A DNA stretch of 53,735 nt, taken from assembly GCA_023249935.1 (NCBI GenBank), contig JAHFBQ010000001.1, positions 1-53,735 on the forward strand. The letters are read 5' to 3'. Positions 1 to 53,735 of the stretch are shown one piece after another (within the stretch, counting starts at the first letter, position 1; every line of letters starts with the position of its first letter). The notes below the pieces were generated by a model that was not told where the DNA came from, ran no database searches, and worked only from the letters and a program-made list of their open reading frames with translations. The DNA comes from a bacterium. Its GTDB lineage: Bacteria > Babelota > Babeliae > Babelales > RVW-14. A program made the translations under genes and the position numbers.

Positions 1-2
1 AT

Positions 3-245
3 CGTTATTTCAAAAAATGGGAAGGTATCTACTACGATCTGAAAGAGCACAACATTGGGTTCTGGGAACAAAAAACGTTTGTTGATCCAACCAATACAGG
101 GGCTAAATTTGAACGGTTACATGAAGCTGTGGTTGAAGCTAATCCTAGGTTGACCAAGCCACCGACGGTCATGTATAAAGTTGCGCAACGCTGTAAATGG
201 AAGTACGAGTCTGCCAAGCGCAAGTGGCAGCTTTTCTGGAAGTAG
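3..245 (+). CDS. 3' end of a gene cut by the window edge; hypothetical protein
   Basis: Frame 3 is open from the first base to TAG at 243-245 (...RYFKKWEGIYYDLKEHNIGFWEQKTFVDPTNTGAKFERLHEAVVEANPRL...KRKWQLFWK*). It is absent from the ORF track only because there is no start codon in the window. No family recognised. Confidence 0.45.
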   Translation, partial: RYFKKWEGIYYDLKEHNIGFWEQKTFVDPTNTGAKFERLHEAVVEANPRLTKPPTVMYKVAQRCKWKYESAKRKWQLFWK

Positions 246-306
246 ATCCTCCTGCGATATTTTTCATACAAAAGTTAAAACTTGCTTTAGTGGCATGCTT
301 TCGATA

Positions 307-349
307 GATTATGACAAATTGCGAATCTGATTCGCAATTTGTCATAATC
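307..349. repeat. Perfect 43-bp palindrome (21-bp arms, single central T): GATTATGACAAATTGCGAATC-T-GATTCGCAATTTGTCATAATC
   Basis: Read directly from the sequence. It lies between the stop at 245 and the ATPase start at 381. No T-run follows it. A promoter-like pair, TTGCGA (319-324) / 18 nt / CATAAT (343-348), sits inside it. Confidence 0.9.
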
Positions 350-380
350 TGCTGTGGTTGTCGATTTAATGGGAGTTTAT

Positions 381-1556
381 ATGGAAATTAAGCGAAAATT
401 AACTGAGCAAGTTATCAGTGCCGCCACCCAGTTTCCTGTAGTGGCTATTGTTGGGCCTCGTCAATCGGGTAAAACTACGCTGGCTCAAGCGATTTTTCGT
501 GAGCATCGTTATGTTTCCTTAGAAGATTTTGATGTTCGTGAACTTGCTACTACAGATCCCAGAGGTTTTTTAAATGATTACCCTTCGCAAACAGGGATTA
601 TTCTTGATGAGATTCAGCATGTACCAAAGCTGCTTTCATATATACAAACAATAGTTGATCGAGAAAAGAAAAAGGGATTTTTTATTCTAACGGGATCGCA
701 GAATTTTTTGGTTAATGAAGCAATTACGCAGACACTTGCAGGTCGCATTGCCATATTTACGTTATTACCTTTATCCTTGGCTGAGCTTGAACAGGCATCA
801 TTTTTGCCGAATAGCATTGAAAGCTTAATTTTTGCAGGGTCTTTTCCTCAAATGTATGCAGAAAAAATTCAAGCCTCGCGACTCTATGGCAATTACATAC
901 ATACATATGTAGAACGAGATGTACGACAAATAAAAAATGTTCAAGACTTAAATCTTTTTCAAACATTTCTTCGTTTGTGTGCGGGTAGAATTGGGCAGAT
1001 TGTTAATCTTTCGTCATTAGGAAACGACTGCGGTATTGATCATTCAACGGTGCAGTCTTGGTTATCTCTTCTAGAGGCTAGTTATATCATTTTTAGGTTA
1101 TATCCTTATTACAAAAATTTTGGTCGTCGCCTGGTTAAATCGCCAAAGATTTATTTTGTTGATACAGGTATTGCCTGTTGGCTTTTAAACATTAAATCTG
1201 AAGAGGATCTCTTGCAACATTATTTGCGTGGAGGATTAGTAGAATCATTTATTATTACAGATCTTCTTAAGCAAAAGTACAATCTTGATCAACAACCCAA
1301 TCTTTATTTTTGGCGGGATCAAATTGGTAATGAGATTGATTGTATTATTGATGAGTATCCTCATCCAATTCCAGTAGAAATTAAGTCTGGTAAAACAGTA
1401 TCAAGTTGGTTTTTTAAAGAGTTATTGGCGTGGCAAACAACAACCAATGCTCCTGAGGGCAATCCGTGTTATCTTGTGTATGGAGGGGAAGAGACTCAAA
1501 ATTGGCCTCAAGCAAAAGTATTAGGATGGAAATCAGCTGCTCATCTTATCAAGTGA
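381..1556 (+). CDS. AAA+ ATPase of the AAA_14/DUF4143 (COG1373-like) type
   Basis: Walker A GPRQSGKTTLAQ, Walker B-like IILDEIQ, and a C-terminal DUF4143-like part (YFVDTGI...WRDQIGNEIDCII). ATG 381 is preferred over GTG 354 because GGGAG lies about 6 nt upstream. Confidence 0.8.
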   Translation: MEIKRKLTEQVISAATQFPVVAIVGPRQSGKTTLAQAIFREHRYVSLEDFDVRELATTDPRGFLNDYPSQTGIILDEIQHVPKLLSYIQTIVDREKKKGFFILTGSQNFLVNEAITQTLAGRIAIFTLLPLSLAELEQASFLPNSIESLIFAGSFPQMYAEKIQASRLYGNYIHTYVERDVRQIKNVQDLNLFQTFLRLCAGRIGQIVNLSSLGNDCGIDHSTVQSWLSLLEASYIIFRLYPYYKNFGRRLVKSPKIYFVDTGIACWLLNIKSEEDLLQHYLRGGLVESFIITDLLKQKYNLDQQPNLYFWRDQIGNEIDCIIDEYPHPIPVEIKSGKTVSSWFFKELLAWQTTTNAPEGNPCYLVYGGEETQNWPQAKVLGWKSAAHLIK

Positions 1557-3309
1557 AAATGTATCCTCCAATTACATCAAACGATTTTGTTTCATAGTTC
1601 CAATTGATAAATAATGGGTGTTGTTGCCAGATTGTATCATCAACAGTGAGATGTATTTTGGTAGCATCACCTATTGTGTTTTTTTCTAAGACAACAAGTG
1701 AACCAAGTTTTTGGCTGCGTTGAGCATCTGTAGTTTCGAAGATGAATTTTTTATCATTAGACGACTGAAAACTGAAGCCCTGCGTAATTGGTGATACTGT
1801 TACGTAATTTTTTTCATAGTATGGAGCTACAGCATTAAACCAACGTCCAGGCTTGACAATATTGCTGTCTTGCTGTGTCATTGCGAGTGCAAGATCAAAA
1901 TAAACTGGATAATCACGATTGTTAAATATGATCCAAAATATCTGCGGGTTGAAACCAAAGCCATCACTTGGGATGGTTAAAAAGCAGAGAGGTCGGTGAG
2001 TGACTTGGGGATCTGCGCAGAGATTAACGACTGCTTGGTGCATGGTATGTAGTTTTTGTTCGCGAGCCTGGAATGAAGTGAAGGTGAGAAGGCCTAAGGC
2101 GGCGATGAAAATAGAGATGGCAAGCTTTAGGTATTGTTTGATTGGAATGTTACTCTTTACAAAAAGTGTTGCAAATCCAGCAATAAAAAACGGCAACGCT
2201 TCATATATGTAGCGTGGGCTATAAAAGCTTATGATGCCTGGCCAGAGCATAAGTATGCCGCAAGTAAAAAATGCTATGACCAATAATTTTTGGCGGTTGC
2301 GAATAAAAGCATAACCGAGCAATGTAAGCATGGGAGCGAGGAGTACAACCTTAAGTACTCTGTTGCCCCATGGTAGCCAAGAAACAAACAAGAGATCATA
2401 AAAAAACACCAAAAATTCTTGAAATTTTATTGCTATAAACGAGCCTTTAGTTGCATACGGAAAAAGCATGCCATTCGTGGCGACTTTAGCCAAAGGGTAC
2501 AGCCAAAGCCGTATGCCAAGAAATGCTACTGCTACTATGCTAAACAGCGATGTAATGGTTATGATTTGCTGCCAGTTGATGGAAATTTTGCAGGCGATAC
2601 TACGTGCTAGCAAGAGAATGCCGACTACTGCTGGCAGGATTAGAGTGGTTTCTCGGGTGAGTAATGAGAGTGCATAGAAAATTAAGGCAAGGAATAGTGC
2701 AAACTGGATCCCCGCCTGCGCGGGGAAGACGAAAGAAGAGAACTTGATGGCAGATAGTTTTGTTCTATCAAGATAATGAAGCAATGCAAGCGCTATGCAG
2801 AGTATAAGTACCACATTGATGTAGTAATGAAAATTAACTACGGCTCCAAACCGGTAGGCAATTTGTGGGTGTAACGCGAAGAGGAGGGCGCCTAATGTTG
2901 CCGTCCAGCGACTGACATAGCGGGAAAAAAGATAAAATAGTAAACCGGTTGCTATTGCGTGTGCAGTAACATTACATAAAAAATATCCGTAACCGTTAGT
3001 GCCAAAGAGCCAGAATTGTAGTGTGAGGTAGATGCAATAAAGCGGGCGATAGTAAGCGTCTAAAAAGTCTGGTCTGCTAAGCACATACCCACCAGGAACA
3101 CCGACACCTTGATTGGTGTGGCCATCATTAAAAAAATATAAAAGATCAGACCAAGTTTTTGTTTTGAAGCCCAGAAAAATGCCGTGAAAATCATCACCGG
3201 TAAACCACCAATTGGTAAAGGGAATGCCAAAGATGAGCAGGATTCCGGCGGCAATGATGATTGCGATGATCTTAGTATTAATTGAGTTGCTCAAAGGTGC
3301 CTTGTTCAT
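1549..3309 (-). CDS. GT-C-fold membrane glycosyltransferase-like protein, PMT/TMTC-like paralog (long form with C-terminal soluble domain)
   Basis: 586-aa multi-pass membrane protein. After the first helix comes the acidic loop motif WWFTGDDFHG, followed by YYRPLY...FGTNGYGYF...AH, LTRETT and SPRYIYEALPFF. The C-terminal domain ends INWNYETKSF. AGGATGGA precedes ATG 3309. Confidence 0.7.
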   Translation of the reverse strand: MNKAPLSNSINTKIIAIIIAAGILLIFGIPFTNWWFTGDDFHGIFLGFKTKTWSDLLYFFNDGHTNQGVGVPGGYVLSRPDFLDAYYRPLYCIYLTLQFWLFGTNGYGYFLCNVTAHAIATGLLFYLFSRYVSRWTATLGALLFALHPQIAYRFGAVVNFHYYINVVLILCIALALLHYLDRTKLSAIKFSSFVFPAQAGIQFALFLALIFYALSLLTRETTLILPAVVGILLLARSIACKISINWQQIITITSLFSIVAVAFLGIRLWLYPLAKVATNGMLFPYATKGSFIAIKFQEFLVFFYDLLFVSWLPWGNRVLKVVLLAPMLTLLGYAFIRNRQKLLVIAFFTCGILMLWPGIISFYSPRYIYEALPFFIAGFATLFVKSNIPIKQYLKLAISIFIAALGLLTFTSFQAREQKLHTMHQAVVNLCADPQVTHRPLCFLTIPSDGFGFNPQIFWIIFNNRDYPVYFDLALAMTQQDSNIVKPGRWFNAVAPYYEKNYVTVSPITQGFSFQSSNDKKFIFETTDAQRSQKLGSLVVLEKNTIGDATKIHLTVDDTIWQQHPLFINWNYETKSFDVIGGYIFT

Positions 3310-4999
3310 GCTTCCATCCTAATAATAGTATTTTGTCATCCCAGCCTCCGAGCTGGGATCCTCCATCTAGATGAATCTTAAATGCCAGGATCTTTTTGCC
3401 AACGTGCTCAGTAATTTCTACTTTGCCAAGGGAATTATTCATAAGATCATCTTCGTCAAACCATAAACTGTCAGGAGATATAGTTTGTATGGTGAGAACA
3501 TCTTCTTCGCGTCTAAAATCTAGCGATTTGATGCGAAGAAGATCCTGTCCTAAAAAGCTTTTGAATAAGTTGGCTATAGAGACATTATTACCGATGGCGG
3601 CTTGAGGTGGGAGTTCGTGGTGATATTCATTAGTACGTGCACTCATGATAACTGGAGCGCTACAGTTACCAGTGCCTAACATAGGAATGGGGATTCCGAG
3701 AGTAATTAATTTCTTGTTAGATGTATGCGAAAGATTGGCAAGATTTTGATATACAAGCATTTCTTTGTGGTTATAGGTGCACCATAGGGCCATGGTTTTT
3801 ACGGTTATTAGGCCTTGAATCAATACAAAAAACCCAAGAGAAAGCAGTATCATGCCGCGACGGCGACCGTTTGTTATAAATGGATGCAGCAATATGGCTA
3901 AAAGAATTGCTAAAAAAAATGTTGGCAGATAGAGGTAACGGCTGCTATGGAAAAATACAAGCGAAGGCCAACTGAGCAGTAAGATACAACTACATAAAAA
4001 CATGAGTATGAGTCGGCGATGTGGATAACTTCTTTGCCAAACTATAAAGATCGTTCCTCCAATCAGAATAAGAATTATAAATTTGAGAATAGTAAAGCCA
4101 GATGGGATCCATTTAATGCCAATGAGATCAAAAAAGTAGGTAAGTAAATCGTAAAATTTATTGCGTAAAAATAAGCCTGTTGGTTCAGCTGGCTTGAATC
4201 CTTTGATGCCTATTCTTGTTATATGAGAACTGAGTGGGTATGCCCAGCAGCGTAAAAGTGTGTATAAAATAGGTGGTATGATCATATATGGAGAGTATTT
4301 TAGTAAAAAATCTTTGAAGTGGAGTTTTTGATCATTAATTTGTGAGAGCACAAACCATCCAAGTATTACGAGTAGTGGTAAGAATATTAATGTTTCTCTT
4401 AGCAGCAGTGCTAGCAAAAATGTTGTGCTTGCTGATACAAGCCATCTCGTTTGGCGTCTTCTATAAAAGAGATAGATAAAAAAACATATTAGTACAAGAA
4501 AACATCCCTCAAGACTATTTTGAATATAACATTGCCAGAAAAAATAATCTTTCAGGCTCGAATGAAAAGCAAAAAATAAGCTACATAGGGCTGCTAGCGA
4601 GGGGATTGTTAAATAAGCTAAAACGTTAAAAAGTACAAGCGTTGTGATTGTGTGAAAGCCAACGTGTATCAAATGAGTCACATAAGGGTTGAGTCCAAAC
4701 GCTTTGAACTCAGCTCCCATAATCAACAAAAGCAAGGGGCGATAGATTACCTCTAAGCAAGAGGGGCGTCCTAGAGGATAAAGATTTTCTTCTGAAAAGC
4801 AGGCGCTGTGCATGATATCGCCATGCTTAAAGATTCTTTTAATATCTGAGGTGCTCTTGCATTGTCCATGTCTTATCAGCCCATAATCGTCAGCATGAAA
4901 TCCTATTTCTCTGAATTGAGCTCCTAATAAGTAAAACACTAGAAGTCCAATTACCAGATTTAAAAATAATTTTTTTAGTGATGGGGCATTGATAGGCAT
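3278..4999 (-). CDS. GT-C-fold membrane glycosyltransferase-like protein, PMT/TMTC-like paralog
   Basis: 573 aa. Motifs GFHADDYG, IYRPLLLL...FGLNPY..HLIH, FFWQCYIQNSLEG, LLRETL, DLIGIKWIPSGF and SRYLYLP. AAGGA lies 8 nt before ATG 4999. The 3' end overlaps the next gene by 32 nt. Confidence 0.7.
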   Translation of the reverse strand: MPINAPSLKKLFLNLVIGLLVFYLLGAQFREIGFHADDYGLIRHGQCKSTSDIKRIFKHGDIMHSACFSEENLYPLGRPSCLEVIYRPLLLLIMGAEFKAFGLNPYVTHLIHVGFHTITTLVLFNVLAYLTIPSLAALCSLFFAFHSSLKDYFFWQCYIQNSLEGCFLVLICFFIYLFYRRRQTRWLVSASTTFLLALLLRETLIFLPLLVILGWFVLSQINDQKLHFKDFLLKYSPYMIIPPILYTLLRCWAYPLSSHITRIGIKGFKPAEPTGLFLRNKFYDLLTYFFDLIGIKWIPSGFTILKFIILILIGGTIFIVWQRSYPHRRLILMFLCSCILLLSWPSLVFFHSSRYLYLPTFFLAILLAILLHPFITNGRRRGMILLSLGFFVLIQGLITVKTMALWCTYNHKEMLVYQNLANLSHTSNKKLITLGIPIPMLGTGNCSAPVIMSARTNEYHHELPPQAAIGNNVSIANLFKSFLGQDLLRIKSLDFRREEDVLTIQTISPDSLWFDEDDLMNNSLGKVEITEHVGKKILAFKIHLDGGSQLGGWDDKILLLGWKHEQGTFEQLN

Positions 5000-6417
5000 T
5001 TGGTGGTCCTTGTATGTGCTAGCGAATCTTTTATTCCATATAGTTTAAGAGCAGATCGATAACCAACGTTGGGGACAATTTTTGAAGAACTATGGATGGG
5101 AGAAATTCCTGCATGGATGGATTTTACATCAGCTTCTATCCCAACTGTTTCAAGGGCTGAGTAATGTACCCATTTGCTGAGTGCTTTGTTGGTAATAACG
5201 CCTTGCAAAAATACATATACTAGGCCGCAGCTCAAAAATAACCATTTCCATTGTTTGGCTGTATTTGCCATGAATAATGGTTTTACCAGTAACCCTATTA
5301 ACAGGGCGAGAAGTATTACTGGCAAATAGATATAGCGGCTACAATGAACGAAAAACGATGGCCAACATAAAATTAAAATTGAAAAACTAAGCAATACAAG
5401 TAATCCTTTGTAGGGATTATTTCTCCAGAGCAAAACTATGCCGCTAATGAGTAGTGCTATGATTGTAAGTTTTAAGCACAGAGATAATGTTGAACCATTA
5501 GGTAACCATTTGAGTCCGATTAGATCAAAAAAACAGGTAAGTAGGTCGAAAAATTTGTCCTTAAAACTAACTGTTGTTTTTGTGACTGAAAAAATACCGA
5601 GCGAGGCAATTTGGGTGGTTAGAGGATATGCCCAAAGACGCAGTGCAAGGTAACTTATAACTGGTATAGAGAAAAGGGATCCAGCAAAGAAGCATTCGTT
5701 CAATCGTTGTTGCCATTTTTCCTTCGAAAAAAGCAGAATAGCGATGATTGGTATAGCTGGGAATATTACAAGCGTTTCTCTTAGGCAGAGACCGAAAAAC
5801 AACATTATATTTGCAAGAATAAATAATTGTTTATGCATTGGTCGCCGAGCTAGCCACCAACATAAAAGTGTAAGTACAATGAGAAACAATAAACCCTGTA
5901 GGCTATTTTGTACATAGCATTGCCAGAAAAAATATTCTTTAAGGCTTGTGTGCAAACCAAAAAATAAAGCAGCAACTAAGCCACTCCAGGGATGTACTAA
6001 GATTGCTAAAGTATTAAAAATTATGAGGCTATTAATTGTATGTAAGGCAGTGTGGATGAGATGAAATTTGTATGGTTTGAGTCCAAAAAATTTGTAATGG
6101 GTTCCCATTACTAGTACGAGCAGGGGACGATAAATAACCTCTAAAAAACTTAATCTTGGTGTATGCTTCTCATCGAGTGGTTCGTTTGATGCGAGTATGC
6201 AGTCACCATTTTTTACGACACGAATAACATCTCCAATTGAATTATACTTGCCGTTATACATCATGCCGTAATCATCATCGTGGAAACCAATTGAGGTATG
6301 TTGCAGTCCCATAACTAAAAAAATAATAAAGCCTACGAGGATATTCATTGCCAGGAGCAATTTTTTATTAGGTAGGGCAATGATTGTAGAAGGGAATAAA
6401 TTGCTAAGTTTAATCAT
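4975..6417 (-). CDS. GT-C-fold membrane glycosyltransferase-like protein, PMT/TMTC-like paralog (short C-terminus)
   Basis: 480 aa. Motifs GFHDDDYG, IYRPLLVLVMG, FFWQCYVQNSLQG, CLRETL, DLIGLKWLPNGS and SRYIYLP. Its ATG overlaps the upstream stop as ATGA (6414-6417). Confidence 0.7.
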   Translation of the reverse strand: MIKLSNLFPSTIIALPNKKLLLAMNILVGFIIFLVMGLQHTSIGFHDDDYGMMYNGKYNSIGDVIRVVKNGDCILASNEPLDEKHTPRLSFLEVIYRPLLVLVMGTHYKFFGLKPYKFHLIHTALHTINSLIIFNTLAILVHPWSGLVAALFFGLHTSLKEYFFWQCYVQNSLQGLLFLIVLTLLCWWLARRPMHKQLFILANIMLFFGLCLRETLVIFPAIPIIAILLFSKEKWQQRLNECFFAGSLFSIPVISYLALRLWAYPLTTQIASLGIFSVTKTTVSFKDKFFDLLTCFFDLIGLKWLPNGSTLSLCLKLTIIALLISGIVLLWRNNPYKGLLVLLSFSILILCWPSFFVHCSRYIYLPVILLALLIGLLVKPLFMANTAKQWKWLFLSCGLVYVFLQGVITNKALSKWVHYSALETVGIEADVKSIHAGISPIHSSSKIVPNVGYRSALKLYGIKDSLAHTRTTKCLSMPHH

Positions 6418-7712
6418 TGGCTTAACTTTCTATACAGGCTTACTCCTAGTGGTGATCCTATGCCATCAGCAATCTGTTCTTGCTCTAGGTGTGTTCGAGC
6501 AACCCATACTTGCATTCTTTGATTGGTAACAACTCCTTGGACTGTTGCATAGAGTATAAATACCGCAAAAAATAAATATTTTGATCGTTGAGTTAGATTT
6601 GAGCTTAAAAAGCCAATTAGCAGCGCAAAACAGAGTGTTGGTAGGTATAAATAGCGGCTGCAATGACAAAGTAATAATGATGGCCAGCTGAGGAGGATGA
6701 GTCCGCAGGTGAGTACTGCAAGATAGTTTTTATAAGCATTTTGTCTCCACGTGCTGACTACAAAAATTCCAAGTGCTACCAATGCAGAAAGTTTGATTAA
6801 GGTATATCCCTTAGGTAACCAATGGAGACCAATCATATCCATAAACCAGGCAACCCAGTCGAAAAACTTGAGATTTATGGTTTGCAATAAGCTGTGATTG
6901 TTTTGGGTGAAGTTTTTTATACCAATGCATTGAACTGAGGTTGAAAATGGGTGTGCCCATAGACGGAGCCCCATGTAGGCGGCGATGGGAATGAGGAAGA
7001 GAACGGTGGATTTGAAGACTTGTTTTAAGTTTCGTTCCTCAAAAAACACGAATAATCCAACAAGAACTGGTAACACAATCAATGTTTCTCGAAGTAGCAG
7101 CGTGATAAAAAAAAGAACTAAGAAACCAATCAAGGTCGGTATCCATCGTCGTCGATACCATAACAAAAAAAATAATACCATGATACAAAGAAGTCCTGTC
7201 TCAAGGCTATTTTGAACATAGCATTGCCAAAAGAAATAATCTTTTAAATTGGTGTGTAATCCCCAGAAAAGAGACAGGGGTATGGCACAGAGTGGGCCGC
7301 TATACATTGTTACTACATTGAGAATAGTAAGTGTGGTGATTGTGTGCAGGGTTGTATGTACTAAGTGAAAGTAATAGGCATTCATACCAAAAAATTTATA
7401 TTCGGTGCCCATGATGAGCAAAACAAGTGGGCGATAGAGTGTTTCAAGAAAATTTTTCTTCTCAACCGTCTCCTTGTCAAGCATGGTTCCGGCGCAGGTG
7501 ATCATGTCGCTGTTGCTGAAAATAGCTTTTATGTCGTGTAAAGAGTTATAACGACCATTGTAAGTGAATCCATAATCATCAGCATGGAACCCAATATTTG
7601 TATGCTTGGCTCCCATGAAATAAAAAACTATGCTCGCAACAATGAGATTAGCGAGGAGAAGTAATATTCTATTAAGGGACTTGCTTTCGCCCGAGTATTT
7701 TAAATTTTGCAT
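6414..7712 (-). CDS. GT-C-fold membrane glycosyltransferase-like protein, PMT/TMTC-like paralog (short C-terminus)
   Basis: Motifs GFHADDYG, LYRPLVLLIMG, FFWQCYVQNSLETG, LLRETL, DMIGLHWLPKGY and SRYLYLP. The start is uncertain (ATG 7712 or 7742). Either choice overlaps the upstream gene end at 7672. Confidence 0.65.
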   Translation of the reverse strand: MQNLKYSGESKSLNRILLLLANLIVASIVFYFMGAKHTNIGFHADDYGFTYNGRYNSLHDIKAIFSNSDMITCAGTMLDKETVEKKNFLETLYRPLVLLIMGTEYKFFGMNAYYFHLVHTTLHTITTLTILNVVTMYSGPLCAIPLSLFWGLHTNLKDYFFWQCYVQNSLETGLLCIMVLFFLLWYRRRWIPTLIGFLVLFFITLLLRETLIVLPVLVGLFVFFEERNLKQVFKSTVLFLIPIAAYMGLRLWAHPFSTSVQCIGIKNFTQNNHSLLQTINLKFFDWVAWFMDMIGLHWLPKGYTLIKLSALVALGIFVVSTWRQNAYKNYLAVLTCGLILLSWPSLLLCHCSRYLYLPTLCFALLIGFLSSNLTQRSKYLFFAVFILYATVQGVVTNQRMQVWVARTHLEQEQIADGIGSPLGVSLYRKLSQ

Positions 7713-9318
7713 GAGCGTAATCCCAAGTAATGAACCATACATTGTTACTGAAACGTTCTATGTCTACAGCTGTAGCGTTTTTTTTCTCGCAATGAAGCAA
7801 TTCTAATTCCTGTGCGTTGCTTAGTTCAATTGTTATGCTATTGTTGTGTATCATTTGTATTACAGCGGTTTTATCTGAACGAGGAATTGCGCGCGCGTGA
7901 TCCTGTCGAGGCATTCTTATTGCCGGACCAGATTGATATACAAAATATGATTCGACAGGTTTGTCATCCAAAAACCAGACAGCTTGCGCGGTTCCCATAT
8001 CGAACCAATGAGTTGGAAGACCTATAAAACAGAGCGGTTCACGTTGCCAGCCAGCTTCAGGGAGATCTTGAGTTACTAAGGTGCGTGTGCTTGTATCAAG
8101 CCAATGTAAGGCGAATTCACGTTCTTTCATATTGGCAAAAACATAGCAGGCGTTAGTTGCAATGTAGAAGAGAGTGAGAACACAAAACAAGTTTTTCTTT
8201 GAGGAGATACCCTGTAGAAGTAGTATCAGTGTAACGATTATCCACGGTAGTGCCATGTACATGTATCGTTGCTGATAATGCATAAGTAGTCCAGGCCAAC
8301 TGAACATGATGGTTGAAATAAAACAGAAGAGAATCATTTTTTTGTGTTTGCTTTTGAAAAATAAAATAGCAAGTACTATGATAATGACGAACAGCAGGCA
8401 GCCGTTGGCGATGCGATGGCCCTTTGGCAACCAGGTAAGGCCAAGAATGTCATAGAGGTAGGTAAGAAACTGCATGCTGCGGGAAATCTGTTTTGTGATA
8501 AATGATTGCCATGAGAGTGTGAATCCCAAAGTGGTTGTATTGCTTGCGACAAAAGGCATACAGTCAAGTCGAATCAAGCAGTAGCCAAGTGCTGTAAAGA
8601 TAAAACCTAACGATGCTTTGCATGCTAGCCACAAAGAGTTACGTGTAATTTTATTGGTATACACAAGTGTTGCTAAAAACACCCAAGCACACAAAATGAT
8701 ACTTGCCTCTTTGAGGAGTAGATTGAGGAAAAAAAGCGCTATTGTGCCCAGGTACCAGTGCAACCGCCGCGTCTGTAGCCATCGATAAAAGCAGATAAAA
8801 ATGAGTCCTAGAAAAAAAAGTTCTATAAAATAGGTCTGTGCGCTGATCCAACCAAGCCAGTTTTGCAAACTTGGGTGGAATCCGAAAAACAATGCTGCAA
8901 GTAACGATGCTGTAATGTCAAAAAAGTTGCGCATAATTAAAAAAAATAGTCCGGTATTGAGTGCGTGCAAAATAATGGTAACTAAAAAATAACCATACGC
9001 TTGAGTGCCAAAAAGTAAGGTTTGTGGCCAGTAGTATACAAACGATAGAGGGCGATAGAGGCCCTGTAAAAAAGAACCTCGATCTTGGCCAGATCCTGAA
9101 GGATGATTGATGCTCTCCATATTGCCTTCGGTAAACAAATTTTTTAGATCAGCAAAACTTTGAAGTTTGCTATGTAAAATATTTGCCCAATCATCTGTCT
9201 TGAAACCCCATTTAGTGAATGGGATGCCGAGAATCAGAATTATAGTAGCAATAATTAGAAGAGATATAATCCAATCTTGTTGCCGATCATTTTTTAAGAT
9301 ATGCATAGTGATTTCCAT
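7672..9318 (-). CDS. GT-C-fold membrane glycosyltransferase-like protein, PMT/TMTC-like paralog (long form)
   Basis: 548 aa. Motifs WGFKTDDWANI, LYRPLSF...FGTQAYGYF...LHALN, LLKEAS, DILGLTWLPKGH and QQRYMYMALPW. The C-terminal soluble domain ends FITWDYAHAKFKIL. Confidence 0.7.
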   Translation of the reverse strand: MEITMHILKNDRQQDWIISLLIIATIILILGIPFTKWGFKTDDWANILHSKLQSFADLKNLFTEGNMESINHPSGSGQDRGSFLQGLYRPLSFVYYWPQTLLFGTQAYGYFLVTIILHALNTGLFFLIMRNFFDITASLLAALFFGFHPSLQNWLGWISAQTYFIELFFLGLIFICFYRWLQTRRLHWYLGTIALFFLNLLLKEASIILCAWVFLATLVYTNKITRNSLWLACKASLGFIFTALGYCLIRLDCMPFVASNTTTLGFTLSWQSFITKQISRSMQFLTYLYDILGLTWLPKGHRIANGCLLFVIIIVLAILFFKSKHKKMILFCFISTIMFSWPGLLMHYQQRYMYMALPWIIVTLILLLQGISSKKNLFCVLTLFYIATNACYVFANMKEREFALHWLDTSTRTLVTQDLPEAGWQREPLCFIGLPTHWFDMGTAQAVWFLDDKPVESYFVYQSGPAIRMPRQDHARAIPRSDKTAVIQMIHNNSITIELSNAQELELLHCEKKNATAVDIERFSNNVWFITWDYAHAKFKILGRKQVP

Positions 9319-10273
9319 GAAGATGTTGATTTGGCGTTACACCAACAAGCTCGTTAACGACAAACATTGGGCGGCGCTTTAATTCTTGAAATACTTTGCT
9401 TAGGTAGATGCCAAGTACACCAAGTGCCAAAAAGTTACAGGCAAACAAAAAAAGAATTGCCAGCATAAGCGATGTCCAACCAGTCATAACAACAAGTCCA
9501 AATATTTTCATGATAAGCGCTGTTAGGGCGCCAAGAATACACAGTGCAATAACTCCTAGTGCGCCAAATACGAGGATGTACATCGGTGCGGTAGAGAATG
9601 AGATTATATTTTCAAGCGCAAAAATAGTCAGTTTTGTGTAGTTATACTTTGATTCTCCAGTTGCTCGACTACGACGAATAAAAGGCACAGATTTTTTCGG
9701 TAGCCCAGACCAATAGATGAGGCCGCGGACAAATACTTGGTTTTCAGGGAGGAGCTTAAAAGTATCAATAGCGCGTTGGCTGAGTAAGCAAAAATCGCCA
9801 ACATTTCTTGGCATATCGATCTTGGTTAGTTTCTTGAACAGAGGATAGAAAAGGTTGGAGGTAAATTTTTTGAGCCAAGATTCATTGAGTCGTTTAGTGC
9901 GTTGGCCGAAGACGATATCATAGCCCTCGAGAAAATGTTTTTCGAAATCAATAATAAGGTCTGCTGGATCTTGTCTGTCAGCATCGATGAGTACTACCGC
10001 GTTGCCTCGAGCATGATGAATGCCAGCGTACGTTGCATTTTCATGTCCAAAATTTCTTATGAATGAAATAATTTTAACGCGGCTATCTCCAGCGGCTAAT
10101 TTTTTTAAAATATCGAGAGATCCGTCCCAGCTGCCGTCGTTAACAAAAATAAGCTCGGTGGTTGCAAAGTGCGACAACTTGCCGAGTACTGATGATAGTT
10201 CGGCGTATAACGGTAATAAATTGTGTTCTTCGTTGAGCAGTGGAATAACAATTGAAAGCAACGGTGCTTGCAT
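9287..10273 (-). CDS. GT2 polyprenyl-phosphate sugar synthase (GtrB/ArnC/DPM1-like)
   Basis: Motifs LSIVIPLLNEE, FVNDGSWDGS and IDADRQDP. Two C-terminal hydrophobic helices are present, as in bactoprenol-phosphate glycosyltransferases. A purine-rich RBS lies before ATG 10273. Confidence 0.8.
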   Translation of the reverse strand: MQAPLLSIVIPLLNEEHNLLPLYAELSSVLGKLSHFATTELIFVNDGSWDGSLDILKKLAAGDSRVKIISFIRNFGHENATYAGIHHARGNAVVLIDADRQDPADLIIDFEKHFLEGYDIVFGQRTKRLNESWLKKFTSNLFYPLFKKLTKIDMPRNVGDFCLLSQRAIDTFKLLPENQVFVRGLIYWSGLPKKSVPFIRRSRATGESKYNYTKLTIFALENIISFSTAPMYILVFGALGVIALCILGALTALIMKIFGLVVMTGWTSLMLAILFLFACNFLALGVLGIYLSKVFQELKRRPMFVVNELVGVTPNQHLHGNHYAYLKK

Positions 10274-10330
10274 AAAACTCTCTCTTTCTCAAGGCGGCGG
10301 CTACTCTCGAATCTAGTCTATGAGTGAATT

Positions 10331-11386
10331 TTATACAAGGAGAAGTATTGCCACTACGTTGAAAAAGAATGAAGCATAAATAGGAATGATGAGGCTTTTG
10401 ATGACACTGCGCACATCAGCCTCACCAGTATTTTCGTAAAGAAGTCCAAGTGTAGCCATAAAGGCTGGTAGTGATGTGTAGATAAATGCCGGGTGTATTT
10501 TAATAAAAATTTGGGGGAGAAGATAGGTTATTACGGCTAGTAATAGGAGGCCTGCTTGGCGGCGCTTGGTTGTATGTGCAATGAGTCCTATTAAACTTGA
10601 AGCCCAAAATAATAGAAACGCATAACGAAGCCATTGGTGTGAGCTAGGGATCCATTCAAGTCCTAGTAGTGCAACAAATGTGTCGTTGATGTTAAGCAGT
10701 GTAGCTACAACTGAGATGGAAATATTGCTGAGCACAACGGTCAATTGTGCAATAAGATAAGTAAGAAAAAGTAAGCAGCATTGATTTGTGGGTAGCGGCC
10801 AAAAATAAGCTGCAGCTAAAGTAAGTATTGCGCTACCAAGCCAAATGTTGATTGGTGTCCAACAAAGGATAGCAACGCTTAGAGCAATTAAGCGATACGT
10901 TGATGAGGGTGTTTTTGTACAAATAAATTTTGCAGCAATGATGCTGAGTAGTACTAGTGTGCATTCAAGAACTTGAGGGAAATACTCAACTTTTCCAAAC
11001 CAGCTTAAATGACTTGGATGAATACCACTATACCAGCATACCCAGAGCACCATGAGTTTAGAGAGGTATGGCCGGGCAATGTACAAAAAAAGAGCGATAT
11101 TAAGTGTATGTATGCCAATGACTAAAAAACTTGCTGGTAGGGATAAGGGGTCTTGTGCTAGGTTGAACCACGAGCTTACTGTGAGTAGAATTTGATCTTG
11201 AGAAAAAATTGCTGGTAAGTGAAGCGGCGGTTGTTTTTGAACAAGTAATGTCCAGAAAAGAAATACTGGTACCGTAGCGGCAATAAAAAGTAGCGTGACT
11301 GGTAATGCCTCGACTGAGTTGTATACAAAGTCAGAGCATTGAATCCAAGCTCTGAGAAACGTTTTTTTGACAGTTTTTTTATTCAT
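10331..11386 (-). CDS. Divergent, probably non-catalytic member of the same GT-C paralog family (membrane core only)
   Basis: 351-aa multi-pass protein. It keeps the family motif ALLGLEWIPSSH (compare DLIGIKWIPSGF). The first-loop DD motif is replaced by SQDQIL, the YRPL block is degenerate, and there is no C-terminal domain. Confidence 0.6.
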   Translation of the reverse strand: MNKKTVKKTFLRAWIQCSDFVYNSVEALPVTLLFIAATVPVFLFWTLLVQKQPPLHLPAIFSQDQILLTVSSWFNLAQDPLSLPASFLVIGIHTLNIALFLYIARPYLSKLMVLWVCWYSGIHPSHLSWFGKVEYFPQVLECTLVLLSIIAAKFICTKTPSSTYRLIALSVAILCWTPINIWLGSAILTLAAAYFWPLPTNQCCLLFLTYLIAQLTVVLSNISISVVATLLNINDTFVALLGLEWIPSSHQWLRYAFLLFWASSLIGLIAHTTKRRQAGLLLLAVITYLLPQIFIKIHPAFIYTSLPAFMATLGLLYENTGEADVRSVIKSLIIPIYASFFFNVVAILLLV

Positions 11387-11417
11387 ATGAGTACCCTAGC
11401 AATAAAAGTAGGAGCAG

Positions 11418-12122
11418 ATGAAGAAATTATCTATTGTTATCCCTTGCTATAATGAATCAAAGAGTATTCCATATTTACTGGAACAGTTTTCTGAAGGTAT
11501 TGGTACGCGAGATATCGAAGTAGTATTGGTTGATAATGGTTCTTTTGATGAAACACCTGCTGTGATTACTGCATTGCTGCCGCGGTACCAATTTGCCAAA
11601 ACAACTCGTGTAGAAAAAAACCAAGGATATGGGTTTGGGATTTTGAGTGGTCTGCGTGTTGGGACTGGAGATTTTTTGGGATGGATGCATGCTGATCTTC
11701 AATCTGATCCAAATGATGTGATGCGTGCCTATGACATCATTACCAAAAGTGCGCATGCGCAGCGACTTTTTGTAAAGGGTACACGTTCTGGCAGGCCACT
11801 ATTTGATCAATTTTTTACCTTGGGCATGAGTACTTTTGAAACTATGTATCTGCAAAAACCACTCTGGGACATTAACGCTCAGCCAAACATTTTCCATCGA
11901 AGCTTTTATGAGCGTTGGGATAATCCACCTCATGACTTTGCGCTTGATTTGTATGTGTATTGCATGGCAAAAAAGCTTGGGCTGCGTATGCAGCGGTTTC
12001 CCGTAGTTTTTGGTCCGCGTCAATTTGGGACTTCTTCATGGAACTCAGGGCTCAAAGGGCGATGGAAATTTATTACGCGGACATTCTCATTCTCGGCCGA
12101 TGTAAAGAAGCAGTTGAGGTAG
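11418..12122 (+). CDS. Soluble GT2-family glycosyltransferase (DPM1/GtrB-like catalytic domain without membrane anchor)
   Basis: Motifs LSIVIPCYNES, LVDNGSFDET and HADLQSDP. AGGAG lies 5 nt before ATG 11418. Confidence 0.75.
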   Translation: MKKLSIVIPCYNESKSIPYLLEQFSEGIGTRDIEVVLVDNGSFDETPAVITALLPRYQFAKTTRVEKNQGYGFGILSGLRVGTGDFLGWMHADLQSDPNDVMRAYDIITKSAHAQRLFVKGTRSGRPLFDQFFTLGMSTFETMYLQKPLWDINAQPNIFHRSFYERWDNPPHDFALDLYVYCMAKKLGLRMQRFPVVFGPRQFGTSSWNSGLKGRWKFITRTFSFSADVKKQLR

Positions 12123-13716
12123 GACCACTTTCCTTCGAATACGGGTGCCATGTGCACTTGTGGAAGAAGCTCTGCCAGTAATTAAAAGTTCTTAGATCAT
12201 TTGGTGTGCCCCAACAGACGTAAAAATCAACTTTGAAAACATAGACTTGTAACCCAAATTTTATGAGTTCTCCAGCAAGGCTATCAACGTAAAATTCGTT
12301 GTTAACACGAATATTGTTTTTATAGAGTGATTCAAGGCCAGCTTGAAAATAAGCAGCCTTTTTAAAATAAAAGGCGCCAACGATTGCATGATCGTTTTCT
12401 GGTGTATCTGAAATTGGTTTTTTTACAGAGACTGAGATTGCTTTGTTATTCGCATCCGTCGCAACCCAGCCATACATCTGTGGATTGATTTTGGCAGATG
12501 GGTGATTTTTAAATGTCCAAATGATCGCATCAACATCAGGTCTAGAGCGTAGAGCTGCGTATTTTTGAGCATCATACAGCATGCTGTTGTCGCAGGCGCC
12601 GATGGTGACAGGACTTTCTTGGTCAATATTTGCCAACCCAATGGCACAAGTACATGCTTGGCCTTCGGTGACGGCATTGATGCCAATGACCGAAGCTTGC
12701 GAATAGGTTTCGTTTAACGTTTGTTCTAGCGGTGATGCATCGAGGTGTTCTTGTAAGCAGACAAAGATTTGTTTTTCTGCTTGAGGCAGAGCGGCGGCAG
12801 CTTGCACGATCATTGGCTTACCGCTGACGGGAATGAGCGGCTTTGGCAATGAATATCCTTCATCACTAAAGCGTTTACCTCGGCCGGCTAGGGGGATTAG
12901 GTTGACGCTGTTTTTTTCTACCCCGCAACCGCCCTTTGTCATTCCACAAGTTATCTTTTCGCTCAATGCCCTAAAATAATCAGACCATGCTTGGTATTCC
13001 CGTAAGTCCTGAGGCGTGCCCCACTGAAGCATGTGTTCAATCTCATAAATCGAGACTGGCAAACCATCTTCAACGAGCAGATTGTATACAAGGCTGACGT
13101 AAAATTCACCGTTGATGCTTAGGTTGCGCTCCATTGCACGAGCAAAATATTTTTTAACAAGGCTGCCATGTGCAAAGTAGTAGGTACCATTGGAGGCATA
13201 CTCTTGCATGCGGTTATTAGTGAATGGTTCTTTTTCTTTAATTTGCTCGAGCCATTGGTCTGTATCTTTGATAAAGGCGTAGTTGGTGGTGCCAAGCATG
13301 TGTGGATGAAATCCTCGATACGATGGGATTGCTCCGGCGGCACCGCGGCTACGGGTATGATGTAAGAAATTCTGATAGTCCCAGTAGGTGCCAAAGTCGC
13401 AGTAATTAACGATGACTTCTTCTTGATCATCGATCAAATGTTGGACCTGTAGGGTTGCAAACACGGGCCCTTTTTTATGAGGAGGAATGCTGACTATGGT
13501 TCCTGAGGGGGCAATACGTTGTAAAATTTCACGCATTGCAGTTGTTTGTAAATGTTCTTCGTTGCAGATGAACGTAAATTTTTTTTCACCAGGAAAGAGG
13601 TTGACGACGTGTTCAATGATTGGCTTGCCATCAACGGGAATTAAAGGTTTTGGATCTTTATAGCCAGCAGCCTGAAAACGAGCACCAATGCCTGACATTG
13701 GAATGATGATGTGCAT
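12073..13716 (-). CDS. Tandem-duplicated sugar-phosphate nucleotidyltransferase-fold protein (two NTP_transferase-like halves)
   Basis: Two copies of the N-terminal signature: IIPMSGIGARFQAAGYKDPKPLIPVDGKPII and LIPLAGRGKRFSDEGYSLPKPLIPVSGKPMI. Each is followed by ...NGEFYV.../...NNEFYV... and WGTP.DL. GGAGAG precedes ATG 13716 (track start 13734). The 3' tail overlaps the convergent GT2 gene by 50 nt. Confidence 0.75.
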   Translation of the reverse strand: MHIIIPMSGIGARFQAAGYKDPKPLIPVDGKPIIEHVVNLFPGEKKFTFICNEEHLQTTAMREILQRIAPSGTIVSIPPHKKGPVFATLQVQHLIDDQEEVIVNYCDFGTYWDYQNFLHHTRSRGAAGAIPSYRGFHPHMLGTTNYAFIKDTDQWLEQIKEKEPFTNNRMQEYASNGTYYFAHGSLVKKYFARAMERNLSINGEFYVSLVYNLLVEDGLPVSIYEIEHMLQWGTPQDLREYQAWSDYFRALSEKITCGMTKGGCGVEKNSVNLIPLAGRGKRFSDEGYSLPKPLIPVSGKPMIVQAAAALPQAEKQIFVCLQEHLDASPLEQTLNETYSQASVIGINAVTEGQACTCAIGLANIDQESPVTIGACDNSMLYDAQKYAALRSRPDVDAIIWTFKNHPSAKINPQMYGWVATDANNKAISVSVKKPISDTPENDHAIVGAFYFKKAAYFQAGLESLYKNNIRVNNEFYVDSLAGELIKFGLQVYVFKVDFYVCWGTPNDLRTFNYWQSFFHKCTWHPYSKESGPTSTASLHRPRMRMSA

Positions 13717-13929
13717 TAATTCTCTCCATCTCAATGTGAAATTGCTTACTAACTGAAAGTTAGCAGGTTTTTCTAGGCATTCAAGTAGATTGTAATTGCT
13801 GAATATTTTGCCGGGTATATCTAAAACCCTTTACATCTGTAAAAGATGTGCAATCTTTGCTCTAGTAAAAAGAGGAAGGAGGCGCAGTGTGTTCTAAGAT
13901 GTAGTGCCATCATTAAAAAGCTTACTCAG

Positions 13930-16900
13930 ATGAAATATACTCGATATCTTCTGCTCATCGTTCTTCTTTTCAATAACAATCAAATGTATGCCGGGCTGGT
14001 TGCAGGAACTAACATTGCGACAAATGGTCAGTCAGTAGCAATAGAAAATCTTTTGCGAGGTGATTTTGTTGTTGGGTATGACTTAAAAACACAAGTGTAC
14101 CCTGTGATAGCGGTAACGGCTGTGCAGTTGCATAGGGCTGTGGTGACGTATGCGATTGCAACTGATCGTGGCGTAATTGTAGTGACAGCAGATCAATTAC
14201 TCTTCGATGTTGTTGGTAAAAAGTTTGTAACAGCTGATCAGTGGTCTACGATGTGTATCTTTTTGACTAAAGATATGCAGCAGCTGCCGACGCGAGAAAT
14301 AAAAATCGATAGTGCCGTTGCAGCAGATTGCTATGATGTATCGTTGGAGCAGCCATATCTTTTTTTTGCATCTGATGCGCAAGTTTTGATGCATAACAAT
14401 CCGCTTGTTCTAGCGGTTCCGCTGACGCTTGCAGCTGTTGAGCTGGCTCCTCAGCTTATAAACTTATGCATGATGCTTGAAAATGCTCACAGCAAAGCAG
14501 CGGTTGCTGTGCGAAGAGCGCAAGCGCTGACTCAGCCAGTAGTTCCAACGCCGATATTGTCCGAACAAGTTGCAAAACAGCCTGCGCAGCAAATGAGAAT
14601 AGTACAGGTTTCACAAGCTACATCTCAAAAAAATAATCAATCAATACCTCGTCATGAAGTGCAAGCGGTACAACCTATTCTTTCAGTTGCGAAATCATCA
14701 AAGAGTAATGAATTATTTGTTTCGCAGCCAACACAAGGCTACAAATTTTCAGATGAAGCTGTACAGCGGGCAAAGTCGATAGATGTAAAGCTCTTACAAA
14801 ATCCCATCATGTATAACGATCGTCATTCAGAAATAAGTGTAACTGGATCGATTAATGGAGATGTGGTCTGCTCTAATGAATCTCAATCGAGAGGATATCT
14901 TCATATCAACCTCAACACTGAGCGAAACAACGAACGAGTCCAGGAAGCGAGAGATCGAGATCGGTGGGCGAGAAGATCGGGCAAGAGGCTGATTATCAAA
15001 GGAAACCAACATTATTTTACACCGGCTTGGTTTCTTGAGAATGCTCAAGCTTTGGCCGAACAAACAGGAATGTCGCTAGATGACGTTCTGTTTACTAATT
15101 TTGAAAATTTTCAATACCCAAACTACTTGCAAGTGTTGCACCATCGGCGCAACTATGATCAAAAGATTCTGGAGCTGCGAGATTTGTTGAGACAGGAAGA
15201 AAAGGGGTGGTTTTCATCAACTACAGAAGGCAAAAAATTAAACAGAAGATTTTGCTCAGGAGAAGGATTTAAGTTTTTCCACGGCAGTGATGAGGTGAAG
15301 TTATCGGAGCTGATTGAACGGTTAGCAAAAAAAGTAGAAGCGAGGCAAGAAGATGAACATAAAAAATACCTCGCCTGGCAAGCAAAGCAGGCGGAAGAAG
15401 CAGAAGTTGCAAGGCAGCAGGCCTTGTTTGCAGAACGAATTGTACGAGCGAAAAGCTGCTACAATCGAGTAATTGCCGAGCAACAACTTGAGGTAGCGGC
15501 TCACAGCGGCTTGTATGAGAAGTACGAAGAAATTGTGGTTCATGGCAGATTATATCGCAGCATAGATGAACCTAAGGCATTTTCTCACGTGTTTAAATCT
15601 GTACAAAACAACGACTACAGCGAAAGCTACAAAAAGTTTTTAGCTGATCGAAACATGCCTATCTTGCGCCAGAGCAGGAATGATGCGGCCAAAGCAATTG
15701 ATGAAATCATTCGTGAAATGTATCAAGCAGATCAACATTTTGGTTATTTATACGATGTTGTTCATGCGCACAGCATCGCGCTTCGGCTAATTTCTGTTGC
15801 CGATCGAGCTGAGCAATACAACGACTCTCCTATGATGTCAGCAGCGACTGCGCAGCTGCTTGAAGCGGCGCGCGGATTTGTACGTTCTGCTGAGCAACTT
15901 GGTGAGTACTATGTGACAAGCAACATGGCCGCGCATCATACAACAACTACAATTAATCATCTGATTCATAAGGTGTTGATTCCGCTGGAAAGGCATGCTG
16001 CAACGGTTGCTGGCAATAAAGTATCGTTACCGCAAGAACTTGCACGCAGTACAGTATGCCCGGTAACAGTTTTAGCCAATCTGTACAAAAATCCTGAAAA
16101 CAAAGAGCTTGCTCAGCAGTGTAAAGCGGTACTGGCAGATCTTTTGGCAGAAGAAGAGTTTATTGTGCAAGCAGCAGCAAAGGGTAGCGTTCAAGTCCCA
16201 ACAGAAACGCCGCTTGTCAAACTTGCAACGCAAGCGGGAAACCTTGGCAGTTGTACGGCAGCACAAGCACCGCCATACATACCATCAGCAACCATGGCAC
16301 GGGGTCGTCAAAAAGAATTTTTCCGCAAGGTTTCCATATCTAGCAACCAGGGAGATCGAGAAGATATATCGCCAGAAGCTTTTGTGAATGGTGCGATCAT
16401 TGATTGTGCTCATAAGCATAAGGAGTCATTTGAGGATAAACGTCAAGCGGTTATCAGCGACATAAAAGAGTATGAAAAAACACTGTTTGATCTAACGCCG
16501 CGATCTGTGAGCATCGACGAAGCAGCGGCACAGCAATTGCAAAACCATGCCCCATCGTGGATAACGGCGACTATGACTGGTAACGGGCAAGTTGCCGTTG
16601 CCGCTCATTGCTATCGGCTCGCATCATACGATGCATCAACAAGAGCATGGCATTTTATTGTTGATGCAGATGAACCAGCCCTATATGATCGAATGGTTCC
16701 ATATGTTCATGAGTTTGTCAAAGCTGAAGAGAAACGCGAGCTTGATGAGCTGCGCAAACTCACAGCATTCTGGCCCCAAGAGATACGCTATGCATTCAAG
16801 ATCGGTTGGCCAGTGCGCAAAGATCAGCCACAAGAAAATTCGGGTAAAAGAATATGGCAAGCGCAAGCAGCGGGCATACGCCACGGGAACTTAGCAAGAA

Positions 16901-17724
16901 TCTTCGGAGAGTATTCATACTCATTTCAAGCGCTTGATTTTATGCTTGCCAACAATCTTGCACCATCACGTATTGTACATATTCTGCGTAATGGAGAGTA
17001 CCCCAAAGCTCATCGTTCCGACCGCGAGCTACGCAGCTTAGACGGTATCGTAGTGGTTTTCGAGAAAGATACAAAAACCATTTGCGGCATTGGTACGATC
17101 AATGAACTTGATCTACTCAATGAGTATCCATCAAGAAAAACACACCAATGTATTCCCGACCAAGAGCCAGCGTCTTCTTCAGGTGTCTGTCTTCCTGAAA
17201 AAAATGCTGAAGAGTCATCCTGTGGGGGCAGCTGCGACAATACCGACACGACAAATACACATGGTTTATGCGGCAGCAGTTATAACAAAGAACATGAATT
17301 TCCCTCATCTTCGCCAAACGAAGGCTTACCAGAACCAGAAACTAAACCCTGCGCTTGGAGCCAACAGCCGCAGCTCCCGGGATTTGATGAGGATGGTGTG
17401 GTGGAAGTGCTTGCTGATGGAAGTAATCAAGTTTTGCCTGAGACAACTTCTTCTGAAGGTGATGATGGCAAAATAATATATAAGCACGGTTTTAAGTATC
17501 ATCCAAGAATAAGACAAAGAGGATTGCAGGACCCTAAGGCACACAATTTTCCATACTCATTTGACGATATTATTTTAAAAACTAACCCAATAAAACAAAA
17601 AGATGGCTCCTTATTGTACATATTAGAAGGAATTTTGAATGAAAAGCGCGGAGTGTTCGAAATCGCTATTAATACAGAAACTAAAACCATTTTTCATAGA
17701 ACATTTAGGGGATCAAAAAAATGA
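13930..17724 (+). CDS. Secreted polymorphic-toxin-like protein: signal peptide, N-terminal Hint-like domain, long mostly helical body, conserved pre-toxin region, variable C-terminal domain (CT1)
   Basis: Signal peptide MKYTRYLLLIVLLFNNNQMYA at ATG 13930 (the track start at 13846 adds a Cys/Lys-rich extension). Hint blocks lie at 13993-14397. The 3' constant region is repeated twice downstream. An immunity-like ORF overlaps the stop. Confidence 0.75.
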   Translation: MKYTRYLLLIVLLFNNNQMYAGLVAGTNIATNGQSVAIENLLRGDFVVGYDLKTQVYPVIAVTAVQLHRAVVTYAIATDRGVIVVTADQLLFDVVGKKFVTADQWSTMCIFLTKDMQQLPTREIKIDSAVAADCYDVSLEQPYLFFASDAQVLMHNNPLVLAVPLTLAAVELAPQLINLCMMLENAHSKAAVAVRRAQALTQPVVPTPILSEQVAKQPAQQMRIVQVSQATSQKNNQSIPRHEVQAVQPILSVAKSSKSNELFVSQPTQGYKFSDEAVQRAKSIDVKLLQNPIMYNDRHSEISVTGSINGDVVCSNESQSRGYLHINLNTERNNERVQEARDRDRWARRSGKRLIIKGNQHYFTPAWFLENAQALAEQTGMSLDDVLFTNFENFQYPNYLQVLHHRRNYDQKILELRDLLRQEEKGWFSSTTEGKKLNRRFCSGEGFKFFHGSDEVKLSELIERLAKKVEARQEDEHKKYLAWQAKQAEEAEVARQQALFAERIVRAKSCYNRVIAEQQLEVAAHSGLYEKYEEIVVHGRLYRSIDEPKAFSHVFKSVQNNDYSESYKKFLADRNMPILRQSRNDAAKAIDEIIREMYQADQHFGYLYDVVHAHSIALRLISVADRAEQYNDSPMMSAATAQLLEAARGFVRSAEQLGEYYVTSNMAAHHTTTTINHLIHKVLIPLERHAATVAGNKVSLPQELARSTVCPVTVLANLYKNPENKELAQQCKAVLADLLAEEEFIVQAAAKGSVQVPTETPLVKLATQAGNLGSCTAAQAPPYIPSATMARGRQKEFFRKVSISSNQGDREDISPEAFVNGAIIDCAHKHKESFEDKRQAVISDIKEYEKTLFDLTPRSVSIDEAAAQQLQNHAPSWITATMTGNGQVAVAAHCYRLASYDASTRAWHFIVDADEPALYDRMVPYVHEFVKAEEKRELDELRKLTAFWPQEIRYAFKIGWPVRKDQPQENSGKRIWQAQAAGIRHGNLARIFGEYSYSFQALDFMLANNLAPSRIVHILRNGEYPKAHRSDRELRSLDGIVVVFEKDTKTICGIGTINELDLLNEYPSRKTHQCIPDQEPASSSGVCLPEKNAEESSCGGSCDNTDTTNTHGLCGSSYNKEHEFPSSSPNEGLPEPETKPCAWSQQPQLPGFDEDGVVEVLADGSNQVLPETTSSEGDDGKIIYKHGFKYHPRIRQRGLQDPKAHNFPYSFDDIILKTNPIKQKDGSLLYILEGILNEKRGVFEIAINTETKTIFHRTFRGSKK
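13993..14397 (+). other. Degenerate Hint (intein/hedgehog-type) domain, Gly at position 1, terminal His-Asn retained
   Basis: G-LVAGTNIATNGQSVAIENLLRGDFVVGYD ... VIVVTADQLLFDVVGKKFVTADQW ... CYDVSLEQPYLFFASDAQVLMHN. Confidence 0.65.
17009..17396 (+). repeat. Pre-toxin handle, copy A (inside the full-length toxin gene)
   Basis: Manual alignment to 19221-19605 (copy C). This includes about 160 nt (17051-17209 vs 19263-19421) with only 3 mismatches. The 3' part also aligns to 18059-18240 (copy B). Confidence 0.9.
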
Positions 17725-18023
17725 AATATTTAACGTTAATGCCTGATTATACTGGGTCTTGTATTAGGGATGATTTTGAAGGTCAAATTGAACCAACTCT
17801 TTTGGGATTGCCACAAAGCTTTCTTAGAAGGTTATATACATGGCAAGATTTATATAAAAAAATAATTCCACTAGACCAAGATGAGCGTGAAAAAAAAATT
17901 CATGAAATAGAAAGATTGGACCAAGAAGGTCTTTCTCTTGCCAAGGAGTTAAGACAACTGATACCTGGTGGTGCTAAAGTAAAATACTTTAGTGAAGGGC
18001 TTGGGAAAATTATTCACAGCTAA
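17721..18023 (+). CDS. Putative immunity protein for CT1
   Basis: 100-aa ORF whose ATG overlaps the toxin stop (ATGA, 17721-17724). The call rests on position only; no family recognised. Confidence 0.6.
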   Translation: MKYLTLMPDYTGSCIRDDFEGQIEPTLLGLPQSFLRRLYTWQDLYKKIIPLDQDEREKKIHEIERLDQEGLSLAKELRQLIPGGAKVKYFSEGLGKIIHS

Positions 18024-18058
18024 ATTAATAACTATCCAATAATTCATCTGCTATCAAA

Positions 18059-18240
18059 CCATCATGCGGTGCTAGCAACAGTAATACTGACACGACAAAT
18101 ACACATGGTTCATGCGGCAATGGCAGCATGAGAGAATACGACCACCTCTCATCTTCACCAGACGAAGGCTTGCCAGAGCCAAAAACTCAACCCTGTGATT
18201 GGAGCCAACAGCCGCAGATCCCGGGATTTGATGAGGATGA
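18059..18240 (+). repeat. Pre-toxin handle, copy B (3' part only)
   Basis: Aligns to about 17214-17396 of copy A and encodes ...TDTTNTHGSCG...SSSPDEGLPEPKTQPCDWSQQPQIPGFDED. The frame is open from 18032, directly after the immunity-1 stop region. Confidence 0.85.
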
Positions 18241-18694
18241 AGAGGTTTGGGAGAAAGGTTCTCTGGAAATCGAAAAAGAACTTCCTAATAGCAAAGATAA
18301 TCAACAAGAGAGTGATAATAGTGGTTTGATTCCAGATGATAATAAGCTAGCTAGAGGGCGAGCTATAAATGAAAATGGAAGGGTTTTTGAGAAGTTTCTT
18401 GAAAAAGAACTTGGAGCTCGTGGAAGTTTTAGAGTCACAAGCAAAATAAACGGGACTCGAGAATTTGATGGAGCTGTAGGAAATGTTTGGTATGAGGCAA
18501 AAAGCGGCGAATATTGGAATTTATTGCTATCAAATGAGAAAAAGTTAGCAAAATTTAAATCTGATATGGGAAAAGGTTTGCAAATTACTCGCGAATATGG
18601 AGTAGCTTATCAACTTCACTCGAACACCCCTATTCCAGAAATTATAAAGAAATGGTTAATCAAAATGGAGATTCGATTTATTGAATGGTTATAG
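18128..18694 (+). CDS. Orphan toxin cassette 2: handle remnant fused to a PD-(D/E)xK-like (restriction-endonuclease-fold) candidate nuclease domain
   Basis: Homology to the big gene extends upstream of the ATG to 18032. Downstream of PGFDED comes a new domain containing REFDGAVGNVWYEAKSG (D-x8-E-x-K). Confidence 0.6.
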   Translation: MREYDHLSSSPDEGLPEPKTQPCDWSQQPQIPGFDEDEEVWEKGSLEIEKELPNSKDNQQESDNSGLIPDDNKLARGRAINENGRVFEKFLEKELGARGSFRVTSKINGTREFDGAVGNVWYEAKSGEYWNLLLSNEKKLAKFKSDMGKGLQITREYGVAYQLHSNTPIPEIIKKWLIKMEIRFIEWL

Positions 18695-18727
18695 TATTGT
18701 TCATCTCATGAAAATGAAAAGGTTGTT

Positions 18728-19210
18728 ATGTCAGTTTCAGCATCTTTTGATTTACGAGTTGTACGATCTTCAGGGAAAGAGCTTGCTTCTCAGATTGAGA
18801 TTATCAAAGCTCTAGCAAATTATGGATGGTCATTTTTTCGTGGCGAATATGTTTGCTATTTGCCTTATGGTGATAACGATAATTTTAATTGGACCGCTGA
18901 GATTATCAGTTTTGAATCGTTTTTAAAAATATTGGAACAAAAAGAAAAGAGATCCGAACTCATTGGAGTTTCAATGACATGGAAAAATTCGAACATTGAT
19001 GGAGAATTATTAATTTGGGGAGCTGAAGAGGCGAGAAAGAATAAAATTCACACACCAATATCATTCAATATGGCAGCAAATCGGAAACGATTTATTTCTC
19101 AAAATAATTATGAAATTACCGATGTTAATTGGTATATGGAAAAATTACTTCCTGCGCTTAATCAGAATGGTATGTATGTTGAGTATTTTTCTTATGAGGA
19201 ATATGACTAA
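18728..19210 (+). CDS. Putative immunity protein for orphan toxin 2
   Basis: 160-aa ORF 33 nt downstream of the orphan toxin, same strand, with AAAAGG before the ATG. The call rests on position only. Confidence 0.55.
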   Translation: MSVSASFDLRVVRSSGKELASQIEIIKALANYGWSFFRGEYVCYLPYGDNDNFNWTAEIISFESFLKILEQKEKRSELIGVSMTWKNSNIDGELLIWGAEEARKNKIHTPISFNMAANRKRFISQNNYEITDVNWYMEKLLPALNQNGMYVEYFSYEEYD

Positions 19211-19651
19211 CACTTTAAAACTCATCGCCACGACCGCGAGCTGCGCAGCCTAGACGATATTGTAGTGGTTTTCGAGAAAGATACAAAAACCATTTGCGGC
19301 ATTGATACGATCAATGAACTTGATCTACTCAATGAGTATCCATCAAGAAAGACACACCAATGTATTCCCGCCCAAGAGCCAGCGTCTTCTTCAGGTGTCT
19401 GTCTTCCTGAAAAAAATGCTGCCGAGCCTTCACGTGGCAGCGACGGCGACGATACTAACGCGACAAATATGCATGGTTCATGTGGCAGTACAAGAGAATG
19501 CGACCTCATCTCATCTTCACCAAACGAAGGATTGCCAGAGCCAAAAAATCAACCCTGTGGTTGGAGCAAACAGCCGCAGCTCCCAGGATTTGATGGGGAT
19601 GAGGAGGTGGGGAGCAATGTTGATCTGCAGCCAACGCTCTCTTTTGTATGA
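19211..19651 (+). pseudogene. Orphan handle copy C without a toxin domain (remnant)
   Basis: The frame is open directly after the immunity-2 stop: HFKTHRHDRELRSLDDIVVVFEKDTKTICGIDTINELDLL...WSKQPQLPGFDGDEEV, then 15 unrelated codons and a stop. There is no upstream start context apart from GTG 19265. Confidence 0.7.
19221..19605 (+). repeat. Pre-toxin handle, copy C
   Basis: See copy A. This is the longest and best-conserved duplicate. Confidence 0.9.
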
Positions 19652-20154
19652 GGAACTTTATGAACGGTGACTTTAAAGTCGCCGACCTCGATTGTTTGAC
19701 CTGGTGCTAGTTCAACAAATTTTACACATTTAGTTACCGTTGCTCCGGCAAATGCGAGATTAAGAAATGTTTTTACGTGATTTTCAATGCCTACTGGACC
19801 ATAAATAGTAAACGGGCTTGGTGCAGCAATATCTTCTCCAAGGTCATGGGACCACTGGTTTACATGTAACCACGTCAAAATATCTGGAAGGTCGCCAATA
19901 TGATCAAAATGAAAATGAGTATAAAAAGCGCCGTGTAGCGTGGTTACATCGACATGTTTTGTTGCTGCCTGCAGAATGCCAGGACCAGCATCGACAAAAA
20001 CATGTGTGTTGCCGGCGCTTACGAGGTTACCAGGAGCTTTGCGGTGTGGTTGTGGCATGCATGTGCCAGAACCAAGGATAGTAAGCTGCGCAGAATAAGC
20101 GGTTTGTTGTAGGGTGATAGAGAGTAGAGAAAAGAGTAGCTGCTTGATTGACAT
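19549..20154 (-). CDS. MBL-fold metallo-hydrolase with N-terminal signal-like sequence, apparently 3'-truncated (likely pseudogene)
   Basis: Motifs LTILGSGTCMP, HFHFDHIGD (HxHxDH) and VPHTKESVG (motif-3 His). The frame then runs into the reverse complement of handle copy C (...STLLPTSSSPSNPGSCGCLLQPQG*). The later Asp and His motifs are missing. Strong RBS AAGGGAGG. Confidence 0.6.
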   Translation of the reverse strand: MSIKQLLFSLLSITLQQTAYSAQLTILGSGTCMPQPHRKAPGNLVSAGNTHVFVDAGPGILQAATKHVDVTTLHGAFYTHFHFDHIGDLPDILTWLHVNQWSHDLGEDIAAPSPFTIYGPVGIENHVKTFLNLAFAGATVTKCVKFVELAPGQTIEVGDFKVTVHKVPHTKESVGCRSTLLPTSSSPSNPGSCGCLLQPQG

Positions 20155-20166
20155 GGGCGTCCTCCC

Positions 20167-20724
20167 TTAATCAAGTTCTTTATCTTCAATTTCTTCTTTA
20201 GTTGTAAGTCCACTGATAGCAAAAGCTCGTTTGAGAGCCATGGCTTCAGCAACTTTGAGGATCATAGCGTTGGTGTACTGCTGCCAGATTGGAGCATCTT
20301 TTTTGTAATATTCTTTTATGCTGACAAAGACGGTGGTTGCCTTGTCTCTGTCCTTACGAAATACGCTGCAATAGGCGCCTGACAGTTTGCTTTTATCAAA
20401 CAGCAGATGTTCCGGGCCATAAGAAATATGGAGGCTGCCATCATCTCGTTTGGTCAAAATGTCATTTTGATAAACAACATCACTCTCGATGCCATTAAAA
20501 TTTTCATTAAGATTGGCTATTTTTAGATAGCCATCTCTGCTAGTCAAAATCGTTGTTTTGCTGCCGTACTTAATAAAATAGATCTCTTTTTTTAACGGAT
20601 CTAGATTGTACTCTTTGCAGAGATACATAAAGGTCTTAAATTCGTCATCGGTGGCTCCAGGAGCCACCGATTTGCGTAGAAGTTCTTCGTTTTCATGAGC
20701 TGTTGTACCGGTTGTTTTTGCCAT
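20167..20724 (-). CDS. RecT/Bet-family single-strand annealing protein (short form)
   Basis: GATDDEFKTFMYLCKEYNLDPLKKEIYFI, SRDGYLKIA and ...IWQQYTNAMILKVAEAMALKRAFAISGLTTKEEI match my recollection of the phage Bet/RecT signature blocks. Confidence 0.7.
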   Translation of the reverse strand: MAKTTGTTAHENEELLRKSVAPGATDDEFKTFMYLCKEYNLDPLKKEIYFIKYGSKTTILTSRDGYLKIANLNENFNGIESDVVYQNDILTKRDDGSLHISYGPEHLLFDKSKLSGAYCSVFRKDRDKATTVFVSIKEYYKKDAPIWQQYTNAMILKVAEAMALKRAFAISGLTTKEEIEDKELD

Positions 20725-20745
20725 GATATGATCTGCGCTCTTTCT

Positions 20746-21843
20746 TTACACCGCCTGGCGGTACTTCTCAGATTCCATAGCGGCCAAATACTTTAATTCT
20801 TCGTCTTCCAAGAACTGAAGATCTTGAGGTGCGATATTTTGTGTAACATTAACCACAAGAACCGACAGGTGGAACTTGAGGACTTCTTCAATTTCACGTG
20901 CCTTGCGTACTGAATCTGCTACGAAGAAAATAAGGTCATTGCAGATGATGACGCGTGGATAATCACCAAAATTTTCTTTGAATTTATTCATGGTGTCAGT
21001 GTCGTTGAAATCGCTCAAAATTAGTAAGCGGCTGCCGCAGTACACCAAGGTATCAGGGAAAAACGGTTTCTGTAGGAACAAGGGCTTGGCATTGGTGATC
21101 AACTCTTTTAGGCCTGCATCGCAAGACAAGTAAGAGACTTTATTCAACCCAAAAACAGCATTAACGCTTTCAGAGATTACCGAGGTAAGGCGGTAGGTAT
21201 TATTGGTGATCTTGAGGAATTGTTCAATTTTGATAGTAACTTCTTCAGTCAAAAATTTAACTTCTTGAGCGGTTGCTGCGCTGACAATGAGCCCGTGATT
21301 CTGCAAGAAAATGATCGAAGGCTTTTTGCCATGTGCTTTGATGTACGAGGTTACTTGTGGTTCAAGTTCTAGTGCCAACTCAATGCCTACCGTTTTATAG
21401 GCAACGCAGAGGCTTTCTGGATACAATTCTGTAAAAAGTTCACGCCAATTCTTGCGGCAGGCAAGCGTGTTTACTACGATGCCGTGCGTGTGTAGCGTGT
21501 AAGTATCAAGATAGGCATGCAGAAATGTTTCAATAGAGGGGCGCGCTGAGGCGTTTTTATCTTTGACCTTCATAAGAAGTTCTTCAGCAGCTTTTTCAAG
21601 ATCACCCTTTTCAAGAGATTCTTGTTGTTTGTGCAGTTTAGTTAGGCCTTTGCGTAGCGGTGCAAGATCAATTGATACAAAGCCTTGCGCAGCACCTACC
21701 TCGCTCAAGCTGATACCAGATGCCTTGATAAGCATCTGGCCGTCTTCAGTTTTATAAGAAGAGTTGCCGCCGCCAGCTTGTACTAAATCAAAGCGTTGGC
21801 CGGCCCATTTCGACAATTCAATAAGATCAAATGGTGGAGTCAT
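20746..21843 (-). CDS. Class II aldolase/adducin-domain protein (like the aldolase half of bifunctional rhamnulose-1-phosphate aldolase/SDR proteins)
   Basis: Motifs AGGGNSSYKT...MLIKASGISLSEV, YTLHTHG and PDTLVYCG. 365 aa, with no SDR domain. Confidence 0.6.
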   Translation of the reverse strand: MTPPFDLIELSKWAGQRFDLVQAGGGNSSYKTEDGQMLIKASGISLSEVGAAQGFVSIDLAPLRKGLTKLHKQQESLEKGDLEKAAEELLMKVKDKNASARPSIETFLHAYLDTYTLHTHGIVVNTLACRKNWRELFTELYPESLCVAYKTVGIELALELEPQVTSYIKAHGKKPSIIFLQNHGLIVSAATAQEVKFLTEEVTIKIEQFLKITNNTYRLTSVISESVNAVFGLNKVSYLSCDAGLKELITNAKPLFLQKPFFPDTLVYCGSRLLILSDFNDTDTMNKFKENFGDYPRVIICNDLIFFVADSVRKAREIEEVLKFHLSVLVVNVTQNIAPQDLQFLEDEELKYLAAMESEKYRQAV

Positions 21844-22547
21844 GATAGCCTCTTTTCAAGGTCATAGAAGGTCGAACATGTTTTAAACAGTGAATGCTCT
21901 GGTTGAGTTGTACTTGGTTCAGGTGTGAGCCAATAGGTTTCCATGCCCAAATGTTGGGCGGGGATGATATCGGCTGCAAGGTCATCGCCGATCATGCATA
22001 ATTCTTCAGGGCGAAGCTGCATTTTTTTGCATGCGGCTAGAAAAATTTTTTGGTCAGGTTTTTCACAACCGACCTCTTCACTGGTAATGAGATAGGTGAT
22101 GAGGTGATCGATTCCAAGCTGTTCAAGTTTTTGGTACTGAATATCAGCAACAAAATTGGTGATGATTCCTATTCGATAGGTTTCTGCTAAGCGGCCTAGA
22201 GATTCATTGAGTCCAGGGAGGGGCTTCATTGTAGCAAAAAACGCTGCCCAGTATTGTTTATATAAATCAGTTGTGAGTTTGGGCGAAAAAGATCCAAGCT
22301 GCTCAAGCATTGCTTGAATATAAAGTAAGCGATGATGGGATGCTGCAGTTGCATGTAGACGACGTTTAACTTGCTGTTTGCCCTGTTCGTAAACAAGCTC
22401 CAATTCTGCTTTGGATATTTTAGAAAGGCTATGCAAGCAGTCTAAAACGACAGCAAGTCCTGCCTGGTGAGCGGGCTCGTATCTATACAACGTGTTATCA
22501 AGATCGAGCAAGAGGCCTTTTATTGTTCCAGTGTGACTAGCGTGCAT
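21840..22547 (-). CDS. HAD-superfamily hydrolase (phosphatase-like)
   Basis: Motif I LLLDLDNTLY, motif II ITNF, motif III/IV K...MIGDDLAADI. Strong RBS AAGGAGAG. ATGA overlap with the downstream gene. Confidence 0.8.
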   Translation of the reverse strand: MHASHTGTIKGLLLDLDNTLYRYEPAHQAGLAVVLDCLHSLSKISKAELELVYEQGKQQVKRRLHATAASHHRLLYIQAMLEQLGSFSPKLTTDLYKQYWAAFFATMKPLPGLNESLGRLAETYRIGIITNFVADIQYQKLEQLGIDHLITYLITSEEVGCEKPDQKIFLAACKKMQLRPEELCMIGDDLAADIIPAQHLGMETYWLTPEPSTTQPEHSLFKTCSTFYDLEKRLS

Positions 22548-24597
22548 TTCTCTCCTTCATGCTTTCACTAATAACCATTAAGCAGATAAACTGCACGAAG
22601 CCATCGAATCCGTCAAGCCATTCAAGCTTGCTTGCCAAAAGTTCTTCGATGTTTGGTAGCAAGTCAGCGTACAATTGATGAAGCACCTGTGGGGGTAGTG
22701 GCTTATCTAAAATGAGTTCCTGCGTGCGTAGATCATCTGCATAATTCCATTCAGGTGAGCTGCCTTCTTGGATGAGCGTTTGTAGTAATGGTTCAATTTT
22801 AACATTTGAATCGAATGTAATTTTCAATTGTACGGTAAAGGAGGCGTGAGGGTCACCTACTTCAAAGATATCTTTGGTGAAATAGTGGATGACGATGTCA
22901 GCAAATTCCTGCTGAGGTGTAATATATTTTTTTATATCTTCTGCGCGGCGACGCATTTGCTCGAGAATGCGTTCTTTGCTGTGGCCTCGTTCCCGCATGT
23001 CGCGCACAATCTTCCAATGCTGTTTAATTTCTTCTTGAGGGTCCAAATAAATCTTTATATCCACAAGTTTGCGCATTTTGGGCAAATACAATGGATGCAG
23101 CCCACTGAGTAAAATAAACTCTGTCGGTTCAATTTTGCGTGGAGCGTCAAATTTGCCTGAGTGGTGGTTGTAGTCAATGCGCCAAGCAGGCTGATTATTT
23201 TTGAGTAATAACAATTGATCTGCTTGGCGATGTAAAAAATTGGCTTTTGGGTTGAGGTGGGTTACTTCTTGCCAATGAGCATCGCCGCGTTCCCAACGAT
23301 GATCGCCATCGCCTTCAATCAAGGTTGCTCTATGCCCAAATATATTAGTGAATTGTTTCATGAGCGTGCTTTTACCGGTGCCGCTATCGCCGCTAATGCC
23401 GATGACTAAGTTTTGTTGCCGAGCATACAGTTCATTACTTTTGATACCGGTTTTGTACACAAAATAGATAACCAAAAATAAAACACTCTCGAGAAGTGTG
23501 AAAGCAATGCTAGCCAGCTTGTCATGGTGGATTTTGATATCGAGGGGGCTGCCTAAAAATAGGAGATCATTAATTCCTTTTTCATGATAGAAAAATACAA
23601 AAAATAGCAAGTAGGCAAGATTGAGTCCAAGATATAGCAACACGAGTAAGCGATTGTGCTGGTAATTGCGGATGAACAACAAGGCGACGAAGGGGAGCAT
23701 CCAGACATACCACGCCGGTGCAGGAATAATGAAAAATACCAGCAGTGCAAACGTAATGGCCAAAAAACTATCGAGGAGATCGAGATTGATTTTTTTATAG
23801 GTAAAAAATCGGCCATATAAAACGAGGAGCGCAAACAGAGGGACAAGTAGTTTTACGTAGCCAAGCTGTGCAAACACATCAAACACCATCATCTGCTTCT
23901 GGTGGGTCAATACCATGCGATAGAACCCTTCAGACATGATAAAAGGTGCAACAAAAAAGCCATACACCATTGCAGCTAAAGCACTAAACGATATCGCTGT
24001 TTTAAGACCATTGTTTTTCCATAAATAAATAGCGAGTAGAGGTCCTGCGGCTGCTACGTGAAATTTAGTTGCCAGTGCTGTGCCAAACACTGCGGCGGCC
24101 AGTAACGGGTTTTTTCTTCTGATTAGGTAGAGTGCTAAAAAGAGCAATGTAGTCGGAATGATGTCTAGCTGGGTATGAATGAATGAGGCGTAGAGGATGA
24201 TCGGTGAAAAAGAGAGAAAAAAAATGGTCTCCAATGCCTTGCCATTGCTAGATCTAAGCATGAGGTAGGTTAAGAGGCTGTCGGCGAGGAGGATTGGCAT
24301 TTTTAGGAGCAGTGCTTGTATGGCCAAAGAGGCACTAAATAAATGACCCATTTTGACAAACGATGTTAGTAGATACAGAGTTACCGGGTTGTATGGAAAT
24401 TCGATGCCGGTACCAAGTTGCCAAAAATGTTGCCATGGGTTGTCGCCATGTGTTGCAAAATGATCTACAAACGGTAAGAAAAATTTAGAAACAAATTCAG
24501 AACTAAAGATGACCAGAAAAAGAAACTTAATAGCGATACTTATGATGAATAGTAGCCGGTAATTATTAGCGCAAACACGATCCAACACTCTCTTCAT
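22537..24597 (-). CDS. Fusion protein: N-terminal GT-C-like (DUF2029/GT87/PIG-V-like) membrane domain + C-terminal phosphoribulokinase/uridine-kinase-family P-loop domain
   Basis: Multi-pass region 23413-24597 (HGDNPWQHFW...FPYNPVTLYLL...LLKMPILLADSLL). Kinase region 22537-23412 (VIGISGDSGTGKST, IEGDGDHRWERGD, THLNPKANFLH, SGLHPLY, KIVRDMRERGHSKE, ITPQQEFADIVI). AAGGAG lies 5 nt before ATG 24597 (track start 24684). Confidence 0.7.
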   Translation of the reverse strand: MKRVLDRVCANNYRLLFIISIAIKFLFLVIFSSEFVSKFFLPFVDHFATHGDNPWQHFWQLGTGIEFPYNPVTLYLLTSFVKMGHLFSASLAIQALLLKMPILLADSLLTYLMLRSSNGKALETIFFLSFSPIILYASFIHTQLDIIPTTLLFLALYLIRRKNPLLAAAVFGTALATKFHVAAAGPLLAIYLWKNNGLKTAISFSALAAMVYGFFVAPFIMSEGFYRMVLTHQKQMMVFDVFAQLGYVKLLVPLFALLVLYGRFFTYKKINLDLLDSFLAITFALLVFFIIPAPAWYVWMLPFVALLFIRNYQHNRLLVLLYLGLNLAYLLFFVFFYHEKGINDLLFLGSPLDIKIHHDKLASIAFTLLESVLFLVIYFVYKTGIKSNELYARQQNLVIGISGDSGTGKSTLMKQFTNIFGHRATLIEGDGDHRWERGDAHWQEVTHLNPKANFLHRQADQLLLLKNNQPAWRIDYNHHSGKFDAPRKIEPTEFILLSGLHPLYLPKMRKLVDIKIYLDPQEEIKQHWKIVRDMRERGHSKERILEQMRRRAEDIKKYITPQQEFADIVIHYFTKDIFEVGDPHASFTVQLKITFDSNVKIEPLLQTLIQEGSSPEWNYADDLRTQELILDKPLPPQVLHQLYADLLPNIEELLASKLEWLDGFDGFVQFICLMVISESMKERNAR

Positions 24598-24686
24598 ACG
24601 CTCTCCTTGTGCTTTGTTGAGCCTTGAGCATACTAAGTTTGAGAGAGTATGTAACCAATCTAAATGTAAAAATTCTGGAGGCATTA
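24598..24686. promoter_or_regulatory. Divergent intergenic control region between the GT-C/kinase operon and the plus-strand GT-C pair
   Basis: 89-bp gap flanked by clear SD sequences on both strands (AAGGAG for 24597, GGAGG for 24687). Promoter hexamers not confidently assigned. Confidence 0.4.
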
Positions 24687-26285
24687 ATGAGGCTGCAAAA
24701 GCTGCAGATGTTGTTGGGGATTTTACTTTTCGTTATTGCTATGGGTGTACTCGCACTTCCCTACTATCCTTGGGGTTTCATGCGGGATGATTATGGATTT
24801 TTAGCTCACGCCGCTGCTTATGTTCACGGCTGGTCTGAGTTTTTTAAGCCGCACAATGTTGTCGACTTCGTCTATTCATCAGCAATCAATCCGCCATTTT
24901 CTTGGAGTGGGTCTTTTTACCGGCCAATTCAATTTATTCATTTTGCTCTCGAATATCTTTTTTTTGGTACCAATGCCTATGCGTATCTGATATGGATAGT
25001 GTTTATGCATGCTGGAATAGTAGTAAGCTTATTTAGCATAGGACGTACATTTTTTTCTGCGCAGCGAGCATTTTTTGTTGCTTTGATAATTCTTCTCCAT
25101 CCGATGCTTATGTTGTGGATGGGGTGCTTTACTCAGCAAATTTACATTATTGATGTGGTTTATTTTCTGAGTATAACAGCGCTTCTGAAAAAATTTTGCG
25201 ATACCAACCATTGGCGATGGTATATGGCATCATGCTTATTGTTTTTTGTAGCTCTTTTTGCAAAAGAAACGTTGATAACTTATCCAGGGTGGGTTTTTAT
25301 AGCTCTTATATGGTATCTATTACAATGTGATCAATTAAAAAAATGGTATAACCAAGTTTTTCCTGCACTAAAAATAGCTAGTGGATACGTATTTGTAGGC
25401 ATTTTCTATCTCGCCTCAAGGTATCTGATTTTTGCGGGAGCGACTGATGGTGTGATAAAATTTTTTGGCTTCTCAAGCTGGCAGGCATTTGTTGCCAGGC
25501 AATCTGAGCGATTTTTTGATCTCGTAACCTATGTATGCAACTATCTTTATATTGGTATGGTGCCTGGAGGTAACTGGTTGCGCAAAATGGTGCTGGTTAT
25601 GTTGATTATTGGTCTTCTTGCATATCCCTTTATTCGTAAACGACAACTCCTGTTACTTTTTTTTCTTGGGTTTTCAATGCTGGCCGTAACGTGGCCAGCT
25701 TGGTTACTTTACTACCATACACGCTATGCCTATGCTGGATTGATATTTTTGTATTTCATCTTCTTGTTTGCCATTGATTTTTATTTGAATAAATTTGTGA
25801 GGCTACGTCGCATATCACCATTACTAGGATTTTGCGTAGTTGCTGTGCTTGGATGCAATGCAATCAGTATGCAACGAATAAAAAATAGTGTGCTTTCTAC
25901 GGTGACGGGAGCGGCGCGTGAACTTGCTGTCCAGGTGCATGAAACGGTGCGGCCGCTTATCTTTATAGGGTTGCCGCACTGTTGGTTTGCATCGGGAGCA
26001 GGACAACTAGTTAAACTTTTCTATCCACAAGATAAGCGGTTAGTAGATGTTGGAATTTTGCTCTTTGGTGGCGAAGAGTTTGGGCTTTTAAGCCAACATG
26101 ATGTCCGTGTTGAACGACGAGGAGATCTGGTTGATATCGGTCTTGCTGCGAATGATAACCTTAGCTTCTTGAATCACCAAAAAGAAGAACGTTTTGTGAG
26201 TATAAAACTCTCCTGGGAGTTGTTGACAGATAATGCAATCATTATCACCTGGGATTATAAGCGACACGGATTTAGGATTATTTAA
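24687..26285 (+). CDS. GT-C-fold membrane glycosyltransferase-like protein, PMT/TMTC-like paralog (long form)
   Basis: Motifs WGFMRDDYGFL, FYRPIQF...FGTNAYAYL, FAKETL, YIGMVPGGNW and HTRYAYAG. The C-terminal domain ends IIITWDYKRHGFRII. Confidence 0.7.
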   Translation: MRLQKLQMLLGILLFVIAMGVLALPYYPWGFMRDDYGFLAHAAAYVHGWSEFFKPHNVVDFVYSSAINPPFSWSGSFYRPIQFIHFALEYLFFGTNAYAYLIWIVFMHAGIVVSLFSIGRTFFSAQRAFFVALIILLHPMLMLWMGCFTQQIYIIDVVYFLSITALLKKFCDTNHWRWYMASCLLFFVALFAKETLITYPGWVFIALIWYLLQCDQLKKWYNQVFPALKIASGYVFVGIFYLASRYLIFAGATDGVIKFFGFSSWQAFVARQSERFFDLVTYVCNYLYIGMVPGGNWLRKMVLVMLIIGLLAYPFIRKRQLLLLFFLGFSMLAVTWPAWLLYYHTRYAYAGLIFLYFIFLFAIDFYLNKFVRLRRISPLLGFCVVAVLGCNAISMQRIKNSVLSTVTGAARELAVQVHETVRPLIFIGLPHCWFASGAGQLVKLFYPQDKRLVDVGILLFGGEEFGLLSQHDVRVERRGDLVDIGLAANDNLSFLNHQKEERFVSIKLSWELLTDNAIIITWDYKRHGFRII

Positions 26286-26286
26286 T

Positions 26287-27897
26287 ATGAATAATATAAA
26301 ACAGAGAAATATGCTGATCGTAATGGTGACGGTGTTTCTTATTGCTTCCTTAGTTGTTCTTGCACTTCCCTATACCTCCTGGGGTTTTATTACCGATGAT
26401 TTTGGGCTTGTGTGGCATAGCAGGGTTGAATCGCTGTGCGAACTGGGTAAGTTTTTTACTGAGATGGGGCTGCATACGTTTATGCAACCAATAAATTACA
26501 TGCCGTCCGAACAATCGTTTTTTGCTGTATTGTACCGTCCGTTGCTTTATGTTTTTTATGGGATTCAATATTTATTGTTTGGTTTTTCTGCCTATGGGTA
26601 CATGATAGTTTCGGCATTACTCCATGGCATCAATGCTGTTCTCGTCTGGTTAATTTTTAGAAAATATTTTTCAAAAACAATCGCCGCACTTGGTGCCGGG
26701 TACTTCTTATTTCATCTTTCAATGCTCAATTGGTTTGGTTGGGTGACAGCACAACAACATTTGTTAGCGCTGTTTTTTTCGCTGCTAGTATTTATTTGTT
26801 ATCAGTGTTTTATAGATTCTCAGCGTAAAATATACCTATTTTCGGCAATAGCCCTAGTTGCTTGCTCGTTGTTAACTCGTGAGACACTCATCGTATTGCC
26901 TGTCTGGGTAGTTTTTGCGTTGGTGTGGCATTGGCGTACGGCACAACATAAGTTTCTTCTGCTTGTTACCGCTGCATTGCCTGTTGCAGGATATTTTTGC
27001 TGGCGTATTAGTCAATTTCCCCTCAAGGCATCGAACAGTGATTTAACGTGGGTTACTCGAGGGGGCTTTGCTTTTTTCACGTTCCTTAGAGAACAGTTTT
27101 TAAATTATGTTACGTGGCTTGTTGATTTGACCAATCTTGGGTTTGTTCCCGGCGGTAATCGATTGCGCAAAGGGACGTTGATCATCATGGTAGTCATGCT
27201 GCTTGCCTACTTGTTTTGGAACTGTCGCAAGAAATCAACGGTGTTGTTTTTGCTAGCAAGTACTATTGCTTTTGCTTGGCCTTCAGTGATTCGCTTTTAT
27301 ACCTCGCGTTTTATGTACGAGGCATTACCCTTTTTTATTGCAGCAATTTTGCTGCTCATTTTTGAAAATGATATTTCATTCAGGCCGAAAGCGTTGATCT
27401 TCGGTGCTCTGATAGCATTTAATGGCATGATGTTCCCAAATTTTTTATCAGCGCGTGAAAAAACGTTGAAAGCTATTAACATTGCAGTTCACGATCTTGT
27501 CATGCAGCTACCAGAAAATTCGAAGTCGATTGTTTTTGTTGGTCTACCGTTTGGATGGTTTTGTACAAGTGTTGCTCAGGCTTGCTACATGACTGGGTTG
27601 TCAACATCGGTGCCGGTGTACTATGACAAGCAGACTTTTGTGTGGAGTGAGCTCGAGCCAGCCGGTATTTCTCCTGAGATTCAGATTCGGCGGATAAGTA
27701 AGTCGGTATTGGAGGTCACTCTTAACAAGCCTGTAATATTCGCATTTGGTGATCGTGGTACAAACTTTGGCATCAAAGAGTGGCGAGACGAAGATGATGC
27801 GACCGTGCTTCATTGGGATATGATAAACGATCGCTTTGAAACGCCAGACGTGGTAATCACCTGGGATTATGAAAAAAACTGTTTTCGGCTGCTATAA
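26287..27897 (+). CDS. GT-C-fold membrane glycosyltransferase-like protein, PMT/TMTC-like paralog (long form)
   Basis: Motifs WGFITDDFGLV, LYRPLLY...FGFSAYGYM..LLHGIN, LTRETL, NLGFVPGGNR and TSRFMYEALPFF. The C-terminus is VVITWDYEKNCFRLL. ATG 26287 lies 1 nt after the upstream stop. Confidence 0.7.
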   Translation: MNNIKQRNMLIVMVTVFLIASLVVLALPYTSWGFITDDFGLVWHSRVESLCELGKFFTEMGLHTFMQPINYMPSEQSFFAVLYRPLLYVFYGIQYLLFGFSAYGYMIVSALLHGINAVLVWLIFRKYFSKTIAALGAGYFLFHLSMLNWFGWVTAQQHLLALFFSLLVFICYQCFIDSQRKIYLFSAIALVACSLLTRETLIVLPVWVVFALVWHWRTAQHKFLLLVTAALPVAGYFCWRISQFPLKASNSDLTWVTRGGFAFFTFLREQFLNYVTWLVDLTNLGFVPGGNRLRKGTLIIMVVMLLAYLFWNCRKKSTVLFLLASTIAFAWPSVIRFYTSRFMYEALPFFIAAILLLIFENDISFRPKALIFGALIAFNGMMFPNFLSAREKTLKAINIAVHDLVMQLPENSKSIVFVGLPFGWFCTSVAQACYMTGLSTSVPVYYDKQTFVWSELEPAGISPEIQIRRISKSVLEVTLNKPVIFAFGDRGTNFGIKEWRDEDDATVLHWDMINDRFETPDVVITWDYEKNCFRLL

Positions 27898-29331
27898 TTA
27901 AAATTTCTGTACCTCTTCAAAATCATCAAAGTGGTGATGGGTGGTTCCAATAATTTGATATGGCTCATGCCCCTTGCCGAGAATTGCTACGATGCTAGTA
28001 GGCGTGGTAGCAAGCGCAATGGCAGCCGCTATGGCCTGGCGGCGATCTTGAATGGTGATTGTTTTATGTTGTGCATCTGAAGGAATGTTTGCTTCGATAT
28101 CGCGTAAAATTTGCAGACGATCTTCGGTGCGTGGGTTGTCTTCAGTAATGATGATGCGATCGCCAAACTCGGCTGCTGCACGTGCCATGGAAATGCGGCG
28201 TTCTTTAGGCCGGTCGCCGCCGCAACCAAAAAGTACAACTAGATTATCAGTGAGTGGGCGCAGCATGCGCAGCACCGCTTCCACCGGTGGTCCGCTATGG
28301 GCAAAATCCACAAACACCTTTGCGCCATTTTTGAGCGTGTGCAGTTGCATGCGTCCGGGAGTGCCTGTAAAGGTATAAACTGCTTGTTTTATGCTATCTT
28401 CTTCAATACCAAGGGATTGAGCAATAAGCGCTGCCATGGCTATGTTATATGCGTAGGGGCTGCCGAAGAGGTAGCGGTTTGAAAGAACTAGGTTATCTAC
28501 CGAGATCTCTAAACCATTAATACTGTTATTGAGTATGTGCAGCTGACTAGCTGCGTCAGCTTGCTGACTGAGCGTAAGAATCTGTTCTGGTTTCAGGATT
28601 GTTCTTGCTGCTTGCTGGGCCTGTTCTCCCCATGGGTGATCAATATTGATGATAGCTTTTCCCGTTTGTTTGAGCCGGCTAAAAATGATAGCTTTTGCCT
28701 TGAGGTATTCGTCCATGGTGTGATGAAAGTCAAGATGGTCGTTTGCAAGGTTGGTAAATCCTACAGCATCAAATTCTATGCCATAAACGCGGTCTTGACT
28801 GAGTGCATGAGATGATACTTCCATGATCACAAAATCGACCTTATAGTCAACGCAGCTAGCAAAAAATGCTTGTAAAAAATCGCTGTTCGGCGTGGTGAGT
28901 GAGCTTGGAACTGTTGTATCAAGAATTTTATTTGCAACGCCGCCGACAAGGGCCGTTTTATAGCCTGTTTGTCTTAAAATATGATCAACCATATGAGTGA
29001 TTGAGCTTTTTCCCTTGGTGCCGGTGATGCCAATAAAGCGAAGTTTTTTAGTTGGGTAGCCATGTGCCGCGGCCGCTTCTAGTGCCAGAGCCTTGCGAGG
29101 ATCCGCTGTGTATACAAATTCAACGGTACTGGATTGGCGTTCGAGCGGGGCGAGCGTTGCACGGTACTGTTCCCCGGCGATGATTTTTTTTGCTCCTCTG
29201 GCAAGTGCCTCTGGGACGAAGTTAACGCCATTGGTCTTTGTGCCATCGCAGGCAACAAAAGTAGTTCCAGGAGTTATTTTTGTGGAATCACAGGTTACCG
29301 GAAGGAGAGAAAAGTCCAAGTCTGGTTTCAT
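27898..29331 (-). CDS. murE: UDP-N-acetylmuramoyl-L-alanyl-D-glutamate--2,6-diaminopimelate ligase
   Basis: N-terminal VTCDSTKITPGTTFVACDG, P-loop GITGTKGKSS, and TEDNPRTED (the DNPR motif typical of MurE). Confidence 0.85.
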   Translation of the reverse strand: MKPDLDFSLLPVTCDSTKITPGTTFVACDGTKTNGVNFVPEALARGAKKIIAGEQYRATLAPLERQSSTVEFVYTADPRKALALEAAAAHGYPTKKLRFIGITGTKGKSSITHMVDHILRQTGYKTALVGGVANKILDTTVPSSLTTPNSDFLQAFFASCVDYKVDFVIMEVSSHALSQDRVYGIEFDAVGFTNLANDHLDFHHTMDEYLKAKAIIFSRLKQTGKAIINIDHPWGEQAQQAARTILKPEQILTLSQQADAASQLHILNNSINGLEISVDNLVLSNRYLFGSPYAYNIAMAALIAQSLGIEEDSIKQAVYTFTGTPGRMQLHTLKNGAKVFVDFAHSGPPVEAVLRMLRPLTDNLVVLFGCGGDRPKERRISMARAAAEFGDRIIITEDNPRTEDRLQILRDIEANIPSDAQHKTITIQDRRQAIAAAIALATTPTSIVAILGKGHEPYQIIGTTHHHFDDFEEVQKF

Positions 29332-29888
29332 GGTAAAGCCCTCTGCAAGTTTTTGTGTAAGTATACAAAATTGTGTGGGATTTAAGATGTTTTTTTAACC
29401 TGTGTCGCAAAAAAAATTTTTATGTAAACATTATGCAATGCAGTGGGCCAGTCGGTGTAATTACGAGTGTATAATTTTAAGACATTGTGGGTGTATCCCC
29501 TCCTGGCAGCGCATTTCTTACCCCTGCTAAACGGTTACTAACAATGTTGTTGATAACAAAATATGAATTTATAGTAATGATGATCAGGACGTTGTTTTGC
29601 GTGATTTTCGCATATATATAATTACCAAATAGAGATACTTAATTTATGCAAAAATAGTTAGTTGATTAGCTATGAAAACTTTATATAGGTGCGTGCAGAT
29701 GGTCTTTGTGTTGATGTGGTATTTATTGTGTAAATTTTCAAAGAGAAAATGTATTTCTCGGGGGAGTGGGTGAATTGATAAAATCAAGCGGAATTTATAA
29801 AAGGGTAGGTGTTTCGTTTTTGCTATTTTTTACAACAACGATACACTGTTTTCCAGTCAACATTTTTAATTACTTCGAGATTGGATGC

Positions 29889-30650
29889 ATGATGGAATTT
29901 GAAAATAAAGAGATGACTTCTGTGCTACCTGAAGCGCAGACAGAAGCACAAAGCGCTGCAGGGCTGGAAGAATCGGCAGAGGCGCAGGAGCTTTTGGTTG
30001 AAGATTCATTAGAATTAAATCGTCAGCGGAAGACCTTGTCGACAGAAGAATATCAGCAATTTTTAGATAATTTGTCCAAGGCAAATAAGAAGATAATCAA
30101 AGTGACGCCACTTGAAGTAGTGGAACAGCGTTTGGTCGAAGATGTGTTATTGTGTTTGTCAGAGCTGAAAAACGAAGTTTTGCAAAAACGTGATGAAGCG
30201 ATGCGTCAGAGCAAGTTTATCAAAGACAAAGTTGAATCACTTGTTACCTCTGGAAAAGTTCAAATTCATCAAGACGAGTATAAAAAGTCAGAAGAAAGTG
30301 TAATTCAGTATGCTGGATTACTCGATAATATTGTTCATGAGATTGAGAGCGAAATTAACTATTTTAGTCTTTTCATTAGTGAAGAGCTTCCTGGACAAGT
30401 AGTTGCATGGGCGACTGAGCCTGATGATTTTGCATTCTACATCAGAGAAAAAGTGCGTTTCATCAAAAAATATGCCAAAAGCATTCGTAAAGATTTAAAT
30501 ATCAGTTTCTCACGATATAACTTTGGTTTTCAGGCGCAAATCAAGCGAATTCTTCAAGTTGAAGCGTATGTCCGTTATCATGAAAATGTGCAACAACAAG
30601 CTCAAGCTCGAGCAACTACAGTTCAGTCGCAGAAGGAAGCTAAGTCTTAA
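29889..30650 (+). CDS. Hypothetical acidic, probably coiled-coil protein
   Basis: Long ORF with charged heptad-like sequence. The start is uncertain (ATG 29889 preferred over GTG 29766, which adds a hydrophobic, odd leader). No family recognised. Confidence 0.5.
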   Translation: MMEFENKEMTSVLPEAQTEAQSAAGLEESAEAQELLVEDSLELNRQRKTLSTEEYQQFLDNLSKANKKIIKVTPLEVVEQRLVEDVLLCLSELKNEVLQKRDEAMRQSKFIKDKVESLVTSGKVQIHQDEYKKSEESVIQYAGLLDNIVHEIESEINYFSLFISEELPGQVVAWATEPDDFAFYIREKVRFIKKYAKSIRKDLNISFSRYNFGFQAQIKRILQVEAYVRYHENVQQQAQARATTVQSQKEAKS

Positions 30651-31897
30651 TTTCCTGTCTTTAAAACTTTGATTAGATCACTTTGTTTGACCGGCGTCGA
30701 TTTGCCGGTCATCATATTTTTGAGCATAACTGTATTTGATTGTTGCTCGTTCTCACCGATGAGCAGTACCCAGCTTGCTCCAAGTTTGTTAGCTTTTTTC
30801 ATCATGTTGGTGGCTGATGCTTTATCGAGCATGATGTCGCTTGTGAGATTTTCACGGCGTAATTCATGTGCAAGCAGCAAGCCAAGTGTGTCTTGTGCTG
30901 GAGTCATTGGAATGATGACATGGAGGCGAGGTGCCATCTCAAGTGGCAACTTATCTTGAATAAGTTCAAGGAGCATGAGCACTCGTTCAAATCCTATGCC
31001 GACGCCAAAGCTTGAGTAATCTTCTGTAGCGCCAACCTCTTTGCCAAGGTGATAGCGGCCGCCGCCGCAAAAGGCGGATTGCGAGCCAAGTTGGTTGGAG
31101 GTAATTTCGAATACCGTTTTTTGATAGTAATCAAGGCCGCGCACTAAGGTGTTGTCGATGATGAAGTTGATACCAAGCACTTGTAACTGGTCTTTGAGTG
31201 TCTGCCATTCACCAGTGCAACCTTCACAGAGGTGCTGAATAATGAATGGTGCCGTTGTGTACAACTTTTGACACGCGGCGTTTTTGCAATCGAATACGCG
31301 CAGCGTGTTGGTATCTTTTCGTTTTTGGCAGGTTTCGCAGATGGTGGCTATATTGTTTTCTAAAAAACTTAGTAATGCGGCCTTATGTGCCCGTCGGTCA
31401 TCTGCGCAGCCTAAGAAATTCAATTTGATAACATAATTTTCAAGGTGGAGCGCTTTGCTAAAAAGGGTATCAAGCATCTTAAGGACATGAGCGTCGTACA
31501 TGATTGATTGCGTGCCTATTACCTCAACATTGAATTGGTGAAACTGGCGTAGGCGGCCCTTTTGTGGGCGCTCGCGGCGAAATACCGGTCCATATGAAAA
31601 CACTTTCCAGGGCAAACGCTCGACGCGGTTTTCAAAACAAGCTCGAATGGTTGAGGCGGTCATCTCTGGTCGTAGGCATACGGGCTTTTCTTGGTCCTGC
31701 GCAAAAACATACATTTCTTTGGAGACAACATCTGTTTGCTCGCCAAGAGAATGGACAAAGAGCTGGGTGTACTCAAGAATAGGGGTTTGTATGTGCGTGA
31801 AGTTGAATTGCTCAAAATGTTTTTTCGTGGTTGTTATGAAAAAGCTTTGCAGCCTCAGATCCAATATATCTTCGGTACCGGTAACACGCGTGATCAT
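30647..31897 (-). CDS. hisS: Histidine--tRNA ligase
   Basis: Motifs GTEDIL, RPEMTASTIRA, FRRERPQKGRLRQFHQ and GGGRY. GAAGGGA RBS before ATG 31897 (track start 31990 is probably too long). Confidence 0.85.
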   Translation of the reverse strand: MITRVTGTEDILDLRLQSFFITTTKKHFEQFNFTHIQTPILEYTQLFVHSLGEQTDVVSKEMYVFAQDQEKPVCLRPEMTASTIRACFENRVERLPWKVFSYGPVFRRERPQKGRLRQFHQFNVEVIGTQSIMYDAHVLKMLDTLFSKALHLENYVIKLNFLGCADDRRAHKAALLSFLENNIATICETCQKRKDTNTLRVFDCKNAACQKLYTTAPFIIQHLCEGCTGEWQTLKDQLQVLGINFIIDNTLVRGLDYYQKTVFEITSNQLGSQSAFCGGGRYHLGKEVGATEDYSSFGVGIGFERVLMLLELIQDKLPLEMAPRLHVIIPMTPAQDTLGLLLAHELRRENLTSDIMLDKASATNMMKKANKLGASWVLLIGENEQQSNTVMLKNMMTGKSTPVKQSDLIKVLKTGN

Positions 31898-32016
31898 ACA
31901 AATCCCTTCATTATCACAATAAGATTTAGGAAGCATAGCATAAACTATAAAAATAGGCTTCCAATAAAGTGGGTTTTGGCTATAGATCAAAGTTTGAGCG
32001 ATTGTTCTCCGGGGTT

Positions 32017-32730
32017 CTAACTCAAAAACTCATTAATTAATGGCGTTGCATTCATGGGTTCTCTCTTATCACACGTTTCTACAACGGTACCATCAACTAT
32101 GAAACACAAGAAATCCTGGATATTGCTGACAAACCTCATGTCCTGACTTGCCAGGACAATGATAATTCCCTCAGTGCACAATTGCTTGAGTAGTTTTATT
32201 AAAATCGCTGTGTTTTCTGGATCTAGCGCTGATGATGGCTCATCAAGCAACAACACTTTTGGTCCCATAGCCAGTGCGCGAGCAATTGCTACACGTTGTT
32301 TTTGTCCGCCAGAAAGTTGTGATGGATTCGATGCAGCATATGCATCCATGCCAAAATGGTTGAGCGTTGCCAGCGCCTGTTGCTGTGCTTCTTGTTTGTT
32401 CTTACCTTGTACGACCATGAGCGGTTGCATGCAGTTTTCTAGCACGGTCATGTGTGGAAATAAATTAAAATCTTGGAACACAAAGCCAATTAATCCGGCT
32501 CGCTCTTGAGCTGATAAGTTAACGCTATTTTTGCTATCGATAGTAATTGAGCCCTGTCCTATGTCCTCAAGGCCAGCAATGCAGCGTAGCAACGTCGTCT
32601 TTCCCGATCCGCTTTTGCCAATGAGGGATGTGATGCGCCTCGAGGAGATTGTCAGCGACACTTGATTAAGAATAGGTTTTTGAGTTCTTGTGTTGAGCGT
32701 GGTGCTGGTGAGTTGATTGAGCTTGATCAT
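32017..32730 (-). CDS. Polar amino-acid ABC transporter, ATP-binding protein
   Basis: Walker A GKSGSGKTT, signature LSGGQKQRVAIARAL, Walker B LLLDEPSSALD. Confidence 0.85.
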   Translation of the reverse strand: MIKLNQLTSTTLNTRTQKPILNQVSLTISSRRITSLIGKSGSGKTTLLRCIAGLEDIGQGSITIDSKNSVNLSAQERAGLIGFVFQDFNLFPHMTVLENCMQPLMVVQGKNKQEAQQQALATLNHFGMDAYAASNPSQLSGGQKQRVAIARALAMGPKVLLLDEPSSALDPENTAILIKLLKQLCTEGIIIVLASQDMRFVSNIQDFLCFIVDGTVVETCDKREPMNATPLINEFLS

Positions 32731-33383
32731 GATTGTAACCTCTGTTCAAATGCAGCCGACAAGATGTTGAGCATTGATGACATGAGTAGGTAGATGCAGG
32801 CTATGGTCATGTACATAGTCATTGGATTCATTTCCCGTGCAATGATGTTGCGGGCGGCTCCCGTTAGATCCAAAACGCCAATGGCCGAAATAACCGAGGT
32901 TGTTTTGAGTAACTGGTCAAACTCACCCGAGAGAGAGGGTAACGCGTTGCGTAGGGTTTGTGGCAGTATGATATAGCGCAAGGTGTTCATGGTTGAGTAG
33001 CCGAGTACCTTAGCCGCTTCCCACTGTCCAGCTACGATGGTGTTGATGCCGCCACGAATAATTTGGCTGACATAGCCTGCCGAACATAATCCAAGAGAGC
33101 AGATGGAGGCTGTTGCAGCTGATACGTTAATGCCAAGCAGGTCGGGGAGTACGAAATAGGCGATGAGCATTTGTACATAGAATGGTATGCCTCGCAATAT
33201 AAAAGTAATACCGTCCAACATCTTGCCAAGTACAGGGCCGCGCAGTTTATTACTGCGTAGGATTCCCCAAATGGTGCCGATGCTGAGTGCAATAAAAAAA
33301 GAGCCAAACCATAGCTGTAAGGTTTTTGCAGCCCCCTGCATAAGCAGGGGGAGTGCTTGCATAATACTTGTAATTGTACTCAC
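32727..33383 (-). CDS. Polar amino-acid ABC transporter permease (His/Glu/Gln/Arg family)
   Basis: 218-aa membrane protein with EAA-loop-like EAAKVLGYSTMNTLRYIILPQ. 4-nt overlap with the ATPase gene. Confidence 0.8.
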   Translation of the reverse strand: MSTITSIMQALPLLMQGAAKTLQLWFGSFFIALSIGTIWGILRSNKLRGPVLGKMLDGITFILRGIPFYVQMLIAYFVLPDLLGINVSAATASICSLGLCSAGYVSQIIRGGINTIVAGQWEAAKVLGYSTMNTLRYIILPQTLRNALPSLSGEFDQLLKTTSVISAIGVLDLTGAARNIIAREMNPMTMYMTIACIYLLMSSMLNILSAAFEQRLQS

Positions 33384-33384
33384 A

Positions 33385-34170
33385 TTATTCCCCTAATCCC
33401 CATTTTTTTTCCAATGCAGCAAGGATGCCATCAGTCTTCATGGCTGCGATGAGGGCGATTACTTCTGCTCTGAGCTCAGGGCGTTTTTTATTGATCCCAA
33501 TGCCTTCTCCATAAACCCGAAACTCTTTTGGTAGCGGTACTGGAAGTGTTTTGATCGATGATTCCTGTTTTTTAAATCTGGCGGCTACACGTGGTTCTAT
33601 GATGAAAGCCAGCGATTTTCCATATTTTACATCTAGCAACATATCGGTGGCAGAGCCCATCGGTTTTTTTGTGATGTATGTGTACTGATCGAGAAATTTT
33701 TCTTGCGCAGAGCCAGCTTCAGCACATATCACAGCGTCTTGCATTGTGCGCAGGTCTTCGATCGATTTGATGGTTGCAGGGATATTGTTCCAAAAAACGA
33801 GCTCAAACGTTGTTACATCTTGTCCCGTGTATTGGATCATAGAAAGCTTGGCTAACCGTTGCTCGGTAATATCTAATCCAGAAAGAACCATGTCTACTTT
33901 ATTTTGTTCAAGAGCGAGAAAGCAAGGTGCCAGTGATCCTAGATCTTGGATCTCAAGTCCCTTCCCCATGCGGTTGGCGAGCTCTTGCGCAACGTCAACA
34001 TCAAAGCCTTCGTAGTTTCCTTGTGCGTTGATGGTCATGAATGGTGCCCAACCGCTCATCATGCCAACCGTTAAAACAGCGTCAGTCTTTTTGGTTGAGC
34101 ATAGGGTGAAATAGACGCCTGCGATAAACAGGGCGACTGTGGTTGTTGTGAGTATTAAAAACTTATTCAT
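33385..34170 (-). CDS. Amino-acid ABC transporter substrate-binding protein (family 3)
   Basis: N-terminal signal/anchor, size, and operon position. SBP_bac_3-like blocks (GFDVDVAQELA, DMVLSGL). Confidence 0.75.
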   Translation of the reverse strand: MNKFLILTTTTVALFIAGVYFTLCSTKKTDAVLTVGMMSGWAPFMTINAQGNYEGFDVDVAQELANRMGKGLEIQDLGSLAPCFLALEQNKVDMVLSGLDITEQRLAKLSMIQYTGQDVTTFELVFWNNIPATIKSIEDLRTMQDAVICAEAGSAQEKFLDQYTYITKKPMGSATDMLLDVKYGKSLAFIIEPRVAARFKKQESSIKTLPVPLPKEFRVYGEGIGINKKRPELRAEVIALIAAMKTDGILAALEKKWGLGE

Positions 34171-34465
34171 TTTTTCTCTTTCGTTTAATTCTGTTCAATA
34201 CGATTCTATAACCTTCATTAAGCTCATCTTTGAGAAAGCGTGCGACGCGAGTTATGGTGACAAGGCTTGCTTTGCTGAGTGCTTGAATTTCGCGGTAAGA
34301 TAAATCACCTTGTTCCAAAAGCTGACATACGCGCCAACGTTCCTTCATTGCTCTGACTTCTTGGGGGGTACATAGGTCGGCTAAAAATCGTTCGCATTCA
34401 TCGGTGTCTTTGAGCATGAGCAGTGCTTGGTACAAATCTATGTCTGTATGATGATCATTCTTCAT
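34163..34465 (-). CDS. YerC/YecD-type TrpR-like DNA-binding protein
   Basis: 100 aa. LYQALLMLKDTDECERFLADLCTPQEVRAMKERWRVCQLL...SYREI...ASLVTITRVARFLK matches the YerC/YecD pattern. Confidence 0.7.
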   Translation of the reverse strand: MKNDHHTDIDLYQALLMLKDTDECERFLADLCTPQEVRAMKERWRVCQLLEQGDLSYREIQALSKASLVTITRVARFLKDELNEGYRIVLNRIKRKRKNE

Positions 34466-34570
34466 TGGACCCCTTTCAAGTGTTAAATCATATTAATACG
34501 CTGTTACAATAGTACAGTGTCGAGATATAGTTGTCAATCACGGTATTTTTTACCTAAAAAGGGTATAAAA

Positions 34571-34599
34571 AGCAGAAAAAGCGCCCAGTGGTGGGCGTC
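34571..34599 (-). terminator. Intrinsic-terminator-like hairpin oriented for the minus strand
   Basis: GCGCCCA-GTGG-TGGGCG stem (34581-34597). On the minus strand it is followed by TTTTTCTGCTTTTT. Confidence 0.5.
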
Positions 34600-34643
34600 T
34601 CTTTGATAGGCAATTGGTTAGTGTTGTTGTGTCGCTCAGGAAT

Positions 34644-34734
34644 GTGCTTCGAGACAGCCCTGGCGAGCTTCCTCAGGATGAGCGGAGAGAAAAACCGCTC
34701 GTGCTGAGGAGGCCGCCAGGCCGTCTCGAAGCAC
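34644..34734. repeat. 91-nt GC-rich imperfect palindrome built from two inverted copies of a short repeat unit (CCGCTCATCCTGAGGA-N12-14-GTCTCGAAGCAC)
   Basis: Left arm GTGCTTCGAGACAGCCCTGGCGAGCTTCCTCAGGATGAGCGG. The reverse complement of the right arm is GTGCTTCGAGACGGCCTGGCGGCCTCCTCAGCACGAGCGG. The same unit recurs at 35531-35575. Confidence 0.8.
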
Positions 34735-35032
34735 AAGAGCGATTAATCGAGATCAAATGAAGATGCTCTAATTCTACGGAATGGTATTAGGACTCATAGC
34801 TTTTTATTTCAAAAAAGCCCGGTAGATGTTTTTTGAAGAAAATTGCAAAATAGTGAAAAAGTCATCATTTTGATACCTGTGGAGTTATGAAGCACTACCA
34901 GTTTTAATTCATATAGAAATTTATATATTGACTTTGATAAGCTGAATCTTGTAGCTTGAGGAGAATGAGAGCGGTTTTAGTGGTCTGAGTTGCTTGATTT
35001 AAGTTTTCATAAATTATAAAAAGGAGGTTCTT

Positions 35033-35374
35033 ATGAAGAAGTTAGCAATGATTCTTGGTTGGGTTTTTACTTTAGTTGTGGTGCAGATGTGTGAGGGTAC
35101 AGAAGTTCGTAATGATTCAGGATACAAGCTTGATATTTGCAGTTACAGTGAGCAGGATGGAAAAATGTCCAAAAGTGAATACTGCACTATAGAGGATGGT
35201 TTTACTCGACATGTTTCCGGTAATCGCCTGATTATACGTGGTGGCCAGAGTGGCCACTCCAGTGTTTTTATCGAGAGCGCAAACTATACCAGTACTTATG
35301 TAATCACATTTGAAAAAGAGTTAGGTGATGAAGGGTCAGGGACCCTTAGGTGTAGAAAAGAAACATCGGATTAG
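35033..35374 (+). CDS. Small secreted hypothetical protein
   Basis: Strong RBS AAAGGAGG 7 nt before the ATG. Signal-peptide-like MKKLAMILGWVFTLVVVQMCEG. 113 aa. Confidence 0.7.
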   Translation: MKKLAMILGWVFTLVVVQMCEGTEVRNDSGYKLDICSYSEQDGKMSKSEYCTIEDGFTRHVSGNRLIIRGGQSGHSSVFIESANYTSTYVITFEKELGDEGSGTLRCRKETSD

Positions 35375-35500
35375 CATTATCATCCAGCATACCGCGAATA
35401 ATCTATCATCCTCAATTTTCCAGGACGACCAGCCCTTTTTTGCGCATTAATCAGCCGGTTTTAATCGCTTTGCGGGTGCGTTATGACTTCTACGATTTCC

Positions 35501-35615
35501 CTGCTCATCCTGATGAGCAGCCCTTCGACACCGCTCATCCTGAGGAGTGACGAAGTCGCGTCTCGAAGGACATGTGCGGTGCTCAGGATAAACTTCAGCT
35601 ACGTCTCGAAGGATA
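35501..35615. repeat. Cluster of the same GC-rich repeat family (20-nt perfect palindrome CTGCTCATCCTGATGAGCAG plus two direct units ending GTCTCGAAGGA)
   Basis: CCGCTCATCCTGAGGAGTGACGAAGTCGCGTCTCGAAGGACAT (35531-35573) aligns with the reverse complement of 34644-34690. A second CGTCTCGAAGGA lies at 35602-35613. Confidence 0.8.
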
Positions 35616-36365
35616 TTCTTGAGCGGGCATTGTCATTGGCGAAGCCTGATTTGTAACTGGTGGCGGCACAACTTGGGGCGCTATTCCCGTTACTAAAGGA
35701 CCAGTCTCAGAGGTAGAGTATGCAATCTGAGTTAGGTTGAGTTTGGTGCGCAAGAAATTTTGGACAGCTGGAGCTACTTTTTCGGAGAGGTAAGAGCTAG
35801 CGATGCTCACTACCATGGTTATTGCAATATCAATTGCGTTATTGAGTATGACCTGCCCGATTGTAAGGATCGTTGGTATGAAGTTATGTACAAGAATAAG
35901 ATCTTCTGTAATAAAATAATTTTCATGCTTTTCGACGGAAATTCTGTGGATAGGAACTTTTATATTGAGCGGGGCCCAATTGATCTTTTTACAGAATTGA
36001 ACAGGTATTGGGCCTTTGATTGCGGAAAATACGGTGTCTTTGCCAGCCTCAAGATCGATTAATTTTGTCCAAGCGTTGCGGCTTGGGGAGAAGAAATATT
36101 GTTGTGCGTCGGCATGAATTTTAGTGTCGTTAACGGTAAGTTCATAGTATACAAATTCCTCAGTTGTCTCTTTCAACGTAATCTTCCCAGGAACTATTTT
36201 ACCCTCGGTACTCAGCGCAAATACCTCAAAGCCTTGGCACATATTTTGCATTGACTTCAAACCTGTCTGCCAAGTGGCAACAAGCGTGTCTGCGGTAAAA
36301 CCCTCGCCAAATAGAGGTGTAGTGAACAATATACATAGAAGTGAAAGCAAAATTTTTTTACTCAT
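35595..36365 (-). CDS. Secreted/membrane protein: signal peptide + degenerate Hint domain + hydrophobic helix + Pro-rich tail
   Basis: Signal MSKKILLSLLCILFTTPLFG. Hint blocks G-FTADTLVATWQTG..., KIHADAQQYFFSPSRNAWTKLIDLEAGKD and IHRISVEKHENYFITEDLILVHN. Then IPTILTIGQVILNNAIDIAITMVVSIA. Confidence 0.7.
   Translation of the reverse strand: MSKKILLSLLCILFTTPLFGEGFTADTLVATWQTGLKSMQNMCQGFEVFALSTEGKIVPGKITLKETTEEFVYYELTVNDTKIHADAQQYFFSPSRNAWTKLIDLEAGKDTVFSAIKGPIPVQFCKKINWAPLNIKVPIHRISVEKHENYFITEDLILVHNFIPTILTIGQVILNNAIDIAITMVVSIASSYLSEKVAPAVQNFLRTKLNLTQIAYSTSETGPLVTGIAPQVVPPPVTNQASPMTMPAQEYPSRRS
35883..36302 (-). other. Degenerate Hint domain (Gly1, terminal His-Asn)
   Basis: Same block order as 13993-14397. 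Confidence 0.6.
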
Positions 36366-36369
36366 GGGC

Positions 36370-36984
36370 TTACTCAGTAGAATTTTTTAGTTGTTTCTCT
36401 TGTGCCAACACCTCGTTGTATAGTTTTTTTATGAGTACATAAAATTGGGAATAATCTTTGGCATCTTTCTTAAAAAAGCTTTTGCATTTGTGATACATGT
36501 GATCGGTGTTAAAACCCTCTATGACGCGGGCTTTAGGGTTTTTCTCGAGTTCAAGCATGAGCGCCTTGATGTAATTGGTATAATCAGGGCACGTCTCTTT
36601 AATTGCATCGATAAAAGCTTGGTGTTTATATAATTCATGATCAGCAAGAATCTCTTTGTCAGCAGTTCTTGATACTTGGCGTTTGAGCGTTATTGTGGCA
36701 ATGAATTCCTCTTTAGAGGTTCCCTCTAATTCTTTTTGTCGTTGCTTAGCATCAATCTTATTTTTTGAAGGTCCTATAAGATGAAGTAATCCATCAACTG
36801 ATTTGCTGATAGCCACCGCCGCAAGGCTGCTTGCAAGAATAGTGAGCGGTTCAAATGCTTTGATGGTAGTGGTGTTAAAAACTGTAAGGCAGGTGATGGC
36901 AAAGATGCTTGTGTTGATACGTGTATTTACAGGATATATTTTTTTAAAAGCAGTATTCATCATCTTTTCAGATACCCCCAGCAT
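36370..36984 (-). CDS. Hypothetical membrane-anchored helical protein, upstream partner of the Hint protein
   Basis: The ORF ends 4 nt before the Hint gene ATG. There is one hydrophobic stretch (IFAITCLTVF...LTILASSLAAVAI) followed by charged helical sequence. The start is uncertain (36984, 36963 or 36960); the track start 37251 would overlap galE. Confidence 0.5.
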   Translation of the reverse strand: MLGVSEKMMNTAFKKIYPVNTRINTSIFAITCLTVFNTTTIKAFEPLTILASSLAAVAISKSVDGLLHLIGPSKNKIDAKQRQKELEGTSKEEFIATITLKRQVSRTADKEILADHELYKHQAFIDAIKETCPDYTNYIKALMLELEKNPKARVIEGFNTDHMYHKCKSFFKKDAKDYSQFYVLIKKLYNEVLAQEKQLKNSTE

Positions 36985-37181
36985 GATTTTTCCCAGAAAA
37001 ATTCCCCTAATTTTAAAATAAAGGTTATCTGTTGGTTCATGCAAGTATGGCGGGATGAGGTGGAAATGGCTAAGGATGTGCAGGGGTTTGATTTTGTAAA
37101 TTATTACTTGCGCTTCTCTGGTGTGCCCTTTACATTGAAGCGATGGTCTCGTGTCTCTAAGGCCCTTGCACATGGAGTAGT

Positions 37182-38186
37182 ATGAAAAAAGCGGTTTTAG
37201 TGACCGGTGGTGCTGGATACATAGGATCGCACACCACGCTTGCTCTGGCAATTGAAGGATATCACGTTGTTATTCTCGACGATTTTTCTCAGAGTCAAAC
37301 AGTTGATCTTCCATGGGCTGAGGTTATGCATGGTGATATCGCTGATGTTGTGTTGTTAAATATAATTTTTAAACGGTATGAAATCCAAGCAGTATTTCAC
37401 TTTGCGGCCTTCATTGAGGTTGGTGAATCGGTGAAACGGCCTCGTTCATTTTACGATAATAATGTTTCTAAGACAGCAACGCTGCTCGCCGTAATGCTTG
37501 ATCACGATGTGCGGCGTATTATTTTTTCTTCAAGTTGTGCCGTCTACGGCGCACCACAGTATGTACCTATGGATGAATTTCATCCGACGGCTCCTGTTAG
37601 CCCCTATGGGCGAACCAAACTTGCCGTTGAATTTATGTTGCAGGATTATGCGCGGGCGTATGGACTTGGCTATGCAAGCCTACGTTATTTCAATGCTTCC
37701 GGTGCTCAATGGGAGCATGGTTTGGGAGAGCAGCATACACCAGAGACGCATCTTATTCCGTTACTGCTTGATGCTATTACGCAAGGCCGTGAAGTGTATA
37801 TTTTCGGTGATGACTACGCAACGCTTGATGGTACGTGTGTACGAGACTATGTGCATGTACGAGATCTTGCGCAAGCGCATGTGCTTGCTTTCAAGCAGTT
37901 GCTTAATAAATCCGAATCGCTGGTTATCAATGTTGGTACCGGCGTTGGGCATTCAGTAAGAGAAGTCCTCGCTGTTACTGAACATGTTTGTAGGAGAGCT
38001 GCAAAAGTGCAAGTCATGCCGCGTCGACTTGGTGATGCACCTGTGCTTGTATCGAACACGCAACGCATGCAAGAAATTTTTTGCTGGCAACCTGAGCATT
38101 CTGATTTAATGACCATTGTAACGTCTGCGTATGCATGGCATCAGCAGCGACGCCAAGAAAGGCAGGCGCTGCACGTGACTCTATGA
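37182..38186 (+). CDS. galE: UDP-glucose 4-epimerase
   Basis: Motifs VLVTGGAGYIGSH and SSSCAVYG...YGRTKL (YxxxK). 334 aa. Confidence 0.85.
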   Translation: MKKAVLVTGGAGYIGSHTTLALAIEGYHVVILDDFSQSQTVDLPWAEVMHGDIADVVLLNIIFKRYEIQAVFHFAAFIEVGESVKRPRSFYDNNVSKTATLLAVMLDHDVRRIIFSSSCAVYGAPQYVPMDEFHPTAPVSPYGRTKLAVEFMLQDYARAYGLGYASLRYFNASGAQWEHGLGEQHTPETHLIPLLLDAITQGREVYIFGDDYATLDGTCVRDYVHVRDLAQAHVLAFKQLLNKSESLVINVGTGVGHSVREVLAVTEHVCRRAAKVQVMPRRLGDAPVLVSNTQRMQEIFCWQPEHSDLMTIVTSAYAWHQQRRQERQALHVTL

Positions 38187-38204
38187 TCTTAAAGGACAGG
38201 AGAA

Positions 38205-39734
38205 GTGATGAAAAAATTGTACGCGTTCTCATTACTTGTGATCGTGGCATTCGTGCTGAGGGCTGCTGTTTTTTGGGGGTATCTTGGCGAAGAAGACCGG
38301 TACTGGCAAATAGATTCAGCAACGTATCAAGCGCTTGCTCAAGAGCTCTCAGTCAATAATCGCTTTACTACGCCGGATGGCAATCCAGATGCCTATCGTG
38401 TTCCAGGCTATCCACTTTTTCTAGCAACGGTTTATAAAATGGTTGGTGTTAATCATCATGCTGCGCTTTGGGTGCAGATTATTCTGGCAAGTTTCATACC
38501 ATTACTTGTGTACTTTCTCGCTTGTGTTTTATTTCCTGCACGCCGTCGGATTGCGTGGGCTGCCGCCATTGTTACGACGATACATCTTGGGTATGTACTT
38601 TCTGCCGGTTTTATGATGACTGAGACGTTGTTTGTATTTTTGTTTTTATTATTTCTTATTCCCTTCTCGCGTGCAGTACTTCGTGCTGATACAGAGGGAG
38701 CTTGTGCAATCTCTGGAGGGTGTCCATCGTCGGCAGAATCAAGGCGGTTTTATGATATGATGGTGCTCAATTCGACGGCAGAAGGGCAGGCATTTACAGG
38801 ATTTTTTGATGATATTGTTGAGTCTGATATAGCAGCTGTCCGTTGCATGTGCCAGCCAGAAGATTCGGAGGGGTTGGATGTTTTCTTTGCTGGAATGATG
38901 CTTGGCTTGGCGTCCTTAGTGCGGCCTGTCGGTCATTATCTTATGGTAGTTGCAGTGCTGATTTTATTCTTTTCAGGGCATAGCCGCGTTAAACAATTCT
39001 TAGAATGTGGAGTGCTTGGGTTTGGCTGGTTCATCGTTGTTGGTGGCTGGTTGGTGCGTAATGCATTACTCTTTGGTCACCTTTTTTTTCATACGCTTCC
39101 TGGGGGGCATTTTCTGTACCTTTCAGCGGCACGTGTTGTAGCTGTTCAAGAAAATATCTCATACCAAGATGCACGTGCCGAATTGCGCGCCATTATTCAA
39201 GATCGTGAAGCTGCTGCGATTGAACAAAAAGGAGAAAGGCTATCTCGTATTGAAGTTAGCAAATTGCATGAGAGATTGGCACTAGAAACGTTTTGGGCTG
39301 CGCCTATGATAACGTTAAAATTATGGGTACAGGATATGTTTCGAACGACTTGCTCGTTGCATAGTGCTGAGCTTTTATATCTTGAATCTGGACGGCAGGG
39401 CATAGATTATTTTGCTACCAATAGGCCAGTAAGTAATTGGTTTAAGCGCTATCTTGAACCGCAAACGGATAAGTTTTGGCTGAAATGTTTGATCTGGGCT
39501 GAAATCGTTTTTAATGCACTGATGCTTTTTGGTTTAGCGTGGTTTTGCTATCGAGCATTACTTGGGGGTGTGCGTCGCATACCAAAAGTATTGTGGTTAG
39601 TATTACCGTTTATTCTCTTGTTTATTGTCATTGCACTTTCTGGTGGCTATGCTCGCATGCGGCTGCCGATGGAATTTTTGATAATTATTTTGGCATGTGC
39701 TAGTGTTCCCTGGTTGTACTACAAAAGAGCTTAA
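38205..39734 (+). CDS. GT-C-fold glycosyltransferase, ArnT/PMT_2 (GT39/GT83-like) type, with a Cys-rich loop insertion
   Basis: Motifs AYRVPGYPLFLA and LVRPVGH. Multi-pass. Paralog of 39734..41116 and 44593..45909. Confidence 0.65.
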   Translation: MMKKLYAFSLLVIVAFVLRAAVFWGYLGEEDRYWQIDSATYQALAQELSVNNRFTTPDGNPDAYRVPGYPLFLATVYKMVGVNHHAALWVQIILASFIPLLVYFLACVLFPARRRIAWAAAIVTTIHLGYVLSAGFMMTETLFVFLFLLFLIPFSRAVLRADTEGACAISGGCPSSAESRRFYDMMVLNSTAEGQAFTGFFDDIVESDIAAVRCMCQPEDSEGLDVFFAGMMLGLASLVRPVGHYLMVVAVLILFFSGHSRVKQFLECGVLGFGWFIVVGGWLVRNALLFGHLFFHTLPGGHFLYLSAARVVAVQENISYQDARAELRAIIQDREAAAIEQKGERLSRIEVSKLHERLALETFWAAPMITLKLWVQDMFRTTCSLHSAELLYLESGRQGIDYFATNRPVSNWFKRYLEPQTDKFWLKCLIWAEIVFNALMLFGLAWFCYRALLGGVRRIPKVLWLVLPFILLFIVIALSGGYARMRLPMEFLIIILACASVPWLYYKRA

Positions 39735-41116
39735 TGATTTGTTTAAAGATTAAAAAAGTTTTTCTTTTCTGCCTGTCCTTGGGCATTATCGCATTTATTG
39801 TCTATGCAGGATTTTATTTTCTCTTTCTGAGTAATAACCCCTGTGTATTAATGTATGACTCGGGTCATTACCATGAAGGAGCTATTGCGCTGATCCAGCA
39901 GGGTGCGTATGTAAGTGATTCTGGGGTGCCACTTTTTTACCGCCTCCCAGGGTATCCATTTTTTTTAGCAATTCTCTATTGGATAACTAATTATTCCGTG
40001 CGGGGAGCACTTCTTCTGCACATTGTTTTTGCCGCGATGTTGCCAATACTTATTTGGTTCGTTGTCTTGCGATTAACAGGGCGGCGACGGCTGGCTGGTT
40101 TGACAGCATGGTTAAGTGCGTGTGCACCAGCATTTATGATATTTTCTGGTCTTGTTATGAGTGAGATTTTATCGACGTGGCTGTTTCTTATATTTCTTAT
40201 TTTTGTATTGTGTGCTCTTGATGATCCCAATCGATTGCGTTTTTTTATTGGTAGCGGCATCTTTCTTGGTGTGTTGTCGCTTGTGCGGCCAGTTGGCCAC
40301 TTACTTGTGCCGTTTGCTGTAGGATTTATGATTATTTTTTTGGCTACATCATGGCGTCAAAGACTTTTATCCATAGTAATATTTGTTGTAAGTTGGGTGG
40401 CGGCAATTACTCCTTGGGTCTTACGCAATTTTATGCTTACTGGGCATCTGTTTTTTCATACACTGTCAGGCCCTCATTTTATTAACCATGTTGCGTTGCG
40501 GTTAGTTGCGGCAGGTGAACAGATTTCCTACAGCGATGCAAAAAGCAGCCTGTATGAACGGTTGAAAGAGCTTGAAATAGAAAATCGAGAAGTTCTTGGT
40601 CACGGCCTTTCTGAGATTGAACTTGCAAACTTATATGAACGCGAAACGATTTCTATCATTAAGCGTTATCCCGCGCAATTTTTGCATCTTACAGCGATTA
40701 ATTGCTTTAAAACCATGTTCTCATTGTATTCTAGCGAACTGCTTGTGATTGATGCCGGCGGGGCATTGCCATCGTATGATCGAACAGGATTAATGGTAAA
40801 GATAAAGCGTTTTTTAATGCCGACAGTGAACAATAGTTTGATTATTGGTGTTATTTATCTTGAGCTTGTATTGCTGCTTCTGACGATTGTTGGCGTATTG
40901 CTGGCGACTGTACGGTTCTGGCGTATCCTGTTCCAGCCGCGTATCATGTTAGTTGTGGGATTGATGGTTTTTTTTGTAGGCATAAGCTTGGCTTGTGGGT
41001 ATGCACGGTTGCGGATAGCTCTAGAGCCTTTTTATTTATTAGCAGCTGCCTATGCGCTCAACGAGCTGTCTCTTTGGTATCAACGCTCTGTATCGGGTCG
41101 GCTGTTGTCAAAGTAG
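39734..41116 (+). CDS. GT-C-fold glycosyltransferase, ArnT/PMT_2-like paralog
   Basis: Motifs FYRLPGYPFFLA, LVRPVGH, RNFMLTGHLFFHTL and YARLR. The start overlaps the upstream stop (TAATG). Confidence 0.65.
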   Translation: MICLKIKKVFLFCLSLGIIAFIVYAGFYFLFLSNNPCVLMYDSGHYHEGAIALIQQGAYVSDSGVPLFYRLPGYPFFLAILYWITNYSVRGALLLHIVFAAMLPILIWFVVLRLTGRRRLAGLTAWLSACAPAFMIFSGLVMSEILSTWLFLIFLIFVLCALDDPNRLRFFIGSGIFLGVLSLVRPVGHLLVPFAVGFMIIFLATSWRQRLLSIVIFVVSWVAAITPWVLRNFMLTGHLFFHTLSGPHFINHVALRLVAAGEQISYSDAKSSLYERLKELEIENREVLGHGLSEIELANLYERETISIIKRYPAQFLHLTAINCFKTMFSLYSSELLVIDAGGALPSYDRTGLMVKIKRFLMPTVNNSLIIGVIYLELVLLLLTIVGVLLATVRFWRILFQPRIMLVVGLMVFFVGISLACGYARLRIALEPFYLLAAAYALNELSLWYQRSVSGRLLSK

Positions 41117-41147
41117 TTTTTTTTCAGTAACGTGAACTGAAATCGGT

Positions 41148-42611
41148 TTGACTTTCCAAAGAAAAGGTGGAGTGGTGAGTATACAGAAAAAACAGGCCGT
41201 GATTATTGGAGCGGGCCCTGCTGGCTTAACCGCCGGTATTGAGCTTTTAAAGATAGAGCACGTGGATGTTACTGTCCTAGAACGTGATAATGTCATCGGA
41301 GGTTTAGCGCGTACAAATGAGTACAAGGGCTATCGCTATGATATTGGTCCTCACCATTTTATAACAGATTCCGATGCGGTAATGGCTTGGTGGCTTGATA
41401 TGATGGCTGATGACTTTCATCCTCATAAGCGCTACACGCGGATTCATTATAAGAATCATTTTTTCAACTATCCCCTTGAACCGCTCAATGTGATTATGGG
41501 ACTTTCTTTTTTTGAGTGTATTCGATCCGTCTTGAGCTACGTCAGGGCGCGCATATTTCCTATAAAAAAACCAAAAACATTTCAGGACTGGATTACTAAT
41601 CGATTTGGTTCCCGTCTCTTTGATATGTTTTTCAAAACATACACCGAAAAAGTTTGGGGTATTGCATGCGACAAAATTTCTGCTGACTGGGCCGCCCAGC
41701 GTATCAAGGGCTTCTCATTGAGCCAGGCAATGTTTTATGCCTTTTTTGGACGATGGTTCAAAAAAAATGCGCCGCGCACCATTCAAGACACCTTTTATTA
41801 CCCATCGCTAGGAGCGGGATCTTTCTGGGAGCGTGCAGCTAAGCGCTTGACCAAAATGGGAGGTACAATTCAGCTCAATCATGGTGTGCAGAAGCTTGAA
41901 CATGATGGAGCGCGCATTGTTGCCGTGATAGCTAGCGATGCAAAGGGCGGGCAAGAGCGTTTTGAGGCGGATGAGTTTTTTTCAACCATGCCTTTGCAAG
42001 CATTAATTCATGCGCTTGACCCATTGCCATCAGAGGAGATAATTGTTGCGGCAAAGGCGTTACAATATCGTGGTCTTATCACAGTGAATTTGGTTATCAA
42101 CAAGGATACCGTTATTCCTGATCATTGGTTGTATGTGCATGAAAAAAGTGTGCGCATGGGGCGTATCGGTAACATGAATAATTTTTCCCTTAAGATGGTT
42201 GCTGATCAAAATCATACAGCGCTCAGCTTGGAGTATTTTGCTTTTGTTAATGAACCGTTTTGGAAGCTCTCTGATGCAGAGTTGATTAAAATTGGGGCTC
42301 AAGAGCTTGAGCAGCTTAAGCTTGTTAAGGCGAGCGATGTAATTGATGGTATGGTTGTAAAAACCAGTGAAGCATATCCTGTGTATGATCAAAATTATCA
42401 TCAACACGTGGCTGCGGTACTTGGGTATCTAAAGCAATTTTCGAACTTGTATCTTATGGGGCGCAATGGTATGCACCGTTACAATAATATGGATGTTGCC
42501 ATGCTTTCAGCCATGCACGCGGTGAATGAGCTCAAGAAGACCTTGGGAGAGATAAAGAAACAACCAGTCCGCATGAAACAACGGCGTAAAGGTGTGCAAC
42601 CATCTGCGTAG
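41148..42611 (+). CDS. FAD/NAD(P)-binding oxidoreductase (amine-oxidase/HemY/UDP-galactopyranose-mutase-like)
   Basis: Rossmann motif AVIIGAGPAGLTAGIELL...VLERD. The start is either TTG 41148 or GTG 41172/41175, after AAAGGTGGAG. Confidence 0.7.
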   Translation: MTFQRKGGVVSIQKKQAVIIGAGPAGLTAGIELLKIEHVDVTVLERDNVIGGLARTNEYKGYRYDIGPHHFITDSDAVMAWWLDMMADDFHPHKRYTRIHYKNHFFNYPLEPLNVIMGLSFFECIRSVLSYVRARIFPIKKPKTFQDWITNRFGSRLFDMFFKTYTEKVWGIACDKISADWAAQRIKGFSLSQAMFYAFFGRWFKKNAPRTIQDTFYYPSLGAGSFWERAAKRLTKMGGTIQLNHGVQKLEHDGARIVAVIASDAKGGQERFEADEFFSTMPLQALIHALDPLPSEEIIVAAKALQYRGLITVNLVINKDTVIPDHWLYVHEKSVRMGRIGNMNNFSLKMVADQNHTALSLEYFAFVNEPFWKLSDAELIKIGAQELEQLKLVKASDVIDGMVVKTSEAYPVYDQNYHQHVAAVLGYLKQFSNLYLMGRNGMHRYNNMDVAMLSAMHAVNELKKTLGEIKKQPVRMKQRRKGVQPSA

Positions 42612-42640
42612 GGTATAATTTTTTGACAAGGGAGCGCGTC

Positions 42641-44593
42641 ATGTGTGGGTTTGCCGGTTTTTGCCGACTTGAACGAACTGCTACAGCAATTGACACGCAA
42701 CTGTTGCAGTCGATGGCCAAAAAGCTTGTTCATCGTGGGCCTGATGACCAAGGTGTATGGCTCGATAGAAAATATGATGTTGGATTTGCAAACAGGCGGC
42801 TTTCAATCATAGATCTTTCTACTGCTGGGCAGATGCCTATGCATAGTAAAGATGGTTCCATTGTTATTACCTACAATGGTGAAATTTATAATTACAAAAA
42901 ATTACGAACAGAGCTAGAAGCCCTTGGGTATGTGTTTTGCTCAAACACCGATACCGAGGTAATTTTGCAAGGCTATGCGGCATGGGGTGATGGCGTATTG
43001 CATAAACTAGATGGCATATTTGCCTTTGCAATTTTCGATAAAGAGCGCAATGAACTTTTCATGGCGCGTGATCGTATTGGAGTAAAACCACTCTACTTTT
43101 CTTTGCAAGGTGGCTTTGTTAGTTTTGCATCAGAGATTAAGGCGCTTTGGGAATTGCCATGGATGCAGCAAGAAATATCACAACAGGCCATGTACCACTA
43201 CCTTACCTTTATGGTTACGCCAGCACCATACACCATATTTCGCGGTGTGTACAAATTGCCGGCAGGGTATTTCATGCACGTTGATGCGCAGCGAAACGTT
43301 ACCTTTTGTGAGTGGTACGATATTTTAAAGCAAACACCAGCCATTGCGCCGGCAGCGTGTATGGACACCTATGCAAGCATTGAAGTTATACATGATCTAC
43401 TACTTGAAGCGACCAAGAAGCGACTGATTGCCGATGTGCCAGTTGGCGCGTTTCTCTCTGGTGGGTTGGATTCAAGTTTAAACGTTGCTCTGATGGCGCA
43501 ATTTTTACCCAAGGTGCAGACATTTACCATAAGCTTTGCAGACGGCACAGAGCATGATGAACTTGCCTGGGCTCGGTTGGTTGCTCAACGTTTTGAGGCG
43601 GAGCATCATGAAATTACCATCACTGAGAAAGAAGCGGCGGAATTTTTTGAAACGATGATTTATCATCTTGATGAGCCGCTTGCCGATTGTGTTTGTATTC
43701 CTTTCTACTACGTTGCAAAGCTGGCTCGTGATGTTGGTATGAAGGTTGTGCAGGTTGGTGAGGGTGCTGATGAACTCTTCTTTGGGTATCCCGTTTATGC
43801 ACAACATGCCACCCTGCGTGATACCTGGTGGAATCCTGGCTTGCGGGCTGTGCCGTCATTTTTACGAAAACCTTTGAGTAGGGCTGCTGGAGCTTTTTTG
43901 AAAAAACGTCCTCATTATGCCGAGCTAATCGGTAACTGGGCGCAAGGCAGAGGCCATTTTTGGAGTGGGGCGATTGCGTTTAGTGAGCAACAAAAAGCGC
44001 TTATTCTTTCTTCTTCGTCCGTTCTTCAGCCGGAGCACGATGAGGTAGTTGCAAAAATTTATCCTGGCTTGCGACAGGAATTTGATAGCTATGCGATTAT
44101 TGATTATCACCGCCGGCGTCTTTTTGAAGCGCGGCCAAATGCTGATCTTGGTCAAGAAATTCTTTATCTTGAGCTAAAACATCGGTTGCCTGAGCTGCTG
44201 CTTATGAGAGCAGATAAAATGGCGATGGCTGCAAGTATTGAGGCTCGGGAACCGTATTTGGACTATCGACTTGTTGAATTTGCATTTCAAATCCCGCTTT
44301 CCATTAAGTATCAAAATCAGACCACAAAATTTTTGTTAAAACAGTTGGCGCGTGGCATTTTGCCCGATGTGATCATCGATAGGAAGAAGCAAGGTTTTGG
44401 GGCACCAACAGCTCGTTGGTACGAGCAAGGTAAGTTTTTCCCTCGTTATTATGATAAAGTTTCAACTGCTGCTTCGCCTGGAGCAAAGTTTTTTAAAACG
44501 GCGCAGCCAAGCCTCGAAAAAACATATCGTGCCGCGCAAGCACAATATGCTGTGCAGCGCTGGGTGCTGCAAAACCTTTGGGCAACGCGGTGA
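42641..44593 (+). CDS. Asparagine synthase (glutamine-hydrolysing)-family amidotransferase
   Basis: N-terminal MCGFAGF (Ntn Cys) and PP-loop SGGLDSS. AAGGGAG lies 6 nt before ATG 42641. Confidence 0.8.
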   Translation: MCGFAGFCRLERTATAIDTQLLQSMAKKLVHRGPDDQGVWLDRKYDVGFANRRLSIIDLSTAGQMPMHSKDGSIVITYNGEIYNYKKLRTELEALGYVFCSNTDTEVILQGYAAWGDGVLHKLDGIFAFAIFDKERNELFMARDRIGVKPLYFSLQGGFVSFASEIKALWELPWMQQEISQQAMYHYLTFMVTPAPYTIFRGVYKLPAGYFMHVDAQRNVTFCEWYDILKQTPAIAPAACMDTYASIEVIHDLLLEATKKRLIADVPVGAFLSGGLDSSLNVALMAQFLPKVQTFTISFADGTEHDELAWARLVAQRFEAEHHEITITEKEAAEFFETMIYHLDEPLADCVCIPFYYVAKLARDVGMKVVQVGEGADELFFGYPVYAQHATLRDTWWNPGLRAVPSFLRKPLSRAAGAFLKKRPHYAELIGNWAQGRGHFWSGAIAFSEQQKALILSSSSVLQPEHDEVVAKIYPGLRQEFDSYAIIDYHRRRLFEARPNADLGQEILYLELKHRLPELLLMRADKMAMAASIEAREPYLDYRLVEFAFQIPLSIKYQNQTTKFLLKQLARGILPDVIIDRKKQGFGAPTARWYEQGKFFPRYYDKVSTAASPGAKFFKTAQPSLEKTYRAAQAQYAVQRWVLQNLWATR

Positions 44594-45909
44594 TGAGAAT
44601 GCGTGAGTATGGTTGGCTTGCGTGTGGGGGTGCATTTTTTTTTCTTATGTCGTGGATACTTTTTTATCAAGTCCCGCCTACTAAAAACCACCAAGATATT
44701 GACTCCGGGGCCTATGTTCAGGCAGCAAGTTTTTTACTTGAGGATGGTTCATTTGAACGGCTTGTCACTACGCCGTACTATGGTCTTGGTTACCCTCTGT
44801 TCCTTGCTGGATTGAAAAAGATTGGGAGCAATTCTGTCGGTTTTATCGTTGCAATACAGGTTCTGTTGGCGTGGTTGGTTGCCCTGCTTGCCTGGAAGAT
44901 AGCCGACAACTTTTTTGGTCGTCGTGCTGCATGGATAGCTTATGTGCTTGCTCTTACTAATGTTGGCTTATTGGTGTTTGCTCAATTTTTATTAACCGAA
45001 ATAGTATTGGTACTGCTGTTAACACTTTTTGTTGAGCGTATGATCAGTTTTCTTGGCAATAAAAAACTAAGCACTCTTGTGTTGGCTGGGTTTTTTCTAG
45101 GATTGAGCTGCATTGTTAAGGCTGTGGCGGTGATGTTTGTTGTCCCTCTTGTATTTTTTGTAAGTGTTGCTTTTTGGAAAAATTGTTCTGTAATAAAAAA
45201 TATCTTTGGTTTATTAATTGCATTTGCGTTGCCATATGGCTTATACCAGGTGCACAACAAGGTAATGCTTGCTCCACACGGGCACTCGATGTTTACTGTC
45301 AATCTTTATGGTTGGTACTATCCACACCTACGAGCACAGATTAATGGGACAACGTCTGATGAAGAAAAAATATTTGTTCGGCAACAAGTTGCATCGCAAG
45401 AATTGCCTGCAATGCTGGTGCATGATGTTTTAGCCTATCCAGGGAAAGCATGCATTGCGCTAGGAAAAAATTGGATAAAAACATTATTGGGATTGTATAC
45501 AAGTAATGTCAAATTACTGATTGATACCCAATTTGTGTCCGGCGGTCTGTCATTTTTTAATTTAAAAGGGACGCTCTGGCAGCGTTTGTGGGGTTATATT
45601 GCCGGCAAGACTGCACACGTGTGGATTGGCGTGCTTGGTGTTGTAGAGGCATTTTTTCTCTTAATGCGCTACATCCTTGTTCCGTGTGGGCTCTGGGTAT
45701 TGTGTACACGTCGTCGTTGGGTTGAGCTTGTTTTTGTAGTCTTATATCTGGGGTATTTTATTGGCATCACTGGGCATGATGGCTGCGCTCGGTTCCGTTT
45801 GATGATCGATGTGCTTGTAGTTGTTTTAGCTGGTGGTGGGCTTGCTGTACTGAGTAAAAGCTGGTTGCCCAATGTTGGATTGCTAAAGGGTACTAGAAAA
45901 AAAGGATAA
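44593..45909 (+). CDS. GT-C-fold glycosyltransferase, ArnT/PMT_2-like paralog
   Basis: TPYYGLGYPLFLAG. Multi-pass. ATG 44593 overlaps the asnB-like stop (TGATG). Confidence 0.6.
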   Translation: MRMREYGWLACGGAFFFLMSWILFYQVPPTKNHQDIDSGAYVQAASFLLEDGSFERLVTTPYYGLGYPLFLAGLKKIGSNSVGFIVAIQVLLAWLVALLAWKIADNFFGRRAAWIAYVLALTNVGLLVFAQFLLTEIVLVLLLTLFVERMISFLGNKKLSTLVLAGFFLGLSCIVKAVAVMFVVPLVFFVSVAFWKNCSVIKNIFGLLIAFALPYGLYQVHNKVMLAPHGHSMFTVNLYGWYYPHLRAQINGTTSDEEKIFVRQQVASQELPAMLVHDVLAYPGKACIALGKNWIKTLLGLYTSNVKLLIDTQFVSGGLSFFNLKGTLWQRLWGYIAGKTAHVWIGVLGVVEAFFLLMRYILVPCGLWVLCTRRRWVELVFVVLYLGYFIGITGHDGCARFRLMIDVLVVVLAGGGLAVLSKSWLPNVGLLKGTRKKG

Positions 45910-45912
45910 AGA

Positions 45913-46944
45913 ATGAGTAATGTATATGTTGGTATTTTGGCTGGCGGCAGTGGAGAGCGTTTATGGCCATTAAGTCGGGCCAACAAGCCAAAGCAGCTAA
46001 TTCCTTTTGTGAATGGTAAATCGCTTTTGGATCAAACGATTGATCGTGTACTGATAAATCCAGCCATAGATAAAAATAATCTTTTCATTGTTACAAGTCA
46101 GCAACATGCGTTATTAATCGATGATGCAATCAAAAACCGTGTAGGCTTTATCCTAAGTGAGCCAGCGCCGCGCAATACGGCACCGGCAGTGCTACTGGCA
46201 TGCCAGACAATTATGCAGAAAGATCCGCAGGCGGTAGTGGTATTTTTACCTGCAGATCACTATGTTCCTGATGAGCAGGCATTTAATGAAACTTTGAATA
46301 GAATGATCGATTACGCAACCAGGCATAAAGAGCTGGTACTTATGGGGTTAAAACCGCGCAATGCAGCTACGGGGTTTGGCTATATTCAAACAAGTACGCA
46401 TGCGCAGGAAGTGGGTGCTTTGCGTGTAGTGCGGTTTCATGAAAAGCCAAATGAAAAAACTGCTGAATTTTATATTCATCAGGATGATTTTTTGTGGAAT
46501 CTTGGCATTTTTGCTGGCCAGGTCAAGGTTTTTCTCGATGAATTTATCACCTATGCGTTAGATCTTTTTGTTGGTGTAGAGCGTTATTTGGCTGGTAACC
46601 TTGCCTATGAAGCATTACCAAAAATCTCGATTGATTACTCGATTATTGAAAAATCACCGCGATTAACCGTCATGCCGGCATCATTTGAATGGTTCGATAT
46701 TGGCAATTTACAATCATTTCTTTCTGTGCAGGCCCAATATTCTCAACTAGCAAGCAATGTTTTGTCTCTGTATGCCCATGATAATTTAGCCTCTGTGAAT
46801 AAAAAAGTAGTTGCTTTTATAGGTGTAAGTAATGTCTGTGTTGTTGAAACAGATGATGCACTGCTTATTGTGAATAGAGCAAACGTTGAAGAAGTGCGCG
46901 ATATCCTTCCTGCGGTGAAGAAAGTTGAGGCTTCTCTTCTGTAA
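45913..46944 (+). CDS. manC: Mannose-1-phosphate guanylyltransferase (nucleotidyltransferase domain only)
   Basis: Motifs ILAGGSGERLWPLSRANKPKQ, LPADH and FHEKP. 343 aa, with no C-terminal isomerase/cupin part. Confidence 0.75.
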   Translation: MSNVYVGILAGGSGERLWPLSRANKPKQLIPFVNGKSLLDQTIDRVLINPAIDKNNLFIVTSQQHALLIDDAIKNRVGFILSEPAPRNTAPAVLLACQTIMQKDPQAVVVFLPADHYVPDEQAFNETLNRMIDYATRHKELVLMGLKPRNAATGFGYIQTSTHAQEVGALRVVRFHEKPNEKTAEFYIHQDDFLWNLGIFAGQVKVFLDEFITYALDLFVGVERYLAGNLAYEALPKISIDYSIIEKSPRLTVMPASFEWFDIGNLQSFLSVQAQYSQLASNVLSLYAHDNLASVNKKVVAFIGVSNVCVVETDDALLIVNRANVEEVRDILPAVKKVEASLL

Positions 46945-47041
46945 GAGACTGTTCAGAAACTATTTTTGCAGCTTCTTGAAAATACTCTTGTCAACCGATT
47001 AAACTATCCCTGGTGATTATTCGAAAAAAAAGGGGCTGGTT

Positions 47042-47755
47042 ATGAAGAAGTTGGAAGATGTTATCATTTCTATCGATGAGCGTGTAGATAGGTCATTTGG
47101 TCGTTTTTTTGCAAAAATAGCAAAGCACTTTTCAGTTTTTAGTAGTTTGGTTTTAGTGGTTCTGCTGGCGTTATTTTTGTTTAAGGTTGTGCATTATCGA
47201 ACCTACTATCTCTCATCGGTAATTGAGCAAGATGTAGTACGAATTGCACGAATCCTTGCTTCTGTTGATAAAAATTGTACCGTTTTGAGCATGAATGGCG
47301 AGTACATGCCAGTAAATTTCTTGACGGTGAAATCATTTGTTGGCTCAAGCGTTGGTGGTCTTAATTTAGCCTATCCACAAAAGTGGCAAGGGCCTTACGC
47401 AGAAACAAGTCCTACCTATCAACAACGTTTTTATGAAATCGTCAGAACGCGTGAAGGGCTTTTTGTTGTACCTGGTCAGGGAGTAACATTGCCAAATGGT
47501 TTTATTATGGGGCGAGATGTTCTTATCGACTATGATACTTCAGTCAAAAAAATGCTTTCAAAGGGCGGGGTACTGAATCATCAAGGGAGCTTGTTGGGGC
47601 AACAACTTGGCTTCAAGGCTGGTGATTGGGATCCAAAGATTGGTGCAAATCGGTCAACGGCTGATCGGATAAACTCCTATATCAAGGAATTTAATCAGGC
47701 GATGCCTTTTGCAAAAAATCATATAACGGTGAATGAAGAAGTTATTGATGCTTAG
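47042..47755 (+). CDS. Hypothetical protein with one N-terminal membrane anchor
   Basis: ORF with an RBS-like AAGGGG and a hydrophobic helix FSVFSSLVLVVLLALFLFKV. No family recognised. Confidence 0.55.
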   Translation: MKKLEDVIISIDERVDRSFGRFFAKIAKHFSVFSSLVLVVLLALFLFKVVHYRTYYLSSVIEQDVVRIARILASVDKNCTVLSMNGEYMPVNFLTVKSFVGSSVGGLNLAYPQKWQGPYAETSPTYQQRFYEIVRTREGLFVVPGQGVTLPNGFIMGRDVLIDYDTSVKKMLSKGGVLNHQGSLLGQQLGFKAGDWDPKIGANRSTADRINSYIKEFNQAMPFAKNHITVNEEVIDA

Positions 47756-47784
47756 TGTTTAAAAATGTCTAACACCTAACAGAT

Positions 47785-47823
47785 AAGGCGAGTGGAATAA
47801 TTATTCCACTCGCCTTGTTTTTT
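47785..47823 (+). terminator. Intrinsic terminator (perfect 32-nt palindrome + T6)
   Basis: AAGGCGAGTGGAATAA/TTATTCCACTCGCCTT (47785-47816) followed by GTTTTTT. It sits between convergent genes. Confidence 0.8.
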
Positions 47824-47827
47824 ATGA

Positions 47828-49051
47828 CTAGCTACTTGATTGTGGTGTGATATGAACAAATCCAGTGCAACCAATGTTGATCATTGTTATGCCAATTGAT
47901 CGTAAGATACCGCTGCATGCCATGGCTAAATTCATCAAACCACCAGATATTTTGGACTTGCTGAGTACTGTAGCTAAGTATCCTAGGTTCGCAATAATAT
48001 CAAGGGGTTCTCCAAATTGCTCGAATGTTTTTGCTATATTTGGATATCCAAAACCTTCAGCAACCATACCATAGCCGTCATATCCAGGGATTGGGAGAAA
48101 GTTCTTAAGTTCGCCGATGTCTTTAAGATCTATAGTTGTAGTCGAGATTCCTTCTGCAGCCTTAAGAGCTGCATTGCTGGCAAGGCCGCATAATGGTCCA
48201 GCTGCATAGTAAGCTGCAATTTTGCCATGATTTAGAAGATTTTTTTTGTGCAGAGCGGATTCAAGTTTGGTTTTGTACTCAGCAGATTCATACAGCGTTT
48301 GCAAATCAGAATTAGGGTACGCTTGGGCTAATACGCGCAAAATGGATTTTTCAACTGTACGGGTATCTTTTTGAGTTACTTCCTCTAGATCTAACAGCAT
48401 TACAGGTGTTACAAAATTGTGAGCATCGGGGTTAATGCCACAGAGATTAACTTGTGGAAAAATCTCGATGCTATCTGAAGGGATCTCTAGTGATTCGGCG
48501 CCGAGATGCATCGATGGGATGTGTCCGTTAGCAAGATAATTTACAAGAATATGTCCGGCCTCATGACACAATTTTACGAAGAACCAGCCAAATATTTGCT
48601 TAGGGAATGATGCAAGTAAGTGTTTTGGACAGAGTTGTGCCAATTCAAAAAACTGAAAATCGTTGTTTGGGTTTGTATAGTGAAAACAAAGAGTGCTTAG
48701 CCCTACGAGTATTACTCCAATTGCTCCAAGATCAAGTTTTGACTTGCAGCTTCCTTGCCAGAATGATTGAAGAGCTTGTTTACTCCAGGTAAGGATTTCC
48801 TTCAGAGATGGTCGCTGTTTCCAAGATATAGTTTTCGTTTTTGTTTTCTCGATTAGCTCGTCAAAGCTATAAGGTTCCTCACCAAAAAACAGATCAATGC
48901 GCTCATTTAGTAGGGAGGTTTCTTCTGTAGGCATTTGAACTCTGAACGTATCAGAATCTAAAGGGAGAGCAAAGGCAATGATTTTTGTAAAGGAAACAAG
49001 CATCAGTCCTATGCTGATAACAGATGCTTTGAATAAAATTGATTGATGCAT
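47828..49051 (-). CDS. M50/site-2-protease-like zinc metalloprotease paralog
   Basis: HEAGH lies in a hydrophobic context (FVKLCHEAGHILVNYL). A second motif is KNFLPIPGYDG (NxxPxxxxDG). N-terminal signal-like helix. Confidence 0.6.
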   Translation of the reverse strand: MHQSILFKASVISIGLMLVSFTKIIAFALPLDSDTFRVQMPTEETSLLNERIDLFFGEEPYSFDELIEKTKTKTISWKQRPSLKEILTWSKQALQSFWQGSCKSKLDLGAIGVILVGLSTLCFHYTNPNNDFQFFELAQLCPKHLLASFPKQIFGWFFVKLCHEAGHILVNYLANGHIPSMHLGAESLEIPSDSIEIFPQVNLCGINPDAHNFVTPVMLLDLEEVTQKDTRTVEKSILRVLAQAYPNSDLQTLYESAEYKTKLESALHKKNLLNHGKIAAYYAAGPLCGLASNAALKAAEGISTTTIDLKDIGELKNFLPIPGYDGYGMVAEGFGYPNIAKTFEQFGEPLDIIANLGYLATVLSKSKISGGLMNLAMACSGILRSIGITMINIGCTGFVHITPQSSS

Positions 49052-49079
49052 AATAGAAGTGCTCCAGGATGCTAGGTTT

Positions 49080-50177
49080 TTAATTGCCGGTACAGTGGAA
49101 TTTCCCCATTGAGGCGTAGTTTATACAGACGAGGCCTAGTGCGTGCATTAATAAACTCATAGGATTGCGATTGGGGTGTTTTGTATGCAATTCAGCGAGT
49201 GCTTTAATCAAGAGACTTGTTATTACTGTTGGCTGGTAAAGCTCATTGCCAATCGCAACAACACTTGGTGCATCAAGAACTTCTTCTATAATTATTCCTC
49301 CATCAGACCTAGTAGTTGGAATTAAATTGAGAAGTTGTTTGATATCAAAATGATCAATCGAAAGAAGAGACGTTCCTGTCCAAAGTTTAAGGAGGCCGTT
49401 GGTTATAAGACCACTGGCCACACCTGCTATTGCAATAACGAAAAATTTGAGACGTTGTTTTAAGCTTTTATCATGGGGTAAATTTTTGGCAGCAATAAAA
49501 TCTCTTTGGTACTCAGAAAGCTGTAGGAGCTCTTGAGAAGAGAGTGATGGATACAAAGCAGCAAATTTTGCGTGGATCTTGTTAGCGATTTGTCTGAATT
49601 TTTCTTCGGAATAGAATTGATTGCCTATATTGGTTGTACAACCAATAGAAGGATCAAGCCCGCTTAGGGTGACATGTGGTATAACCTCAACGCCATCGCT
49701 CTCTTCATGAGTGCCGAGGTAAACATCAGAAACTTTGCCGTTTACAAAATAATTGGCCAGCGCATGACCGCCCTCGTGAGCGAAATTAACAGCAAGATAA
49801 CGTGTATATTGTGCTGCCATAGCCATAAGAAAACCTGAAAGGGAACTACTTTTAAGATCCTCAAAATGAACTTCTGGACTGGACAAGAAGATGAGGGTTG
49901 CGCCGAGCAAAAGAAGGCTTCCTGGGAGTTGAGGTCGCTCAGAATCTTCAGCTATCGAAGAGCCAAGGCTACAGAACCATTCTTTCCATGAAAGCTTGCG
50001 AGGCTTTTTTGGGGAGTTTGCAGGGAATGCTGATGGAGCTTGTTCTTCAACATCATTCATAATAATCGAATGGGATGATTGGCAAGAAACCTGTTCCATC
50101 TGTGCAGAAAGCGGGCATGTGCCCGCGAAGATGGTGGCACTAAGAAGAAGATATGCGACTAACCGCATGGAAATCAT
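49080..50177 (-). CDS. M50/site-2-protease-like zinc metalloprotease paralog
   Basis: Motifs FAHEGGHALANYF and LNLIPTTRSDGG. Signal-like MRLVAYLLLSATIFAG. The start is uncertain (50177, 50168 or 50204). Confidence 0.6.
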   Translation of the reverse strand: MISMRLVAYLLLSATIFAGTCPLSAQMEQVSCQSSHSIIMNDVEEQAPSAFPANSPKKPRKLSWKEWFCSLGSSIAEDSERPQLPGSLLLLGATLIFLSSPEVHFEDLKSSSLSGFLMAMAAQYTRYLAVNFAHEGGHALANYFVNGKVSDVYLGTHEESDGVEVIPHVTLSGLDPSIGCTTNIGNQFYSEEKFRQIANKIHAKFAALYPSLSSQELLQLSEYQRDFIAAKNLPHDKSLKQRLKFFVIAIAGVASGLITNGLLKLWTGTSLLSIDHFDIKQLLNLIPTTRSDGGIIIEEVLDAPSVVAIGNELYQPTVITSLLIKALAELHTKHPNRNPMSLLMHALGLVCINYASMGKFHCTGN

Positions 50178-50345
50178 AATCTTATCCCTATTCAAGAACC
50201 CCATAATTTCTCATAAACACCCAATAATTCTAGGGTGCGTGCATAAAGTGTCAATCGACCCAATGCTACTATGCAAGGGCGAAGGGGAGGGTTGAGATAA
50301 GAGATTTCAGACAGCAATAATCGCTATCGTTTTTTTACTATTAGA

Positions 50346-52688
50346 TCATTGTGTAGGTTTAAGAAACGTCGACAGGATCTTCTTTTTGCCTATTTTAAAG
50401 ATGGCGGTAACATAAAATTCGTCGCTACTGACTCGTTCAACCTCTGTAATGATACCAGGCCCGAATTTTTTATGGCTTATTCGCTGATTCTTGAACCAGG
50501 GAGTTGCTACTGGCGCAGGTTTAGAAGCGGTTGCTGGGCGAGCGAGGGGGGCTGTAGGAGCGGTAACCGGTTTTTTGGTTATTCCTGCAGTTCCATATGT
50601 TTTTATAGTGCTTGCCGTTGTGCCGGCTCCAGAGAGAAGCTGGTTGCCGAGCCATTGCTGAAGAAGTTGGTTGATTTGCCAGGCCTGATATCGTTCAACA
50701 TCAAGAGATTTGAATAGATTTGGGGTAATTTCCCCGATAAAACGTGATTGTACTTGATCGGTGAATTGGCCATACGTGTTGCGAGCATGGGCACTCAGCA
50801 GCAATAGATATTCTTTTGCTCGTGTAATTCCAACATAAAAAAGCCTACGTTCTTCTTCAAGTTCGTTGTTTGTGTTGAGCGATTTAGTGCTAGGGAGGAT
50901 GCCGTCATCAAGGCCGGTAATGATTACTAGATTAAATTCTAGTCCTTTGGCCGCGTGCAGTGTCATGAGCTGTACTTGTTTCTGTGGATTCTCAAGATCG
51001 TTTTTTTCTTGTAACAGCGCGATATCTTGTAAGAACAGCTCAAGTAAGCATGCTGTACTATCAACGACACCAAGGATGCCTACCGATGACCCATCTATCC
51101 GCGCTTCTTGTGCATTTTTTTCAAAAATTTCTACAGCGCGCAGCAATTCGTTAACGTTTTGTAATTTTTCATCTGCTTCTTTGGGGTCCAACGTCTCGCG
51201 TAAAAAATTTGCATATTCGGTGCGTTCTAAGATTGCGTTGAGTAGATTGCTAGGTAGATCGTTTCTATGGAGTACTTCAAAAAGATCGACGAATTTATTG
51301 AGACCATTGAAGTGTGCTGCTAATAAATCTACTTGTTTATCAAGTGGCAGTGTTCGAATGAGCTCTTTAAAATCAAGGAACGGGTTGCGTCCCATAGCTG
51401 CAAGCAGTTCAGTTTCGCATTTTTTCCCGAGGCCGCGCGTTGGTGTATTTATAACGCGCAGTAGGCTCAACCGATCAAATGGGTTGATAATAAGCTTGAG
51501 ATAGGCAAGCAGATCTTTAATTTCTTTGCGTTCATAAAATCGAATGCCCCCTACAATTTTGTAGGGAATACTGTGATAAATTAGAGCTTCTTCTATGGTG
51601 CGTGATTGATAATGAGTGCGGTATAGAATTGCTACATTATTCAAGGGAGTGGTGGTAGGTAAGAGCTTGAGGGTCTGCGCTATGATCTCGGCTTCCTGTT
51701 CTCCTGATCTGCTTTGTAGGTGTAAAATGCGCTGTGTGCCTTTTTTGTCTGACCAGAGATTCTTTGGGTTACGTAGCTTGTTATTGCTAATGATGCTGTT
51801 GGCTGCTTGTAGAATGCTGTTGGCAGATCGATAATTTTGTTCGATCTTTACCATGGTAACTGGTTTAAAATCGTGCTGAAATTTGAGCATGTTGGCAACG
51901 TTTGCACCTCGCCAGGAGTAGATAGATTGGTCTTCGTCGCCAACCGCACAGATTGAATCTACGGCAACTTTGTTCTCGTTTGTAAGTGCCATTTCTCTCA
52001 GTAAATCGTGTTGTACGGTACTAGTATCCTGGTACTCATCAACGAGGATGTGTTTTACGCGGGATTGAAACGTTGTTTTAAAAACAGCATTTTTCTTAAG
52101 AAGGCGCAACACATTGAGAATAAGATCATCAAAGTCAAAAGCGTGGGCAGCATTTTTTTCTTCTTCGTAAGCATGAAAAATTTCACGCAACAATGGCTGA
52201 ACGATTGTCGTTTCATCCTGCGAATTCTTAATCGAAGAGATTTGGTAGGCAAGTTGAGATGCGCTTACCTGTTTTTCTAGTACATGCTTTTTAACTAAAT
52301 TTTTCAGAATAGTAGCTTGATCATCTGAATCAAGAATTGAAAAGTGAGGGAATGGCAGCAGGTGAGGGTTGTTGCGTAAAATCTGCAGGCAGTAGGCGTG
52401 GAAGGTGCCAACAAATGGAAGATTATTTTTTGTACCTAAGAAATTAATGATGCGCGCTTTCATTTCTTCGGCCGCTTTGTTAGTGAAGGTAAGTGCTACA
52501 ATGGAGCGTGGATCAGTGCCTTCTTCAAGAATGAGATTGGTGATGCGAGCAGTAATGACGCGCGTCTTTCCTGATCCTGCACCAGCAATAACGAGCAACG
52601 CCCCAGTGGCGGGAGTTACAGCATTTTTTTGGGGCTCATTGAGCTGTGAATCAATAAAATTTTTAAAAGAATCAGGCGCTACTTGCAT
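50346..52688 (-). CDS. uvrD: ATP-dependent DNA helicase, UvrD/PcrA/Rep family
   Basis: Motifs AGAGSGKTRV, LTFTNKAAEEM, VDEYQDT, TLHAAKGLEF and VGITRAK. C-terminal extension ending in a FGPG...V module. Confidence 0.85.
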   Translation of the reverse strand: MQVAPDSFKNFIDSQLNEPQKNAVTPATGALLVIAGAGSGKTRVITARITNLILEEGTDPRSIVALTFTNKAAEEMKARIINFLGTKNNLPFVGTFHAYCLQILRNNPHLLPFPHFSILDSDDQATILKNLVKKHVLEKQVSASQLAYQISSIKNSQDETTIVQPLLREIFHAYEEEKNAAHAFDFDDLILNVLRLLKKNAVFKTTFQSRVKHILVDEYQDTSTVQHDLLREMALTNENKVAVDSICAVGDEDQSIYSWRGANVANMLKFQHDFKPVTMVKIEQNYRSANSILQAANSIISNNKLRNPKNLWSDKKGTQRILHLQSRSGEQEAEIIAQTLKLLPTTTPLNNVAILYRTHYQSRTIEEALIYHSIPYKIVGGIRFYERKEIKDLLAYLKLIINPFDRLSLLRVINTPTRGLGKKCETELLAAMGRNPFLDFKELIRTLPLDKQVDLLAAHFNGLNKFVDLFEVLHRNDLPSNLLNAILERTEYANFLRETLDPKEADEKLQNVNELLRAVEIFEKNAQEARIDGSSVGILGVVDSTACLLELFLQDIALLQEKNDLENPQKQVQLMTLHAAKGLEFNLVIITGLDDGILPSTKSLNTNNELEEERRLFYVGITRAKEYLLLLSAHARNTYGQFTDQVQSRFIGEITPNLFKSLDVERYQAWQINQLLQQWLGNQLLSGAGTTASTIKTYGTAGITKKPVTAPTAPLARPATASKPAPVATPWFKNQRISHKKFGPGIITEVERVSSDEFYVTAIFKIGKKKILSTFLKPTQ

Positions 52689-52778
52689 GCGATCACCCTT
52701 GTCAAAGAAGCTTATTTTTTATCCGTCTAGTGTACGTGAGTTTATAAAAAATTCATCTTCTATGTGTGATCGTATATA

Positions 52779-52815
52779 CAAAAAAGGGCTCAGATTTTTG
52801 TCCGAGCCCTTTTTT
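52779..52815 (-). terminator. Intrinsic terminator after the translocase gene (bidirectional shape)
   Basis: GGGCTCAGA-TTTTTG-TCCGAGCCC, flanked by an A-run and a T-run. Confidence 0.7.
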
Positions 52816-52837
52816 AACAAATCTACGGAGCAGATTT

Positions 52838-53656
52838 TTACTGAATTGTGTTGCCTGATTCAACAAGTGTCTTGTTGGTACGACCAACATAGAGTGCTAC
52901 GAGAATCCAAACACCAATGACACCAAGAGATACGATTGAGCCGTAGAACATAAGGCTTGTCATGCTGGTGAACATTGCGTTAACGCTTGAACCAGTAGCT
53001 TTAGCTGAGCGTCCGCCGAAACCGTCAATCCAACCTTTAGCTTTGAATTTAACGTCTTTGCTTGTTGGAATGTACATGATTTCTTTACAAGGATTGTTAA
53101 GCGCATAGCTCAAGCCCTTGATTGCAACCATGGCGATGAAAAGTGCCCACAGCATAGGGAATGCCATAACGTAGATAACTACGCAAGCAACAGTTGCTGG
53201 GAACATTACCAAGCAGAAGGTTAGGCCGAAGCGACGGATGAAGAAGCTTGTACCAATGAGTGCAAATACAAGAGCCAAGCCGTTTGCGGCGATACCGAAG
53301 AATGACAAGAATTCAGCAACTTTTTCTGCTGAACCATATGCTTCATCAGCCAAAAACTTCATTTGATAGTCAAGAATAGTTCCGATGATTTCATACAGCG
53401 TTGCGATGCCAAGAATACCCATGAGGTAAGGCTTAGAGAACAATAATTTCAAGCCTTCGATTGGGCCAGTAGGCTTCTTGCTGCTTTTTTCGTGGACATA
53501 AGGGTATTTTTTAACAAAAAAGAAAATAAGTATTGGAACAAGGAAAATAGAGATAGCTGCTATACCGAAAAGAACAGGAAGGCCCCACAGGGTAGCTGTT
53601 CTGTTAACAAGGAACGGTCCAGCCATTGAGCCGATTTGTGCGCCGCCTATGATCAA
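52838..53656 (-). CDS. TLC-family ATP/ADP (nucleotide) translocase, C-terminal two-thirds
   Basis: YALIIGGAQIGSMAG, KPYLMGILGIATLYEIIGTILDYQMK and SYALNNPCKEIMYIPTSKDVKFKAKGWIDGFGGRSAKATG resemble Chlamydia/Rickettsia Npt/Tlc blocks. The track start is a TTG just after a frame break. Confidence 0.75.
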   Translation of the reverse strand: MIIGGAQIGSMAGPFLVNRTATLWGLPVLFGIAAISIFLVPILIFFFVKKYPYVHEKSSKKPTGPIEGLKLLFSKPYLMGILGIATLYEIIGTILDYQMKFLADEAYGSAEKVAEFLSFFGIAANGLALVFALIGTSFFIRRFGLTFCLVMFPATVACVVIYVMAFPMLWALFIAMVAIKGLSYALNNPCKEIMYIPTSKDVKFKAKGWIDGFGGRSAKATGSSVNAMFTSMTSLMFYGSIVSLGVIGVWILVALYVGRTNKTLVESGNTIQ

Positions 53657-53735
53657 GGCGTACCTTTTTTAGCAGATGTTGTGTCGGTTGTACTTGCAAC
53701 AAATGACCAAAATAGTGCCACTACAAGCGAACCAA
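53653..53735 (-). CDS. Upstream fragment of the same translocase in another frame (continues off-window)
   Basis: ...GSLVVALFWSFVASTTDTTSAKKGTP* matches the ...LWGFANEIT..EAKRFYAL... block up to the A6 run at 53665-53670. Confidence 0.6.
   Translation of the reverse strand, partial: GSLVVALFWSFVASTTDTTSAKKGTP

What the first reader, a model, noticed from the sequence alone, without database searches (positions are those of the whole stretch)
20746..24597. GT-C-like membrane domain fused to a phosphoribulokinase/uridine-kinase-type domain, in an operon with a HAD phosphatase and a class II aldolase-like protein
The 686-aa protein joins a multi-pass DUF2029/GT87/PIG-V-like domain (23413-24597) to a cytoplasmic P-loop domain. 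That P-loop domain has blocks (GISGDSGTGKST, EGDGDHRWERGD, THLNPKANFL, GLHPLY, KIVRDMRERGHSKE, ITPQQEFADIVI) that follow the PRK/uridine-kinase family. I do not know of a characterised glycosyltransferase with this fusion. The overlapping downstream genes are a HAD phosphatase and a protein like the aldolase half of rhamnulose-1-phosphate aldolase/SDR enzymes, a family that also contains ribulose-phosphate epimerases and dehydratases. Together they look like a self-contained route that phosphorylates and remodels a keto-sugar phosphate and hands it to a membrane transferase. That would be a possible new donor or envelope modification.
Basis: partly seen in the sequence, partly recalled or inferred. 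Interest (0 to 1): 0.7.

Follow-up and report, generated by a model that had tools for sequence, protein, structure and literature searches.

The report
Sugar kinase fused to membrane transferase
One intact gene joins a phosphoribulokinase-type sugar kinase to a membrane domain with a glycosyltransferase fold, and it marks a widespread, unstudied gene cassette that probably makes a new lipid-carried pentose-derived sugar for decorating the bacterial cell envelope.

Summary
ORF 22537..24597 (-) is an intact 686-aa protein. Its N-terminal ~395 aa form a GT-C-fold membrane domain; the best structural matches are GPI mannosyltransferase I, PIGU, ArnT, ALG3/6 and PimE. Its C-terminal ~290 aa are a complete phosphoribulokinase (PRK) of the cyanobacterial/archaeal type, not a uridine kinase. 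Every PRK catalytic and Ru5P-binding residue is conserved.

The fusion appears obligate and is widespread: at least 516 species genomes in more than 10 phyla, and 776 protein clusters at 50% identity. The window comes from a Dependentiae (TM6) bacterium.

The HAD phosphatase and the class II aldolase-like genes are conserved neighbours, and in some genomes each is fused to the same protein. The route is not self-contained. The conserved cassette also holds a tandem nucleotidyltransferase, a small GT2, GtrA, a PLC-like protein and further GT-C proteins. Here the nucleotidyltransferase (12073..13734) and GT2 (11418..12122) lie about 7 kb away, across an apparent insertion. Seven GT-C paralogues flank the locus.

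Best reading: Ru5P → RuBP → ribulose-1-P → remodelling → nucleotide activation → polyprenyl-phosphate carrier → envelope glycan. The substrates and the product are inferred, not shown. I found no report of this system.

The parts
22537..24597 (-). Fusion gene (686 aa plus stop): GT-C-fold membrane domain joined to a complete PRK-type kinase
   Evidence: Continuous ORF. Full-length homologues at 34-95% identity. AlphaFold model pLDDT 88, pTM 0.81.
23413..24597 (-). Membrane domain, aa 1-395: GT-C fold with about 12 transmembrane helices, both ends predicted cytoplasmic
   Evidence: Model pLDDT 92.9. Foldseek top hits are GPI-MT-I 9wno (TM 0.63), PIGU, ArnT, ALG3, ALG6 and PimE. GT87 is below threshold here and above threshold in homologues. 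Polar residues at least 95% conserved: K24, D106, Q143, D145, K178.
22537..23412 (-). PRK domain, aa 396-686: P-loop kinase core plus the C-terminal PRK sheet
   Evidence: PF00485 E 1.6e-39. NF005655 scores 202 bits. PDB PRKs match at E 1e-41, with 40% identity to Synechococcus PRK. Foldseek TM 0.77 to cyanobacteria-specific PRK 9qkp. Conserved in at least 95% of 296 sequences: D430, H433, R437, Y476, H478, R532, D533, R537 and the Walker A residues.
24603..24608 (-). Shine-Dalgarno AAGGAG, 5 nt upstream of ATG 24597
   Evidence: Read directly from the sequence.
21840..22547 (-). HAD-IA phosphatase (235 aa); predicted to remove the 5-phosphate of a pentulose-1,5-bisphosphate
   Evidence: PF13419 E 7e-23. 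Best NCBIfam match is NF053830, ribulose-1,5-bisphosphate 5-phosphatase, at 164 bits, below the cut-off of 330. D15, D17, K163 and D188, plus cap residues H71 and R73, are conserved. Adjacent or fused in 52 of 54 loci.
20746..21843 (-). Class II aldolase-family Zn enzyme (365 aa)
   Evidence: PF00596 E 4e-15. It resembles the aldolase half of the bifunctional aldolase/SDR enzymes. The phosphate loop G24-G25-G26-N27-x-S29 and E105, H118, H120, H183 are at least 95% conserved. Present in 46 of 54 loci. Fused to GT-C-PRK in P0227.
12073..13734 (-). Tandem nucleotidyltransferase (553 aa): an NTP_transf_3/IspD-like half plus an RmlA/GlmU-like half
   Evidence: Pfam and NCBIfam matches. Both halves keep the P-x-x-G-x-G-x-R-F...K-P-L loop. 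82% identical to the gene that directly follows the aldolase in L004, and 62-64% identical to those of Paenibacillus, Flavobacterium and Campylobacterales. Present in 45 of 54 loci.
11418..12122 (+). Small soluble GT2 (234 aa), orthologue of the cassette GT2
   Evidence: PF00535 E 3e-20. 57-59% identical to cassette GT2s of other phyla. Weak best NCBIfam hits include ArnC, the undecaprenyl-phosphate sugar transferase.
24624..26285 (+). Multi-pass PMT_2-like (GT-C-type) paralogue, transcribed divergently from the fusion gene
   Evidence: About 9 hydrophobic segments and paralogy to 26233..27897. The same family flanks the fusion in L001 and L004.
26233..27897 (+). Multi-pass PMT_2 GT-C paralogue
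   Evidence: PF13231 E 6.9e-9. 65% identical to its L004 neighbour.
1549..9318 (-). Five further tandem paralogues of the same PMT_2-like multi-pass family: 1549..3309, 3278..4999, 4975..6417, 6414..7742, 7672..9318
   Evidence: Pairwise BLAST identities of 21-43% and 6-9 hydrophobic segments each. PMT_2 match for 7672..9318.
9287..10273 (-). GT2 with two C-terminal hydrophobic segments (328 aa). This resembles, from memory, the GtrB/ArnC polyprenyl-phosphate glycosyltransferases. Association with the cassette is tentative.
   Evidence: PF00535 E 7e-26. Two TM-like segments. 40% identical to a GT2 next to the cassette in L002.

Best explanation
The fusion gene is the signature of a conserved, uncharacterised cassette that makes and uses a sugar donor for the cell envelope.

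Proposed steps:
1. The cytoplasmic PRK domain, held against the inner face of the membrane domain, phosphorylates C1 of ribulose-5-phosphate or a very close pentulose-5-phosphate, giving the 1,5-bisphosphate.
2. The HAD phosphatase removes the 5-phosphate, giving ribulose-1-phosphate. The net effect is to move the phosphate from C5 to C1 at the cost of one ATP.
3. The Zn-dependent class II aldolase-family enzyme acts on this ketose-1-phosphate, either epimerising it or cleaving and re-forming it.
4. The tandem nucleotidyltransferase activates the product with a nucleotide.
5. The small GT2, with GtrA where present, loads it onto polyprenyl phosphate.
6. GT-C-fold proteins transfer it to an envelope acceptor. 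These are the seven PMT_2-like paralogues here, and possibly the fused domain itself.

Shown: domain identities, conserved catalytic residues, the obligate fusion, conserved synteny, and natural fusions with HAD, aldolase and GtrA.

Inferred: the substrate (Ru5P), the order of steps, the chemistry of the aldolase-like step, the nucleotide, the lipid carrier, the acceptor, and whether the fused membrane domain is a transferase or a lipid-binding scaffold.
For: PRK identity. The domain scores 202 bits on the cyanobacterial PRK model against 71-73 on uridine kinase. It matches PDB PRKs at E 1e-41 against 6e-12 for uridine kinase. The whole PRK fold is recovered, TM 0.77. The residues that the PRK structure papers name as the catalytic dyad and the Ru5P site are CrPRK D57, R64, Y103, H105, R159, D160 and R164 (10.1101/422709, PMC9978339). 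They map to D430, R437, Y476, H478, R532, D533 and R537. All are invariant in 28 sequences and at least 95% conserved in 296.

HAD. Its best NCBIfam match, here and in Virgibacillus, is the RuBP 5-phosphatase model. In haloarchaea that phosphatase forms an operon with a Zn class II aldolase that acts on ribulose-1-P (PMC9700705).

Aldolase. The Zn site and the phosphate loop are conserved.

Link to glycosylation. Every one of the 83 related loci carries nucleotidyltransferase or GT2 family members. In 54 loci with full flanks the counts are HAD 52, aldolase 46, tandem nucleotidyltransferase 45, small GT2 45, large multi-pass protein 40 and PLC-like protein 39. Fusions with HAD, Aldolase_II and GtrA exist. 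The window's nucleotidyltransferase and GT2 are orthologues of the cassette genes, at 54-82% identity.

Membrane domain. It has a GT-C fold.
Against: There is no biochemical data for any member. The PRK and HAD scores fall below the NCBIfam equivalog cut-offs (202 against 236; 164 against 330), so the substrates may differ from Ru5P and RuBP.

The phosphate of a ketose-1-phosphate is not on the anomeric carbon. It is therefore unclear how a nucleotidyltransferase plus a GT2 would make a conventional glycosyl donor from it.

The fused GT-C domain has no invariant acidic residue in its first outer loop.

GtrA and the PLC-like gene were not found in this window.

The 83 loci are the best 80 matches to the query plus three loci chosen by hand, not a random sample.
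Confidence: 0.55

Rival explanations
1. Catabolic shunt. [quoted passage not shown] The membrane domain only anchors the kinase, and the glycosylation genes are neighbours by coincidence.
For: In haloarchaea the same two enzyme families, a HAD RuBP 5-phosphatase and a Zn class II aldolase, form an operon that does exactly this (PMC9700705). The HAD's best NCBIfam match is that phosphatase. The aldolase Zn site is intact.
Against: All 83 related loci carry nucleotidyltransferase or GT2 family genes. GtrA is fused to the GT-C-PRK protein in several clusters. The nucleotidyltransferase and GT2 are the most conserved genes of the set. The shunt would spend one ATP per pentose with no gain over the pentose phosphate pathway. 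The aldolase belongs to a different subfamily from FucA, closer to the aldolase half of the aldolase/SDR enzymes. An obligate fusion to a 12-helix conserved domain is hard to explain as a mere anchor.
Confidence: 0.12
2. Lipid-presented substrate. The GT-C-fold domain is not a transferase. It is a lipid-binding module, like PIGU in the GPI transamidase, that presents a polyprenyl-phosphate-linked or glycolipid-linked pentulose to the kinase. The kinase therefore phosphorylates a membrane-bound intermediate, and the HAD later removes a phosphate from that lipid-linked product. From my own knowledge this would resemble decaprenyl-phosphoribose-5-P phosphatase in mycobacteria.
For: The fusion is obligate, and the last helix (to aa 391) runs almost directly into the first kinase strand at aa 397. 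PIGU, a non-catalytic GT-C-fold protein, is the second-best structural match. The first outer loop has no invariant acidic residue. GtrA-GT-C-PRK fusions exist.
Against: The full set of residues that bind the free 5-phosphate of Ru5P is conserved, which fits a small soluble sugar phosphate. The HAD resembles phosphatases of soluble sugar phosphates.
Confidence: 0.15
3. Uridine or nucleoside kinase supplying UTP or UMP for a fused glycosyltransferase, as public annotations suggest ('uridine kinase').
For: Source annotations read 'uridine kinase'. The Pfam family PF00485 covers both kinases.
Against: Uridine kinase models score 71-73 bits against cut-offs of 180-220, whereas the PRK model scores 202. 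PDB uridine kinases match at E 6e-12 against PRKs at 1e-41. The C-terminal PRK-specific sheet is present. The PRK sugar-phosphate site is conserved.
Confidence: 0.03
4. Assembly or gene-calling artefact that joins two separate genes.
For: None found.
Against: The ORF is continuous. A 95% identical 686-aa protein comes from an independent assembly, and there are hundreds of fused homologues, including ones in complete genomes.
Confidence: 0.01

Closest known systems
Phosphoribulokinase of the plant/cyanobacterial and archaeal type (e.g. Synechococcus 6HZK, Methanospirillum 5B3F, 'cyanobacteria-specific PRK' 9QKN/9QKP)
   Same: P-loop kinase core plus the C-terminal sheet. 40% identity over 219 residues to Synechococcus PRK. 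The catalytic Asp/His dyad and the Arg/Tyr residues that bind Ru5P are conserved.
   Different: It is fused behind a 395-aa membrane domain and occurs in heterotrophs, in envelope-glycan loci. No RuBisCO gene was seen in this window or noted in the related loci. The redox Cys pair is absent (T and E at those positions). The score is below the NCBIfam PRK cut-off, and only profile positions 6-204 of 326 align.
GT-C glycosyltransferases and GT-C-fold proteins: GPI mannosyltransferase I (PIG-M/Gpi14), PIGU, ArnT, ALG3/ALG6, PimE (GT87)
   Same: The same membrane fold: TM-score 0.45-0.63, Foldseek probability 1.0. The N-terminus is predicted cytoplasmic and is followed by a long first loop with two short helices. 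Some homologues score above threshold on GT87.
   Different: No sequence match to any solved structure. No invariant Asp/Glu in the first outer loop. A cytoplasmic kinase replaces the C-terminal periplasmic domain that, from memory, ArnT and PglB carry.
Non-carboxylating pentose bisphosphate pathway of haloarchaea (HAD RuBP 5-phosphatase + FucA-type ribulose-1-P aldolase operon; PMC9700705)
   Same: A HAD whose nearest NCBIfam model is that phosphatase, next to a Zn class II aldolase-family gene and downstream of an enzyme that should make RuBP.
   Different: RuBP would come from PRK rather than from ribose-1,5-bisphosphate isomerase. The aldolase belongs to a different subfamily. The genes are embedded in a glycosylation cassette rather than in a nucleoside catabolism operon.
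Nucleotide-heptose synthesis (kinase HddA/HldE, phosphatase GmhB, nucleotidyltransferase HddC/HldE); recalled from established knowledge, not tested here
   Same: The same logic: sugar-ω-phosphate → kinase → 1,ω-bisphosphate → HAD phosphatase removes the distal phosphate → sugar-1-phosphate → nucleotidyltransferase.
   Different: The kinase fold differs. The substrate here is a ketopentose, so C1 is not the anomeric carbon. The nucleotidyltransferase is a tandem duplicate.
Mycobacterial decaprenyl-phosphoarabinose system (PRPP → DPPR → 5-dephosphorylation → 2'-epimerisation; GtrA-like Rv3789; multiple Emb/Aft GT-C enzymes); recalled from established knowledge, not tested here
   Same: A pentose-5-phosphate is activated at C1, dephosphorylated at C5 later, remodelled, carried on polyprenyl phosphate, accompanied by a GtrA-family protein, and used by an expanded set of GT-C paralogues (seven in this window).
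   Different: Entirely different enzymes do the activation and the transfer to lipid: PRK, a nucleotidyltransferase and a GT2 in place of PRPP synthetase and a UbiA-type transferase. A class II aldolase-family enzyme stands where DprE1/E2 act.
Three-component polyprenyl-phosphate glycosylation systems (GtrA/GtrB/GtrV, ArnC/ArnT, CsbB/GtcA/YfhO); recalled from established knowledge
   Same: GT2, a GtrA-family protein and GT-C-fold proteins occur in one locus.
   Different: The GT2 is a short soluble form. A dedicated sugar-phosphate branch (PRK, HAD, aldolase, tandem nucleotidyltransferase) is built in. One GT-C-fold domain carries the kinase.

Membership tests
Phosphoribulokinase (EC 2.7.1.19), plant/cyanobacterial/archaeal type | Walker A P-loop (G-x-x-G-x-G-K-S/T) | tested here: met
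   GDSGTGKST at aa 403-411. G403, D404, S405, G408 and K409 are at least 95% conserved.
Phosphoribulokinase (EC 2.7.1.19), plant/cyanobacterial/archaeal type | Catalytic Asp/His dyad (CrPRK D57/H105; PMC9978339) | tested here: met
   D430 and H478 align to these residues and are invariant.
Phosphoribulokinase (EC 2.7.1.19), plant/cyanobacterial/archaeal type | Ru5P-binding residues R64, Y103, R159, D160, R164 (10.1101/422709) | tested here: met
   R437, Y476, R532, D533 and R537 are at least 95% conserved in 296 sequences.
Phosphoribulokinase (EC 2.7.1.19), plant/cyanobacterial/archaeal type | Whole PRK fold, including the C-terminal sheet | tested here: met
   Foldseek aligns about 309 columns, TM 0.77 normalised to 9qkp and 0.69-0.74 to 5b3f.
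Phosphoribulokinase (EC 2.7.1.19), plant/cyanobacterial/archaeal type | Score above the curated NCBIfam cut-off | tested here: not met
   NF005655 scores 202.1 bits against a cut-off of 236, and only profile positions 6-204 of 326 align.
Phosphoribulokinase (EC 2.7.1.19), plant/cyanobacterial/archaeal type | ATP-dependent conversion of Ru5P to RuBP | not testable with these tools
   Needs an enzyme assay.
Uridine kinase (Udk) | Score above the curated equivalog cut-off | tested here: not met
   NF004018 scores 72.8 against 180; TIGR00235 scores 71 against 220. PDB uridine kinases match at E 6e-12 against PRKs at 1e-41.
GT-C glycosyltransferase superfamily | Multi-pass GT-C membrane fold | tested here: met
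   The first 15 Foldseek matches are all GT-C-fold proteins. The best is 9wno, TM 0.63, probability 1.0.
GT-C glycosyltransferase superfamily | Conserved catalytic Asp/Glu in the first extracytoplasmic loop | tested here: not met
   No residue of aa 31-70 is an invariant acid. Position 34 is Asp or Glu in 186 of 296 sequences and Gly in 52. D106 and D145 are invariant but lie elsewhere.
GT-C glycosyltransferase superfamily | Pfam GT87 (PF09594) gathering score | tested here: not met
   16.7 bits against 25 for the window protein. Homologues P0089 (31.2) and P0248 (32.6) pass.
GT-C glycosyltransferase superfamily | Transfer from a polyprenyl-phosphate-linked sugar donor | not testable with these tools
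   Needs biochemistry.
RuBP 5-phosphatase (NF053830, HAD) | Score above the equivalog cut-off | tested here: not met
   163.8 bits against 330. It is still the best model, ahead of TIGR02253 at 129.8.
RuBP 5-phosphatase (NF053830, HAD) | HAD catalytic motifs | tested here: met
   D15-x-D17, K163 and G187-D188 are at least 95% conserved in 75 sequences.
Class II (Zn) aldolase/epimerase family (PF00596) | Pfam gathering score, the Zn ligands (Glu + 3 His) and the phosphate-binding loop | tested here: met
   56.6 bits against 22.2. E105, H118, H120, H183 and G24-G25-G26-N27-x-S29 are at least 95% conserved in 68 sequences. Assigning these residues to Zn and phosphate binding rests on my recall of FucA.
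Class II (Zn) aldolase/epimerase family (PF00596) | Specific reaction (aldol cleavage, epimerisation or dehydration) | not testable with these tools
   All NCBIfam equivalogs score far below their cut-offs.
Three-component polyprenyl-phosphate glycosylation system | GT2 polyprenyl-phosphate glycosyltransferase in the locus | tested here: inconclusive
   GT2 genes lie at 11418..12122 and 9287..10273. Similarity to ArnC is only 46-52 bits against a cut-off of 529.
Three-component polyprenyl-phosphate glycosylation system | GtrA-family membrane protein | tested here: not met
   tblastn with the GtrA-family queries found no GtrA gene in the window at E 1e-3. GtrA is present in other loci and is fused to the GT-C-PRK protein in P0188, P0209, P0234 and P0248.
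Three-component polyprenyl-phosphate glycosylation system | GT-C transferase | tested here: met
   The window holds seven PMT_2-like paralogues plus the fused GT-C-fold domain.

The most novel reading that the evidence does not exclude
RuBP, so far known mainly as the CO2 acceptor of RuBisCO, is here an anabolic intermediate. A PRK fixed to a GT-C-fold membrane protein starts a route that moves the phosphate of ribulose from C5 to C1. The resulting ketopentose-1-phosphate becomes a previously undescribed nucleotide-activated, polyprenyl-phosphate-carried sugar, which families of GT-C enzymes use to build envelope glycans in more than 500 bacterial species from over ten phyla. As a corollary, this heterotrophic PRK family, which is present in Melainabacteria and is 40% identical to cyanobacterial PRK, could be close to the ancestor of the Calvin-cycle enzyme.
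Probability: 0.3. Interest if true: 0.85.

Novelty: new variant of a known kind. Interest (0 to 1): 0.66.

Why it matters
If the reading is right, it matters in four ways.
1. It defines a new sugar-donor pathway and probably a new envelope sugar. The carriers include gut Lachnospiraceae, Clostridium and Bacteroides, Leptospira, Paenibacillus, Campylobacterales, Melainabacteria and the intracellular Dependentiae. Surface glycans shape host and phage interactions.
2. It would give PRK and RuBP a role outside carbon fixation.
3. It offers a testable candidate for the non-photosynthetic relatives of Calvin-cycle PRK.
4. It provides a clear genomic marker, the GT-C-PRK fusion, for finding the cassette. 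Several cultured carriers are available for genetics and biochemistry.

Tried and rejected
- Sequence search of the membrane domain against the PDB found nothing, even at E 10. The fold had to be assigned from a model.
- Foldseek with the full-length model returned only kinase matches. The membrane domain was therefore modelled and searched on its own.
- The ~196-aa core cassette protein ('c3', absent from this window) gave no meaningful hit against the PDB as a profile, or against Pfam sequence by sequence. Only a UniRef name ('PI-PLC/glycerophosphodiester phosphodiesterase...') and my reading of an H-R...E-x-D...H-D pattern suggest a PLC-like phosphodiesterase.
- tblastn for c3 and GtrA in the window found no homologue of either.
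- Ten literature searches found no paper on the fusion or the cassette ([rejected as malformed], 16, 17, 33, 46, 55, 56, 61, 77, 78). They combined PRK with glycosyltransferase, GtrA, GT-C, Dependentiae or undecaprenyl, and also covered pentulofuranose residues and class II aldolase with GtrA.
- Promoter and terminator scans of 19000..25200 were at chance level.
- The genes flanking the cassette in Lachnospiraceae (MurG, PGI, DegV, MBOAT, an exo/endonuclease-phosphatase family protein) look like housekeeping neighbours and say nothing about the sugar.
- The uridine-kinase reading and the artefact reading were rejected on scores and on the number of fused homologues.
- Topology could not be settled. 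Two 12-helix models fit N-in/C-in, and they place H141, Q143, D145 and K178 on opposite faces of the membrane.

Full report
1. What is in the sequence

Three genes lie on the minus strand with overlapping ends, which suggests translational coupling. They are 22537..24597 (686 aa), 21840..22547 (235 aa, 11-nt overlap) and 20746..21843 (365 aa, ATGA overlap). An AAGGAG Shine-Dalgarno sits 5 nt before the ATG at 24597, and homologues begin at the same residue. The 686-aa reading is therefore preferred over the 715-aa ORF.

The window has about 42% G+C. Its nearest relatives are Dependentiae (TM6) genomes: the fusion protein is 74% identical to that of a TM6 GW2011_GWF2_37_49-type MAG and 95% identical to a protein from an unnamed assembly. 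The order HisRS, an orphan gene, MurE, multi-pass protein, fusion, HAD, aldolase is shared with that MAG.

2. The kinase half is a phosphoribulokinase

Pfam places aa 398-572 in PF00485 at E 1.6e-39. That family covers both PRK and uridine kinase, but the finer models separate them. The cyanobacterial PRK model scores 202 bits (cut-off 236), while uridine kinase models score 71-73 bits (cut-offs 180-220). Against solved structures, cyanobacterial, plant and archaeal PRKs match at E 1e-41 to 1e-32, uridine kinases at about 1e-11, and proteobacterial PRK at 1e-5. Identity to Synechococcus PRK is 40% over 219 residues.

The AlphaFold model of the whole protein (pLDDT 88, pTM 0.81) aligns its last ~300 residues with complete PRK structures. 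TM is 0.77 to the 'cyanobacteria-specific PRK' 9QKP and 0.69-0.74 to Methanospirillum PRK. The PRK-specific C-terminal sheet is therefore present too.

The structure papers name the catalytic dyad as D57/H105. They name the Ru5P site as R64, Y103, R159, D160 and R164 in Chlamydomonas numbering. In the pairwise alignment these fall on D430, H478, R437, Y476, R532, D533 and R537. All are invariant in 28 diverse homologues and at least 95% conserved in 296. The redox cysteines of photosynthetic PRKs are absent.

The domain works like a PRK. It does not reach the curated cut-off for formal membership.

3. The membrane half has a GT-C fold

By sequence it is nearly orphan. It gives a sub-threshold GT87 hit and no PDB hit at all, although homologues P0089 and P0248 pass the GT87 threshold.

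Modelled alone, it is confident (pLDDT 92.9, pTM 0.92). Foldseek then returns only GT-C-fold proteins at the top: GPI mannosyltransferase I (TM 0.63), PIGU, ArnT, ALG3, ALG6, PimE, ALG9, STT3 and Emb.

Charge distribution fits an N-terminus inside, an acidic first loop outside, and basic loops at 266-271, 312-316 and 392-397 inside. That gives 12 membrane spans and a cytoplasmic kinase.

One canonical feature is missing. No acidic residue of the first outer loop (aa 31-70) is invariant; position 34 is Asp or Glu in only 63% of sequences. The polar residues that are at least 95% conserved are K24, D106, Q143, D145 and K178. I could not place them on a membrane face without coordinates. The domain may be a transferase with an unusual active site, or a lipid-binding module like PIGU.

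4. The fusion appears obligate and is widespread

They span TM6, Melainabacteria (Obscuribacterales, Gastranaerophilales), Planctomycetales, Leptospira, Campylobacterales, Paenibacillus, Virgibacillus, Halobacillus, Clostridium, Lachnospiraceae, Bacteroides, Flavobacterium, Cloacimonadota, Bryobacterales, Bacteriovoracales, gammaproteobacteria and others.

Searching 1.84 billion cluster representatives with the membrane domain alone gave 776 hits at E ≤ 1e-3 and 153 at E ≤ 1e-30. Nearly all of the best 150 are 660-750 aa long, that is, fused. The shorter ones look like fragments.

5. The neighbourhood

I called ORFs in 83 related loci plus the window and clustered them. A cassette recurs: fusion, HAD (~232 aa), aldolase-like (~357 aa), a ~550-aa tandem nucleotidyltransferase (sometimes split in two), GtrA (~132 aa), a small soluble GT2 (~236 aa), a ~196-aa protein ('c3'), and a 520-590-aa multi-pass protein.

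In the 54 loci with at least 5 kb on both sides, the counts within 6 kb of the fusion gene are HAD 52, aldolase 46, tandem nucleotidyltransferase 45, small GT2 45, multi-pass protein 40, c3 39 and GtrA 15. Every locus has nucleotidyltransferase or GT2 family members.

Pfam and NCBIfam confirm these identities in Virgibacillus and in the window. RefSeq gives the five Virgibacillus cassette proteins that could be looked up only generic family names. c3 is 'hypothetical protein' there, and UniRef calls it a PI-PLC/GDPD-type phosphodiesterase.

Natural fusions tie the parts together:
- GT-C-PRK-HAD (P0074, 918 aa)
- GT-C-PRK-Aldolase_II (P0227, 1058 aa)
- GtrA-GT-C-PRK (P0188, P0209, P0234, P0248)
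- an apparent GtrA-aldolase ORF in L043

6. The window's version

The nucleotidyltransferase (12073..13734) and the GT2 (11418..12122) are clear orthologues of the cassette genes. The nucleotidyltransferase is 82% identical to the gene that directly follows the aldolase in the TM6 MAG and 62-64% identical to those of Paenibacillus, Flavobacterium and Campylobacterales. The GT2 is 57-59% identical to cassette GT2s of other phyla. They are the most conserved genes of the set: median identity is 54-56%, against 35-42% for the other genes.

Here they are separated from the aldolase by about 6.9 kb. That stretch carries a RecT/Bet-like gene, a truncated metallo-beta-lactamase-fold gene and several orphans, so it looks like an insertion. 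GtrA and c3 were not found in the window.

Seven paralogous PMT_2-like multi-pass proteins surround the cassette: five at 1549..9318 and two at 24624..27897.

7. Mechanism

The conserved PRK site argues for C1 phosphorylation of Ru5P or a near analogue.

The HAD's closest curated model, in two phyla, is the haloarchaeal RuBP 5-phosphatase. Conserved His and Arg in its cap would suit a second phosphate.

In haloarchaea that phosphatase is encoded in an operon with a Zn class II aldolase that acts on the product, ribulose-1-phosphate. The aldolase-like protein here keeps the Zn ligands and the phosphate loop. The three genes therefore most likely run Ru5P → RuBP → ribulose-1-P → an aldolase-family step.

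Their invariable company of nucleotidyltransferase, GT2, GtrA and GT-C proteins points elsewhere than catabolism. So does the same kinase-phosphatase-nucleotidyltransferase logic in nucleotide-heptose synthesis (my own knowledge). Together they indicate that the ketose-1-phosphate or its derivative is nucleotide-activated, put on polyprenyl phosphate and used for an envelope glycan.

The expanded GT-C set and the GtrA link recall the mycobacterial decaprenyl-phosphoarabinose system (my own knowledge).

Open points:
- The C1 phosphate of a ketose is not anomeric. The donor may therefore be an NDP-pentulose of the CDP-xylulose type, a C2-linked NMP-ketose of the CMP-Kdo type, or something else. 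These options come from my own knowledge and were not tested.
- The role of the second nucleotidyltransferase half is unknown. Both halves keep the nucleotide loop.
- The roles of c3 and of the fused membrane domain are unknown.

8. Rivals

A purely catabolic shunt is disfavoured by the synteny, the fusions and the ATP cost. A kinase acting on a lipid-presented substrate remains possible. Uridine kinase and artefact readings are excluded by the scores and by the number of fused homologues.

9. Novelty

Nothing in the searchable literature describes the fusion or the cassette, and public annotations are generic. All component families are known, and the overall logic has precedents. I therefore class it as a new variant of a known kind, with a real chance of a new donor sugar and a new role for RuBP.

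Noticed in passing
window 13846..20724: About 6.9 kb lies between the aldolase-like gene and the tandem nucleotidyltransferase. It carries a RecT/Bet-like recombinase (20167..20724, -), a truncated MBL/RNase-Z-like ORF (19549..20154, -), small orphans, and a 1292-aa orphan (13846..17724, +) whose C-terminal region is 56% identical over 57 aa to the 188-aa ORF at 18128..18694. In the closest genome (L004) the nucleotidyltransferase follows the aldolase directly, so this looks like an insertion, possibly a mobile-element or prophage remnant.
   Followed up: partly
window 1549..9318 and 24624..27897: Seven paralogous PMT_2-like multi-pass (GT-C-type) genes, 21-43% identical to each other, flank the cassette. 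This is a striking expansion if the source genome is as small as those of other Dependentiae.
   Followed up: partly
L034:14463-15053 and the equivalent gene in 39 of 54 related loci (absent from the window): A ~196-aa soluble protein, 53-70% identical across phyla, always sits next to the cassette GT2. It has no Pfam, NCBIfam or PDB match. UniRef names it as a PI-PLC/glycerophosphodiester phosphodiesterase type. Its role in the pathway is unexplained.
   Followed up: partly
window 12073..13734: The nucleotidyltransferase is an internal tandem duplication whose halves are 27% identical. Both halves keep the P-x-x-G-x-G-x-R-F...K-P-L nucleotide loop. In some genomes it is split into two ~260-aa genes.
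   Followed up: partly
window 22537..23412 (PRK domain); loci L005, L007-L009, L014, L016-L018, L020, L023, L029, L031, L032, L075: The PRK domain is much closer to cyanobacterial, plant and archaeal PRK than to proteobacterial PRK. The fused family is common in Melainabacteria, the non-photosynthetic sister group of Cyanobacteria (my own knowledge). This may bear on the origin of Calvin-cycle PRK. No phylogeny was made.
   Followed up: no
window 37182..44593: A second envelope-related group of genes: an NAD-dependent epimerase/dehydratase (37182..38186), another PMT_2-like multi-pass protein (39734..41116), an FAD amine-oxidase/NAD_binding_8 protein (41148..42611) and an asparagine synthase (42623..44593).
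   Followed up: no
window 354..1556: An AAA_14/DUF4143 ATPase gene lies at the left edge of the GT-C paralogue array.
   Followed up: no
window 9287..11386: A 328-aa GT2 with two C-terminal hydrophobic segments (GtrB/ArnC-like architecture) sits next to a 351-aa, seven-segment membrane protein with no family match. That protein is weakly similar to the PMT_2-like paralogue at 26233..27897 (24% over 279 aa). Together they could be a second lipid-sugar synthase and its partner.
   Followed up: no

Follow-up and report, generated by a model that had tools for sequence, protein, structure and literature searches.

In Sec-dependent polymorphic toxin systems, HINT domains were described as toxin-releasing peptidases located just before the toxin domain, and ZU5 and PrsW are given as N-terminal peptidases (Zhang et al. 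2012, PMC3482391). A-type BILs use their terminal Asn to cleave at the C-terminus and need no +1 nucleophile for it, according to the summary of the work of Amitai 2003 and Dassa 2004 in PMC7765530. In Neisseria, the upstream gene encodes MafA, a factor dedicated to export, and some MafB proteins contain a Hint domain (PMC7738311).

The window, that is, the whole stretch of 53,735 nucleotides analysed here, contains a 256-aa ORF (35595-36365, minus strand) that the first-pass annotation had read as a signal peptide followed by a Hint domain and a hydrophobic helix, ending in a Pro-rich tail. This layout was borne out, with the Hint domain running from Gly22 to His160-Asn161, as was the start of the ORF 4 nt after the stop codon of an upstream gene (TAA, GCCC, ATG), hereafter the partner gene. 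The features of the locus are as follows:

36300 to 36365, minus strand: signal peptide, residues 1-22 (MSKKILLSLLCILFTTPLFGEG), recognised from family statistics, with predicted cleavage
35883 to 36299, minus strand: Hint domain (PT-HINT / A-type BIL-like), residues 23-161, assigned from fold, residue patterns and a dN/dS of 0.087
35883 to 35888, minus strand: His160-Asn161 (cat aac), Asn-cyclisation site predicted from intein/BIL chemistry
35736 to 35882, minus strand: conserved region after His-Asn, residues 162-210 (dN/dS 0.078; pLDDT 48-80)
35595 to 35735, minus strand: Pro-rich tail, residues 211-256, and stop codon, unconstrained (dN/dS 0.94)
36366 to 36369, minus strand: 4-nt spacer GCCC from the partner TAA to the Hint-gene ATG
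36370 to 36984, minus strand: partner gene, an ORF of 204 aa and stop, with other possible starts at Met8 and Met9
about 36856 to 36984, minus strand: partner leader ending ...TIKA
36772 to 36855, minus strand: conserved, moderately hydrophobic partner segment FEPLTILASSLAAVAISKSVDGLLHLIG
36373 to 36771, minus strand: partner domain predicted to be helical, with invariant HELY, GF and FY motifs
34633 to 35625, unstranded: variable cassette 3' of the 256-aa gene, delimited by repeats and a homology break

The Hint blocks of the 256-aa ORF read FTADTLVATW..., KIHADAQQYFF..., WTKLIDLEAGKD... and HENYFITEDLILVHN followed by F. Block A is (G)FTADTLVAT, with Gly22 at Hint position 1 and the first catalytic cysteine lost. 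Block B is degenerate, with D86-A-Q-Q89 replacing T..H; block F is KHENYF, with Glu148 versus His in the wider family; and block G is LILVHN, with Phe162 as the +1 residue. Residues 162-210 comprise the hydrophobic FIPTILTIGQVILNNAIDIAITMVVSIASSYL, in which an Asp is conserved, and then SEKVAPAVQNFLRTKL; the Kyte-Doolittle 19-mer values over residues 162-~200 are 1.5-1.9. The signal-peptidase I site is ambiguous, being predicted after either Gly22 or Gly20. Pfam and tail comparisons found no toxin domain in the ORF, and tblastn found no toxin or immunity remnants 3' of it. A cognate immunity gene is absent directly downstream, where a repeat-flanked cassette and a convergent ORF are located instead. 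The 256-aa ORF is a toxin-less copy of the Hint-head family characterized below.

The Hint assignment held in profile and structure searches, while a Pfam search of the ORF itself gave no match above threshold. A profile built from three orthologs and searched against the PDB found its best sequence match in the C. thermocellum BIL 2LWY (E 9.8e-5), and the alignment ran end to end, residues 23-161 against 5-138 of the 138-residue chain. AF2 modelling gave a pLDDT of 34 with the alignment of the three orthologs and above 94 for residues 21-160 with the 115-sequence family alignment, in which the helix region had values of only 48-80. Foldseek with the latter model placed BIL2 first (E 7e-12), with the Ssp DnaB mini-intein at 4e-10 and a distant Hedgehog match at 4e-6; the best 50 of 66 matches at E<=1e-3 were all BILs, inteins or Hedgehog Hint domains. 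The target-normalised TM-score against 2LWY was 0.91 at an rmsd of 1.6 A. On the basis of the profile, the model and the Foldseek matches, the 256-aa protein is assigned the Hint fold, far beyond chance. Among its relatives, one of the orthologs P0002/P0003 matched PT-HINT at E 0.0049, below the Pfam threshold, and P0013 and P0011 passed it.

Where A-type BILs and canonical PT-HINT domains have the Cys/Ser1 nucleophile and Thr-x-x-His in block B, the 256-aa protein has Gly22 and D86-A-Q-Q89; the C-terminal His-Asn of these classes is present (His160-Asn161) and is followed by Phe162, with no +1 nucleophile. An intein assignment was rejected on Gly at position 1, Phe at +1 and an N-terminal flank consisting of the signal peptide only, and a Hedgehog/Hog Hint, in which a sterol attacks the Cys1 thioester and a terminal His-Asn is missing, on the lack of Cys1 and the presence of the terminal His-Asn.

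A profile search started from the family of the 256-aa ORF collected 217 proteins at E<=1e-3, with the head mostly at residues 1-~165, and the family comprises at least 217 clusters (50% identity). PT-HINT (PF07591) was matched in 103 of 115 members, with the best E at 3e-21. Members share a common layout: a signal peptide, a Gly1 PT-HINT domain, an invariant HN, a hydrophobic region of ~39 aa, a variable cargo and downstream immunity-like genes. Half of the leaders are no longer than 22 residues (median). Counting back from Gly1, G/A/S stands at -2 in 69 of 106 sequences and I/L/V at -4, and Phe follows the Gly in 99 of 106. The hydrophobic region (median 39 aa) starts at +1, usually with Phe, and the median Kyte-Doolittle value of the 19-mer after His-Asn is 1.77 in N-terminal heads versus below 0 in every Cys1 hit scored. 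In the flank following this region, positive charge is only weakly favoured (55 sequences net positive, 29 net negative), and therefore the cargo could be either cytoplasmic, behind a stop-transfer anchor, or periplasmic, behind a hairpin.

Cargo domains matched by Pfam among the 115 members were Ntox37 (10), Ntox21 (9), Ntox35 (4) and Cytotoxic (4), and ColE3, Ntox24 and DUF4258 tails occur on the same head type. P0007 (locus L015), a close relative of the 256-aa ORF, carries Ntox35 (E 1e-14). Small leaderless ORFs with a putative immunity role lie directly 3' of the toxin genes. The family thus has the fixed N-terminal head and variable C-terminal toxin domains of polymorphic toxins, the interchangeable domains being of RNase type. 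The MAG labels of its members were Babeliales, Pseudomonadota, Berkiella, unclassified bacteria and one Methanobacteriota archaeon. The first-pass annotation had proposed to look for further heads of the type signal peptide, Hint and helix in related genomes; such heads were found in numbers and with Ntox37, Ntox21, Ntox35 and ColE3 as cargo; its view of a lineage-specific module has to be given up in the light of this distribution. A hand-made degenerate DNA pattern for EGFxAGTLVKT identified 11 true loci in genomes, and a scan of GTDB genomes with the three-ortholog alignment yielded zero relatives. Literature searches retrieved no description of a Gly1 N-terminal HINT head, and the family is apparently a large, undescribed class of secreted bacterial polymorphic toxins.

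Position 1 in 113 N-terminal heads is occupied by Gly in 107, Ser in 4 and Cys in 2. In block B, all 20 domains with Cys/Ser1 have T/S and 15 of them have His, versus A38/D28/S24/T7 at the first position and Q71/H44 at the second in Gly1 domains. His-Asn is kept in all 115 non-gapped Gly1 heads. The block-F His, which assists Asn cyclisation, is retained in 87 of 119 sequences of the wider family and is replaced by Glu, Gly or Gln in the partner-linked subfamily. These residue counts show a decay of the N-terminal acyl-shift residues (Cys1 and block-B Thr/His) across the family together with complete retention of the C-terminal His-Asn. Therefore, cleavage is predicted at the C-terminal junction only. 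Since the block-F His is replaced in the partner-linked subfamily, autocleavage may be slow, conditional or lost there.

The window contains a second head of this type in a 1292-aa toxin ORF (13846-17724), whose likely start is Met29 at 13930:

13930 to 14481, plus strand: head of the 1292-aa toxin ORF, defined by the head HMM match
17476 to 17706, plus strand: C-terminal toxin domain, 74% identical to the tail of P0016
18128 to 19210, plus strand: two ORFs 3' of the toxin gene (18128-18694 and 18728-19210), likely immunity genes

The 1292-aa protein has the leader MKYTRYLLLIVLLFNNNQMYAG, a Hint domain from Gly50 to His183-Asn184 and then the hydrophobic PLVLAVPLTLAAVELAPQLINLCMML. Its Hint domain lies more than 1,000 aa N-terminal of the toxin domain. 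The two ORFs 3' of the gene have no Pfam or NCBIfam match, and their homologs are orphan ORFs 3' of an Ntox35 toxin at locus L015 (E 2e-18 and 1e-48). P0016 and the 256-aa ORF have one type of helix region behind His-Asn. Toxin and immunity modules have been shuffled between the subfamily of the 256-aa ORF and the 1292-aa toxin, one toxin domain occurring on two different heads.

That the two proteins share their N-terminal architecture was supported by only part of the comparisons. Direct alignment, which the first-pass annotation had named as the test that could refute its view, was in the literal sense not significant, either pairwise (BLASTP, E 0.43) or by profile for the heads (hhalign, E 0.14), and a homolog search with the head of the 1292-aa toxin found nothing. 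The HMM of 115 related heads, on the other hand, scored the 1292-aa toxin at 87.8-91 bits over the leader, Hint domain and start of the hydrophobic stretch, and matched no other ORF of the window beyond the two heads. Because of this score of 88 bits, both heads can be assigned to one module, although their homology is visible only through intermediate sequences. Profile, HMM, AF2 and Foldseek results agree that the shared head is a real homologous module and not the chance match considered earlier.

The family resembles PT-HINT polymorphic toxins in the domain family itself, in relatives that are signal-peptide toxins with interchangeable Ntox/ColE3 tails, and in downstream immunity genes and orphan cassettes. 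It differs in having HINT first after the leader, with Gly1 and a degenerate block B, and in the ~39-aa hydrophobic region, always found after His-Asn and absent from all Cys1 hits scored; the 256-aa ORF, moreover, has neither toxin nor immunity gene. With A-type BILs it shares the C-terminal His-Asn, the lack of a +1 nucleophile and the occurrence in variable secreted proteins. However, BILs keep Cys1 and can cleave at both ends or splice, whereas the Gly1 family has no N-extein; with Gly1 and nothing to cleave on the N-terminal side, the C-terminal reaction alone is still possible. Engineered Cys1Ala mini-inteins undergo C-terminal cleavage and are used for tag removal. As in the Hint heads, their position-1 nucleophile is gone and the terminal His-Asn is kept for cleavage by Asn cyclisation only, but in the heads the pattern is natural, a signal peptide precedes it and a hydrophobic segment begins at +1.

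The partner family consists of 25 clusters. The two-gene arrangement seen in the window recurs in other genomes: the partner gene is directly 5' of the Hint gene in 7 of the 8 loci examined, with upstream orthologs at L001, L002, L015, L017/L018, L019 and L021, and elsewhere there is an 8-nt overlap between the two genes. The subfamily locus L016 has a Hint gene without the partner, and L020 has the partner without a Hint gene. The partner is confined to one Hint-head subfamily and is not general to the module. Searches of Pfam, NCBIfam, PDB, PADLOC and PHROGs returned nothing credible for it, and its alignment contains no lipobox. The partner family is novel and tightly linked to the subfamily with or without a toxin. 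An immunity function was rejected since the gene is located upstream, encodes a leader and persists whichever cargo is present, even where there is none, and since immunity-like ORFs stand downstream of the toxin at L015. The TDH.YHK motif was dismissed as a metal site, since the members of the P0171-P0177 clade lack it and are nevertheless paired with Hint genes. Homology of the hydrophobic partner segment to the segment after His-Asn was likewise not accepted (hhalign E 0.12, not significant). The two segments resemble each other only in beginning with F-x-P and in conserving an Asp.

The order of accessory gene, signal-peptide toxin, immunity genes and orphan cassettes is also that of Neisseria MafA/MafB/MafI. 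No sequence relationship exists between the systems, however: the partner is predicted to be helical and has no lipobox and no known homologs, and Pfam detected neither DUF1020 nor MafA in the 256-aa protein and its partner. An export role for the partner, modelled on mafA upstream of mafB, would be only an analogy. From gene linkage, we infer that the partner most likely acts on or with the helix fragment in its handling, assembly or export.

At a dS of ~0.6, the 256-aa gene has a dN/dS of 0.08-0.09 over the leader, Hint domain (0.087) and helix region (0.078 after His-Asn), and 0.94 in the tail. The head and helix region are under strong purifying selection, and the tail is neutral. The dN/dS of the partner gene relative to its L001 ortholog is 0.117. 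Homology of the 256-aa gene to the L001 ortholog stops at 35684 (codon ~227), where the variable cassette begins. The cassette carries ~110-nt palindromic repeats in two inverted copies (34633-34741 and 35498-35625), and between them a 113-aa ORF that encodes a signal peptide (35033-35374, plus strand); one of the repeats covers the last ~10 codons and the stop of the 256-aa ORF. At this position L001 has a Gp49/HTH toxin-antitoxin pair. Toxin-less intact orthologs were found in at least three genomes (61-80% identity), and P0004 and P0005/L017 are further short forms. Metatranscriptome contigs (unstranded) span 34997-35780 and overlap the 256-aa gene, leaving co-transcription with the partner unproven. 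A promoter and terminator scan found sites no more frequently than in shuffled sequence, and none on the strand of the gene.

We consider it fairly probable that the 256-aa protein belongs, as a copy lacking the toxin, to a group of Sec-exported polymorphic toxins with a pre-toxin HINT domain at the mature N-terminus that is capable of C-terminal cleavage. The Hint domain would be exported by the Sec system, and signal peptidase would cut 0-2 residues from its first strand; therefore no N-extein would exist. The domain would then be limited to cyclisation of Asn161, breaking the bond between Asn161 and Phe162, which is the likely scissile bond by analogy with inteins and BILs. The 15-kDa Hint cap would be shed, and the new N-terminus of the remaining fragment would be the hydrophobic segment. 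This segment would stay in or enter a membrane with its cargo, a toxin in the relatives and only a disordered linker in the 256-aa protein. Both cleavage and topology are predictions.

The Hint domain could instead be non-catalytic. It would then belong to a type I membrane protein, as an inert ectodomain in the periplasm or as a binding module, and this protein would stay intact in a membrane complex with the partner, its His-Asn being structural. Gly in place of Cys1, D..Q instead of T..H in block B and Glu148 in place of the block-F His are consistent with this, and the hydrophobic region could serve as a stop-transfer anchor. We regard it as unlikely, since the N-terminal catalytic residues drifted and yet His-Asn is present in every one of the 115 Gly1 heads, which is the pattern expected from selection for C-terminal cleavage alone. 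Moreover, the block-F His persists in most of the wider family (87 of 119), and relatives that carry a toxin have to release it, a task that PMC3482391 gives to HINT. Still more improbable is a functionless, decaying toxin-gene stump that lost its 3' end to inserted cassettes. The truncation itself stands: close relatives have a toxin domain that the ORF lacks, its tail evolves at a dN/dS of 0.94, homology to L001 breaks at codon ~227, a repeat element lies over the stop codon and the downstream immunity gene is absent. Decay, however, does not agree with the low dN/dS (0.08-0.09) from the leader to the helix region, with intact toxin-less orthologs in at least three genomes besides P0004 and P0005/L017, with purifying selection on the partner, or with the RNA contigs overlapping the gene. 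A genuine intein or splicing BIL ligating its flanks shares the Hint fold and the terminal His-Asn with the protein, but there is no Cys/Ser/Thr at position 1, the +1 residue is Phe, no N-extein extends beyond the signal peptide and no conserved host protein is interrupted, so that we give this practically no credence.

Tentatively, and with considerable doubt, the conserved core of the subfamily may be taken as a two-protein membrane module and not as toxin delivery, with the Hint domain as a self-removing cap and toxins as optional cargo. Export and Asn cyclisation would expose a Phe-led hydrophobic N-terminus with a conserved buried Asp. The exposed segment would insert and pair with the hydrophobic N-terminus of the partner, made by signal peptidase and bearing a conserved Lys-x-x-Asp. 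Toxin-less copies under purifying selection would then retain the primary function. If true, nature would here have made a Hint domain into a membrane-insertion device that is activated by cleavage.

The toxin-less copies and their novel partner present a selected function that calls for an explanation. The Gly1 heads represent a stereotyped use of HINT that differs from the release peptidase just before the toxin, and provide a natural Hint domain predicted to cleave only at its C-terminal junction. Uncultured bacteria contain hundreds of members of the family, some of them in MAGs labelled as lineages associated with protists, such as Babeliales and Berkiella. The family offers a catalogue of cargo domains, of which several match no known family, the toxin of the 1292-aa protein among them, and it may serve as a simple test case for the processing and membrane transit of stalkless Sec-dependent toxins.

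The 256-aa ORF (35595-36365, minus strand), from a window of groundwater metagenome origin, contained all the features that the first-pass annotation had ascribed to it:

Leader: MSKKILLSLLCILFTTPLFGEG
Hint-like blocks: FTADTLVATW, KIHADAQQYFF, WTKLIDLEAGKD, and HENYFITEDLILVHN followed by F
Residues 155-191: hydrophobic stretch with Kyte-Doolittle 19-mer values of 1.5-1.9
C-terminal end: Pro-rich

The claimed gap of 4 nt between the TAA of the upstream ORF (36370-36984, minus strand; the partner) and the ATG of the 256-aa ORF was also found. Metatranscriptome contigs overlap the Hint gene.

As a single sequence, the 256-aa ORF had no Pfam match, and only two homologs (80% and 61% identity) were found among 5.8 billion clustered proteins. 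The profile of these three sequences matched the C. thermocellum bacterial intein-like (BIL) domain 2LWY in PDB (E = 9.8e-5), aligning residues 23-161 with positions 5-138 of the 138-residue chain and ending on VLVHN in both; therefore, the whole domain is covered. Sub-threshold Pfam matches belonged exclusively to the Hint clan. The pLDDT of the AF2 model was 34 with the three-sequence alignment and above 94 at residues 21-160 with a 115-sequence family alignment. Foldseek with the AF2 model retrieved BIL2 (7e-12) and the Ssp DnaB mini-intein (4e-10), and against 2LWY gave a target-normalised TM-score of 0.91 and an rmsd of 1.6 A. The proposed Hint assignment is borne out by the profile match, the model, and Foldseek, and is secure.

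Other heads with this architecture form a family. At E ≤ 1e-3, an exhaustive profile search revealed 217 representatives of clusters at 50% identity; the majority are 160-720 aa long, with the match spanning residues 1 to ~165. N-terminal heads have a leader with a median length of 22 residues, and in 113 of them the Hint nucleophile position is occupied by Gly (107), Ser (4), or Cys (2), while Cys was found there in 14 of 22 internal hits. Phe directly follows Gly in 99 of 106 heads, and the residues ahead of Gly fit a signal-peptidase I site right after it or two residues before. His-Asn is present in all 115 non-gapped Gly1 domains; the next residue (+1), scored in 113 heads, is Phe or another hydrophobic one, and Cys, Ser, or Thr is very rare (2 Cys, 2 Thr). 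Block B reads T/S..H in Cys/Ser1 hits versus A/D/S..Q/H in Gly1 heads, and the block-F His is retained in 87 of 119 Gly1 heads. The hydrophobic region after His-Asn has a median length of 39 aa (19-mer Kyte-Doolittle ≥1.6 in 75% of heads); no comparable region was found among the Cys1 hits scored.

MAGs with family members include some labelled Candidatus Babeliales, Candidatus Berkiella, and uncultured Pseudomonadota. At least three copies lie on the small, 1.52-Mb chromosome of one uncultured bacterium (loci L005, L007, and L012), and at locus L011 (6789-7998) two heads are adjacent in tandem; this is the pattern one would predict for a toxin arsenal of several copies. A typical bacterial member (signal peptide, EGFIAGT head, 186 bits) occurs at locus L013 of a MAG labelled Methanobacteriota archaeon; this contig was probably mis-binned.

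The first-pass annotation had also proposed a head common to the 256-aa ORF and the 1292-aa toxin (13846-17724, plus strand). Direct alignment did not recover it (BLASTP E = 0.43; hhalign of the two heads E = 0.14, with block G alone aligned), but the HMM built from 115 related heads did, matching the leader, Hint domain, and start of the hydrophobic stretch of the toxin with 87.8-91 bits. The best PDB match of the toxin head alone was 2LWY, end to end (E = 0.013), and the leader of the toxin started at Met29 likewise comprises 22 residues with Gly at its end. Together, these findings support homology of the two heads through intermediate sequences. The same HMM found no head-bearing ORF in the window beyond these two.

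Pfam PT-HINT matched 103 of the 115 family members, and the tails of 29 contained polymorphic-toxin domains: Ntox37 (10), Ntox21 (9), Ntox35 (4), ColE3-type Cytotoxic (4), Ntox24 (1), and DUF4258 (1). Small leaderless ORFs were located directly 3' of head genes at the loci examined. The arrangement is the one that Zhang et al. (PMC3482391) reported for polymorphic toxins. No Pfam family matched the C-terminal ~77 aa of the 1292-aa toxin; the terminal domain of P0016, a member with the helix type of the 256-aa ORF subfamily, is 74% identical to these last 77 aa. The two ORFs following the toxin (18128-19210; 188 and 160 aa), whose homologs are orphans behind an Ntox35 toxin at locus L015, are probably its immunity genes; with the toxin C-terminus, they would form a toxin/immunity pair of no known type. 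Shuffling of toxin and immunity modules between heads is evident. Genes for a RecT-family recombinase (20167-20724, minus strand) and a metallo-beta-lactamase-fold protein (19549-20154, minus strand) adjoin the putative immunity genes and may represent a phage-type recombination module near a variable toxin locus.

In close relatives of the 256-aa ORF, the helix region is followed by a Pro-rich linker and a toxin domain (Ntox35 on P0007, E = 1e-14; P0006, P0008, and P0009 are similar), while this ORF and its two orthologs (P0001-P0003) end within the linker. Relative to the ortholog at locus L001, the Hint domain had a dN/dS of 0.087 and residues 162-210 had 0.078; the value for residues 211-256 was 0.94. 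DNA homology with L001 breaks at 35684 (codon ~227) and returns at 34609, and the interval contains the following features:

34633-34741 and 35498-35625: inverted, internally palindromic repeats of ~110 nt, bracketing a ~1-kb cassette
35033-35374, plus strand: 113-aa ORF of the cassette; it has a signal peptide and belongs to no known family

The last ten codons of the 256-aa ORF lie under one of the repeats. The syntenic site in L001 is occupied by a Gp49/HTH_37 toxin-antitoxin pair, and therefore the cassette site (34633-35625) looks like an insertion hot spot. Metatranscriptome contigs over 34997-35780 had word depths of 39 and 23 versus 3-6 for the neighbouring Hint gene. No toxin or immunity remnant was found downstream of the 256-aa ORF. 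The dN/dS pattern, the homology break, the cassette, and the lack of a remnant identify the gene as a truncated copy that lacks a toxin and in which selection still maintains the head and the helix region.

Homologs of the partner form a family of 25 clusters without matches in Pfam, NCBIfam, PDB, PADLOC, or PHROGs. A canonical leader (with ends such as VKA, INA, or AHG) is common to all of them and is followed by the conserved segment (I/F)(E/D)P..(I/M)..GALV..G(I/V)SKA(I/V)DG..YLFGPSKS and then a helical domain in which HELY, GF, and FY are invariant. The partner is directly 5' of the subfamily Hint gene in seven of eight loci, whether or not a toxin is present, and is absent from the subfamily locus L016 and from family members outside the subfamily. 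The spacing varies from an 8-nt overlap to a 4- or 8-nt gap (82 nt in L019 by one of two gene calls). At L020 (5001-5609), the partner occurs without a Hint gene, 113 nt from trpR; this locus is syntenic with the window, with an epimerase on one side and the Trp repressor on the other, and either its Hint gene was lost or no insertion ever took place there. The immunity-like ORFs at L015 are located downstream of the toxin, so a role of the partner as immunity protein was ruled out. An AbiEii/AbiEi-like pair (375-1870) directly 5' of the partner-Hint operon at L002, the second ortholog locus, is another sign of a variable, mobile-element-rich neighbourhood.

Beyond the fold, architecture, residue pattern, selection, and gene linkage documented for the 256-aa ORF, we infer cleavage, membrane, and partner steps. 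The Hint domain would be exported by Sec, and signal peptidase would cut the leader 0-2 residues from the first Hint strand. Because Cys1 and block B are lost, Asn cyclisation at His160-Asn161 would be the sole reaction left. Cys1Ala inteins perform this reaction. It is also known for A-type BILs (PMC7765530). Cyclisation would cut between Asn161 and Phe162, a step to be read with the caveat that the block-F His is absent in the partner-linked subfamily, and release a fragment headed by the hydrophobic region, which could anchor it in the membrane or insert it, with either topology. The partner may handle this fragment or pair with it; the closest analogy to its placement is mafA upstream of mafB (PMC7738311).

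Elsewhere, the window encodes at least four paralogous PMT_2-type (dolichyl-phosphate-mannose-like) glycosyltransferases:

26233-27897: PMT_2-type gene, overlapped by ORF 24624-26285, which had no Pfam match
38205-39734: PMT_2-type gene
39734-41116: PMT_2-type gene
44578-45909: PMT_2-type gene

Genes for a GalE-like epimerase, asparagine synthase, and nucleotidyl-transferase are located nearby, and the segments 24624-27897, 38205-41116, and 44578-45909 look like a large envelope-glycosylation region. GC content of the window is 37-46%, and GC skew is positive in all 2-kb windows (0.04-0.17) irrespective of gene orientation.

By fold and family profile, the 256-aa ORF is a relative of PT-HINT and A-type BIL domains, but their defining Cys1 nucleophile and block B are both absent. 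Its interpretation as an intein was rejected. The domain position also differs, and the hydrophobic segment is obligatory. In the described systems, HINT directly precedes the toxin, and the N-terminal peptidases named are ZU5 and PrsW (PMC3482391); no description of a Gly1 N-terminal HINT head was found in the literature searched.
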